Shown: in pieces, positions 1-64,000 of the stretch
Position numbering within the stretch: the first letter of the stretch is position 1
Layout of the letters: each line of letters begins with the position of its first letter
NCBI GenBank assembly: GCA_030704615.1
Contig: CM060734.1
Coordinates: forward strand, 27,404,001-27,468,000
Reading direction: 5' to 3'
From: Takakia lepidozioides
Lineage: Eukaryota > Plantae > Bryophyta
Length of the DNA: 64,000 nt
Translations under genes and position numbers: made by a program
Notes under the pieces: generated by a model
The model's input: only the letters and a program-made list of their open reading frames with translations
Told to the model about the DNA's origin: nothing
Databases searched by the model: none

Positions 1-720
1 TAGTTGGCGGAATGAATCAACGATGATGGGTGAGGAGTTTCTGTGTATTATACATGATAAGATGGATCACTCAAAGACTGCCTTGCCCCGGCTCCTCGTA
101 ACAAACAAGATGACATCTGGTCTAGGTCAGCTACCTATATCCATAACAGGTATGGTGACTCATGGCTATGGTGACGGTGCTTATGCTGGGTTCACCAACG
201 AGTTCTAGCCAAGTGATCCTAACTTGACAATCAGCTCCTTGGCTCATTGTCTTCGCGCTCTTGAGAAGCCCACATGTTGAGAGTCAAGAGAAATTTTCGA
301 TCATCCAATGCAAAACTCATTTTTTGAAACTCTAATGAGAAGAAAGTCTCAATGTGAGAAAGCACTGAATCCTAGGGTATCCCAAGGCCCTGTTTGAGCC
401 AAGCCATTACCCCGTCGACTATACCTGCAAATGGACAATTCTTCAATAGAGAACAAAAATCGTTGGATGCTTGTTTTTTTATCACTCTTGACGGCGAGAG
501 GTATTTTTGAAGAGATCCAGTTTGGATTCTTGATGGTTGGTCACACCCACGAGGACATTGATGCATACTTTAGTTATCTGTCGAAGAAGTTGAAACAAAC
601 GAACACATATATCCTTGCGAATCTCATGCGCCTCTTTATGGAGTCTCAAAACCTCTCGTTTATCCCTCAATTGATACAAGAGGTTGCAGACTTCAAGAAG
701 TTTGTGGCTGGATATATTAT
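1..720 (+). pseudogene. Degraded DDE transposase fragment (DUF7869 / Sola-like)
   Basis: Motifs CIIHDKMDHSKT, RRLYLQMDNSSIENKN and FLMVGHTHEDIDAYFS are spread over ORFs 23-208 and 431-817. In-frame stops, e.g. TAG at 206-208. Confidence 0.65.
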
Positions 721-1752
721 TAGAAGCGGAGGAAGTTGGGATGGCGGAGGTGGCATTGAATTTCAATCTTCTGACGTAGCTGATGCTCAACTTGTGACTG
801 CTGCAGCTGACTTTTGAACAACACCTTCAGTGCTACTACGTATTTGCTCTGCTTATAGAGCCCAAACACAATGTGAGATCCATTGTTGTACTCAGATGAC
901 AGGATGGGAGAGAAGAGAAGGATGTGTAGTGTGAAAAGAGATGGCCCAAAAGCCTAAATTGTGTTACTTATCGAGTTACCATGATCAAAGATTCCTCACC
1001 CTATCCTTACCGCAGTGGAAGAGAAAATAAAGGTAAGGCTACCAGCTCTACCCATCTACCTCTGTCTTGTTTCAGGTGTCATGTTGATTGGTAATTGCAT
1101 ATGCCAACGTGGTGTTTTCTTGTGCTCAAGTCACACTTAGAACATCACGAATGCAGGGTCAGTTATGGTTAAAGAGATTTTCATTTGGTAGTTCATGGGG
1201 TATGTCATTCTCCACACATGTGCTAATATGTTCAACAGCTAAATTGAACTACCCACTTGTCCATTGATCACTCTTCTAGACAGACAAGGCATTTCACATA
1301 CCTTTTCAGGGTTTTTTTTTTTTTTTTTTTTTCCTCTCTCATCTGGTCATGCCACCTTTTTTCCCAAGTTATAAAAGTAGCTCAGATTGTCTCTCCCATC
1401 CCTTGTTGTTCTCTTCTCACAACAAATGAAGATTACACGTATATTAGGCACCCAGACTGTTCGTGATAATTACAAGTCCTTTAGGTTCAGTAAAGCCAAC
1501 TGTTCAGAGAGTGCTTGTCCCTCCCATTCAGCAGATCAATCACTCCATTTCATTGCAGGCACCTCATGGTATTTCCTCTCTCTCACCTGGTCATGCCACC
1601 CTCCCAATGTGATGTATGCATACTTCAGCTCTGAGACTGCCAAGCCGTCACTGGAGGTATGATTTAGAACTCGATGAATAGTCTTCAGCGCCAAGAATGA
1701 TTCAGGATCGATGTCTTTGTAAGTTAGCAAATGCAGGAAAATATGCTTATCT

Positions 1753-2520
1753 TGTTGGAGGATCTCACCAGCAGACGACTCTCAGAACAACGCTACAACT
1801 CGAAACTTCAAGCATGGGAACCTCTCTCCGATCTCAACATAGCATGGGAAAGGGAGCTAATGGGAAAACAAGGATAAATGTGAACCGTTGGATATTGGTT
1901 GATCAAGGGTAGCGATCCCCACTTCCCAAACGGATGAATGACATGGATGAAGAGCAACATTCATGAGGACTTAAAACGGCTCATGTATCAATGTAAGTTG
2001 GTCATGTACCAACTTAAGTTGGTCACGTCCCTGGATGGATGAAAGTTACAGATGGATGAAAATTATGAGGAAGAATGAAAATGGATGAAATCAGCGGACG
2101 GATGAGAGAGCATAGGCTGGATGAATTTATAGGATGGATGCAAAATGGATGACATTACCAGGATGGATGAGATCAGAAGTATGCAGGTTTGCTTGGCCAA
2201 CAAGCTTCCAATTAAATTTAATGATTAATTCCTAATTTTTCTATTGGCCCAACATAAGTATAAAAGGAGGCTTGGGGGAGTGGGAAGCAAGTAGTATCAA
2301 TCGAGAGAGTACCAATGAGCGACTAGCACGATGTAGAGAGCACGGTGGAGGGCAGCCGTTAGAGTTGGAGAGCACAAAGATGGAGATAGAATCAGTAGTA
2401 GTGAGCGATAGACTCGAAGTTACAACTATTTTGTTCCAGATTTGTAATCGTATCTAATTCTTTCCGTTCTGTAATTGAGTGAAGTGATGACTTGATCTGA
2501 TCAACCCTCTCGGAGTGTCA
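1753..2520 (+). mobile_element. Possible solo/degenerate LTR
   Basis: Starts TGTTGG, has GGATGAA-rich repeats and a TATAAAAGG box (~2259). No TSD or partner LTR found, so the boundaries are approximate. Confidence 0.3.
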
Positions 2521-4224
2521 AGTATAACGCTAATATAGACAAGGGCTGGTAGGACATCCAGTTCTTGTTTTGCTTTTCAAGTCCTTGGCTTTACGATTCT
2601 GCTCAGTTGTTGACAAAATATATCTGCTCTAGTGGGGTCTTATTGACCTATTTCCATGCTAGTTTTCTTTTATAGCAGAAAATAAGGATAATTCTCCCAA
2701 TAGAACCTGACATTAGTGAAATCAGAGCCTTGTATCCTCATAAATTAATTTTTGAAATCAGTTTTTCTTACACTGGCACACAATTGCAGATGTTGGGGAC
2801 TTGGTCATTTTTCATGTAGGAAATGGTTCTCATTTCTTTTGTACAAAATCGATCTGCCTTAGAATATGTTCTTGGAAGCTTTCTATGCTAGTTCTTGTTG
2901 ATAACAGAGAATAAGGCTAATACTTCCAATAGGACCTAAGATTAGCCAAATCAGAGCCAGGGAGCATAAAATAGGAAGTTTTGAAAGTAGTTGTTTTTAA
3001 ACTGGAGCAACAAAAGTCTATGGTGTAGAATTATTTTTGGCTGATACGATTTGATCTAGTTACTTCTGCTAGTAAGATATCTGAAAGGAGTCTTTTTTGA
3101 TTCATAAAATTAAGATTACTACAGTACTAGAAGTTTGTAGTTCACGTAATTATTGCTTGGGTTAAGAGATATTAATTTCTAAAGTAGGCAGTATATGCTA
3201 GTAGAATTTGGGAGAAGTCATATCCATGGCACTGATTCTGCAAAGACATATATGTTTGAACAATTTGAGCTTAACCCTTTTTATGGACCTTGATTCACAA
3301 ACTAATTCCAAGATCCTGTTGAGTAAAGCTTAGGTTAGAGCTTCTGTTTTACAGCAAGTGAATTGAAGAATCTAGTAGGGACTTATGAATTTTTGAAAAC
3401 AGGGAATTCTAACTGCCAGGCCATATGAAAGAGTGAGATTTGACTATTGTGTTTAAATAACCAAAAGAAACCCTCTTATAACAACATCTCTAGGTTAGTT
3501 TGATGGTTAGTTTGGTAGTTTACACTTCCGGGGTTGGGTTCAACGCCTATCGGCCGCAACTTATTTAGTTTTGCTTATCTGTTCAGAATCTTTGTAATAG
3601 CCCTATAAGTACTTAGATAGGCAAGTTAGTTTCTTTTATTTTGGTTATATTAATATTGTTTGTTGGGCTGATCTTTTCCTTAGAATGATCTAATTGATTT
3701 TTTTAAATTTTTTAAATTGATTATATATTCTTGACTCACCTAAATTAATGGGTACTAGTAACAACTAAATAAATCAATATCTCTATCTTTTAAACATATA
3801 CATAAAGTTATTCAAAAAAAAAAAGAAATAATAAAGTTGGTTAATTGAAATTAATTTGTTGTTGTTTACTGAATAATTAATATTTACACTAGAATATCTC
3901 TCCTCTAAAATAACCATAACCCTTTATACTGAGGATAATTATACATTCGCATTACTTATTTCTGGACTATTGTTTTCGTAAATACGTCAATGAGTTAGTA
4001 CTAACTGTTGGTTACAAATTACAAATACAAACACTTATAACATAGAAAAATCCACACTAGCAGCACCCTTGGGGCTAGACGGCGCCTTCGGGACCTAACC
4101 TAGTTCTGTCTAACACGAACCCTAAATTAAGTATGCAATCGTTAATGAGGAGCATTAATGGTTGACATTGGGCATAATAGAATGGCCCTTAGGATATTTC
4201 ATTCAAGTCTAATTTCTTAGGTGA

Positions 4225-5000
4225 TAAGTCACTTGTACACTTTCCCATATTTTTTTTATCCATTCATACCGAGTAGTATGTTTACTACACCACTCAACTC
4301 CGTACCCTAAAACCTAATTCCAATGTCTGATGCTATTTATTGCTTCCAGTTTTGGGTGCGGTCGAAGTGGTGGGGATATTTCGTGAATTGTTGTACGACC
4401 TCCATGTAAAGACTCACATTCCATAATTGTTTGTCCATTTATAGTTCTCTAAACCCTAAACCCCAAGCCCTTAAACGTAACTCCATTGTTTGTTGCGCAT
4501 TCTTCATAGATTAGATACAATCTGTGGTTGGGAAATTTTATTCCCTAAACCCTAAATCATAGTTGACAAGTCATTTGTACCCTTCCCCATATTTGTTTTC
4601 CATTCATACCGAGTATCATGTTTAGTACCATCGCAAACTCTATACCCTAAAACCTAATTTCAATGTTTGATGCTTATTTAATTTATTACTTCCAATTCTG
4701 GGTACGGTCGAAGTGGTGGGAACAATATTTCATGAATTGTTCTACGTCCATGTAAAGACTCAGACTCCACAATTGTTTGTCCATTTACAGTTTTCTAAAA
4801 CCCTAAACCCTAAACCAAATTCCACTGTTTGATTCACATTCCTCATAGAAATTTGGATACAATTTGTGGTTGGGATATTTCATTAACAAATTTTCATAGG
4901 CGACAAGTCATCTGTACACTTTCCCACATTTTCTTTTCCATTCATAACAAGTAATATGTTTTGTACCTTAGCAAACTCTATACCCTAAAACCTAATTCCA
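4225..5000. repeat. Degenerate tandem repeat, ~340-bp unit, ~2.3 copies, with embedded CCCTAAA motifs
   Basis: The block AAGTCA.TTGTAC...CCATTCATA...CCCTAAAACCTAATT recurs at ~4225, ~4566 and ~4902. Confidence 0.75.
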
Positions 5001-5430
5001 GCTTGGTTCAATGACTTTATAGCTGAATCTACATGACACTCTTCCACAATATTTGGTTGTCATATGAACCTTTGTGAATGATCCCTAAATATTTTGAAAC
5101 ATAACTCACATGTTTCATTGACATCCAACCTTATTCCATTCAACGTTTTAATCCATCAATTGAAAACTTGCAATACATTGGTTCATGGTACTACTATACT
5201 TTAAGCATGGTATGGATGTTTACTTTTCATTTGTATATTATCTTCTTGAATCATCTGTTTATGTCATATATCTATCAATTTATTAATAACTTCATTCAAT
5301 CGATCTTATATTTATAATTTTCTCATGCAAAGTACGTCATTCGACTTACCATTCGATGTTACATGAATGGAATTGAGCAACTTCACAAGTTAAATGACTC
5401 GATATTCCATGATATTATTATTAATACATG

Positions 5431-6093
5431 AATTAATGCTTCTCATTTAACAATAATAGGGTCATAAGTGCCCGCGCGTGTGGCTGCGGCGGGGCCCGCG
5501 TGTGGCAGAGGGGGTCGCGGATGGTAGGAGCGCCCCTACCCGGACCCGGCCAGTCTGCTGCTGGGTCTGCCCGGCAAGCTGGTCTGCTGGGGCCCACAAT
5601 ATGCACATAAAGCATTAGTTATTGCAAGGGTTTGTAGAAAGTGGTGGGTAGTATGGTGGTTAAGAGCAATGAATAATAAACACAAGGTGTGGTGTTCAAA
5701 TCTTGTCAAGTTGTAATGCGGCAGTAATGTGTGTTATTAAATATATATTTTGTCGAAGGGTCTTGAGGTCTGCTCAAGCCGGGGGTCTGCCCAGTTTGCT
5801 CGGTCTGTTTGGAGGGTCTGCCAGTCTGCTGGAGGGGGGTCTGCCCGGTCTATTGGAGGCTTGGAGGGTCTGCCTGCCTGTCTGCTAGAAGGTTGGAGTC
5901 GGTCTGTTGGAGGGTCTGCGCAGTCCGCTAGAAGGTCCGCCACGGTAGATGAACAAGGACTTAGATATTTCAGAATCTGGCAGACCCGGTGAATGGGCGG
6001 TGGGCTTATGAGCTCACCCCAAGGGCCGTACTGGCGGGGCCCGCCCATGCATTCGTGACCCTATTATTAAAAAAATGAGAGGCTGAATTAATT
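5431..6093. mobile_element. Non-autonomous TIR element (MITE-like) with GC-rich GGTCTGC internal repeats
   Basis: AATAATAGGGTCA (5452-5464) pairs with TGACCCTATTATT (6056-6068). The inverted repeat extends imperfectly outward via TCTCATTT/AAATGAGA. No coding capacity. Confidence 0.65.
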
Positions 6094-6095
6094 AT

Positions 6096-6509
6096 GTAGC
6101 CTCTAGGATACTGTCCGCAAACCAAAAGTTGAGTTCCTGTAACTGCCGACTCCTTGTCAGAAACTTCAAAGGTATAATCCACAGGGTAGTCTGGCAGACA
6201 ATGCCAACGCGTACTAACGGAATCAAACGTCCACCACTTCCGTACACTTATGAGAGGCTGTACATTGTGTGCAGGTCAAGCCAGCATGTAAACCCATTCC
6301 TCCTTGATCACTACCCGTTTGCAAGTCTCAAAGATGTCGTTGCAACCTTCGTCATCAACCACCGCTAGTGCATTCTGCCATTTCTTACAACCACCTTTCA
6401 GCGGTAAATAATAAGAGCGAGGCATCCGTGCAACGCATTCTAGTGTCACATGGTCTGTCAATCCCGGAATCAAGGAGTTGTCCTTCGACTGGTCTTCTGG
6501 CTCTGCCAT
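6096..6509 (-). pseudogene. F-box/kelch-repeat protein (SKIP11-like) pseudogene, 5' part
   Basis: F-box LIPGLTDHVTLECVARMPR, then EEWVY. After an in-frame TGA (6276-6278) the frame continues WWTFDSVSTRWHCLPDYP..SDKESAVTGTQLLVCG and stops at the TIR element. Confidence 0.8.
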
Positions 6510-7564
6510 TGCTAGAATTCCATTTTATTTATGATTTCTTACTATGATTTCGTACTAAACTTCATAAAATATATATTAATGTACATAAAATGTGCTATTC
6601 TAAATTATGATCCGAAAAATTGATCGACACCCAACCTTGTAACCCTTGAAGAATACGCATCAAACATTCGAATTAGGTTTAAGGAATATGGTTTACCGTT
6701 TAAAGTGAGGACAATGTAAGGACTTAGATGTAAATGGTAGTTGGAGAAGGAAGGTATTGACATCAGAAAAAAGATGATTGGCATAGATGATTGGCAAAAT
6801 TAATTTTATGAGTAATATACTAGTTCTTGGTACTATTAGTACCAAGCTCAAATAAATGATTAAGTTAAATATGAATGGGCCCAGAAGTATTGTCTTTAGA
6901 AGGTCATAATAAGATAAACAAACCCGAGATAAATTGACCTAAGATGACACGGAATGTCGGGTGGCAAAGCGAGGTTCAGGACTGGTTAGTGACGAAGAAA
7001 ATTAAGAAGAATCTTAAGATAATCCGAAAAGGCAATGAGGGAAATGTAACTCTGTACTTGGAGCCGGACTTACAGAAAACTACTGACTAGTAATGGGAGA
7101 AGATTCATAAGATTCACAAGCAGTAAACCGCGAGAAAGCCTATCCATTGAAGCAACAACTTTCACAAATTGCCACGCGGTTTACACTTAGGACGTTTTTT
7201 AGACCAATCATACTCTGCCCAATAATACGACCATATGGACCGAGAATGAAGGACATGGGCGAATTTGTTGAGGAGAAGACACTTTGATGAGAACCAAAAG
7301 AAATTGGTGTAATGTGAGAGAGGAACTGCAAAGAGAAGGAAGCAGTGACATCAGAAAAACTAGGAACTCCGGATGATCACTCGAGGTTCCTGAAATGTTA
7401 CAGAGATGAGGTCCGGAAAAAAGCTGGTGACTGGCAAAGAAGATAGATTTATATTTGAACACGTGAAGAGAAACAAATGGAGAGTGGAGGTAAAACATAA
7501 GTTTTATTCTTGAAAACATGCCGAGGAGTGAACCTCCACAATATGTCCTTGTCAACCTTGTTCT

Positions 7565-7930
7565 CCGCCTGAGGTTACTGGTCGTAAGGTTCTATTATCG
7601 GGTTATTGGTGGCCCACTCTGTTCAAGGATGCTTTTGCTTATGTGCGTTGTTGCGATGTTTGTCAGCGTTTGGGTAAGCCTGTGCGATCGAGCTCGATGT
7701 CGCTCATCCCCATTCTGGCTCAAGCTCCCTTTGAAAAATGGGGCATTGATTTTGTTGGTCCTATTGCTCATGCTTCCCGCAATGGTCAAAAGCGCTATAT
7801 TCGTGTTGCTACTGAATACGTTACTAAATGGGCAGAAACAATGGCCAGTCGTACTGATACGGCTAAGGTAGTTGCTCAATTCTTATACGAAAATATCATT
7901 ACTCGATTTGGTTGCCCCCGTGAATTGGAC
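7565..7930 (+). mobile_element. Ty3/Gypsy integrase fragment
   Basis: GYWWPTLFKDA..CDVCQR (Zn-binding end) and [29 protein letters not shown] (rve core start). Truncated. Confidence 0.9.
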
Positions 7931-8305
7931 ACATTTTATCATGTTTCAATTTGCGGGAGAATTGGAAATGAGGGAGCCGTGGACTCTTCCAGCTGTGTCT
8001 GCGGGGTAGGCTCATTTAGGGTTCTGAGATTGACATGTATGAGGAGTTGTAGGTCAACTCAGGGCAGACTTAGGGGTCCTACTTGGTACGTGTATGGTCA
8101 GATTTTCTAGAGGTCGTCATCCTTGCAGGGAAAGTTTTGGGGAATTCCGCTTTGGGAGGCAGCTACTTGTGGGCCCACACATGGCCTGATTTTGGTAATT
8201 TTTGGGGACTTTGATAATTCATACATAATACATCCGTGATTGGAAAATTATGTGCTTTGCGCAAGTGATTGTTAGTTCATTTGCTATTCTGCTCATATAA
8301 TTTTT

Positions 8306-11100
8306 GTGACAATGCATCCTTTGGAGCAGTGCACACGGCTTAAAAGCACACTTCTAGGCACCACTACCTTAGTGCGGGTACCTGTAGCAAATCCAACACC
8401 AGCCTCAGTCCCTGGTCCTGAAGACGAGGAAGTAAGTGGAGAGACTAGCACTCCCAGAAATGCAGTTTTTCCGACAGGAAGAAATGGTGGCGAGCCGAGC
8501 TCTCGTTCCAAGATACTTGGCCATTTCTATAAAGGCAGGATATCATTAACTCCCATGGATTTAATTATGACTGTGCCAGGAGAGTTGGAGAAGCTCAAGG
8601 GGCCAGTGAAGGTGGTGGAACGTGCCCCTAACACAACAAAAGGAGAACACTGCGGCTCTCTCTCGGCGTGTGCACCAGTCACACAGGCAAAGGAGTTGTC
8701 TGGGCAGCAAAGTGCCGTTTCATACACAGGGAAGGTAAAGGCACTACATGCAATGGTCTCTGTGGGCGCCGATCATCAGATCCTGGGACAAGTCGACAAA
8801 GGTGCCATGTTATCAGTCATGTCTGCAAGCACAGTGAGAGACTTGGGGTTGATGAGTTGTGTTGCCACAGATAAGGTTATCACTTACCGTGTAGCATCAG
8901 GTGTTGTGGAAACAGCAATGGGGAGACTAGAGGATCTCAAAGTCACGGTAGGAAAACTTACTAACCGAATGTCGTTCATTGTTGTTAACACTGATACCTA
9001 CCACCTGCTTCTGGGATTGGATTTCCTCAAAAAGTTTGGAGCAGCCGTTGATACGGAAACTGAAACCATCCGCATAAGATATGGCCCTGGGAAGGATGTT
9101 GCATATTTTCCCTTGCACACTATCAATCAGTGTGAAGCTGCGAAGGTAAACAAGAGTGAGGTTGCGAAGAAGCATAACCCAGGTGACATCTACATCGTGG
9201 GGAATGAAGCTCTCCTGGAACATGTGGATGAGACAAGTGACGCCATGGACTCAGATCCTGATGAGACAAGCAGCTGTAGCTCCAAATCCAACAGTCAAGA
9301 AGAAAGGGGAGATAACGCGGAGGGCAGGAGCGACCCAGTTGATTATCAAACCAGTCTGGATGAGATTGAGAATCTCGTGGAGGAAGTAAAGCTGAGCGAT
9401 GAAAGACCAGGGTATGATAGAAATGTTAAGAGGAGAGACGCAGAAAGGAATGGTCGCCGCACTCCTACGGGATGCTTGTGGCAAGGGGAGTTGGATAACA
9501 ACTATAATGATCTGGAGGATGATTTTTGGATTGGAACAGGACAATGCACTTCGAGGATCAGACAAGACGAGCATACCTGGTAAACAGCATTGAGAAGGGT
9601 GATTCCGAACGAGAACAAACAGAAAATGCAGAGGTACGATGGCAGAGCATTCTGGCAAGGCTGAAGATAAACCAAAATATCTCTGAACCACAACGCAAGC
9701 AGTTGGTGGAGCTGCTTAGGAAGAACCAGGACTGTTTTGCTCTAACCAAAGCAGACCTAGGCTATTGCACGATTGTGGAACATTGGTGGATACGCAAGGT
9801 TTTCCCCCATGCCGCATCCATCCGAGCAGATTATCTGACTGGGAAGAAGGAGAGGTACAGCGTCAGATCGAGACATTGATCAGCCAAGGTAAGATCCGAC
9901 CAAGTAAATCAGAGTACTCTTGTCATGTAAGTCTGCCACCCAAGAAGGATGGCACCAAGCGTTTTTGTGGCGATTGTAGACCACTAAACAACCTGACCAG
10001 ACAGGATTCATATCCCATGCCTCTGATTCATGACATGCTAGGAGCAGCATGTTGGTCCTCAGCCCTAGACCTGCAAAGTGGTTTTTGGCAGATCAAGGTA
10101 AATGATGAGGATGTCAAGAAGACTGCGATTATTACCAAACATGGTCTGTATGAGTGGCTAGTCATGCCGTTTGGCTTGCGCAATGCCACTGCTACATTCC
10201 AAAGAGCTATGAACGTAATTTTAGAGGAGGAAATCAGGGATTGTGCGAAAGTCTTTGTTGATGACATCAACATTCACAGTCAGGATCGGAATTCTCACCT
10301 GCAGCACTTAGAAAGAGTATTCTGTAAGCTGCGAGCAGCGAACCTCCGACTGAATCCTGACAAGTGTACATTTGGGAATAGCCAACTCATTTTCTTGGGG
10401 CACATTGTGTCCAGCGAAGGGGTAAGGTCAGATCCTGCGAAAGTTGCAGCGATTGACCAATTCCCTCTTCCGAAAAGTCCTACTGCTGTCAGGGTGTTCA
10501 TGGGCATGTCAAACTACTGTAGGATATATGTCCGGGGTTTCTCTATGATTGTTGTTCCGCTTTTCGAACTGACAAAGAAGGATGCTAAGTTTGCTTGGTC
10601 AGCTCAATCACAGACTGCATTTGAGACACTGAAGGTGAAATTGTTAAGTGCCCCAATCCTAGGACGACCGGACTTTGGCAAACCATTTATACTAGATGTC
10701 GATTGGTCTGGAAAAGGGGTGGGAGAAATACTAGCTCAGTCGAAGGAAGACCGCATGGAGATTTCATTGCATATGCCAGTAAGGGACTGTCCGATGCACA
10801 GAAGAAGTACCATCCCATGGAAGGTGAGTGTTACGCACTTGTGTGGGGGATATTACATTTTCGGCAATATTTGTATGGTACCCCTTTTCTGGTTAGAACA
10901 AACCACAAGCCCTTGGAGTGGTTAGCCTCAGTAAGTGATGCTTATGGTAGAGGTGAGAGATGGATAATGATGTTACAGGACTTTGAGTTTAAAATTTGTG
11001 CACAGACCTGGACTACGACACTCCAATGTGGATGCTCTGAGTAGATACCCAGTGGGTGAGGCAGAGGAAACTGAGGACCTAGAAATCAATTCCACTGCAT
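8306..11100 (+). mobile_element. Degraded Ty3/Gypsy protease-RT-RNaseH
   Basis: Protease-like VDKGA...LLGLDFL; RT RFCGDCRPLN, LDLQSGFWQ, MPFGLRNA, FVDD; RNaseH ILDVDWS, EGECYA, NHKPL, DALSR. Several frameshifts. Confidence 0.9.
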
Positions 11101-11692
11101 ATTGCCAGACCAAGAGAGAGGGAAGAACTAGGGGTGGAGCCTTGCTTCTCAGAATCTATGTGGAAAAATAGTGCAGCAAGGGCTGAATTACATAGGTACG
11201 AGAGAGGTCAGGAAGTAGCAATAGCAAGCACGATGAAGGAAGTGGAGTTCGAATGTGACCATGATGGTCTGTCTTGCAAGCGAGAGGACTATTTCATATG
11301 TGTGTGGGCATTCTGGTTTTTCAGAAAGGAGTTGAAGGTAACCACTTTTCAGTTGAAACAGGTCTGGATCCCTATTGGTGGCTGTTGTCACCCTATCACC
11401 AGGGGACAGATCTTCTGGCTGACTTCTCTTTTGAATTTATAAGCACCAATGCGACAGACCAGGGGAGGACTGTGAGAAGAAAGGGATACTGCGCGGGTCT
11501 AGATCAGCCTTTTCAATGCCAGCAATGGAAAACAAGAGGGTTGGTTTTGCAGCTACATCTCTTGATGGGGGGGCAATAGATGAGATGGCAGGAGGTCTTG
11601 ACTGGTCCAGTAATGTTCAGATACAAGGGAATTATCAGCGCTGTTCAGATAATGAGCCACAGACGAGAGGGTGAGGCTGAGTCTAGCTATAA

Positions 11693-11740
11693 TTTAGGGT
11701 TTAGGGTTAGGGTTTAGGGTAAACCCTAAACCCTAAACCC
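11693..11740. repeat. Head-to-head interstitial telomeric repeat (TTTAGGG)n-(CCCTAAA)n
   Basis: TTTAGGGTTTAGGGTTAGGGTTTAGGGT is followed directly by AAACCCTAAACCCTAAACCC. Confidence 0.85.
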
Positions 11741-11908
11741 ACCATACATGTTGTTCAGACCAGGAACAGGATTGGCAGCAAAAATGGAGTACTCATTCTC
11801 CTAACAAAGGGTACACCAGACAGCAGTAAGGAAGGGCATTCACCGGAGAGCAACCATGAACCCTGGGCAGATTACTCCAGGGAAAGCGAAAAGAGTGTTG
11901 AAGAGTAC

Positions 11909-12699
11909 TCAATCTATCGGTTTCCTTCACTCATCCATTCAATCCACAGCTTCACTCAGATCTCTCTACACAGTGTGATTGTATCGTGTAAGTATCAGAT
12001 TATGATTTATCAGGTATCAGGCCGAAGCCATTATGTCTCTAATCTGCTCTACAATATCACTACCGCTTTGCATATAACAAGCATCTACTAATCCTCTTTC
12101 CTCCTTCACCGTGCTCTCCATCTTTTGCTTCCGAGCTCCCGCCTGACTAAGAAGTCCTCCTCCGAATAATGATCCCCCTCCATTCCCCCGTTTTTCCCTT
12201 TATCTTCCTATCCGCAGTTCTAACCGTTTCCCTCACTAACCGTCGTCTGTGAACTAACATGTTCCCTTCGCAGGTGTTGTTCCCCACAGTCGTTCCCTGT
12301 CCTACTCTTCGTTCCCTATGATCGTGACAGCTCTGTCAAGCTGTGACTGGCTGTGTGAAACTGTGACGGGCTGTGACTGGCTGTGCGACTGTGTTTGGCT
12401 GTGTTGGCTGTGTGGGCTGTGACGACTGTGACGGGCTGTGTTGGCTGTGTTGGCTGTGTTGGCTGTGACGACTGTGACGGCTGTGTGGGCTGTGTGGGCT
12501 GTGACGACTGTGACAGCTGTGTGGGCTGTGTGGGCTGTGTGGGTTGTGACGACTGTGGCGGGCTGTGATGACTGTGTAACCCCCCTCTACAGTGCGCTGC
12601 TGTCACCCCTAAGGCTCCTGTTGGTCTCAGTCTGTGCAAAAATTAAGGGTACCCTACAGATCCCGTATAAGTGTCTAAGTCCCCTACAGTCCTCTAACA
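11909..12699 (-). mobile_element. Truncated LTR of the Athila-like family
   Basis: Nearly identical to 14506-15289, ends CCTCTAACA, contains the GGCTGTG minisatellite. Confidence 0.9.
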
Positions 12700-14296
12700 G
12701 TTACTCTAGGACACTTGATACCATGCCAAACTGATATGGATGGATCTTTTGTGGCCAAATCTGGTCCTTGGTTATATGCCCTTGAATGTTTACCTATTTT
12801 CCAAAACGGTAAGACATTGGTAGATGCAAAGAGAATGATTCAGGCATTGTATTCAAGTTGCTTTAGGATAAATAATACCAAAGTAACCTGCAGGCCTGAT
12901 GGGATGAGCAATTCAGATTCTTTGTGTTTCCTATGGATGATTGCATGGCATGTAAATCTGATTACAGCCTGTTATGGTAATGATTTCCCTACCCCAGACA
13001 TAGAACTTGGTCTTGGGGCATGGAATAATACTTGCACTGTTCCCAAGTCATTGGCACACCTCTTACCTATACAAATAAGGAGTTCAGGACGTTCGGAATA
13101 TTACTCTACCCTGTCATTGAAATTACACACCAGCCCCAGATCTAAAACAGATCAGGGGGCAAAAAACATGGTGTTAATGAGTGACTTGATGTGCAAAATA
13201 GGGCAGCTGATTACCCCCTGTTGTATGGCGGGAGAGGAGGCTGATATCTCATGGCTTTGGCCTTCCCATTGCCTTGGGTTCATCACTTCAATCAGGAACA
13301 TATTTGATAACCTTTTGTCATGCTCAGACCAAGGTGTTAGTAAATCAAACATAAAACTGAAAAACAGAAGGGAGATTGGTTGATAAATGTGTACAAGAAC
13401 CACCAAGTACACTGGTCTAAATCAGAGAGGGAAGATACTTATGTCTCGTCGAGACATGGACAAAGACCTGACAAGGTCATTGTAAAATTAACGACAAATC
13501 GGCCTCATTATCAACCATTCTTCATTCACAAGTCAGCTTTATGACAAATCCCAGACTTCAAAGTCAACGAAGTCTCTGGGTGGGGGGGGTGGGGAAAATT
13601 AGAGACTCGATTACCACTGTTCATAGCAGGAAACCGTTGTTCAGCATGCTAAAAAGTGCCATTCATGACATGCCATGTCATTCAGTCTGTATTTTTGGTC
13701 AGCTTACATACCAAGGCATCACCAACCATCCTAATTATCGTTGGCCCAAAAACTAGTATAGTTTTGGGTCTTTGTATCATGGGACATACCAAAGCGACTG
13801 AGCAGTAAGTATCCATGTCCAAATAAAGATCCATTGATCACTGTTCATGGCTGGAAATGTCTGTTGTCTTAAAGAAGCCATTTATGATCATAGAAGGCTT
13901 AAGAACAAAATAAGAGCATTTCTTTACATAAAGAACATCACCAAAGCAGGGTTACGGACTGATATTTGGCAGCTTATACAACAGGGGGTAATCAGCTGCC
14001 CTATTTTGCACATCAAGTCACTTATTGACACCATGTTTTTTGCCCCCTGATCTGTTTTAGATCTGGGGCTGGTGTGTAATTTCAATGACAGGGTAGAGTA
14101 ATATTCCGAACGTCCTGAACTCCTTATTTGTATAGGTAAGAGGTGTGCCAATGACTTGGGAACAGTGCAAATTATTCCATGCCCCAAGACCAAGTTCTAT
14201 GTCTGGGGTAGGGAAATCATTACCATAACAGGCTGTAATCAGATTTACATGCCATGCAATCATCCATAGGAAACACAAAGAATCTGAATTGCTCAT
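12700..14296. repeat. Rearranged copy of the ~2-kb repeat containing a ~320-bp inverted duplication
   Basis: 12700-13225 is the reverse complement of ~37086-37611. 13224-14296 matches the unit forward. Arms 12904-13225 and 13976-14296 are inverted copies. Confidence 0.85.
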
Positions 14297-15289
14297 TGTC
14301 GCGCGGCTTTTACTCACCCATCCCTTCGCTATCCGAGGCGGAAACTCCAAGATAGAAGAGTTGGAAATCTCTAAGTACTCAGCCCGCGCAGAACAATCAG
14401 TCATGACCTACAGCTAGTGTATCATGGGGGTGTTTCCATTTTGTTTCCCTTTCCGCATTCATCTTAGCTACCTTACCATTGATAATTAAATATCAGTTTG
14501 CTTCATCAATCTATCGGTTTCCTTCACTCATCCATTCAATCCACAGCTTCACTCAGATCTCTCTACACAGTGTGATTGTATCGTATAAGTATCAGATTAT
14601 GATTTATCAGGTATCAGGCCGAAGCCATTATGTCTCTAATCTGCTCTACAACATCACTACAGCTTTGCATATAACAAGCATCTACTAATCCTCTTTCCTC
14701 CTTCACCGTGCTCTCCATCTTTTGCTTCTGATCTCCGCTCCAGCCTGACTAAGAAGTCCTCCTCTGAAGAATGATAAAATCCCTCCTTCATTCCCCATTT
14801 TCCCTTTTATCTTCCTATCCGCAGTTCTAACCGTTTCCCTCACTAACCGTCGTCTGTGAACTAACATGTTCCCTTCGCAGGTGTTGTTCCCCACAGTCGT
14901 TCCCTGTCTTACTCTTCGTTCCCTATGATCGTGACAGCTGTGTCAAGCTGTGACTGGCTGTGTGAAACTGTGACGGGCTGTGACTGGCTGTGCGACTGTG
15001 TTTGGCTGTATCGGGCTGTGACTGGCTGTGTGGCTGTGCCGGGCTGTGTCGGCTGTGTCGGCTGTGTTGGCTGTGACGACTGTGACGACTGTGATGGGCT
15101 GTGTTGGCTGTGTTGGCTGTGTGGACTGTGACGGCTGTGTTGGCTGTGACGACTGTGACGGCTGTGTAACCCCCCTCTACAGTGCGCTGCTGTCACCCCT
15201 AAGGCTCCTGTTGGTCTCAGTCTGTGCAAAATTTAAGGGTACCCTACAGATCCCGTATAAGTGTCTAAGTCCCCTACAGTCCTCTAACA
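14297..15289 (-). mobile_element. 3' LTR of Athila-like Gypsy element
   Basis: TG...CA termini (TGTCGCGCGG...CCTCTAACA on +), homologous to 30900-31822, with an adjacent PPT. Confidence 0.9.
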
Positions 15290-15292
15290 TTA

Positions 15293-15306
15293 CCCCTTCC
15301 CCCCTC
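15293..15306 (-). promoter_or_regulatory. Polypurine tract (PPT)
   Basis: The minus strand reads GAGGGGGGAAGGGG-TAA-TGTTAG, directly upstream of the 3' LTR. Confidence 0.85.
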
Positions 15307-15327
15307 AAAAAGCCGTGTCCTCACGGT

Positions 15328-18300
15328 TTACTGTTTCCGAGTAGCAAACCTTTGTGAGTGAGCACCTTGTTGACGTTGAGAGTTTCGTGGCGGACTGTGT
15401 GTACGAGCCCGAGGTCTGTCTCTGGTTGACAGAGATGGTTGATCACTACCTGGATAATTGAGGCCCTCTGGAGGCTGATATCGAGGTAACCTTTCTGGCA
15501 TAGGAGACCCCCGTCGCTTCTTTTCTGCCATCTGAATTGCATAGTCTTCTCCCATGTCAAAAGAATTCTGTGAAGAAACAGTTGTATCAGAATCCTCATC
15601 ACCTCTCAGATGTTTTAATTTTCGAACCTTTTGTGGAATCATCTGGGGCATACAATGTTGTCCTACCATGTCTGGAAGTTTGCATTTTACAACTTGGTGT
15701 AACCGCTGAACAGCAAAATTGGTGTAGACACTGAGCTCCTTGTCTGTCCAGGTGAGTGGGGTACCAATTACTGGTGCAGCGTGCAAGTACTTCCATGCCA
15801 CATGTCCCTTATAGAAAATGTCATCAAGTCCAAATTTTTGTGTTGACAAATGGTTGCAGGCTGCTTGAAACCATGAACGAATTTGAGAATCCTTTTGCAT
15901 CATAACTTTTGGGTCATATAGGTACATATGAGGTGGCACCGAAGGTAATACCCAATGATCTCCACTGGAGTAACTTTGAAAGCGTGTTTGCATCTTTTGT
16001 TGCTCAATGTGGTAACGTACCAGAAAACAAGCAGCGTAGTATAGCCCGCACCCCATGACAATACTTGCTATCTCCTTGGTCTTGGTATAAATGAGTCCAT
16101 GTACAACCTGGAAAGCAACCAATTCCCTCAACATGGTACCTGCCTCGTGCCAGTATTGTGCAAAGTGATGATCTTCAATATGTCGATTGTTTGGAAGAAC
16201 TTTAGTCCTAGTTGCCACTGGCAGCCAAATACGCATGATTTGGTAGTAATGTGCGAATGACTGCGGAGGACTAAATTCTTTCCAAGCCAAATCCAACATG
16301 ATGGGAATTTGGTTGAAGGGCATAAGCATAGCCCTGCTGTACTCCCTTGCAGCTGGAGTTTTAGGTGGGTTAAAAGCGGCATTGCCCCATACCTCCGGCT
16401 GTGGTGGCTGTGGTGTGGTTGTAGTAACCACAGGTTCAGCTACTGGTACACTGACCTGTTGTGGTGGTGGTGGTACTGGCTCCTGTATCATTGGCATCTC
16501 CTGCACCTCCTGTGAAGACTGAAAAGCCAAAGTTCTGGCTTGTAAATAAGAAGCCATTAGCTGTTCCTGAGGGATATAGACTCTTTGGTCGATGTTTGAA
16601 GTGAGGTCTTCCACTTGAGTCTGGAGTCCGTCTACATCCTCTTGTAACTCTGCTATCCTACTATAGACATTGTCTATAGTAGTTGTGGCAATGTTCTGCA
16701 CCTGCAGTCTGAGCTCATTCATCTCGCTTTGGGTGAGCTTCCGTGGGCTTTGCCCTCTACTGGCCCTTGTGCTAACCAGACCTGCATAAGGCTGTTATCC
16801 ACCAAGCTGCTTGTGGTTCCCCTGAGAGTTTGCTCCTCTCTTAGCTTGTACAATTCCAACTGCTGTTGTAAAGCCTCCATGCGCTTCGCCTGGGCTCAAC
16901 CAATTGCGCATAAGCAGCAAGTAGATTATTGGCTTCCTTCCAAGCCTTGTTACTGACCGCGATTTCATTTCTATTGGCCACGATGGTTTGTTGCAACTCC
17001 ACGATGTGTTTTCTCTTGATCAGCTTCCATCTGCCTGTATTGCTTGAAAGTATCTTCATTGCGACAGATTGTATTCTTCATATCGACAATGAGCTTCATT
17101 TGCTCAACATTCTCTCTTCTGCCTTCGTACATTTTTCCGCTTGACTGTTTATTTCTTTTGTTGATTGGTCAAGCATAGTTGTAAATGTAGCACATTGTAT
17201 CGCCATCCTGTTATGCACTGTCTGCAACTCCGTATGTAGTGCATTCAGTTCTTGCAACTTGCTTTCATGCTGCACCTGCATTTGGTATAGCTGTTGCTTA
17301 TGTGCTTCGTGCAACTGGTCTTGCGCGAGGCCTGCCTCAATCAATTGTTGCTTGGCCAATTGCAAAGCCATTTCTGTATTGCCCAAGTCCTGCTTCATCT
17401 TGAGAGTGACCTCTTCATCGACCTTGTTTGCACACTCAGTGGCAAGTCGAGCCTCAAACTCCTTCCTGAGTTCCTCTTTCAAGGCTGTCAATTGGGTAAT
17501 TGGAACATGGGATTTGACATAAGTCCCCAACAAATTAAGTGTCCTGCCTATGGAACTCATCAGCATTGCCTGTTGAGGGTCATCATGGTGAGGTTGCTGC
17601 TGTTCCTCCTGATCTTCAACAGTATGATGTCTCACTAACCATTCAGGCCATTGTCCCACCGGATTTTCTTCCTGAACTACTTCATCTATCACCGGTGCTA
17701 CAGTGTCATGACCTTCCGCCTGTGGTACCTCCGACACAGGTGTGTGTATTATATGCACCTCAGGATTTCCCTTGGGCAACTGTTGCACCTCTGGGATTTC
17801 TGTCTCCTTGACCAGACCAGAATATTCATAGAGAAGGTCCCCTTTCTCTATTTCTGCCACTATCTGTTCTGTAGTTGGAATATCTATCCCTTCACTTTCC
17901 AAATCAATTATTTCGGGTTGAGCTGCATGGATAACTTGTGACCTTGTGACAAGTCGTTCAAGTGGCTGTGATGGTTGTGATGCAGAAGTAACTTCCTCCT
18001 CCCTCTCTGAAGGTCCTGCTTCCAGTAATAGCATTTGTCTGTGCTGCTGTGCCCCTTCCTGGCCATGAGCTTGGGAAACATTATCATGCGGAATCCGTGA
18101 AGCCAGTGGATCCGCCACTACAGTCTTTCCCCTTCTCTGCCTCTTAGTCTCGGGTTGTGCTGCTAGTCCACCCTCACTGTGTGAAGAGCCTTGCTCTTCC
18201 ATTGCAGTTGTTTCTGGCTCAAACACTCCCATTTCCTTCCTTTCTTGTGCATTAAGTATGCCAGAATTAAGGATTATTTGAGCAATGATTGGGCCAGACA

Positions 18301-18877
18301 CAATGATAGGAGACTTTGCGGTAGTACCTTGTAATCTTTTCATCTCCTCTACTAGTGCGTTGTACATTATGTCCGCCCATTGTACCTCTTGTCCCTTCAG
18401 GCCTTTGAGTATTTCCTCTGTGAAGGATCTGCTCAAATATTGTTGGTTCTGTTTCAGGGCAATCAGAACGTTCAATACCTGGCCTATCTCTTTTAACCCT
18501 GGGTACACAGCTTTGGTACAAGCATAACCCTGAGTTTTAAAGAAACTCCCTTCTTGGAATAAGTCCCCTATTTGCAGTCTTGCCCTGTGTTCCTCCACAT
18601 GCACCTGACCTGCTGGCAATCGAAACAATTGCTGGAGGTATAGGGGAGTAATCATTAATTCAACTCCCTTCACCGTTGTTGTTCCTGTCCTTGGCTCAAA
18701 GTTCTGCAAAAATTGTAACATGTACTGTCTATGGTGTAGTGTCCAATCTAGGCTTTGCAATCCTTCCAATCTCAGCTCCTCCAGTATCTTTATCGCCTGT
18801 GGGGTAGCCATCGTTTGTTTCTGCAGAATTGTGGTGCTCTTCACCCTGATTTCCTCCATTCCTCTCACTCTCTTCAT
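15328..18877 (-). pseudogene. Extra 3' ORF of the Gypsy element (~1,180 codons when frameshifts are bridged); N-terminal plant-transposon (Transposase_32/PMD-like) domain plus long coiled coil
   Basis: ORFs 17096-18934, 16841-17059 and 15328-16722 lie in series between INT and the PPT. A diverged homolog at ~42394-45010 aligns across the frameshift points. The domain call is by resemblance only (VKGVELMITP..LFRLP, QWADIMYNAL). Confidence 0.7.
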
Positions 18878-18884
18878 TTTAGAC

Positions 18885-19094
18885 TCACAGAACTGCTTTG
18901 GCTGTAAACAACTGCAGGAATGCCTGTAGTGCACAAAGCATAAACGTATGGTTGCCGCAGAAAGCTATGGGTAATTTCTTGTAAGCCTGCGGGGCTTGCA
19001 AGCATTGCTCAAGAGAAAAGCTCTGCTCTGTCCTTTCGTGTCTATGCCACTGCGTAAGTAATATTGCGAGCGTATAGTCTGTTAGTTCCTCCAT
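18885..19094 (-). CDS. Conserved 69-aa small ORF between integrase and the 3' ORF
   Basis: MEELTDYTLAILLTQWH..CLQAPQAY..C.NHTFML.ALQ.FLQLF. The homolog at 42178-42369 differs mostly at synonymous positions in the conserved blocks. Confidence 0.7.
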   Translation of the reverse strand: MEELTDYTLAILLTQWHRHERTEQSFSLEQCLQAPQAYKKLPIAFCGNHTFMLCALQAFLQLFTAKAVL

Positions 19095-19564
19095 AGTTTC
19101 CAAGTTATAGCATTATGGCCTGTCCTGTCGAGACGCCCGTTACTCAGAACGACGCCGCCTCTTGCGCTCAATTTCCCTCCATTTTCTTGATCCTTTCTCT
19201 GGTTTTCTATTGGCTGTATCCGCTGTGACTGGATTTTAAATTTTATCTTCTTTAGTGGACTTTCCCTCTTGGATAGTCCACTAGGATCACACATGTGACA
19301 AGAATTCGGCTTTTCTGTACTTGCCGTTCGTTCCGTTTCCCTTTTTCCGTACTCATTAATGGGCCTGGCTTTCATCCCTTTTGACGGCCGTTCTTGTCTT
19401 CTTTCTTTTTGACACCTGTCCTTGCACTTCATTGTCTGCTGTGTGTCGCGCCCTGACCTCCACGTGTCTATTTTTAAAGTAATTTCCGTTTCCTCTTCCG
19501 TCATCCATTTTCCTGAAGTTATTATGTGTCCACTTGTCACTGATTCTATGGATGGTGTAACTTT

Positions 19565-19775
19565 AGTAGGCTGTGTTGAGCTGTGACAGGCTGTGTCATA
19601 CTGTGTTACACTGTGATAGGCTGTGATGCACTGTGGTAAGCTGTGATAGGCTGTGACACGCTGTGGGTTGTTATAGGCTGTGTTGCGCCGTGCTGGGCTG
19701 TGATAGGCTGTGTTGCGCCTTGCTGGACTGTGATAGGTTTGTGTCACGTCGTGATGGCTGTGGTAGGTTGTGTGT
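19565..19775. repeat. GGCTGTG-type minisatellite downstream of integrase
   Basis: Tandem (A/G)GCTGTG(A/T) units. Confidence 0.8.
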
Positions 19776-22700
19776 CACGTTTGTTTTGCCCGCCCTGGTC
19801 ATATATGCTGGGCCTAGCGACAAGTGTTCCATACTCCGTTCGTAACACTGGGGCAGCCCGTGACTGCTCTTGCGGTTCAACATGCAAATCATGCTGCAGG
19901 GGTTTGTCATGGATACCACTGTACCCCTTCAACTTATTTGCATTGACTCTTCCCAGCATTTCTTTGTTAATGGTTTGTAACATGGCGGTGTTGTTATCAT
20001 ACATCTTTTGTATGACATAAGGTCCTTTCCACGGTGATTTAAGCTTAGAAGCTTGAATCTTTCCTTTCTTCTGCAACCATAGAACCAAATCCCCCATCTT
20101 AAAAGTCTTTAACTTGCCTTCATCAAACTGTTCCTTTCGCTTCATCTGAATTCTGGTCATATTATCAGCTGCATCAGCACGTACTTCTTCCACATGGTAT
20201 AATTCATGTTTCCTGACCTTGATGGAGTCTTGCAATTCCATTCTTTTTCCCCACTCCGTTCTCATGGTAGGTAACAGGAATTCCACTGGAAGTAAGGCTT
20301 CCATACCATAAACTAATTGGAATGGTGTATACTTAGTGGTGACTTTATATGAAGTCCTGTATGACCATAAAGCTGTCAGCAGCTTTGTATCCCAATCCGT
20401 TCTGTTTGCATTGACTATCTTAGCCAAGATAGTACATAGTATTTTGTTGGTAGCCTCTGCCTGCCCATTACCCTGTGGGTAATATGTTGTACTCTTTCTA
20501 TGCACAATCATAAACTCTTTAGTCAACAACTCAATGGTCTCATTCATGAAGTGACTTCCTTGATCACTGATAAATTCTAAGGGACAGCCAAATCGTGTAA
20601 GTATGTTCTCGTACAGGAACCTTGCTGTGGACTTGGCTGTGTTGTCCCTCAAAGCTTTAGCTTCCACCCACTTTGTAGTATAATCAGTGGCTGTAATTAT
20701 GTACCTGCTTCGTGTATTCTTGGATGGTGGATTAATTGGTCCAACAAAGTCTAGTCCCCATTTCTGAAATGGTTCCGTAGGCATTGTAGGATGCAAGGCC
20801 ATCCTTCCAGATCTCTGCAAAGGTCCTAGCCTCTGACATTCATCACACTTCTGACAATATTCATGTACATCTTTGAACAAAGTAGGCCACCAGTATCCTG
20901 CGAGTAGTATCTTTCTACTGGTAGTCTCTTCTCCAAAATGACCTCCAGCCACTCCTTTATGAACTTCCTCCAAGACTTTATTTACTTCATGGTGGTACAA
21001 GCATCGTTTTAGTACTCCATCAGGTCCTAACTTATACATTCTGCTTCCTACCATAGTATAAGGTAAAGCTTTGATAGCAATTCTCTTCCTCTGCTCCTTA
21101 CCATAACTAGGTGGGCACTGACCATGAGCAAGGTAGTATCTGATTGGCCACTGCCAATCTAACCATTCATCTGCACTTCCTTGCACCTCCATTACAAATA
21201 AACTCGCATCAGGTAACTGATCGTCCACTCCTGTGGCGGCCTCTCCTGTTGTTAGTCGTGACAAATGATCTGCCACAAGATGCAAACGGCCAGGCTTGTA
21301 AATAACCTCGAACTCAAACTCATGCAAGATTATTAACCACCTCGCTATCCTTCCACTTATCAAAGGTTTGTTCACCAGATATATCAGAGCCTGGTGATCC
21401 ACATAAAACATAAACTTTCTTCCCAATAGGTAATGCCTGAATTTCTTGACTGCATAAATCATTGCCAATGCTTCTCTTTCCGTTGTACTATAGTTCCTCT
21501 CAGCACTGTTCATCAACCGGCTAGCATAGTACACAGGTGAATCTATATTCCCTGTAACATTCTGGGCTAACACCGCACCCAACGCTTCTCCTGATGCATC
21601 GCAGTGAACATGAAATACTACATGCCAGTGAGGGTTAATCAGCACAGGTGTAGTTGTTACTGACAGGTAAGTTCCTCAAACGCCTGTTGACATTCAGCTG
21701 TCCAGGCAAACACTGCATCTTTCTTCAGAAGCTTGCTCAATGGTGCTGCTATTTGTGCATACCTTTTGACAAATCTTCTGTAATAACTGGTTTGCCCAAG
21801 GAATCTCTTCGTAGACTTTTAACATTCACTGGGGGTGGAGAGGCTTTAATGGACTCTGTCTTCTGGGATCCACAAGGAGTCCCTTCTTACACACAATGTG
21901 TCCCAGAAGCACCCCTGAGTTCACACAGAAAGTACACTTCTCTGGATTCAGGCCCAGACCTCTCATCCTGCATCTGGCCAAACATAACTCCAATTTATGC
22001 AAGTGCTCACTCTTAGAGCTGTACACACTGAAATCATCCAAGAATACCTGCATGAAATCATCCAGATACTCATGAAAAGATTCACTTATCACTCTCTGAA
22101 AGGTCGTTGGTGCATTACAAAGTCCAAAGGGCATGACTTTGTATGCATAAGCCCCCAGTCTGTGATGAAAGCTGTTTTCCTTGGTCTTCTTCTGCCACTT
22201 GCACTTGATTATAACCACTGAAGCTATCCATGAATGAGTACATCTCATGGCTGCCACAGTGTCTAATACTGCTTCTGTGAATGACAAAGGGAAAGGATCT
22301 TTCTTCGTACAAGCATTCAGCTTCTTATAGTTTACACATACTCTTAGTTTGCCATTCTTCTTGGGAACTATAACATGGGTGACAACCAAGTTGTATACTC
22401 TATTGGGTATATAAACTTAGCCTCAGCCAACTTCTTTATCTCTTCTCCAACCTTCTGTGCGTAGTTGGGATTCATTCTATACCTCGCCTGCTTGATTGGT
22501 ACTAAACCCTGGTTCCAGTTCAATCTTATGCTGACAGACTTCAGGTGGTATCCCTTTTAGATCCTCATAGCTCCAAACAAATACATCTCTGTATTTGATG
22601 AACAAGCTTTTAGCTTCTTCGAAGAATTCCGGCTCCAAATCAGCTCCTACTTTCACCATCCTCGGTTCCTCCTGAGTTCCCACATTTACTTCTCATCTCA

Positions 22701-23821
22701 CCTGCTCATCAGCTGTGATTGTCCAACCAGTCACCACTTCATCTGTAAGCTCACAGTGGCTGGTTCTTCTAGGATTTCTATTTCTCCTTCTCTCTCTTCA
22801 TAGAAATGTGATGGGTAAATGCTAGTTTCCTCTTCAGTTGGTGTTGCTGTCATTACACCACAGCAGATACCTCTCAAACAACTTAGGCTTTCCAGCCGCA
22901 TCTCGCAACCTGCTCCCACTCTGGGTGTGCAGCAAAAGGGTAGCTTCCTGCTCCTCATCCAGTCCTCCTCTCCAGTCATACTCTCTGACTCCTCGAGGGT
23001 CTTCTTGTAGCAGGTAATCTACTAGATTTCTTTGTGGTAATTGTATCTCGTGTATCCCATTATGCACGGTTAAAACTGAGAATTCAGTCATGGAATACCC
23101 TGCCTGTTGCAGCCACGGACGCCCAATAATAAGGAGTAAGCCTCCATGACTTCATCCATTTTTAATACAGTTACTGTGATCATAAAGATCATTTTCTGTA
23201 TCTGTATCTTAACTCCTCTTATTAATCCCAATGGCTGCAAACTTCTTTGATCTGCCATTGTTACTGTAAATGGGGCTGGTTTCATGTTACTTAGACCAAG
23301 CTTCTTCCTTAATTGGTCTGTCATGATATTTACTCCAGAACCACCATCTATCAGTACATCAGTTAGTTCTGTGCTTCCAATTCTCATTGGATTACTGGCA
23401 TAGAATCATCAAAGTCCATGACTGGTTCTCGCCCTTCCGGGCTTCACCTTATAACTGGTCACCTTGCTGTTCAGGTCTGTGTTTCCTGTCTCTTGGGCAT
23501 TCGATTGATTGCCTGATAAAACCTGTGCCTTACAATAAGGGTGCCACAGCTAATAGCTGTCCAATGGTAATTTCTGCTTGGTCTGACTATACTGCAGCCA
23601 AGTCTCTTCATTATTGCAGTTGAATCTTTTTTTTTCCTTTTTCCTCACTCCCTTCTTTTTCTCCATCCGAATAAGAGGAACTGGCCACAGGAATATTCAT
23701 ACTCTTTTGCATTTACCGTATAGTATAGTCACTTCCTTGTGCAGTTCCTTCTCTATCTTTCCAAGTCTAGTCATCTTCAGGCATATATTGGCACTTCAAG
23801 TTAATCTTCTTCCTCTTACTG
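19744..23821 (-). mobile_element. Athila-like Gypsy pol, copy 1 (protease-RT-RNaseH-INT)
   Basis: LIDGGSGVN protease; RT KKDPFPL, FLDD; RNaseH HCDASG, EREAL, ADHLSR; [32 protein letters not shown] motif. No chromodomain. Frameshifts increase toward the gap. Confidence 0.92.
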
Positions 23822-24321
23822 NNNNNNNNNNNNNNNNNNNNNNNNNNNNNNNNNNNNNNNNNNNNNNNNNNNNNNNNNNNNNNNNNNNNNNNNNNNNNNN
23901 NNNNNNNNNNNNNNNNNNNNNNNNNNNNNNNNNNNNNNNNNNNNNNNNNNNNNNNNNNNNNNNNNNNNNNNNNNNNNNNNNNNNNNNNNNNNNNNNNNNN
24001 NNNNNNNNNNNNNNNNNNNNNNNNNNNNNNNNNNNNNNNNNNNNNNNNNNNNNNNNNNNNNNNNNNNNNNNNNNNNNNNNNNNNNNNNNNNNNNNNNNNN
24101 NNNNNNNNNNNNNNNNNNNNNNNNNNNNNNNNNNNNNNNNNNNNNNNNNNNNNNNNNNNNNNNNNNNNNNNNNNNNNNNNNNNNNNNNNNNNNNNNNNNN
24201 NNNNNNNNNNNNNNNNNNNNNNNNNNNNNNNNNNNNNNNNNNNNNNNNNNNNNNNNNNNNNNNNNNNNNNNNNNNNNNNNNNNNNNNNNNNNNNNNNNNN
24301 NNNNNNNNNNNNNNNNNNNNN
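23822..24321. other. Assembly gap (500 N)
   Basis: Run of N. Confidence 1.
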
Positions 24322-27300
24322 GCTGTGTCACGTCGTGATGGCTGTGATAGGCTGTGTTCCCGACTTGTTCTGCCCGCCTTGTCATATATGCTCGGCCTAG
24401 CGACAAGTGCTCCATACTCCGTTGGTAACACTGGCGCAGCCCGTGACTGCTCTGCGTTTCAACATGCAAATCATGCTGAAATGGTTTGTCATGGATACCA
24501 CTGTTACCCTTCAACTTTTGGCATGACTCTTCACAGCATTTCTTTGTTAATGGTTTGTAACATGGCGTTGGTGTTGTTATCATACATCTTTTGTATGACA
24601 TAAGGTCCTTTCCATGGTGATTTAAGCTAGAAGCTTAATCTTTCCCTTCTTCTGCAACCATAGAAACCAAATCTCCCGTCTTAAAAGTTTTAACTTGCCT
24701 TCATCAAACTGTTCCTTCCTCTTCATCTGAATTCTGGTCATATTATCAGCTGCATCAGCACGTACTTCTTCCACATGGTATAATTCATGTTTCCTGACCT
24801 CCTTAATGGAATCTTGCAATTCCATTCTCTTTCCCCATTCCGTTCTCATGGTAGGTAACAGGAATTCCACTGGAAGTAAGGCTTCCATACCATAAACTAA
24901 TTGGAATGGTGTATACTTAGTGGTGACTTTATATGAAGTCTTGTATGACCACAAAGCTGTCAGCAGCTTTGTATCCCAATCCGTTCTGTTTGCATTGACT
25001 ATCTTAGCCAAGATAGTACAAGTATTTTGTTGTAGCCTCTGCCTGCCCATTACCCTGTGGGTAATATGTTGTACTCTTCCTATGCACAATCATGAACTCT
25101 TTAGTCAATAATTCAATGGTCTCATTAATGTGAAGTGACTTCCTGATCACTGATAAATTCCAAGGGACAGCCAAATCGTGTAAGTATGTTCTCATACAGG
25201 AATTGCTGTGGACTTGGCTGTGTTGCCCTCAAAGCTTTAGCTTCCACCCACTTCGTAGTATAATCAGTGGCTGTAATTATGTACCTGTTCCGTGTATTCT
25301 TGGCTGGTGGGTTAATCGGGTCCAACAAAGTCTAGTCCCATTTCGAAATGGTTCCGTAGGCATTGTAGGATGCAAGGCCATCCTCCAGATCTCTGCAAAG
25401 GTCCTAGCCTCTGACATTCATCACAACTCTGACAATACTTGTGTACATCTTTGAACAATAGTAGCCACCAGTAACCTGCGAGTAGTATCTTCCTACTGGT
25501 AGTCTCTTCTCCAAAATGACCTCCAGCCACTCCTTATGAACTTCCTCCAAAACTTTATTTACTTCATGGTGGTACAAGCATCGTTTTAGTACTCCATCAG
25601 TCCTAGTTTATACATCTTCTGCTTCCTACCATAGTATAAGGTAAGCTTTGATAGCGATTCTCTTCCTCTGCTCCTTACCATAACTAGGTGGGCACTGACC
25701 ATGAGTAAGGTAGTATCTGATTGGCCACTGCCAATCTAACCAATTCATCTGCACTTCCTGCACCTCCATTACAAATAAACTCGCATCAGGTAACTGATGT
25801 CTACCTTCCTGTGGCGGCCTCTCCTGTTGTTAGTCGTGACAAATGATCTGCCACAAGATGCAAATGGCCAGGCTTGTAAACAACTTCGAAACTCAAAATC
25901 ATGCAAGATTATAACCACCTCGCTATCCTTCCACTTATCAAAGGTTTGTTCACCAGAATTATCAGAGCCTGGTGATCCACATAAAACATAAACTTTTCTC
26001 CCAAAGGTAATGCCCTGAATTTCTTGACTGCCATAAATCATTGCCAGTGCTTCTCTTTCAGTTGTGCTATAGTTCTTTCAGCATGTTCATCAACCTGCTA
26101 GCATAGTACACAAGTGAATCTATATTTCCTGTAACATTCTGGGCTAACACCGCTCCCAACGCTTCTCCTGATGCATCACAGTGAACATGAAATAACTACA
26201 TGCCAGTGAGGGTTAATCAGCACAGGTGTAGTTGTTACTGACAGTTGTAAGTTCCTCAAAAGCTTGTGACATTCAGCTGTCCATGCAAACACTCATCTTT
26301 CTTCAGAAGCTTGCTCAATGGTGCCTGCTATTTGTGCATACCTTTTGACAAATCTTCTGAATAACTGGTTTGCCCAAGGGGGAATCTCCTAGACTTTTAA
26401 CATTCATGGTGGTGGAGCGGCTTTAATGGCCTCTGTCTTCCTGGGATCCACAAGAAGTCCCCTCTTAACACAATGTGTCCAGAAGCACCCCTGAGTTCAC
26501 ACAGAAAGTTACACTTATCTGGATTCAGGCCCAGACCTCTCATCCTGGCATCTGGCCAGACATAACTCCAATTTATGCAAGTGCTCATTCGTAGAGCTGT
26601 ACAACTGAAATCATCCAAGAACACCTGCATGAAATCATCCAGATACTCATGAAAAGATTCACTTATCACTCTCTGAAAGGTTGCTGGTGCATTACAAAGT
26701 CAAAGGCATGACTTTGTATGCATAAGCACCCCAGTCTGTGATGAAAGCTGTCTTTCCTTGATCTTCTTCTGCCACTTGCACTTGATTATAACCACTGAAG
26801 CCATCCATGAATGAGTACATCTCATGGCCTGCCACAGTGTCCAATACTGCTTCTGTGAATGGCAAAGGGAAAAGATCTTTCTTTGTACAAGCATTCAGCT
26901 TCTTGTAGTTCACACATACTCTTAGTTTACCATTCTTCTTGGGAACTATTACAATGGGTGACAACCAAGTTGTATACTCTATTGGGTATATAAACTTAGC
27001 CTCAGCCAACTTCTTGAATTTCTTCTCCAACCTTCTGGGCGTAGTTGGGGATTCATTCTGTACCTTGCCTGTTTGATTGGTACTGACCCTGGTTCCAGTT
27101 CAATCTTATGCTGACAGATTTCAGGTGGTATCCCTTTTAGATCCTAGGATTTCCATTTCTCCTTCTCTTTCTTCATAGAAATGTGATGGGTAAGTGTTGG
27201 TTTCCTCTTCAGTTGGTGTTGCTGACACTACACCACAGCAGATACCTCTTAAACAACTTTGGCTTTCCAGCCGCATCTCTGCAACCTGCTCCCACTCTGG

Positions 27301-30290
27301 GTGTGCTGCAAACAAGGTAGCTTCCTGCTCCTCATCCAGTCCTCCTCTCCAGTCATACTCTCTGACCCCTCGAGGTCTTCTCATAGCAGGTAATCTACTA
27401 GATTTCTTTGTGGTAATTTGTATCTCGTGTATCCCATTATGCACGGTTAGTAACTGAGAATTCCAGTCATGGAATACCCTGGCCTGTTTCAGCCACGGAC
27501 GTCCCAATAATAAGGAGTAAGCCTCCATGACTTCATCCATCTTCAACACAGTTACTGTGATCATAAAGATCATCTTCTGTATCTGTATCTTAACTCCTCT
27601 TATTAATCCCAATGGCTGTACACTTCTTTGATCTGCCATTGTTACTGTAAATGGGGCTGGTTTCATGTTACTTAGACCAAGCTTCTTCCTTAATTGGTCT
27701 GTCATGATATTTACTCCAAAACCTCCATCTATCATTACATCAGTTAGTTCTGTGCTTCCAATTCTCAATTGGATTACTGGCATAGAATCATCAAAGTCCA
27801 TGACTGTTTCTCGCCCTTCCGGCTTCACATTATAACTGGTCACCTTGCTGTTCAGGTCTGTGTTTCCTGTCTCCTGGGCAATTCGATTGATTGCTTGATA
27901 CAGCCTGCTACAATAAGGTGCCACAGCCAATAGCTGTCCAATGGTAATCTCTGCTTTGGTCTGGCATATTACTTCAGCCAAAGTCCCTTCATTACTCTGC
28001 ATGTCTGCATCTTCTTTCTTCCTTTCATCCTCACTCACTTCTTCTTCTCCATCAGAATCAGAGGAATCTGCCATAGGAATATCAGTACTCTTCTGCATTT
28101 CCCTTATGGTATCTGCCACTTCCTTGTGCAGTTCCTTCTCATCCCTCCATGCCTCATCATCTTCAGGCATATCACTGCCACCTTCATTATCATCCTCTTC
28201 CTCAACTACTAGAGGTATTAGTTTGGCTTTGCTTCTTGTTACTATCATTGTACTTACTCCTGGTACAACACATGGCCTAACCATGTGAGCTGCCACCACT
28301 GGGCCCTCATTCACAGGAGCTCTCATCTCATTCTGGTGTCTAATCCAGAATGAACAGGCTGCCTTGCGATGTCCTGGCTGATTACAATAGTAACATAGTT
28401 CTTCACCATTGGGTCCTCGCCCTTGGTCTGTTCTTGGATTATTTCTGTAATCCTGATTCTCGGGCTGGTAATTCCCCCTTGGATTACCCTGATAGTTGCC
28501 TCTGGAATTTCCTTGGTAATTCCCTCTTGAATTACCTCTCCCTTCCATGCCATTGTTATAACCACCAGACCTACCATAGTGGTCCTGATCATTGTTTCTT
28601 CTTGGCTGGGGCTGCACCTGATGCACCCTTACTTGCCTAGGTTCTCTTGCAACTGTCCTTCTGTTGTAGTAACAATTCTCAGTAGAATGGTTATCCATTT
28701 ACAGATAGTACAGTGTTTCTCCTTCATGTGGCACTCTGTGGTGGTATGGCCTTCATTCTGGCACTTTGCACACCATACACCCTTCCTCCAATGTGTTGCA
28801 GCCTCTGTGGCATACTTCTTCAAGATTTCTTCCAATCTTTTCTCATAGTTATCCCTTTTCAACTTCTCCTTTCTCTTACTCTTCCTTTTTAGTTCTTGCT
28901 CTTCTTCTTTATCTGACTCATCCTCAGAGTCCTCTTCCTCCTTTTTCTCTCTCCTGAGCATTCCCAATTGCTCAATTATATTTGCAGTTTCAAATGCCTC
29001 CTCCAATGTATTATGGGGTAACATATCCACTTTCTTTTGCAACTCTGGTCTTAGTCCATTCACAAACCAAGTCTTCTGTAAACCTGGTGCTGGTACTGCA
29101 GCCAGCTTTTTCATCATCAATTCCATCTTTTCCATATACTCCTCAACAGTTTCATGCTTCTTTTGCTTTAACTGTTGTAAACTTCTATACACTTCATCCT
29201 CAGTTTTACTTGTCCTGAACCTATTTCGGAATGCTGTATTCAAGCCATTCCAGGTTAGGAGATGATTATCAGGGAATCTTGCATACCATTCACTTGCTTT
29301 CTTGATAAGTGAACAAGGAAACAATCTCATCTTGGCATCATCGCCATTCTCATTGTTCACTATACACATGTGCTCAAATTGGCTAATGTGTACATCGGGA
29401 TCCCCTTTTCTTGAATATATTGGAAAAGGTGGTTTTGCCCGTGTTGGTTGTAACGCCATCTGTGGCCCTACCTTCTGCCCACTGACAAGTACTGGCACCC
29501 TTGCTGGTGCTGGTCCTTCAGGACCTGTTGTTGTTGTGGTGGATCTTTCACCAAGTGGTGACCCTTGAGCACTCCCTGCTACTGGCCCCACGATATTCAC
29601 AGTATTCCCAGCTTCAGTTGCACTACTTCCCACACTCCCTGTCCCCCCAGAGCCAGATCCAGGCAGCCCGCCTGATCCCCCTGAGCCGACACCTTCGTTG
29701 GCCTGTGATCCAAGTGCTCCACTTGATCCAGGTCCAACGGGTTGGGATGTCCTGGTTGTAGTCTCAACCTCAACTGTTGGGTCTACTTCTTCATACTCTT
29801 CCTCTTCCAATTTCTTCTCTCTGTTTTCATCCTCCAAGTTCTGCCCTTGGGTTTCTTCTTCACTCATGTAACTCAAGTGCAATGGTGTTGGAGAGTCTGA
29901 ACTCTCCGTTGGCTCTGCCACATCCTCTCCTCCTTCTTCACCTTCCGCTTCAGAAACTGGAGTTCCTGCTTTTGGTGTTCCATGCCAACTCTTATCAAAG
30001 ATTTCTGTCAAATCTTTTATCCAGGGATGTACCTCAGATCTTTCACCTCATGATTGATCTTCTTCCCGTACCAATTCCCTTAATCTTTCTTGCAAAGAAA
30101 CATAAGGAGTGGCATCCAACTCTAGTTCTTCCGGTATGGGTGATGTACTCTCTGATCTTAATGGTGTGAGAGGTCCAGATGATTCCCCTATGTCTATTCC
30201 TCTCTCCCAAAGATATGGATAATTAGCTTTCAGATAGCTTTCTCTTTTTGCTGAATATCTCTGGCGTCTAGCTTCTCTTTCATCACTCAT
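24322..30290 (-). mobile_element. Athila-like Gypsy gag-pol, copy 2 (frameshifted)
   Basis: Retrotransposon gag (DPDVHISQFE..LFPCSL..ASEWY), three CCHC knuckles (CAKCQNEGHTTTEC, CTICKMDNHSTENC across a frameshift, CYYCNQPGHRKAAC), protease MIDGG, and RT/RH/INT duplicating 19744-23821. A ~200-bp deletion lies at ~27145. Confidence 0.92.
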
Positions 30291-30311
30291 GTCCCATGTC
30301 TTTCATTTCTT

Positions 30312-31007
30312 TTAATGTGGCAATAACCAAAACTCTCTTCTGTAATATCTCTCGTATATGCCTGGGTTTCTTTCAAGCTTCAATGCACCCTTTGCTATAC
30401 TTGAAGTCTCCGTTACCATATAACCATATGGCAAACAAGTCTGGAAAGCTGTTCTTGGTGTGAGTTTGATCCACAAAATATCCTTTGGAATCCAATTCTT
30501 TACCAGTACAAGCTCTTCATGCATATGAGTATAAACATTCACCTTTCTTTCCTCCCAGCCTTCAAACTCTACTCGCTTAATGGATAGCAATGCTATCACA
30601 TAAACCAATGTTGGTAACCAACGTGCTCTTCCTCTACAGGCCACCTGATAAATCTTTATCACTCCTTTCTCCAGACCCCACTCAGGGTCAGCATCATGCA
30701 CTCTCTTAAGAATGTTTTCTTTACAACTGTCTGGCAATTCCAAAAACCTCTGGAAGAATCGTTTGGACAATCTTTCCTTCTCAGTTTCACAAGGAATTGG
30801 ATTCACATCAAATTCTTTAATTCTCCAACCACCATGATCCCACCAGATGCCTGTCACATCTGGTTGTTCATGACCCAGTTCCCCAGTATGGTCGCCAAAT
30901 GTCGCGCGGCTTTTACCCACCCATCCCTTCGCTATCCGAGGCGGAAACTCCAAGATAGAAGAGTTGGAAATCTCTAAGTACTCAGCCCGCTCAGAACAAT
31001 CAGTCAT
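30312..31007 (-). CDS. Putative 231-aa 5' accessory ORF starting inside the LTR and crossing the PBS
   Basis: Uninterrupted ORF upstream of gag with protein-like composition. No recognisable family. Confidence 0.45.
   Translation of the reverse strand: MTDCSERAEYLEISNSSILEFPPRIAKGWVGKSRATFGDHTGELGHEQPDVTGIWWDHGGWRIKEFDVNPIPCETEKERLSKRFFQRFLELPDSCKENILKRVHDADPEWGLEKGVIKIYQVACRGRARWLPTLVYVIALLSIKRVEFEGWEERKVNVYTHMHEELVLVKNWIPKDILWIKLTPRTAFQTCLPYGYMVTETSSIAKGALKLERNPGIYERYYRREFWLLPH
30880..30897 (-). promoter_or_regulatory. Primer-binding site, tRNA-Arg-like
   Basis: The minus strand reads LTR-CA-TT-TGGCGACCATACTGGGGA. TGGCGAC... is typical of tRNA-Arg-primed non-chromovirus Gypsy elements. 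Confidence 0.75.
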
Positions 31008-31822
31008 GACCTACAGCTAGTGTATCATGGGGGTGTTTCCTATTTGTTTTCCTTCCCGCATTCATGTTAGCTAGTTATCTTATTGTTGGTAATTAAGTAT
31101 CAGTTTGCTTTATCAATCTATCGGATTCCATCAACTCATCCATTCATTCCACAGCTTCACTCAGATCTCTCTACACAGTGTGAGTATGAAGTGTGTATCA
31201 GATTAATATCTATCAAGTATCAGGCTGAAGCCATGGAGTCTCTAATCTGCTCTACATTACAATTCTACTGCCTGCATTCATTAAGCATCAACAGATCGTC
31301 CTCCTCCTACTCCGTGCTCTCCCTCTTTCTGCTCAGAGATACGCTCTCTGCCTCATTTCTCCCAGTAATGTCCGAAGTCCTCCCCCAGCAGTGATTCCCC
31401 CCCGAAGTGATCCAAGAATTGATCATTTTCCAGTCCTTGCTCCTCGCTTTATCTTCCTACCCGTTGTTCTAACCGTTTCCCTCACTAACCGTCATCCGTG
31501 AACTAACATGTTCCATTCGCAGGTGTTGTTCCCCACAGTCGTTCCCTGTCCTGCTACCCGTTCCCTATGGTCATGAAAGTTGTGTCAAGCTGTGACTGGC
31601 TGTGTGAAACTGTGACGGGCTGTGACTGGCTGTGTGGCTGTGTCGGGCTGTGTCGGCTGTGCGAAGCTGTGACGGGCTGTGTTGGCTGTGACGGGCTGTG
31701 TAACCCCCCCTAAAGTGCGCTGCTGTCACCCCTAAGGCTCCTGTTGGTCTCAGTCTGTGCAAAAATTAAGGGTACCCCACAGATCTAGTAAAAGTGTCTA
31801 AGTCCTAGACAGTCCTCCAACA
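30900..31822 (-). mobile_element. 5' LTR of Athila-like Gypsy element
   Basis: TGTCGCGCGG...CCTCCAACA with an adjacent PBS. Homologous to but visibly diverged from 14297-15289. Confidence 0.9.
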
Positions 31823-32109
31823 TTTGGACGCCATGGCGCAGGGCATACCACAAGACACTCCCTGCCACTCACCTGATGCATCCTCACTAACACACATCTT
31901 TATGTGGTGGTTTTTGGGACGGGCACAAGTGAGGGTCTTCACTTGTGTTGATTTCTTGAAGCTTGCAGTTCCTATTCTTGCAAATGTAGGTGCTGCTGAG
32001 CCTCTTGCCGCTTCAAAACTGCCAGCATACGGATGCAGACCTACTTCAACTTGGCTCCAATGAGGATCTATTTCTGCTCCTTACCTTGTTTGTGGTTTCT
32101 TGCAACCAT

Positions 32110-33700
32110 ATCTATTTTTTGGTGAGCTTACATACCAAGGCATAACCACATCCATATCAGTTTGGCATGGTATCAAGTGTAGGGCAGACACGAGAACTCA
32201 TGGAATACAAATCTACCGATTTATCTACTATTTTTTTCATGTTTCAATGCGGGTATAATGTAGCGGTCGGTACCTTGGCTGCACTGAAATTCGGCTCTAC
32301 AATGAAACCTCTTGGCTGGTTATTAAGACGGACTGTTGTGCCTTACTAGACAACACACATTCTGCAAGACCTTCATTTCACTTTGATTTCATATGATGGA
32401 CTGTAAACAGGGGTTTTTGAATTACCTTTCTACCCTGGCAGAGCTGTTCTTAAGACCCTGGAATACCACTCCGGACTTGTATCTGCTTAAAAAGACTCGG
32501 CCCTGTTTTTATTTTATGAATCCTGCTTGTGTCTTATGTCTTGTAAAACAGACATTGTGGTTATTTATAGACTACCGAGCATCACATTGTTGGGCTCTTT
32601 TTAGACTACAAACTGTTTTCTAAAGTACCCCAAGTGATCTCTTGGGACAAAAAATTGGCAAGCTCTATATGGTCTCTTAATATACTCCCTATATTGTGCT
32701 TGCTTTGCGTCTCCGCTGGCCTGCAATAGAAATACCGGATCCAGATGTACCAGTATGGGTTGGCTGGAATATGCTTAAGACATGTATGTCTTAATGTTTC
32801 AATTTCAATTTTAAGTACTATATGCTTGGCTCTGGAGATTTATCTCCAGACCTGCAATCTGGGTTTTTGAAATGAGATTACAATCTACAAGTATGGTGAT
32901 GAATATCAAACCCATGGTGCTTTCATGATATGAATGACCAGGAATCCCGCCCTCCCAACCTGTTTTTTTCAGATACCCTGAAATGTAACGAGGTATTCAA
33001 ATGAGATGGTTAAAAAAAAAGGGGTTGTTAGATGGTGCCCTGTAAAGGGCTGCATTGTCTTCCAATTACAATGACCTCAGTGGTCTTGTCCATGTCCTGA
33101 CATGACATGTATATCTTCCCTCTCTTTATCTGATCAGTGTACTTAGTGGTTTTTGTACACACCATCTACCCTTCTCCTTTCCTGTTTCACCTTCTCATTT
33201 TGATGTACTAACAATATTTTTTAAAGGGCCTTGGCAGATAGGCATCAAACACATTCCAAACTGGGATGATGAACTGAAAGCCCTGGGGTATGAATCTCCC
33301 TTGGCCAGGTATGTTCTTCTCCAGCAATAGTATGGTTGAATGATTGGGTATGAAAAGTAAGCATCCTTGATGATACCTGAAATAAGCACAGAGCATCTAA
33401 AGGACTTTTGAATGCTGATATTATGAGCTAAGCCCTGGTAAGACAACTTACGGGAGTATGTGTACACCTTATACATGATCCGGTCAATGCACACTACTTT
33501 TGTTAGCTAGTCTCATGTAGCCGATGCCTTATATCAGAATCAGATACCTTATGATTGAGTGACTGCCATGTCCTTTGATCAAGTGCTTCTATACTTCTCT
33601 TAGATATGGCTTTGCTCCTTGTGGCACCATAAGAAAATACCCATCTCTAATCTGTTGCTAGAAGATGTTTTGTCTATATCACAGGCATGGTACTACAGAC
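32110..33700. repeat. Diverged, fragmented relatives of the ~2-kb repeat
   Basis: 32110-32180 matches two unit segments joined by a deletion. ~33050-33700 matches unit sequence in reverse orientation (e.g. ATGATCCGGTCAATGCAC, GTAGCCGATGCCTTAT). Confidence 0.7.
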
Positions 33701-34809
33701 CTGAGCTGTTGCTGTATCTTGACAAGGTTCCTTGAACGAGGTTCCTTCCCTAGCCTGTTCTTCCCTGTGCAAGAACTTATTGAGAAACTGAAAGGTATTT
33801 TCTAAAAACTTGTACCTATCCAGAGCTAAGTATACCACTGAACTCTCTGTTCTTTTCTCGTGATACTATACCAGTTTTGCTATGATACACTTTATGCCAA
33901 TGTTTCATTCATGACCCGAGGAAGAGAGGATGTAGGATTCTACTCCCTTGGATAATATAATCTAAGGATAGAACTACATGGAAGAGGGGAAACCTTATGA
34001 GAAGGGGTCCGGTATGCACTCCCTTACGGGGTGAGTGCATACCACACTCACTCCGTAAGGTTCTGCCATGCCAGGGGATTGGCTGGTGGGTCCCTCTCTC
34101 TCCCTCTCTCCCTCTCCCTCTATAACTCTTTGGATTTCATCTAGCCTTAACCTTTTTGAGGCCGGTTATTTGGTTTTTCATCCCAATCTTTTTTTATCCT
34201 AATTTGGCTGATATTATTGTAGGATGATGAAACTTAATGTACGTAAAGCTTGGTTTACCATTTGTTTCTTTCATCTAAACTGGATGAACTACATGAATAA
34301 TGGTGACCTATTTTAATCCAAGAGATAGTAATTTTACCATCATTTATTAAACTTGAGCCTATACCCTAACCCTAAAAGATACCTTTGTATTGGATGTCAT
34401 CCATTGACAAAGTGCATCTCGTGCTAAAATGCGACTTTTCGTCCACCCTGCATGACAAATCGAGGAGCTGTGCCCTAAGCGGGCCGACACATTTCACAGC
34501 ACAGAACTCGTGCTTCAGGGATCCTCGATGATGCGCCGTGTAAATCTGCTCCCCTGCTGCTACATGGTACTCGTGATGGCTGGCTACATGGTACTCGTGG
34601 AGATGGTGGTGAGGGGAGACGTAGCAGTCGCCCATCCAAAACAGTTTTTGTTTACTGTTGGAGATCCTGCCAGTCGCTATTTTTTGTATTATAAACAGTT
34701 GGAAGATAGACTGGAGGCGTTCCGACAATCTTACCTCCGCGATAGACACTAGAATCAAGTACATGCTTGTGGTTTTCTCTCTGCTATTCCAAGGCTAGAT
34801 GACAAACTG

Positions 34810-35448
34810 TTGCCGAGGTACCTGGATATGGTGCAACCTCTGGTGGCTCAAATATTGGACGAGGCCCAGTTCCATACGATGTTGGAGAGAGCTCATCGCA
34901 GGTATCGGCTGGTTCCGGAGTGTTTACATGGATCTGCCTATGTCTGGACGCAGACTGCAATTCAGCAAAGGGTAAGCAAGTGGATGGAAGCAAAAACTTG
35001 GCCAGAGTTATTGACAGCCAGATGGATGGAGGACTTGTACATCAATCAACCCAGTGCTACACAAGTTTCGCAGGTGGGCTTCGCGATATTCGAACGATGC
35101 CACTTTCCTACTAACTGGGAGTATTCAGAGTTTTTGGGCAGAACGGAGAAGGTCTATGCGGATTCTGACGATAAGGTGCTGCCATGTTGGGAAGTGTTGT
35201 TATGGATGGGGCAGGACTATGGCCACACTGCGACGGGAGAATCAATTTTGAAGATGGGCACTCGATTGACACCAATCAGTGGACCGTGGCCACGGAATAT
35301 TACAGGCCGATTTGGTGTATGCATGTGTGCGCGTCGTGGTCAATGGCACAAGAATGAGCACTTGACGTCCTTACCTTACAATTGGCCATTAATTCCGGGA
35401 GAGTTCAGCAGTGCGGACTATTGTGAGACAACGTACAAAGCCTTTTAG
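34810..35448 (+). CDS. Orphan ORF, 212 aa, probably TE-borne or a gene fragment
   Basis: Open frame with globular, W/C-rich composition, preceded by a protein-like ORF at 34510-34752. No family recognised. Confidence 0.3.
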   Translation: MPRYLDMVQPLVAQILDEAQFHTMLERAHRRYRLVPECLHGSAYVWTQTAIQQRVSKWMEAKTWPELLTARWMEDLYINQPSATQVSQVGFAIFERCHFPTNWEYSEFLGRTEKVYADSDDKVLPCWEVLLWMGQDYGHTATGESILKMGTRLTPISGPWPRNITGRFGVCMCARRGQWHKNEHLTSLPYNWPLIPGEFSSADYCETTYKAF

Positions 35449-36421
35449 GGGCTGCATGAGAATCATTTTGATCCTTTGTGTTTTATGGCAGCCATTTTTT
35501 GCGGGGTTTTGGCTAAGTGGTGTCACTACTACCATGTTGTTGTTGATGTTAACAGGCTTATGTTGGGAGGACATGAATTCGGGATAGTAGCCAAGTTATT
35601 GCATCATCCGGCAAGGGAAATGCGGGTGTTAGAATTGATGTGCTTGATTGGATTTCTTCAGTGTGCAGATTCTGCTATGTATGATGATTGGGGGCCTTCG
35701 TGATACCACCCCTATATGGCGTTCAAGCAGTTCCAGAAGGAAGGTGATGAGCGTGACCATCGTCGATCGTATGAGTCAGAGGGGAGGCGGGAGAAGCGGC
35801 CAAGAAATTAGTTGCAGAAGATATAGTGTTTGCGGGGGCGCTGCACAATTAGGAGTGGGGCTATGTAGAATAATAGGAATTTCTGACTTAATGACAATTT
35901 TCAGAACTTTTTGATATCTTTCTTATCGATATAGCCTGCGATACCTTCGATATTGCTGCGATAGGGCAATGTTCTTCGATATCTTGTATACAGTCGATAG
36001 TCTATCTTGGACTGAATGATAGAAGAGATGGATGAATAATTGTAAAGGATGGATGAAGGAGTTTGAGCGGTTATTACAGTTATTGAAGTGCCCTGCTATA
36101 TAAAGCGTTAATGAGAAAAAGAAAGTGTCAATTGAGCCAAAGAGCCGTGACCGGGAGTAGAGAGAGTAGAGTGAGTAGGAGGTAGACTATAGAGTTATTA
36201 TGCAATGGTAGATTTAGTACTGCGTTCTTGCAGTGTTGTGATTTATGAATGAGAAGAAGAAGAAAAAGGAAGTGCAATTCACTTTGTGTATGTGTGAAGA
36301 ATGGAGTGATGGAATGAGGATGTGTTTTCGTGTGTAAGAACTGAAGAACCATGGGTTATCAAATATGTTCCTGATTGAAGTGATGAACCCAAGGCAATGG
36401 GAAGGCCAAAGCCATGAGATA

Positions 36422-39400
36422 TCATGCTCAGACCAAGGTGTTAGTAAATCAAACATAAAACTGAAAAACAGAAGGGAGATTGGTTGATAATGTGTACAAG
36501 AACCACCAAGTACACTGGTCTAAATCAGAGAGGGAAGATACTTATGTCTCGTCGAGACATGGACAAAGACCTGACAAGGTCATTGTAAAATTAACGACAA
36601 ATCGGCCTCATTATCAACCATTCTTCATTCACAAGTCAGCTTTATGACAAATCCCAGACTTCAAAGTCAACGAAGTCTCTGGGTGGGGGGGGGGGTGGGA
36701 AAAATTAGAGACTCGATTACCACTGTTCATAGCAGGAAACCGCTGTTCAGCATGCTAAAAAGTGCCATTCATGACATGCCATGTCATTCAGTCTGTATTT
36801 CTTGGTCAGCTTACATACCAAGGCATAACCAACCATCCTACTTTATCGTTGGCCCAAAAACTAGTATAGTTTTGGGTTCTTTGTATCATGGGACATACCA
36901 AAGCGACTGAGCCGTAAGTATCCATGTCCAAATAAAGATCCATTGATCACTGTTCATGGCTGGAAATGTCTGTTTGTCTTAAAGAAGCCATTTATGATCA
37001 TAGAAGGCTTAAGAACAAAATAAGAGCATTTCTTTACATAAAGAACATCACCAAAGCAGGGTCACGGACTGATATTTGGCAGCTTATACAACAGGGGGTA
37101 ATCAGCTGCCCTATTTTGCACATCAAGTCACTTATTGACACCATGTTTTTTGCCCCCTGATCTGTTTTAGATCTGGGGCTGGTGTGTAATTTCAATGACA
37201 GGGTAGAGTAATATTCCGAACGTCCTGAACTCCTTATTTGTATAGGTAAGAGGTGTGCCAATGACTTGGGAACAGTGCAAGTATTATTCCATGCCCCAAG
37301 ACCAAGTTCTATGTCTGGGGTAGGGAAATCATTACCATAACAGGCTGTAATCAGATTTACATGCCATGCAATCATCCATAGGAAACACAAAGAATCTGAA
37401 TTGCTCATCCCATCAGGCCTGCAGGTTACTTTGGTATTATTTATCCTAAAGCAACTTGAATACAATGCCTGAATCATTCTCTTCGCATCTACCAATGTCT
37501 TACCGTTTTGGAAAATAGGTAAACATTCAAGGGCATATAACCAAGGACCAGATTTGGCCACAAAAGATCCATCCATATCAGTTTGGCATGGTATCAAGTG
37601 TCCTAGAGTAACCGGCTTCTAAAAGAGGCTAAGTTTCCAATGCTTGTACATTCAAGAACACTGTCTGGTCATGAAAACAGGTCTGCCCTACATTGTAGCA
37701 TGTTACCAGATAAATTCTTTAAAGCCATCAGCTTGTCATATCATTGCTCCATTGTCACATCAGTATGCCATAGGGAACAAGAGATAGTCGCCCTAATGAT
37801 TGTCATAAAGTAACAATCGGAAAATCTTATATCAAACTTTTAGTGTTTACCCACCCCTTGTTTTGGGTAAAACATGTGTACAAAACCAAAGGGGGCAGGT
37901 ATTGGGACTTAGGTAATGAAGTCTGGCAGGGGTTTACCACCTGGTTATATTCAGACAAAACATCTACCAGCAGCATATCATAATTGGGTATTTTTTATGG
38001 TGCTATAAAGAGCAAAGCCATAACCAGGAGAAACATAGAAACATTTGAGCCAAAGAAATGGAACTCATTCTTATCATAAGGTATCTAAATCTGACATAAG
38101 GCATCGGCTACAGGGGACCGGCAAACAAGAGTAATGTGCATTGACCGGATCATGTATTAGGTGTACACGTCTACTCCAGCAAGCTGTCTTACCGAGGCCT
38201 AGCTCAAAACTTCAGCATCCATAAGCCCTATAGATGTTCTATGCTTATCTCAGGTACCTTCAAGGATGCCTTGCTCTCCATGCCCAATTAGCCAACATAT
38301 TTTTGCTGGAGAAGATCTTACCTTACGAAGGACTTGCTTGTTCCACACCGTGGTGATGGCGGGAGAGGAGGCTGATGTCTCGTGGCTTTGGCCTTCCCAT
38401 TGCCTTGGGTTCATCGCTTCAATCAGGAACATATTTGATAACCTTTTGTCATGCTCAGACCAAGGTGTTAGTAAATCAAACATAAAACTGAAAAACAGAA
38501 GGGAGATTGGTTGATAATGTGTACAAGAACCACCAAGTACACTGGTCTAAATCAGAGAGGGAAGATACTTATGTCTCGTCGAGACATGGACAAAGACCTG
38601 ACAAGGTCATTGTAAAATTAACGACAAATCGGCCTCATTATCAACCATTCTTCATTCACAAGTCAGCTTTATGACAAATCCCAGACTTCAAAGTCAACGA
38701 AGTCTCTGGGTGGGGGGGGAGTGGGAAAAATTAGAGACTCGATTACCACTGTTCATAGCAGGAAACCGCTGTTCAACATGCTAAAAAGTGCCATTCATGA
38801 CATGCCATGTCATTCAGTCTGTATTTCTTGGTCAGCTTACATACCAAGGCATAACCAACCATCCTACTTTATCGTTGGCCCAAAAACTAGTATAGTTTTG
38901 GGTTCTTTGTATCATGGGACATACCAAAGCGACTGAGCCGTAAGTATCCATGTCCAAATAAAGATCCATTGATCACTGTTCATGGCTGGAAATGTCTGTT
39001 TGTCTTAAAGAAGCCATTTATGATCATAGAAGGCTTAAGAACAAAATAAGAGCATTTCTTTACATAAAGAACATCACCAAAGCAGGGTCACGGACTGATA
39101 TTTGGCAGCTTATACAACAGGGGGTAATCAGCTGCCCTATTTTGCACATCAAGTCACTTATTGACACCATGTTTTTTGCCCCCTGATCTGTTTTAGATCT
39201 GGGGCTGGTGTGTAATTTCAATGACAGGGTAGAGTAATATTCCGAACGTCCTGAACTCCTTATTTGTATAGGTAAGAGGTGTGCCAATGACTTGGGAACA
39301 GTGCAAGTATTATTCCATGCCCCAAGACCAAGTTCTATGTCTGGGGTAGGGAAATCATTACCATAACAGGCTGTAATCAGATTTACATGCCATGCAATCA

Positions 39401-40347
39401 TCCATAGGAAACACAAAGAATCTGAATTGCTCATCCCATCAGGCCTGCAGGTTACTTTGGTATTATTTATCCTAAAGCAACTTGAATACAATGCCTGAAT
39501 CATTCTCTTCGCATCTACCAATGTCTTACCGTTTTGGAAAATAGGTAAACATTCAAGGGCATATAACCAAGGACCAGATTTGGCCACAAAAGATCCATCC
39601 ATATCAGTTTGGCATGGTATCAAGTGTCCTAGAGTAACCGGCTTCTAAAAGAGGCTAAGTTTCCAATGCTTGTACATTCAAGAACACTGTCTGGTCATGA
39701 AAACAGGTCTGCCCTACATTGTAGCATGTTACCAGATAAATTCTTTAAAGCCATCAGCTTGTCATATCATTGCTCCATTGTCACATCAGTATGCCATAGG
39801 GAACAAGAGATAGTCGCCCTAATGATTGTCATAAAGTAACAATCGGAAAATCTTATATCAAACTTTTAGTGTTTACCCACCCCTTGTTTTGGGTAAAACA
39901 TGTGTACAAAACCAAAGGGGGCAGGTATTGGGACTTAGGTAATGAAGTCTGGCAGGGGTTTACCACCTGGTTATATTCAGACAAAACATCTACCAGCAGC
40001 ATATCATAATTGGGTATTTTTTATGGTGCTATAAAGAGCAAAGCCATAACCAGGAGAAACATAGAAACATTTGAGCCAAAGAAATGGAACTCATTCTTAT
40101 CATAAGGTATCTAAATCTGACAAAAGGCATCGGCTACAGGGGACCGGCAAACAAGAGTAATGTGCATTGACCGGATCATGTACTAGGTGTACATGTCTAC
40201 TCCAGCAAGCTGTCTTACCGAGGCCTAGCTCAAAACTTCAGCATTCATAAGCCCTATAGATGTTCTATGCTTATCTCAGGTACCTTCAAGGATGCCTTGC
40301 TCTCCATGCCCAATTAGCCAACATATTTTTGCTGGAGAAGATCTTAC
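36422..40347. repeat. Tandem duplication of a ~2,026-bp unit (copy 1 36422-38448, copy 2 38449-40347 truncated)
   Basis: Near-identical sequence and ORFs offset by 2026 bp (37034-37597 vs 39060-39623). Confidence 0.95.
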
Positions 40348-43300
40348 AAGGCTTTACCATACACTATGATAGGAGGAAAACTTTATAAGCTAGGACCTGA
40401 TGGAGTACTGAAGAGATGTTTGTACCAACATGAAGTCAATAAGGTTTTGGAGGAAACTCATAAGGGAGTGGTTGGAGGACACTTTGGAGAGGAGACTACC
40501 AGTAGAAAGATATTACTTGTAGGATACTGGCGGCCTACATTGTTCAAGGATGTACACAATTTTTGCAAAAGCTGTGATGAGTGCCAAAGATTAGGACCAT
40601 TGCAGAGATCAGGGAAGATGGCTTTACATCCTACAATGCCTACTGAACCATTCCAGAAATGGGGATTGGATTTTGTTGGCCCAATCAACCCACCTGCAAG
40701 AAACACACAGAACAAGTATATAATCACAGCTACTGATTATACTACTAAGTGGGTAGAAGCCAAAGGACTGCGAGATAACACAGCGAAATCCACAACTAGA
40801 TTCTTTATGAGAACATAATCACGAGATTTGGCTGTCCCTTAGAGTTCATCAGTGATCAGGGGAGTCATTTCATCAATGAGACCATTGAACTACTGACCAA
40901 GGAATTTATGATTGTGCATAGGAAGAGCACAACTTATTACCCACAGGGTAATGGGCAAGCAGAGGCCACCAACAAGATATTGTGCACTATTCTTGCTAAG
41001 ATAGTTAATGCTAACAGAACGGATTGGGATACAAAGCTGCTGACAGCTTTGTGGTCTTATAGGACTTCCTATAAAGTCACTACAAAGCATACACCAATTC
41101 AATTAGTCTATGGCATGGAAGCTCTACTTCCTGTGGAATTCTAGCTACCCACCATGAGAACTGAATGGGAAAGGAGAATGGATTTGGAAGATTCAATTAA
41201 AGTGAGAAGACATGAATTATATCATGTAGAGGAAGTTCGTGCCGATACAGCTGATAACATGACCAGAATACAGATGAAAAGGAAAGATCGGTTTGATAAG
41301 GCAAAACCTTTAAAACATGAGACTTGGTATTGTGGTTGCAGAAGAAAGGGAAAATTAAGGCTTCTAAGCTTAAGTCCCCATGGAAAGGACCTTATGTCAT
41401 ACAGAAGATGTATGATAACAACACAGCAATGCTGCAGATCATTAACAAGGAGATGCTTGGTAGAGTTAATGCCAACAAACTGAAGGGATACAGTGGTATC
41501 CATGATGGACCATTGCAACATGATTTGAATTTCGAAGTAGAAAAGGAGCAACAGATTGCACCAGCATCACCACCAGATCATGCAGTGCATGCCATAACGC
41601 CTCATGTGCATGGTCATATGAGAGAACACAGGGTTCTCACAGCCAGCATAGACCCACACAGGCCACACAAGCCGCACAAGCTGCACGGGCCATAGGGACG
41701 GTGACAGGTGGTCACGAGTTATCAACGATAAAAGGGTCAGTAAGTAAAAAATACAGTTAAGGGGGCACCCATAGGAAATCTGCCACGGGGCTAGAAAGTG
41801 ACGGAAGGGTGTTTGGAAGCAAACACGTGGCCTAAAAAGAAAGGTTTTCCCTATTGCATGTACTGCAAGGGAGAAAACCATCACACTAAACGACAAACGG
41901 GGCCGCCAAAGTACCCGCCAGGTACTTCCGCCGTAACTAATCCGGAACAAATAAATGCCCCGAGAAGACAGGGTAGTAATAATTCTATCAGAACACCTAG
42001 AGGGAAGTTAAGTCAACATTGTGATTATGTTGCCCATTCAAAAGAATAACGGCCAACGGGGCTGATTCTAAGAATCAAGATCAAGAACCTAAGAGGGTTA
42101 TGAGCGGCAGAGTAGGGGTTATTCCCGATAACCATTGCTTAGGGAGTGGGAGCATTGAAGGCTATAGTCCTGCAGCTATGGCGGGCGTTACGGATTACAC
42201 TCTAGCCTTACTCCTTACGCAGTGGCACAAAGATGGGCAGGACCACCTGACCTTTTCTCTCACGCATTGCTTGCAAGCACCTCAGGCTTATGTGCAACTA
42301 CCACTTCCTCTGTGTGTGAACCACACTTTCATGCTTTACGCGCTTCAGAGTTTCTTGCAATTGTTTTAAACAAGGCCTCCTTGTTTGCCAAGTATGAAGA
42401 GAGTGAGAGACATGGACGACATGAGGGTGAAGAGTAGTCTAGTGCTGCAAAAGAAGAGTATTGCCACTCCACAGGAAATACGTCTCTTGGAGGAATTAAG
42501 ATTGTAGGGCCTAACACGCAAAGATTGGTCTTTGCATCACAAAGAGATTATGATACAGTTTATCAGAAACTACGATCCAAGAACGGAGATTACACGAGTC
42601 AAGGGGGTTGACATGCAGCTTACACCAGAATACTTGCGAGAAGTATTTGACTTGCCCAAGGGAGCATAGGCAGTAGAGGAGGACAGAATAGAGTTGCAAG
42701 TCACAAATCTTTTTCCTGAGGGCAACTTCCACAAGCGCTGAATCTCCTCCTACAATTCCTGTACTTCACAATAGACAGTATCTACAGTTACCATTGCAAC
42801 TTTTTGAATTCGTTCCCTGAATTCTTGGATTTCCTCCTTGCTCAACTTCTTTGGAACCTTGCCCTCTCTTGGTCCTCCAGTCAACCAGAGCTGCAAAATG
42901 TTCTGATCCACTAACTATTGAGTGGAAGTCCTAAGAGCCTGCTCCTCCCTGAGCTTGTAAGCTTTATTTTGTTGTTCCAACTTCTCTATCATTCTCTGAT
43001 AGGGGTCCTTTAAGGCTGCATAGGCAGCTGCCAAATTATTGGCTTCATTCCACGCTCGGTCAGTTAAAGAGAGTTCATTGTCCCGTACTTTGACCTTCGG
43101 TGCAATTGTGTAAGTTGCTGGTCCTTTTGTTCATTGTGGTGCCTCAGCTCCTGGATAGTACTCTCATTGCAACGAATTGTGTTCTCCATGTCCGCAATGA
43201 GTTCTCCCTGCTCTAGTGCCCGTGCCTCTGCCCATGCACACAGTCCATATTTCTTCTTGACTTCCTCCTCAGCTTGTGTCAACTTAGCCACGAGAGTGGC

Positions 43301-45030
43301 TATTTGCAGAGTAAATTCTTTGTTGGTTGCTGCCATCCCAGCATTAATGACTTGCAATGATGCAAGAGTCTGCTCATGCTGGAGTTGCATCTGGTAGAGA
43401 TGCTGTTTGTGAGCATCTTGTAATTCTCATGTTCAAGGCTTGCCTTGATTAAATTCTCCTTTTCAAGCTGCAGAGCAGCATTAAACTCTTCTAGGGCTTT
43501 CTGTAGTTTGAGACTTGTTTCAACATCTACTCTTGTTACCCGGTCAGATAGAAGTCTAGCCTCAAACTCCTGTTTGAGCTCTTCTCGTAGGGCTGCTAAC
43601 TGCGCTGCAGGAACATGAGTTTTGAAATAGTTCCCTAAGAGATTGCGGGTTCTGTTCATGGAACTCATGATCATGGCCTGTTGCGGATCTTCCCCTTCAC
43701 CTGACTGGGGATCTTCCTTATTAACGGCAGCCTGGTGTTGAGTGGACCCATCTGGGCCAGTGCCCACTTTACTGTGCACCCGCACTCCATGAACTATTGG
43801 AGGAGTGGTTTCATCCTGATCCTTTACTTTTTCAGTCACAGCTTCCTCCAGAGGCATTGCTTCACTGTCAACAGCCATGCTCCCCATGGGCAGTAATGGA
43901 AACCTAACCAAAATGGGCTTAATCAACCTAGAGCTCTCATAGAGGAGATCACCTTGCTCTATGTCTGCTACTATTTGTTCATTGGTAGGTATTTCCAGTC
44001 CTTCCTCCTCTGTTGAAATTGGTTCGGGCGTATTGTCAATCAGAATTACCTACGGGGTGATTCGGACAGATTGTTGCAATGGTTCAAGTTCAGAGGTGAC
44101 CTCCTCCCCCTATTCCTCCATTTGCTGCTGCTGTGCCTCAGCCTATTTTGGTGTTGTGGTAACATCCGCCATTGCCAACACAACCTGCTTCTCCGCAAGC
44201 TGTTGCACTGCAACCTTCGCAGCCTGCCCTGTTTTCTGCCTCTTAGTCTTGTCCTGCCTTTCTAGGCCGCCATCACTGTGGGTAGAACTCTGTTCACCAA
44301 CCTCAGTGGCGTCCATTTCTACTATGCCCATAACCTTGCATTCTTCTATAGTAAGTGGGCATGAAGCCTGTATCAATTGTGCAATGACAGGACCAACAAC
44401 AGCCCAATCTACTTCCTCACCCCTCAGTGCTTGGGCAATCTCCTCCGCAAAGGACTTGCTGAGATACGTTTGATTTTGTTTCATATTAAACAAAACATTA
44501 AGCAGATGTCCTACCTCCCTAAGTCCTGGATACTCTGCCTTCAAGCAGTTGTACCCTCCAAACTCAAGTGGAGGATTTGAGCTCCACAATAGATGAGAGA
44601 CTATTTGTTCCTGAGGAACAATTGAACGCCAGCTTCTTGCAGGCTAAGGCTTTGGCCTTCCAAATAATTCCAGCAGACGAGGCGCAGACTATGGAGGCAG
44701 CAGGGGGGCCAATAGTTCCCTCATGAAGACAACGTGGATACAACATCTCTGGTAACGCAAACATGCCCTGACACATGGTATGATCCCTCGGGTAATGTAC
44801 CTCGAACTATGGCTGAGCATTCATATTATGATGCTATAATGTTGCCTTACACCCAAATCCCTCATGTCATGGATCAGATATGGAAGCACTTGACTTCCTA
44901 CGGAGTCACTATGACATCATTATCATTTGATGCGTCACTGGTTGCCCCTGTCAACTCGAACTCAAATCTTTGAGTCTGATAAGCCCATTGAAGATCACCA
45001 CTTTACCCGAAAATCATACTGGAGAACAAA
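40348..45030 (+). mobile_element. Internal fragment of a related Athila-like subfamily (INT, small ORF, 3' ORF) with an internal inversion
   Basis: INT at 40348-41520 is homologous to 19900-21070. Small ORF at 42178-42369. The 3' ORF starts ATGAAGAGAGTG (~42394), continues on the minus strand ~44562-42735, then resumes on + (VEDLSSTIDERLFVPEEQL). Confidence 0.85.
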
Positions 45031-45499
45031 TCACCTCTTCAATGCAACTACGTTGTCGGGTAAGTGCAGACTCTTCTCCATAAAATATGCTAGCACCAAC
45101 TTCTTGACAACATCCCCGGCGGCTTTGCTGGGGTAATGGTCTCTGTTGATAGCGCTATCACACTCCGATCCATGTTTCCTCTTTTTCCCTGATGAACTTC
45201 CCGTCCCAATGCTAGACCCTGTTCCAGACATTGCTTGGTATGGTATGGCAGGAAAATGAAATAAGCTCTTGGAACAAACTACACAAAAATAGATTGTCAC
45301 TCCCGACGCCCCCCTCAACTGGCCTAAACCCTCCCCCCTCCCGATATAGCAAATCGGTTTGTGCACCCTTTCGGTCACACGCTGGACGTGACTCCAAACC
45401 AATTCTCTCGTCAATTCAAGGATAAAAAACTCAAAAATCAAGAACGGGGAGTAAAGGTGAGAAAATGGGCAGGAGGCCTACCCTTTTATACCCCCTCCA

Positions 45500-46250
45500 C
45501 CCCCCCCCCCCCCATACCCCCATACCCAACGCTCCACCCGCAACCCGCCACATGGCGGTCGTCCATCCCACACGCGGCGGTGGACATGCGCCCGCCACGT
45601 GGTGCTGTTCCCGCCAGCGACCGCGCTTGGCGGTTGTTCGGCCACCCACCCTGCCACGTGCTGGTATTGCAGCCGTGGCTCGCCCGGCGACCACACGTGG
45701 CGGTTGTTCTCACGCCGGCGACCTGCACATGGCGGTCGTCCCGCCCACCCCACCGGGCACCCCCCCCTGCCGACCTTGGTCGCCGGTGGCCTTCCGGGCG
45801 CTTGGCGGTCGCCTGGCCGCCACCTCACCGGAGGCGACCGGCGCTTGATGATGCCCTGCCGCCACCTCATAGGAGGCGACCGCCACCATGGCGGCCTTCT
45901 GTGTGGCCACCTCAGGCGCCTCGAAGGCGACCGCCATGGTTGCGGTCGTCGAGATCACCACCACGTCCGGCAGAGTGGCGACCGCCACTAGGGCGGGTGC
46001 TTGCCTTGCCACCTCACCCGACTCCGGGGCGACCGACACTGGGGCGGTCGCGGTCCTCGCCAGCTCACTGGTTCCAAGGTGACCGCCACTTTGGCGTCAC
46101 ACTTGCCACCTCCTTTGGGCTCGCCGACAATTGTGCCATACTATCTAAGGACGTGGCAATGTTTTACCCATGTCTTTACCTACTGACGTGACGTGGGACC
46201 CAAATCCCGTCAGTGTCGCCGACGCCGACGTCACGTCACGTCACGTCGGC
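45500..46250. repeat. GC-rich degenerate repeat (GCCAC/GGCGACC/CACGTG) ending in a TGACG/ACGTC cluster
   Basis: Recurring CCACGTGG, CCACATGGCGG and GGCGACCGCC motifs; probably a DNA-transposon subterminal region. Confidence 0.55.
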
Positions 46251-48005
46251 CTGCAATCGGGATTGTCCCGATGTTGCATCCTGCTTTCCGCGATATCTCA
46301 TCGCTGTACAAACTACTTCTAACAATTGCCAAGACTTCTCCCATGTGAGCCTACTGGACTTGAAAGAGAGGAGAACAGATAGATCGCAACCTATATTTCA
46401 AACAGCCGCTCTGTATGTTCGAACAGGTCCACCTTGCCATTATTGGTATCAATTCGGCAGCCTATCCTGCTGTCGATGCAGCCTCCTACGGTCATCTTGA
46501 CGCCAGAGTTCCTCTCCATGATTGTCGTAGACTCTGTCTAAGTTCCTAAGTGCTTTACCAACGACTTCCCAATAACTAACAATTTGTCATATTTTGGCAG
46601 TACAACGCCGAAACTGCCTGTCTAAAGATCGAAAACAATCTGAAAAGAAAAATATACCATTATATGCATCTATACATTAGTTATGTCTTCAAGGAAGGCT
46701 GTTCAAATCACGAATATTGTCATACGATCATAGAAGAAGTAGAATACTGGATACCCAAAGACTTGTTACAAGTCAGATACACAGAAAAGGACAAATGGTA
46801 TTATTGTGCACATTAAAAGATTGGTGATCAATCAGTAAAGAAAGATTAAGTCGTGCTACGGCATCTGGCAGGGTGGTGTAATCTTGAAGAAACGATAGAG
46901 ACCACTGAAATTTTCCTTACTGACATACCAACGCTTAGGAGAGGGTAATTAAAAGAAATCCATATATGATGTGGGAATGAATGAAGAAACAGGGAAAAAT
47001 CTAAGCAAGACAAAACTGAAAGATTAGAAAGATATGTAGGAGGAAGGGAAGCTCGATTAAGATTAGAGTTCCCAGAATTGCAGAACTTTAATATTCTCCA
47101 TCTGGACAAGGAGGTTTACTATTTCATGAGCCAGAAACCATGAGCCATGAGCCATGAGCCGCATGAGCCGTGAGCCGAAGTCTACGACACGCCGTTTTCA
47201 TGAGCGGACTTGTCCAAATTTGGAAACGCGGCAAATTAAAAAGTATTAAAATAGTAGTTTTTAATTTGACATTGACTATTTTGGAATTTCCAGATCCTGT
47301 AATGCGGCGAAGATATGTGGTGAGCAACAATGTGGCTCATGGTTTCGTAAGTCTGCTCATGGAAAAAACCCACCGTGCAACAAAAAATCCAGTATCCCAC
47401 AGCAAAATGACGCCGTATACTGGCGTGTATAGAATATTCTGCGGTTTTATATGCCCTAACTTTGGAATGAAGCTGACCCTTTTCTCGCGATTGTATGATC
47501 CCCATGCAACAACACGGTCTGCAGTGCTTAAAAAAATCTTGCTTCTTCCTGCATTCTGTGGGAAAGGTTTTGCCACTCCACTGCAAAATGCGGTGCCATA
47601 TTTCGATCCACACGTGCGAAATTTCGAAGGAGTTCACTGTTGTGGGCAGTCAGCGCCCAGAACACTCGGTACGACTATCTTACTATGACCAAACTAGGTG
47701 CTGGTAGCGGCGGTCACAGTACTTTGAAATGCGGCGCCGCATTTCCTTGTTGGGCGTCGAATAAGGTATGCAAAGTTTGGGGTCAGAAGAAAAGTTACAA
47801 GCCCAAAAACAATTCCATGCACGTGGAAACAGAAGGCAATGACATATTAGTATACTAGTAAGACAAAAATGCATACTGGTATGAGAGACACAACTCGAAC
47901 TGTTTTCTTGCCAAAGTCAGAGGTACTTGTAGCAGTATAGTTCAACTATAACTGAAACTTTGGAAAGGATGGGCGTAATATTGTCTTGTGCCCCGAAAAT
48001 CAAGC

Positions 48006-50011
48006 TCACTGGTCCCCTGGATCCATATTCAGAAGAATGAACACCTCGGCGGGGCTCAACGATGGTGCATGTATGTAGTAATGAGTGGTGCAATTACACC
48101 CGAGTCTCTTTAGGTACACGTAGTACAGATGTTTGTAAGGGCAATACGATGCCCCATTCTTGGCCATGATCTGGAAGTCTTTGCAATTGCAGGTGGGTAA
48201 TTCTGAAATGGTAATGGTGTACACCTTGTTGCGGACAACTGAGCCTGCCGTGACCATCTGATAAATACGCCCAAAGCCTGGTGGGGGCACTTTGGTTGAG
48301 CTCTGGATTGTGCAGTTCATCCCAAGTGCATTCCCCATCCTTGTCTTGTTCACTTTTGAGGGAGGTCACCGTCTCCTCGGTTTGCCCCAACGGTGTGTAG
48401 GATGCGCATTGTTGTCGCGTTGGTCTACTCTTGCTCTCATAGGGGTCAGTGCTTGACACTGTGCAACCGGAAATGGTTGTCTGGGGACATCAGTTCGCTG
48501 CACCATCCAAAATCCCGTTGCAGTAAGGGCATCGGCCTCAACCTGACTTCAGATTGCATCCCGGTTCCATCGCCCATTTCACTGGATTTTTCGACCTTGA
48601 AGCTGTTCGTACCAACATTTCCTGCCCATCCGGCCCAAAGCCCCATTGTTTCCCGCTTAGGAATTTGTAGTACCTTGCTTGCTGGATGATTGGTCTGTCG
48701 ATGTCCTCCATTGTGGCCGTCAGGAGGTCGACCAGATGTGCAGCAGAAGACGCTCGCCAAGAGGTGTGGACTGATTCAGCCATATTCGTGGTCGGAATGT
48801 CCGTGTCCGAATCGAGGCCCAGTCCTACAAGGATAGAAACAATGGTGAGGGAAAATGGAAATGTGTGGAATACAACGAGAACTGCAGCAAAAGTCTGACA
48901 TCATACCTCCCACATGTACTATCCGAACTGTCCATACCGGTAATGCCACCACCCCAACCAACTGTGCAAGGCTCCTAGATTGATTGTCTCCACTGCACCT
49001 GACGTGTTCCACCAAGCCTCGATGATTTCAAACTTCACCTCCGCGTCATCAAATGTGGGTGCATTCTTCCACGCCATACAAAGGACACGGTGTTCAGCTT
49101 GGAAGGAGTTTGCAACAAATTTGCCTGTGTAGTGAGAAAGACTCTACATCCAATGGAATCCACAGGATCTCTCTTTCCCCTCCATCGGAGCATTTGGGTC
49201 CTCCCCATACACACGCCGCACCGCAGCCCAGTTGGCCTGAGCGTTGTCTGCCATGAATCCCCTGAAATTTGGCTTGGGCAACCCCGTCCTTGCCATCTGC
49301 TTGTTTATCCCTTCCCACAAATGCATCTCCGATTGTGTGTCCTCCCCTTTCATCTCGCAAATTGCAATCGTCATTAGCCTTTTGGAGTGATAGTCATAAA
49401 CATGCGCACCCATGGTTACCCATTGATGGTTTGTAATTTGCTTGATGTGGTCAAACATCACCCAAGCATTTGACAAGTTCCCAGTTGTCATTCGAGTGAC
49501 CAAGTCCACTCCACTCCCAGGCCCACAGGTGGACATTTTTGACGATGAAACAACGGTCGGTTTCACTGCCTTGCCCAGGAAACCTGCTACCTTGGATGTA
49601 GTCATATCCACACCTTCGTTTCACCTCCAGGATTGAGTGCATGTCCGACCCCCGGCCGAATTCCTGCTTGCAAGATACAATGTGATTCTGCATATTTGGG
49701 CTACAAACGTGCGAGACGGACTCCAAGAGGTCGATCATCTCCTTGTCGTCCAAGGGCACCCGGTCCTTTCCATCTTCAGACATGATTTTCCCCAGAGCAA
49801 TCTTGTGGGCTGCCTTCAGCTGAATCTGCTTTGGTCTGGTTCCGGGGCTCAACTTCACCTCCTCCTTTATGATTTGTTGTGCTTCCTGCACAGCCTCCCG
49901 CATGTTGCCTCTCGCCAAAGGGTGGCAGTGCACACCTACGTGTATGCAAGCTCTTGTCAAGTCTGGCAACATACTACCGACATAATACTGCTTGGCTTTG
50001 CACATTGACAT
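48006..50011 (-). pseudogene. Mutator-like (MULE) transposase with C-terminal SWIM zinc finger
   Basis: N-terminal C..RACIHVGVHCHP; MULE core VMFDH..AICEMKGED..GFMADNAQAN..CGFHW; SWIM YTITISELPTCNCKDF..CPYKHLYYV. Frameshifted. Confidence 0.75.
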
Positions 50012-50814
50012 GCATGTTGGTGGATCTTTGCAATGGGCGTTGCTTAAAGGAGTCGCGATGAGGGAGGGCGGAGCTCCGTCCTCCCGCTTAGTCCTCGCTA
50101 TCTTTAGTTATGACTAATCATTTAGGGTTCCGTCTATTTTCCGCTTCGTTACATACTGTTGCCTCTATCTTTTAGCGCCTCTGCTGTCTTAGCTCTCTCT
50201 AAGTTAGGCTATGGCTGCCGCCATGGCTCGGTTCTTTGTTCACTGTGCTGTTGCGCAGTGCTGCATTATCGTCAAAGGCTGTTGTTCCCTCTACATCTAC
50301 TGTCTCACTATTGTGGTTCTTTCAAGCTATATCATGCCAGATTCAGCGAAGTTTTCCACCCCCAAGATCAAGATTGGTGCTATGCCCCCTTACAAAGCAG
50401 CTTTGCCTTGCAACACAAGGAGCGACATTTCCGTGTCTTCCTACAGCTACCTCGATCCTCAGCTCAAAAGCAGTGTCTCCGCTATAAACATAGCAAGCTG
50501 CTATGAGGAACTTCACATGCTCTGATGGTCACACCAACAGTTTTTTACTTTGGCTCCCCAATACTGCACTCTCCAAGCACCTGAATGCTCGTCCTTACCA
50601 CTACATCAGCTCGCAAGTATCAGATCCCCAAATGATCAGCATGCGCCGAAGAAGCCCGCCTGGCAATTCTGGAGAAACCGAGACCTGTTTAAATGCCCGG
50701 TTTACCATCTCTTCCCCCCTTGTCAACCCTTGCGAGCGATGTGTGCAGCTCCTGCTACGACATGGCTCAGGCAAGAACTGTTATATGTAGGTCAGACATA
50801 GCCTCTTCTAGCAA

Positions 50815-51390
50815 TCATGTGCGGAGATCGCGATAACTCGGAGGTGTGTATGTGGACTTGGAATCGGACGTGGCTTTGACAGCAGCCACAAACGAAGGAA
50901 ACCTCGAGACATTGAACGGAATATTGGCCTCGTAGAAAAATTGGGCCCACTTCTTATCCAGAGTCCTCCCGTGCGACAAATTTAAGCCTTCTTGCATTGA
51001 TTGTTGCCTCAATGGTCCGTACAAGTGCTGGCGTACAATCGGGTGTTGCTCCTGACCCACCGGCTTCTCCACGAACAGTAGACGCCTCGCAAGAATCCCC
51101 CTGGGTACAACTCTGAGGGACAGTTTGATTCGAACCTAGAGTGTTTGGCTCAGAAGCCGCAGCCACATCAAGAGACGGTGGGATATTGCCTCCACATTGG
51201 GCAAAGTGGGCTTTCACTCGTATGGAGGCTTTTGAGCACAAACTAACCCCTACATTCTTCCCATCTCTGTAGCCGAGGTGATATAACATGCGATCTTTGC
51301 GACCCGCCAGCTTCAATGCACAAAGATTGCATTGAACACCGTCCTTTTTGTGCGGGTCTATGGTGAACCAAGGGATCCACTCCTCCATCA
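50815..51390 (-). pseudogene. hAT transposase N-terminal fragment (BED finger + pre-DUF659 region)
   Basis: W..F...CNLC...RMLYHL...C (BED-type) and WAQFFYEANIPFNV..PSF..PPSYRDLRT. Confidence 0.8.
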
Positions 51391-51802
51391 TCCTCACACC
51401 CAAAACCCTAACCACAGACTTAAGATTGAACGAAGAATACTAATGTACTTGGTAGATTTGTCAAGAGCAATAGAAGTTAGAACAGAATGCGATGGCCCAA
51501 CACTACGGCATCAATCCAAGTGGATCAATGCACCATGTAGTATTGTGTTTTTTGACAATTTGCTGCAGTGGCTCTGGTGGAAGCCACAACAGCAAACGGT
51601 CCGTACCCTCCTCTTGGGCTTACACTCTTGCTCAAGGAATAGAGAACATTCACTCGCCACAAAAGTGTTTGCCACAAAAGAAGTGAGGGGCATTGGGACC
51701 ACCTTATATACCCTCCAGCCTCCAAGCCTCACATGCTTGACGAATCAGATCCGCTCCAAGTCGCACGAGGAAATCGCATGTTTTTTTTTTTTAAAAACTG
51801 CT

Positions 51803-52411
51803 GCGACCACCCTCATGCTGGTGGTCGCACCTATTTTTTAAAAAAAATGCTGCGACCACTCCCATGCTCGTGATCACAGAGATTATTAAAAAAATAAAAA
51901 AATAAAAAAATTGCTGCGACCACCCCCTTGCTGGTGGTCGCAACTATTAAAAAAACAGAAAATTTCTGTGACCACCCCCCTGCTGGTGGTTGCACCTATT
52001 AAACAAATAGAAAATTTCTGCGACCACCCCCATGCTCGTGGACACAGATAATTTTTTTTTCAAAAAATAAAAATAAATTTTGCGACCATCCCCCTGCTGG
52101 TGGTCGCATTTATTAAAAAAAAAAAAATGCTGCGACCACCCCCATGTTGGTGGTCACAGATATTAAAAAATAGAAAAATATTGCGACCACCGCCCTGATG
52201 GTGGTCGCACCTATTATAAATAAAATAAAAATTGTGCGACCACCAGTAGCGGTGGTCGCAACTGTTTAAGAAAAGAAAAAAATGCGACCACCCCTACTAG
52301 TGGTCGCATCTATTTTTTAAAAACAAAAAATGTTGCGACAACCCCTCTGCTAATGGTCGCAACTATTAAAAAATAAGATAAATTCTGCGACCACCACCAT
52401 TTGGAGGTCGC
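51803..52411. repeat. Array of 12 palindromic ~26-28-bp units TGCGACCAC-N-GTGGTCGCA with A/T-rich spacers
   Basis: Units start at ~51803, 51851, 51915, 51967, 52019, 52081, 52131, 52182, 52235, 52283, 52334 and 52386. Confidence 0.9.
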
Positions 52412-52749
52412 ACCAATTTAAGAAGAATGATTTAAAAATGACCTCAACTATTGGCGGATGGAGTAATTTATAAAACAATTCATTCATTTGCCAAGGTGTC
52501 GCTTGGAATACAACGTGTCCACCTACGCAGCATATTTTTCACCTAACTCATGTTTTATTGATTTTTCGGCAAAACTGACGTGACGTTGGTCGCATCAGCG
52601 TCAGGTCCGACGTGATGTGACGTTACGTGACGTCACTGACGTGTGCAACCCTGGTGTTGAGCCGGCAGAGAAGTTTAGCATGTGTTTGTTCTTGTTTTGT
52701 GTCTTCTCGCGATTCTCATGATGAGGTTCTTTTGTCTGACCGATGTTAG

Positions 52750-54894
52750 GCCATGCAGACAAGGTTGCTGCGAATCTGGAATGGCCATACAAACACGAAG
52801 TTGCTGTACCACTTTCCCATCGAGCCAACAGACGACAAAATGAATGACTGGCTCTACATGATGACTTGGTGGCATCAGGTATAATTTCCTCCTCTTCTAT
52901 GTGTTGGACATCATCGCAATTTCAAATTCATGAATGTTTTGGAGACTTGCAATGCTGCAGGTACTGACCCACGCCCAGGAGCAATTGGATTGCAACACCA
53001 CCACTTTCAAGTTACAGATCAACTGGACGAAACCGGAGACAATGGAGAACTACGTGCAGTCCTGGCGAGGGCGCTTCGCAAACCTCTTTTTCAGAGAAAT
53101 TGCAAAGGCAAGATGCAACGTATACATCGAAGAGCAGGAGGGTGCTGACAAAGCGGCAATGCGAGTCTTGTTCAGGTAATCTGCTGCCAATGCATCCCCC
53201 TATTTGCAGTTTTGAGGATTTAGCCAAGCAGCGGTGGGTATTGCGGCGCCAAAATATACCTCTGCAAGATGTGAATGTTGGGTAATTGGGGCACGGTCCA
53301 TTGCGTATTTCGGTGCCGAAATACCTTTTGCATTCAGAACTTCCTCTTGCATGATGCATCAGTAGCATGATTTTTGTTGAACTGGCTCGTGATTGCAGGT
53401 ACATAAATTTTGCTCTCATTCTGTCCGGAGCCATTCAAAGGGTCCCACCATTCTTCCTGGTGTGGAGGACACCTGGAGGTCATGGTACGATGTACACAGA
53501 AGTAATGGCGAAGGAGTGGCATGCCGAGCATTTGGTAGACCGTCCCTGGTATGTGGATCTCCGAAGTGGGACCGTTGACCTCTCGGAGGTTAACTTGAAG
53601 AAGGAAGCGAATGCCCGGGCTATGAAGGCGCATTTGGATCCCCAACCAGAGGACGCGGAAGAACTGAAAGTAGAGGAGGCAGCAAAGCAGAAAGCACTGA
53701 GAAAGTCAGCCAAGGCGGCAACGTTGGTGAAGGAGCAGATGGAGAAGCAGGCAGCTGAGCAGCCCAGGGACAGGAAGAAAAGAATGCGCAAACAGGGGCA
53801 AGAGACGAAGAGCCCCACACCCAAGAAGAAGAAGCAACAACATAGTCAGCTAGATGACGAGGATTCCGACAATGATTTCCAGCAGGATAACACCCAGGGG
53901 GCCACACCTCGTCCGAAAATTCACAAGGTCCAGCGCTCCGGGGGTTTAGCTGCGAAGACATCACTATACGAGGATGCACCTGGCAGACCCTACCGTGCGG
54001 TGCACATTGCGGGCAGGGAAGTCCTCAAAACACCCACAATTGTGAAGTATGTTAATGAAAATTTCGTAACTGCTCTGACCAGAAGGCTGGAGAAAACAAG
54101 ATTGAGGAAGGCGATCGAGGCCCACCAGGGGAAGGGGAAGAGAAAGGCCACTGGAAATGATATCGAAGACACTCCTGGCTACACAAAGATGATGGAGTAT
54201 TTTGTGGCGATGAGCCACGGCAAAAAGAGCACAGTCGGGGGCAGGGCGGTGAAAGCCTCCATCGACATGATCCTTGTGGATATCCCGGATGGGTAGGAGA
54301 TACTGGGGCTGGGCTCTCTACCGTGGTGGAACAAGTACGACGAAAGATACTGGAGCCACACATTCGGGTTCGCAGCCAACATGTTGGACGACGACGGCTG
54401 TGTTGTTGTGCTAGCAGCCGATGGAGAAGTCACTGAGAATGATATCAAAGTATGGACGGGGAGAAGTGCAGCACCCATCCTGAAGAAGATCTAGACTTGC
54501 ATCAACACGTAGGGTCTTGTCAACGATGGTCAGAAAGTTTGCTGCGGTTTTCCTCTATTCTGCCAATTTCTGCGCCGAAATTGCCCATGTATGTGTAGGC
54601 CACCTCTCACGTTCTCCTTTCCTTCTTTGCAGACTCTTATCTTTCAGGCATTCTGCTTCGTGAAAGAACATTCGAAATTCAAATTACGTCAAGCAGGCAG
54701 TCTTGTTGATTCCACAGTTGATCCACTAGACTATAACGTCCTGTTCAACCATGTGGGAGAGAATGACATGCTTTGTGATTTGTCGGGCAAGCCTTGGAGG
54801 TATGGTAGGACCAAGTTTCCTACATTCATCCAGACGCTCATGGAAACGTGTACGGATGTTGAAGGCAGGGTCCTCGACGTCACTGCTAATACAG
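52750..54894 (+). pseudogene. Spliced gene encoding a beta-class N6A/N4C DNA methyltransferase-like protein (exons ~52750-52878, 52961-53175, 53399-54536, 54633-54894)
   Basis: Three GT-AG introns with consistent phases (0, 2, 0). Motifs in beta order: IDMILVDIPDG (motif IV, DPPY-like), FAANMLDDDGCVVV, I*TCIN (IW), and RTKFPTFIQTLMETCTDVEGRVLDVTANTG (motif X/I). In-frame TAGs at 54294, 54492 and 54510. Confidence 0.7.
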
Positions 54895-56759
54895 GTGAGA
54901 GCTGTCAAGTTATTTTACCACTAGTGTGAAACTAGCTAGGAAATAGCTAGTTTTTACATATTGATATTTGGGATTGGCCCAAGTGTCAATCCAGGGGTCA
55001 AGGCAGATTTAGGCCCTGGAGTGGTTATCTTCACGGCAAGCGCGGGAGGCTCATCTTTCTCGAGTTGAGCCTCACCGCGCCTAGCTATGGCGCCGTAGTG
55101 TGGATTCCCCATGGCGTGGGGTGCACTTGGCTTGACTTGTATTTGAGTGATGAGGTTATATATGCATGAGTTTATGCTTCAGCTTTGTGAGCTCGCATGA
55201 GCTTGTGCTTGTATCCTTCCTCTTTATCACTCGAGAAAGATGAGCTCGTATCTATGAGTGCTAGATACGAGTTAGTTGTAGCACTTGTGGTTTTTGCTTG
55301 AGATTGAGAGAAACCAAGTTGTTATGCAAGGAGCACCATGGAGCTCTTGGTTGTTAGAAGCGGAGGTGATGTGGGTTACAAGGTGGTAGACCTTGGCATT
55401 CGATCTTCAGCTTCAGAGATGAAAGCACCATGCTGCAGGTAATTCCAGAGCACCTTGATGGTTTCAGATTGTGTACATGCATGAGCAAGCACGATTGGGA
55501 AGAGGACCAGTCAAGAGCAGGTTATAGTGGCTTTGGTGGCAAAGCTGAGAACTGGACCTGGGAATGCGAGCTTTCATTGTGTGAAGGATTGCAAGACCAA
55601 GCGAAAGGGCTGATTTGGCTTGGGGCAAATCAATGCACTTTGTGGAGTATGGTGAGATTGGGTTCCAATCTCGAGCTTCAGCATTGAGAGGGCTCTTGTC
55701 ATGGCAAGAGCAGGGCTGGAACAGGAGCTAAGAGGTGCGGCAAGGCCATGGAATGTAGGGTTTCAGAGCTTGGAAGAAGAGCTCTTGCACCACAAGAGAA
55801 GTGTCTTGTGGCTGGAAATGTAAGCCTTAGGGTTTCAGGAGCTTGGCAAAGGCTGTGGAGTGCTTAGTCTTGTCTTAGAGAGCATCAAGGAGCCAAGGAG
55901 CCAAGATAGGGGGCTGATATCTCTTGTGTGAAGAGGTTGCATGTGTGGAGCATGTATTCAGCTCATTGAAGCTTCCATCTTCAAGCTTGGAGGGCAAGCA
56001 AGGAAGAGGGAAGGGCTGACTTCCCTTATGTGAGGGCAATGTATGTGTGGAGCATGCTATCAGCCTGGTGAAGGCTTGCACTTTTAGGTGTGGGAGTGCA
56101 AGGAAGGAAGGAAGGGGCGGGCTGGTTTCCCTGTAGGGCATGTAGAGCATGCTTTCAGCCTGCTGAAGCTTGTATTTTCAGGTTTGTGGGTGCAAGAAAT
56201 GAAGCAAAGGAGCTGATTCTCTTATGGTGAGAGTGGGGCATGTGTGGAGCATGCCTTCAGCCCATTGAGGCTCTTGTTTTCAAGCCTTAGAGAACTAGAA
56301 CGGAAGGTCTAGGGCTGGTTTCCACGTGGAGTGAAAGAAAAGCACTTGTAGGGCCTATGTGAGTTGGGGTTTCAACTTCAAGCTTGAAGGGATCGCAACT
56401 CTTGAAGCAACAGATGTAGAGAGCTGGAATAGGCTCTAAGACAGATGTTATGGCCAATGAGAGTGCTTGAATGAGTGCTCACAAGGGCTGGGAACCAGCA
56501 GGGCTTGGTTGTTTGCCATTGAGTTTAGTGGCGTGTTTGGGGAGGCTAAGTGAGAAAGAAGGCTTGGTTTGTGGCAACCACCTCATGGCTTAGGGCTACT
56601 ATGGTGGTGTGTGGGAGCCGAAAGAGCAAGGATACCTTGCTGATTTCCTCACAGCCACCATAGCTCGGTGGAAAGAAGCCTAGAGTCCAAGAGACACAAA
56701 CCCTAGCTTGGCGTGGCTAAACCCCTTGGAGAAATGGCTAAACTGCCAGAGCGGCCATG

Positions 56760-57420
56760 TGTGGGGCTGTGACAGGCTGTGCCCTGTGCCCTGTGGGGCT
56801 GTGACGGGCTGTGCCCAGTGGCCTGTGGGGCTGTGACGGGCTGTGATGGGCTGTGGCAAGCTGTGACAGGCTGTGACGGGCTGTGACGGGCTGTGATGGG
56901 CTGTGGCAAGCTGTGACAGGCTGTGATGGGCTGTGATGGGCTGTGACAGGCTGTGCCCTGTGCCCTGTGGAGCTGTGACGGGCTGTGATGGGCTGTGACA
57001 GGCTGTGCCCTCTGGCCTGTGGGGCTGTGACGGGCTGTGACAGGCTGTGGCAAGCTGTGATGGGCTGTGATGGGCTGTGCCCTGTGCCCCGTGGGGCTGT
57101 GACAGGCTGTGGCGAGCTGTGACAGACTGTGCCCATGGCCTTTGGGGCTGTGACGGGCTGTGAGGGGCTGTGACAGGCCGTGCCTGAGGCCTTTGAGGCT
57201 GTGACGGGCTGTGAGGGGCTGTGACAGGCCGTGCCCATGGCCTTTGGGGCTGTGACGGGCTGTGAGGGGCTGTGACAGGCCGTGCCCGAGGCCTTTGGGG
57301 CTGTGACGGGCTGTGACAGGCCGTGCTTGAGGCCTTTGAGGCTGTGACAGGCTGTGACAGGCTGCGACAGGCTGTGCCCAGTGGCCTGTGGGACTGTGAC
57401 GGCTGTGACCAGTGAGCTGT
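56760..57420. repeat. GGCTGTGA(C/T)GG minisatellite in the 5' region of the DNMT-Gypsy
   Basis: Dozens of ~10-bp GGGCTGTGAC/GGGCTGTGAT units with a higher-order period. Confidence 0.9.
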
Positions 57421-58144
57421 GTGGGCCTGTGCTGGTCTGTGGTGGCCCGTGTTGACCTGTGGACGGCCTGTGCTGACTCGTGGAGGCACTGGTGGACTGC
57501 CTAAGGACTGGCATGTGGTCTGGAAGGCCGAATTTTGAAGCTCGTGGAGGGCGGTTTGAGGAGTATCTTCATGATATTCCCATGGTCATGCAAGTGAGGG
57601 TAGAGAGGAGAGGCAGAGTGTTGGGATGAGAGCATGCTGGGGTTAGGCATTGCTTTAGCTTCTTTCCTCGTAGTTTCCACCCTCTCATTAGGCCAAGACC
57701 TTTCCGTAGGTGGAGGCAAGAGTCAGTCCGGGTTTGGGCTGGGTGTCCTTGCAGGAGCAACACCGTGGAGTTGTTTTTGGTGTGGGGGAGTTGTCGATCT
57801 GATTTCTTGTGTTTGGATCCCCTCCATACCTGCATGCTTGACTGTGCGCCATGCTAGTTTTGGTGGGCGCTTGTTTTTATAGGTGATTGGTCCGGATTTG
57901 ATCACCGGCCAGTCCTAGAGCATGCTGTCGATGGTGAGGACTGGGGTGATGACCAGCCAGACCATCATTGTTTCTCTTGTGGTGAGGTTGGAGGTGATGA
58001 CCAGCCAACCATAGGAGTGCTTGCGGTGGATGCAGGTACAGGTGTAGGCTATGTTAGGAACTTAGTATTCCAAACCATAAGCCGCAACAGGGTCTCTACC
58101 CGGTTACCTTGTGGAGAGGGGGTTAGGGACATGTTCATGACCGG

Positions 58145-61100
58145 TTGAGTGTCAACACGGAGGTGCCACTAGTTGCTGGGGACAGTGCCGGTTCGAGCAC
58201 TAGCGATACTAGTGGGTACACGAGACGAGGTGTGCGGTTTAGGCCACCTTCACCTCCTGTGTCTTCCACGGAAGGTTCTGATTCGGATTGTGAATCAGGA
58301 GGACTCATACCGGCGGTGCAAGTTGTTTCTTTGCCATTGTTGTGGGACACAATGGAGGAGATGTATGGAGCTACCAAGGGGCCACGAAGGTACTCTGGGG
58401 CGGTGGGCACCATCGAGTTGGATGATTTTATCCAAGAGTTTGATAGTTGGTGTGATTTGCAGCAAATGCGCAATCCACAACTATTTACGCCTTTCATGGC
58501 ATGGAAGGGGCTGTTTCAGCACCTTGAGGGGCCGCCTATGGATGATTACCATGAGTTCAGGCGGGGGCATGAGGTTGAGATCGAGGAGTGGAGGATGTAC
58601 TGGTCACCCGACTATGTCTCCATCACTAGGGGCACTAGAGCCACGAGGGCAGTGGCTACACCTGCCGCTGCACCGGCAGCTTCAGCAAGCAGCAGTGGGA
58701 CTGGTGGTACAGTAGCTACGACGTCCACCCAAGCCACTACCGCACCAGCACTAGCACCCGTGCCTGCCTTCAACCCTGTTGTGGAGTTCTTCGAAGAGTT
58801 GAGAGGGAACTACCAAGGGGTGAGGACAGAGAAGTTGCGGAGCTTGCAAGAGTTCCAACGGAAGCCGACCGAGAGCTTGAGGGAGGCTTTCACTCGCATG
58901 AGGCGCTTGATAAATGTAACCCAAGGGGTTACGGAAGCTCAGGCAGTCCAATTCTGGTATGGGATATTGGACAAGGAGCTGAGGAGAAGGGTGCGGGATG
59001 CAACTCTCCTACAAGCGGCCCAACCCACCTTAGCAAATGTGTTTTTGCTGGCAGAGCGGATAGAGCTCAACATGGTGGAGGAACGAGTGGTCATGGTGGG
59101 ATTTGCTAAGGAGACACCACGGGGTAGTGGTGCTCCTAGCCAACCACTACCTCAACGTGCTCAAGGCAACAAGGGGGCTCAGGTGAAGCTCAGGGAAGGG
59201 CAGAGAGGACCTCAGATGCAGGGGTCTCTCCCTTCATTTGCTGGCCAACAACGGGCGGATGTGGTGTGCTGGACATGTGGAGGACCCCATGTCAAGAAGG
59301 ATTGTCCAGAGGGAGGCAAAGGGCCGGCACATGCACAGCCTGCACAGTTACAGTGTGGGCATTGTGGCAAACACGGGCATGGAGAGGCTCAGTGTTATGG
59401 TTTGCATCCTGAGTTGCGCCCAGGCCAGTTCCAAGGGAACAATGGTGGCCGGGGGCGAGGTGGAGCAGCCCAGAGGGGACGAGGTGGCCAGCCACGAGGC
59501 CAAGGGCAAGCTCAACGTGGCCAAGGACGCGGAGGTCAGGGTGTTGACCAAGGCATGGCCAACCGGCTTCAGCAGCTAGAGCAGAGGCTCGCTGCCATGG
59601 CTACAGCTCAGGTGGTACCGGCTCTAAGGCCGGATGGTCCACCTCCTGCTCCTGAGGGAGGAGATATGGGAGGCATGGGATTCATGTGTGGAGCAGCACT
59701 ACCACTAGTGCAGGTGGAGTCTGCTGCAGCCGTGACTCGAGGAGCAGCACGAGTTCCTGAGCCACGAGGTGCAGAGGTGGAGTTGGATCCACAGCGTGGG
59801 GAGGCAAGCCGTCAGGCTAGGCTTCCTCAGTCATTCACATTGGCGGAGACAGTGTCGACGCCATCCATGGCACCTAGTTCTCGCCCGACTGTTACCGAGG
59901 CGGAGGTTACTATGCCATTGGGGAGAGCTACACGGGTAGCACCACTACCTAGTGTTGCCAAGGCTACGGCAGCTAGTGTGCTGCTAGGAGCGGCCACATC
60001 TGTGTGCCAGGCTCCATTGTTCTCGGCTACCATGATTGCGACGCCGGGGGTAAGACCAGCTGAGGTGTTCAGGCTGGCAGCTACACTCTGTGAGAGTGGG
60101 GAGGTTACTTCATCTTCTGCGGAGATAGTAGGAGGTGTAGTGCCGGAGGGATCCTCGGATTTGAGGGTCAAGACTGCCACGGCGGCGCCATGGCAAGCTG
60201 CAGCTGCCAGGTTGATGGAGCTGCCAGCTAGGCCAGCCATTGAGCGCGCCATGGTGACACCTGGAGTTGTCATGTTAGACAACCAGGATGGCATTTTCTG
60301 TTTGAGTGGACCGGCAGGCAAGAGGTACCGGCCACTGCGGGTCTTGTTGGACTCGGGAGCTCAGCCATTGATGCTGGGCAGAGCTGCTATTGCAGGCTTG
60401 GGCCTCACGGAGGCGGATATGGAGCCTTGTCCTTTCCAGATACAGACGTCTCTGGGAGGATCGGAGCAGGCTCGGGGCATGACACGGCGTGAGTTGGCTA
60501 TCAGACTACGGCCGGATCACCCTACAGATGGCTCAGTGATGCGAGCCAAGGCCATTGTGACAGACGCAGTCTCATACGATGTCCTGGTTGGTGGGGCAGT
60601 GTTGTACCCCATGGGCTTCACCCTGGATTTTTGGGAGGAGTCAGCTTCCTATAGGCCTGCATGGCAGTCAGGGGAGGGCCGGCGTGTGCAGCTCCCTGTG
60701 ACGTTCATAGGAGGAGTTGCGGTTGCCCAGCGAGGCAAGATGCCGACACTAGCAGCATTCACAACGGCAGTGAGTTGGCCTAGAGAGTTGCTTGAGGGCA
60801 ATGCTCATTCAGAGGATGTACCACCTCCAGGAGAGCAGGATGACATGTATGGTATGGCGGAGTTGCCTACCATGGTTGCTCAGACTCCATTGTGGGGCAC
60901 GAGCAAGGATTTGCAGCGGGATGCTGATCGACGGGTGCAACAAGCCTGGGTGGAGGCTTTTGTACCGTCAGGAGAGGAGGAGAGTGTGGGGATTGCACCA
61001 GGACCACCTCAATTGTCTCCATTGGACACCACACCTATTGTGTGGCAGTATCCGGATGAAGGCATTTGTCTTCTGGACTTGTTTGGCGGGATCAGCACCG

Positions 61101-62311
61101 GATTGGCTGCTGTGTTACAAGCAGGTGTACGAGTTCGGCGTTACCTGTATGTGGAGAGGGATGAGACTGCACGACGCGTTTCACTTCGCCATGTTGCTCA
61201 GTTGGTGCAGCGGTACCCTGAGTTGTTGTCGGTGTCTGCAATTCGTGGATATCAGCAGGCCTTGCCAGCAGACATTTCGTTGCTGGGGGCGCAGGATTTG
61301 GAGCGGGTTGGCTCCATTGATCTGGTAGTGGCAGGTTGGCCCTGCCAAGGGCATTCATCAGCCGGGCATGGCAATGGATTGCGAGACTCGAGGTCGGGTC
61401 TGTTTTGGGAGATGGTGCGGGTTTTGCGCCACTTGCAGCTTCATCAAGCTGTATCTCCAGCATACATCTTGGAGAATGTGCCACTGATGGGCGATTCTCG
61501 GGCCAGGGTGATGGCCAGTGTGCATCAAGTCCGGTCGTGGCTTGGGTCAGCAGTGTTGCTAGATGCAGCTACAGTGGGGTCACGGGCTCATCGTCCACGG
61601 CTATGGTGGACTAACTTGATGCCACCCGCACTGCTCAAGCGTGCATTTGATGGGGTGCAGCGGCCAGCACATCTCACAGTGGATAACATTCTGGACACAG
61701 GGAGGCAGTCTCAGCGTGTGAGACACGATGACCGTTCGCCTTTGGCAGTGGTCAACAAGGTGGGTCAACCACGAGCAGCATTACCTACACTGCTCAGCTT
61801 CCCAGGATCGCATGCTTTCCGGGATAGTGGACCTGGCCTCCTGTGGGATGCTCAGTTGCAGCAGTTAGTGGAGCCTAATGCTGACGAGCGTGAGCGGGCA
61901 ATGGGTTTTACCACTGGTACCACGGCGGTGTCGTCTCTTTCTGAGGCATCACGTCGTCAAGTGTTGGGGCAAGCAATGGATCTCAATTGCTTGACCTGGA
62001 TTATCAGCTTGGCTCTGGCTGAGCAACGCAGAGTGCGGAGTACACTTCCCTCAATGGTCTCTCTGCCTACCGAGACGGTACAAGCAGTGAGTGGGGGCGA
62101 GCATGTGAGGACCACGGGGTGCATGCATCCATGGCACACGTGGGAGGTGCTCGAGGTTCAGAGGGAGTTGGCAGCCAAGGCGGCTGTGATAGATGAGGTT
62201 GGGGATTCTTCTCGGGTTGAGGAGGTCCTCAATGATGAGATGATGGGGCAGGATGAGGTCTTGTCATTGACTGAGCAGGCAGGGAGTACTGCTCAAGAGG
62301 TTGCAGCATAG
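58145..62311 (+). CDS. Gag-protease-C5 DNA methyltransferase (DNMT3-like) polyprotein
   Basis: Single 1388-aa ORF: gag (LDDFIQEFDSWC, FQRKPTESLREAFTR), knuckles CWTCGGPHVKKDC and CGHCGKHGHGEAQC, protease LLDSGA (~60341). MTase at ~61060-62010: I LDLFGGISTG, II YVERD, IV AGWPCQGHS, VI ILENV, VIII AHRPRLWWTNL, IX ERERAMGF, X RRQVLGQAMD. Confidence 0.93.
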   Translation: MSVNTEVPLVAGDSAGSSTSDTSGYTRRGVRFRPPSPPVSSTEGSDSDCESGGLIPAVQVVSLPLLWDTMEEMYGATKGPRRYSGAVGTIELDDFIQEFDSWCDLQQMRNPQLFTPFMAWKGLFQHLEGPPMDDYHEFRRGHEVEIEEWRMYWSPDYVSITRGTRATRAVATPAAAPAASASSSGTGGTVATTSTQATTAPALAPVPAFNPVVEFFEELRGNYQGVRTEKLRSLQEFQRKPTESLREAFTRMRRLINVTQGVTEAQAVQFWYGILDKELRRRVRDATLLQAAQPTLANVFLLAERIELNMVEERVVMVGFAKETPRGSGAPSQPLPQRAQGNKGAQVKLREGQRGPQMQGSLPSFAGQQRADVVCWTCGGPHVKKDCPEGGKGPAHAQPAQLQCGHCGKHGHGEAQCYGLHPELRPGQFQGNNGGRGRGGAAQRGRGGQPRGQGQAQRGQGRGGQGVDQGMANRLQQLEQRLAAMATAQVVPALRPDGPPPAPEGGDMGGMGFMCGAALPLVQVESAAAVTRGAARVPEPRGAEVELDPQRGEASRQARLPQSFTLAETVSTPSMAPSSRPTVTEAEVTMPLGRATRVAPLPSVAKATAASVLLGAATSVCQAPLFSATMIATPGVRPAEVFRLAATLCESGEVTSSSAEIVGGVVPEGSSDLRVKTATAAPWQAAAARLMELPARPAIERAMVTPGVVMLDNQDGIFCLSGPAGKRYRPLRVLLDSGAQPLMLGRAAIAGLGLTEADMEPCPFQIQTSLGGSEQARGMTRRELAIRLRPDHPTDGSVMRAKAIVTDAVSYDVLVGGAVLYPMGFTLDFWEESASYRPAWQSGEGRRVQLPVTFIGGVAVAQRGKMPTLAAFTTAVSWPRELLEGNAHSEDVPPPGEQDDMYGMAELPTMVAQTPLWGTSKDLQRDADRRVQQAWVEAFVPSGEEESVGIAPGPPQLSPLDTTPIVWQYPDEGICLLDLFGGISTGLAAVLQAGVRVRRYLYVERDETARRVSLRHVAQLVQRYPELLSVSAIRGYQQALPADISLLGAQDLERVGSIDLVVAGWPCQGHSSAGHGNGLRDSRSGLFWEMVRVLRHLQLHQAVSPAYILENVPLMGDSRARVMASVHQVRSWLGSAVLLDAATVGSRAHRPRLWWTNLMPPALLKRAFDGVQRPAHLTVDNILDTGRQSQRVRHDDRSPLAVVNKVGQPRAALPTLLSFPGSHAFRDSGPGLLWDAQLQQLVEPNADERERAMGFTTGTTAVSSLSEASRRQVLGQAMDLNCLTWIISLALAEQRRVRSTLPSMVSLPTETVQAVSGGEHVRTTGCMHPWHTWEVLEVQRELAAKAAVIDEVGDSSRVEEVLNDEMMGQDEVLSLTEQAGSTAQEVAA

Positions 62312-63810
62312 CAACCACGGGACGCGTCCTCTACCTCTAAGCCCACTGGACTTAAGGTTGTAGTTACGGAGGACAATTGGGAGCCTGACATTGGACCCAT
62401 TGTCACCGGAGGAGAGAGACGACGTATACGGCGGTTCCTGAGGGCTTACAGGAATTGCTTTGCCTTCAGTTTGAAGGACTTGGGAGCACTGAAGGGTCAA
62501 GAGATCCGTATTGAGTTGGCCACTGACACGCCAATCTTTCGGAGACCCTATAGATACAGTGACATGGAGAGGTCTTTGATTCAGATGAGGACTCAAGATC
62601 TCTGGGAGGCAGGTTTGGTGGAGCTCTCTGGTGGAGAGTATGCTTCAGCCACAGTGATGCCAGCCAAGAAGGATGTCTATGGCAATTGGACGGAGAGACG
62701 TATGTGCGGTGATTACCGGCCTGTAAATCGTCAGACCAAGTCCGATAAGTATGCCATGCCAACACCAGAGGAGATCTTTGATGCCATCGGGCATGCTAAG
62801 GCCTTTAGCACTTTGGATTTACGATCCGGATATCACCAGTTGCCAATCAAGGAGGCGGACAAGCAGAAGACGGCATTCTGGGGGATCAATGAGCACGGCA
62901 AGATTGCCTATACCAGTGGCGGTTCTTACCATTTGGGCTTAAGAATGCTCCTGCAGAGTTTCAGAGAGTCATGGATAGGATTCTAGCAGGGGTGGACTTT
63001 GCTCGGTGCTACATAGATGACATCATCATCTTTAGTGTTACGATGGAGGAGCATGAGAGACACCTTCAGTGGTATTGGAGCGCTTGAGAGCGCACGGATT
63101 GAAGTTGCATCCGGGGAAGTGCAAGTTTTTCCACAACCAGATTGAGTATCTGGGTCACATGATATATCCTGGAGGATTGGGGGTACAGCAAACTAAGGTA
63201 GAGGCCATTGCACAAATTCCACGCCCCACGGATGTGAGCCGAGTTCGAGCTTTCATGGGGTTGGCAAACTATTATAGACGGTTTGTCAAGGGATTTAGTA
63301 CCATTGCAAAGGCTCTAACCAAGCTGACCAAGGTGGACCAGGAGTGGCAGTGGGAAGATGAGCAGGAACGAGCTTTTCAAGAGCTCAAGGCGAGGTTGAC
63401 CTCGGCGCCTATCTTGAGACGACCTATCAGGGGGCGTCCTTTTCAGCTGCATACGGATTGGAGCATGCTGGGGCTTGGAGCGGTGCTCACACAGGTGGAT
63501 GATGAGGGAAGAGAGTTCGTAGTGGCTTACGCTAGCCGCTCGAACAACGCTGCAGAGGCTAAGTACAGCTCATATGAGGGAGAGTGCTTAGCTGCAGTGT
63601 GGGCCGTGGCACACTTCAGGTGCTATCTATACGGCAATCTTTTCACCCTTGTCACGGATCACCAGCCACTCAAGTGGTTGATGGAGTCAGACAAGCTTAC
63701 GGGGAAGCTTGCACGGTGGGCACTTATACTCCAGGAGTATGACTTTCAGGTTGTGCATCGACCGGGTTTGGTCAATCGGGATGCGGATGGATTGAGTCGC
63801 AATCCATGCA
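62312..63810 (+). pseudogene. RT-RNaseH of the DNMT-Gypsy (in frame after the TAG; later single-base frameshifts)
   Basis: PIFRRPYR, RMCGDYRPVN, LDLRSGYHQ, LPFGLKNAP, YIDD; RNaseH LHTDWS, EGECLA, TDHQPL, ADGLSR. Frameshifts near 62900 and 63070. Confidence 0.9.
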
Positions 63811-64000
63811 TGAGCCAGCAGGATGACACTGGAGCTCGGTGGCATGGTGAGACGGACGAGGAGATGGTGCCGGGATGGCACGCATCTGCATTTTTGTGTA
63901 TCTTGGCATCGGGAGGTCAGATTGGACCTACAACAGGGATGACTGTAGACGGAGTGTCTGAGGACCCTGAGGCTAGTGATGAGCTAGGTGGTGCCAGAGA

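Follow-up and report, generated by a model that had tools for sequence, protein, structure and literature searches.

Does the Gypsy-type retrotransposon in this 64-kb stretch of the Takakia lepidozioides genome (hereafter the window) encode a cytosine methyltransferase of its own, and if so, at what level would the enzyme be made and on which DNA would it act? Since 2018 it has been an open question how a transposon benefits from encoding its own cytosine methyltransferase, and so far it could be asked only in algae and dinoflagellates. The first-pass annotation of the window had described a single frame uniting gag, two zinc knuckles, an aspartic protease and a complete C5-methyltransferase. 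This description held: a frame of 1394 aa runs uninterrupted from stop to stop over 58127-62311 on the forward strand, and the motifs lie where they had been placed. The codon at 58145 is TTG, and the earliest AUG of this frame (ORF1) is located at 58352. The parts of the element are as follows.

54903 to 55250, forward strand: probable terminal repeat A and 5' end of the element (TGTCA...), placed by a step in contig depth; right edge approximate
56796 to 57376, forward strand: about 57 tandem copies of a 10-bp unit, within the long 5' leader
58127 to 62311, forward strand: ORF1, an open frame with gag, two zinc knuckles, aspartic protease, C5-methyltransferase and stop
58784 to 58951, forward strand: Gag capsid-like stretch (PF03732 weak, E 0.01, below the Pfam cut-off; homologous to Gag of the intact relative L021)
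59267 to 59395, forward strand: two CCHC zinc knuckles recognized as sequence motifs (PF00098 E 0.044, below the Pfam cut-off), at 59267-59305 (CX2CX3HX4C) and 59354-59395 (CX2CX4HX4C)
60251 to 60706, forward strand: aspartic protease, LLDSGA at 60344 (PF13650 E 0.004, below the cut-off; 40% to the Klebsormidium protease)
61064 to 62032, forward strand: DNMT3-like C5 cytosine methyltransferase, motifs I-X unrearranged, catalytic Cys codon at 61343 (PF00145, PDB sequence matches, structure model)
62309 to 62317, forward strand: in-frame TAG followed by CAA CCA (UAG-CAR-YYA), predicted readthrough site
62312 to 63800, forward strand: reverse transcriptase (RT) and RNase H, in frame after the stop, with two frame changes near 62900 and 63065
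63801 to 64000, forward strand: linker toward integrase; integrase, PHD finger and 3' repeats are expected past the window, as known from the relatives L021 and L029

The copy in the window is dead, because its RT is broken twice. A PDB search with the protease gave no relevant match. An assembly gap is present elsewhere in the window.

The methyltransferase domain was then compared with known enzymes. Its motifs were located at 61082 (FGG), 61328-61348 (GWPCQ), 61472 (ENV), 61586 (AHRPRLWWTNL), 61892 (ERAMGF) and 61952 (RRQVLGQAMD), in an unrearranged order, unlike that of DRM. The PF00145 search proposed in the first-pass annotation gave 47.9 bits (cut-off 22, E 1.7e-12), and the structure prediction proposed with it gave a C5-methyltransferase fold that is HhaI-like, at pLDDT 95. 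The nearest PDB entry by sequence was DNMT3A (E 9e-12), followed by DNMT3B (1e-8), DRM (4e-6) and HhaI (5e-4). In the fold comparison DNA-bound DNMT3A/B came top (VIA, Z 29.4, rmsd 2.6, 279 aligned), against Z 25.3 for 4dkj and 24.2 for HhaI. The earlier assignment to the DNMT3 type was thus borne out on both counts, and by sequence and predicted fold the domain is a real and complete DNMT3-type C5-methyltransferase. The catalytic Cys was present in all 62 full domains, 32 of which carry Glu in place of the Pro before it and so fall outside selection by the PC search pattern. The Glu of ENV was kept in 61 of the 62. Both motif VIII arginines and the SAM loop were retained across the domains, and the losses of arginine resemble the C-to-T decay of dead copies.

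Between families the domain is under purifying selection, with dN/dS about 0.1 (Ka/Ks < 0.2), close to that on RT and far from the value near 1 that had been named as counting against a functional domain. dN/dS of the domain was 0.12 at dS 0.25 (L021-L022), 0.09 at dS 0.15 (L044-L049) and 0.07-0.09 between the window and the L001-type loci, where dS is saturated; RT gave 0.05-0.18 in the same pairs. Near-identical dead copies showed 0.3-0.75 for the domain, as for RT. A trace of self-methylation in the form of extra CpG/CHG loss was also sought and rejected, as no excess was found: silent-site CpG loss was not above that of the methyltransferase-less elements of the window, the share of C before G being 0.17, 0.12 and 0.25 against 0.13, and 0.33, 0.20 and 0.33 against 0.15 on the other strand.

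The element is not confined to this copy. The family is multi-copy in the window's host, the same layout was found in many genomes, and in three runs from two studies contig depth stayed even from gag through the methyltransferase to RT. Relatives of the family, 64-77% identical, occur in Marchantia, Calypogeia, Riccia and Sphagnum, so that the suggestion of a land-plant lineage stands; the Marchantia polymorpha member, known here from its proteins, is 76% identical and is annotated mostly as hypothetical proteins. In the intact relatives L021 and L029 the RT/RNase H region is 76-79% identical to the window's and is followed by a DDE integrase and a PHD finger, and no tyrosine recombinase was found in either; the order gag-PR-RT-RH-IN is that of Ty3/Gypsy elements (Metaviridae). 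In trees obtained by a quick search, with neither bootstrap nor host DNMT3 included, the methyltransferase tree follows the RT/RNase H tree. Another element of the window (8306-11100) had been taken as a Gypsy of the same signatures that shows gain or loss of the module, but this comparison carries no weight, as its RT/RNase H is only 36-37% identical to that of the window's element and falls outside the methyltransferase-bearing group. Viral contigs yielded only distant phage or prokaryote methylases (29-48% over short stretches), and among 366 prokaryote genome sequences that matched the pattern a single one, L111, proved to be a relative. L111 sits in a cyanobacterial assembly, and one hit carries a bacterial MAG label.

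The closest known element is KnitGypsy-Dnmt3 of Klebsormidium nitens, placed in the DNMT3 clade by its authors (PMC5890265). Its intronless, unrearranged DNMT3-like domain lies between protease and RT, as here, and P0042 shares 46% over 260 aa with the window's domain, so that both homology and tree placement upheld the proposed kinship with the Klebsormidium elements. Purifying selection and DIRS-like split repeats (A-coding-B-A-B) with Gypsy domains are described for KnitGypsy-Dnmt3 (PMC5890265), and both were found in the window's family or its relatives. The differences concern frame and host. In P0042 the domain and RT share one frame, whereas the window's family has a conserved stop between them. 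The accessible text of PMC5890265 names no land plant as host ('Marchantia' and 'liverwort' do not occur in it) and does not describe ends, target duplication or integration, while the hosts here include liverworts and mosses. Other retrotransposon-borne cytosine methyltransferases are separate captures: SymbioDIRS-Dnmt3 and SymbioLINE-Dnmt have tyrosine recombinase or LINE backbones (PMC5890265), and EpiLTRs carry a DNMT sister to DNMT4 on a chromovirus-like backbone (bioRxiv 10.64898/2026.05.21.726589). The unrearranged DNMT3-type domain is also that of host plant DNMT3, a cellular gene responsible for de novo CG and CHH methylation in moss (PpDNMT3b, PMC6453930); the host DNMT3 copy of Klebsormidium is multi-exonic (PMC5890265). 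Judged by sequence, the window's element is of the KnitGypsy-Dnmt3 kind, and it differs from that kind by the conserved stop before RT.

This stop had been missed when the domain was placed inside the polyprotein directly before RT. ORF1 ends with the TAG at 62309-62311, about 95 codons past the domain, and RT resumes in the same frame. The stop was kept in 28 of 30 close loci and was followed by CAR-YY in 27, which belong to five divergent families; third codon positions agreed only 33-53% among the four stop-bearing families compared. The second codon after the stop encodes Pro, Leu or Ser, which argues for constraint on the nucleotides. The full hexamer CAR-YYA was found in the window, L021, L022, L029, L070 and L111. 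The linkers flanking the stop vary in length (80-115 and 13-20 codons), yet in all five families there is one stop only and the frame is kept on both sides, with 1047 open codons after it in L021, L029 and L111. Among 859 contigs of run X2, no variant at or above 3% of depth was found at 62309-62317, with four variant places nearby; the stop is thus common to the host's other copies, and it is common to distant families as well. Run X8, which gave no cover, and run X12, with a single contig over the stop, were left out of account. An extension of more than 190 aa past the domain was seen in 4 of 116 close proteins against 100 of 161 distant ones. Stop-bearing elements formed one clade in both the methyltransferase and the RT/RNase H trees (SH-aLRT 95 and 98). 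Six 100-nt folds of the RNA behind the stop, made without a shuffle control, showed no common shape, and a shared structure was rejected.

UAG-CAR-YYA is the tested type I readthrough signal of TMV, which works in plants and also with UAA (PMC2754532, PMC3542737). In TMV the identical nine-letter signal stands in frame upstream of polymerase domains; here it sits in a retrotransposon, as a predicted signal between methyltransferase and RT. The conserved UAG-CAA-CCA is likely to be a leaky stop of the TMV type. An in-frame stop between gag and pol is also found in Tj1, Tosmo1-3, Tcry1, Tca2 and murine leukaemia virus, where the amount of RT and integrase relative to Gag is set by readthrough (PMC10085805, PMC5009743, PMC2194720). 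In Tj1, Tosmo and Tcry1 it lies between Gag and protease, as TGA in another context, whereas in the window's family protease and methyltransferase are both on the Gag side.

The ends of the element were examined in its relatives. Five complete relatives (L032, L041, L047, L049 and L055) have split repeats, A...B-A-B, with TG...CA ends and an internal joint at which right end and left end abut with a 2-nt spacer. Target duplications of 4 bp were found in four of the five (L032, L041, L049 and L055); L047 lacks the right tip. Two identical LTRs were not found, the repeats being split, and by eye a TGG-type primer site behind A was absent in four of four elements. In the window's own family the indications are limited to the internal joint; the 3' end of the window's element lies outside the window. 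Summed contig depth rises at about 54900 in runs X1, X2 and X5, the first bin being 2-4 times the next, and loose contig ends to the left finish like the right terminus of complete relatives; run X7 showed no clear depth step at this edge. PAT-type DIRS elements likewise have split direct repeats (A...B-A-B), and IS3/IS911 transposon circles, which integrate as circles, have two ends abutted with a short spacer. Both differ from the present elements, which have a DDE integrase, TG...CA ends and a 4-bp target duplication. The split ends and internal joint fit integration of a circle. Troyka, considered as a possible split-repeat Gypsy, was set aside, as it has CG...CG ends and a 3-bp duplication and is described from animals only (PMC12440569).

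These features can be combined in one reading, to which as a whole we give an even chance: a multi-copy Gypsy of the KnitGypsy-Dnmt3 kind, dead in the window, with a likely leaky stop and its enzyme at Gag level, which would likely methylate its own cDNA. Very probably, most ribosomes would stop after the methyltransferase and a minority would continue into RT-RNase H-integrase-PHD; the position of the stop and the signal behind it imply that the enzyme would be made at Gag level and RT and integrase by readthrough only. The protease would probably free active enzyme within the particle, about one per Gag. The substrate may be the new double-stranded cDNA, with chances at or slightly above even, and copies would then arrive methylated, either hidden from host sensing or editing or with their chromatin pre-set. 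Independently of these steps, it is fairly probable that cDNA carrying a B+A repeat at either end would be circularised and that integrase would open the internal right-end/left-end joint.

Several observations weigh against this reading. A single family (L001-type) accounts for 22 of the 27 CAR-YY loci; in its copies the hexamer ends in C or T, not A, and an AUG mostly stands two codons after the stop. Marchantia and Sphagnum gene models (P0005, P0008, P0010, P0014 and P0029) leave out the linker between the domain and RT, possibly as a result of genuine splicing. Pol might then be reached by splicing or re-initiation, the TAG being an ordinary terminator and the enzyme still at Gag level; Ogre elements are spliced around stops between gag-pro and RT. 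We regard this as quite improbable, as those gene models come from decayed copies, the earliest AUG after the stop in the window is codon 85, within RT, so that the window's family has no usable AUG, and neither the single stop with its kept frame nor the conservation of CAR-YY at the nucleotide level would be expected. The position of the stop may also be incidental, since sister single-frame families and an RT-RH-MT-IN group use the enzyme without it. A gag/pol frameshift in the sister family was rejected, as the change in L049 and L055 is not a shared one and most copies have gag and pol in one frame. The dead copy and the assembly gap might raise the suspicion that a fragment of a host gene was captured by chance, that the assembly is chimeric or that this single copy acquired a nonsense mutation of its own, but this is hardly credible given the repeated layout, the even depth and the shared stop.

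As to what the enzyme does, the domain of KnitGypsy-Dnmt3, the nearest one tested, gave no methylation in yeast, a result that its authors call inconclusive, while related SymbioDIRS-Dnmt3 domains gave de novo CG methylation there (PMC5890265). The yeast result for the Klebsormidium domain, inconclusive as it is, and the lack of excess CpG loss both weigh against cDNA methylation. With the predicted Gag-level dosage, they would suit a domain that binds nucleic acid or modifies RNA as an abundant component of the particle; this is distinctly unlikely, as catalytic Cys, ENV, motif VIII arginines and SAM loop are all kept and the whole model fits DNA-bound DNMT3A/B best. An active enzyme made at Gag level might instead act in trans within the nucleus, as a copy-number brake whose targets would be resident copies, rival elements or the chromatin of the host. 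De Mendoza et al. raise both a host-benefit brake and accidental host methylation (PMC5890265), the predicted dosage seems beyond the need of one 9-11 kb cDNA, and the element lacks extra CpG loss. Action in trans is nevertheless unlikely, because a copy encoding a free silencer gains little from it for itself, yet selection is near that on RT and the tree follows RT/RNase H. The fullest form of the preferred reading is itself doubtful: a bryophyte-wide Gypsy clade in which a leaky stop would load DNMT3 at capsid stoichiometry, cDNA would be methylated before the host sees it, and a PHD-tipped DDE integrase would open the internal joint of a two-repeat circle.

Copies of this family are liable to be misannotated as host DNMT genes or bacterial methylases. 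The location of the stop is a functional clue: the enzyme would be kept with Gag and only RT and integrase lowered, suggesting that its work is done in bulk, in the particle or from it. On account of its split ends, the family is a candidate for the insertion of circles by an integrase of the retroviral type. Since Marchantia polymorpha carries the family, and mutants, methylomes and transformation are available for this model plant, what a transposon gains from its own methyltransferase becomes testable. Were the fullest reading true, the element would be an LTR retrotransposon that integrates from a circle and lays down the mark for its own silencing.

The open frame at 58127-62311 runs for 1394 codons without a stop. 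Within it lie a weak match to gag, a pair of zinc knuckles, a protease carrying LLDSGA and, last, a C5-methyltransferase. The first-pass annotation had described a complete methyltransferase of DNMT3 type in a single frame from gag onwards, directly before the reverse transcriptase (RT). All motifs were found in place, and two of the checks proposed there agreed with a methyltransferase of DNMT3 type. A PF00145 profile search gave 47.9 bits (cut-off 22), and a structure model for 61034-62032, derived from 60 sequences (pLDDT 95.2, pTM 0.93), matched DNMT3A/B best (Foldseek E 2e-20; VIA Z 29.4, rmsd 2.6, 279 residues), with VIA Z of 25.3 against a bacterial CpG methylase and 24.2 against HhaI. 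Sequence matching also ranked DNMT3A (E 9e-12) over DRM (4e-6). The single frame from gag to methyltransferase stands; the domain is not directly before RT, as the frame terminates at TAG 62309-62311 and RT continues behind it with the frame unchanged. The window copy is dead: two frame changes, one close to 62900 and one close to 63065, break its RT, and contigs from other copies differ at these places. The first AUG lies at 58352; before it, the stretch 58200-58260 is similar to the start of the ORF1 protein in the metagenome locus L021. L021 has an AUG at this place, which in the window family may have been lost, or translation may begin at a non-AUG codon.

The stop recurs in relatives of the element. 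At least 311 relatives were present in metagenomes among the 600 matches listed, and 80 loci were taken for analysis; with the window, 58 of 81 span the domain end and RT start, and 23 were left out. TAG (20) or TAA (8) was found in frame, 13-20 codons upstream of RT, in 28 of the 30 loci with RT identity of at least 55%, and 27 of these 28 go on with CAR-YY. Three of the 30 deviate: in one the frame is shifted, another has a Tyr codon, and the third carries a second stop. The stop-bearing close loci make up five families.

Codons following the stop in the five families
Window family: CAA CCA
L001-type (22 loci, not independent): CAA CCC, one CAA CCT
L021 and L022: CAG TTA
L029: CAA TCA
L070 and L111: CAA TCA

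When four of the families were compared, only 33-53% of third codon positions in the domain were identical, and the second codon after the stop encodes Pro, Leu or Ser. In L021, L029 and L111, 1047 open codons follow the stop and encode RT, RNase H, integrase and a PHD finger. Across copies of the host itself, no variant of at least 3% was found at 62309-62317 in 859 contigs of sequencing run X2; four nearby places vary. The distant loci number 28: 20 lack a stop between domain and RT, four have a TAG in common, located at a Gln codon and with no CAR behind it, and four have scattered stops; most copies of the distant, single-frame family carry gag and pol in one frame. Among proteins covering the domain end, 4 of 116 close ones extend more than 190 aa past the domain, versus 100 of 161 distant ones; 73 of the close proteins end 60-190 aa past it and 39 earlier. 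Two Marchantia proteins (P0002 and P0003) terminate at the matching place at the protein level. Stop-bearing elements group as one clade whether the tree is built on the methyltransferase (22 of its 77 rows, SH-aLRT 95) or on RT/RNase H (9 of its 52 rows, SH-aLRT 98); each was a quick, unbootstrapped search of a chosen subset.

According to the accessible text of PMC2754532 and PMC3542737, readthrough in tobacco mosaic virus (TMV) depends on the experimentally tested signal UAG-CAR-YYA, which functions in plant cells, as does the form with UAA. Judged by sequence, the stop behind the methyltransferase is likely a leaky stop of TMV type, which would place the enzyme on the Gag side. In-frame stops of fission-yeast elements set the Gag to Pol ratio and are placed upstream of the protease (PMC10085805, accessible text), whereas the stop here follows the methyltransferase. 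Most ribosomes would stop after the methyltransferase, and RT and integrase would come from readthrough; Gag, protease and enzyme would therefore be equimolar. Splicing or re-initiation could take the place of readthrough. We infer further that the protease would release the enzyme inside the particle, where it would methylate new cDNA. Silent sites showed no extra CpG loss relative to methyltransferase-less elements of the window, which counts against this mechanism. So does the lack of activity of the Klebsormidium domain in yeast, although its authors do not regard that result as decisive because human DNMT3B failed there too (PMC5890265, accessible part). The enzyme could alternatively act in trans or have a binding role.

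The domain itself is real, conserved and selected. The first-pass annotation had considered that it might occur in this copy only, or evolve with dN/dS near 1. Summed contig depth, which is not a copy number, rises about ten- to thirtyfold at 54900 in runs X1, X2 and X5 (X1 and X2 being one sample, perhaps the source of the window) and stays raised over gag, protease, methyltransferase and RT, which shows that the domain is not confined to this copy; X7 showed no clear step at 54900. Two pairs with unsaturated dS gave a domain dN/dS of 0.12 and 0.09, and comparison of the window with L001-type loci, where dS is saturated, gave 0.07-0.09; near-identical dead copies reached 0.3-0.75, with RT rising likewise. 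All 62 full domains have the catalytic Cys, a count partly built in because loci were selected by AGWPCQGH or ERERAMGF; in 32 of the 62, Glu replaces Pro with Cys still kept.

A protein search with the domain returned 60 long proteins at E 0.001 out of 7993 candidates, the best being Marchantia polymorpha models (72-76%), and 270 cluster representatives lay under 1e-30. The best 120 of 301 shorter matches named Calypogeia fissa (71%), Sphagnum troendelagicum (71%), S. tenellum, Marchantia paleacea and Riccia sorocarpa. No vascular plant was named in the 60 long proteins or these 120, which does not imply absence. Judged by the named relatives, the window likely comes from a bryophyte-like host. 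The P0228 domain and the intact element L111 sit in bacterial MAG assemblies, most likely as eukaryotic contamination; the first 57 nt of L111 recur at its end, as expected of a collapsed repeat or circle.

The Gypsy at 8306-11100, said to share RT/RNase H signatures with the element, is only 36-37% identical over RT and RNase H, falls outside the methyltransferase-bearing group in the RT/RNase H tree and is uninformative on domain gain or loss. The view of the domain as a module loses this comparison and gains another: a large set of metagenome proteins (P0030-P0053 and P0070-P0205) has the architecture RT-RNase H-methyltransferase-integrase-PHD, with 38 complete examples among proteins of at least 900 aa, and makes up a separate group in each tree (SH-aLRT 94 and 93). 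Within one lineage, the methyltransferase has either moved or been acquired twice. Several further Gypsy elements, decayed and lacking a methyltransferase, lie at 7532-11100, 15300-31000 and 40300-41600, with nested duplications and inverted repeats; 500 N occupy 23822-24321.

The order A, coding region, purine tract, B, A, B, where A and B are the split repeats, was found in five complete relatives, two from the stop clade (L032 and L041) and three from the single-frame family (L047, L049 and L055). All start with TGTCA and end with CGACA, and four of the five have a 4-bp target duplication. At the internal joint the right end abuts the left end with a two-letter spacer (CACGACA-GC-TGTCA in L012, L029 and L111); joints of the same form occur in L021, L032, L041, L047, L049, L052, L053, L055 and L059. 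Loose contig ends left of 54900 in X1, X2 and X5 terminate like the right terminus of relatives, so the window family has the internal joint and the element starts at 54903. No tRNA-type primer site was visible behind the 5' repeat A in L032, L041, L049 or L055. As the purine tract lies 5' of B, reverse transcription should yield B+A at both ends. Such cDNA ends joined to a circle and opened at one internal joint would give exactly A...B-A-B, and we infer that circle joining and opening explains this layout.

A PHD finger closes the integrase at the end of ORF2 in L021 (8038-8205), L029 and L111 (PF00628, E 2.6e-10). It is most like those of CHD4, PHF12, KAT6A, PHF21A and ATXR5, several of which read unmethylated H3 tails, and is possibly a targeting module. 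The element lies at the end of a broken, multi-copy and probably spliced frame at 53703-54902 (+). Motifs of this frame resemble those of a beta-class amino (N4C/N6A) methyltransferase; ESM Atlas gave N6_N4_Mtase clusters at 0.85 and 0.82, as a lead only, and no match was found in Pfam, PDB, NCBIfam, PHROGs or a homologue search.

KnitGypsy-Dnmt3 elements with a DNMT3-like domain and DIRS-like repeats were described by de Mendoza et al. 2018 (PMC5890265, accessible part); 'Marchantia' and 'Sphagnum' are absent from the text of three of its supplementary files. The accessible text of later papers from the same group speaks of 'streptophytes' and names no land plants (PMC12344493, bioRxiv 2026.05.21.726589), and their supplementary trees may hold bryophyte sequences. 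Information on host DNMT3 and on Troyka, whose CG...CG ends and 3-bp target duplication differ from the ends of the relatives here, came from the accessible parts of PMC6453930 and PMC12440569, respectively. The accessible text of PMC11982613, PMC10952607, PMC3441728 and PMC5009743 proved not relevant. In the openly accessible literature searched, nothing was found on bryophyte members, a stop behind the domain or the origin of split ends. The element belongs to a described, little-studied family, to which the present analysis adds its host range and a likely TMV-type leaky stop with the methyltransferase on the Gag side.
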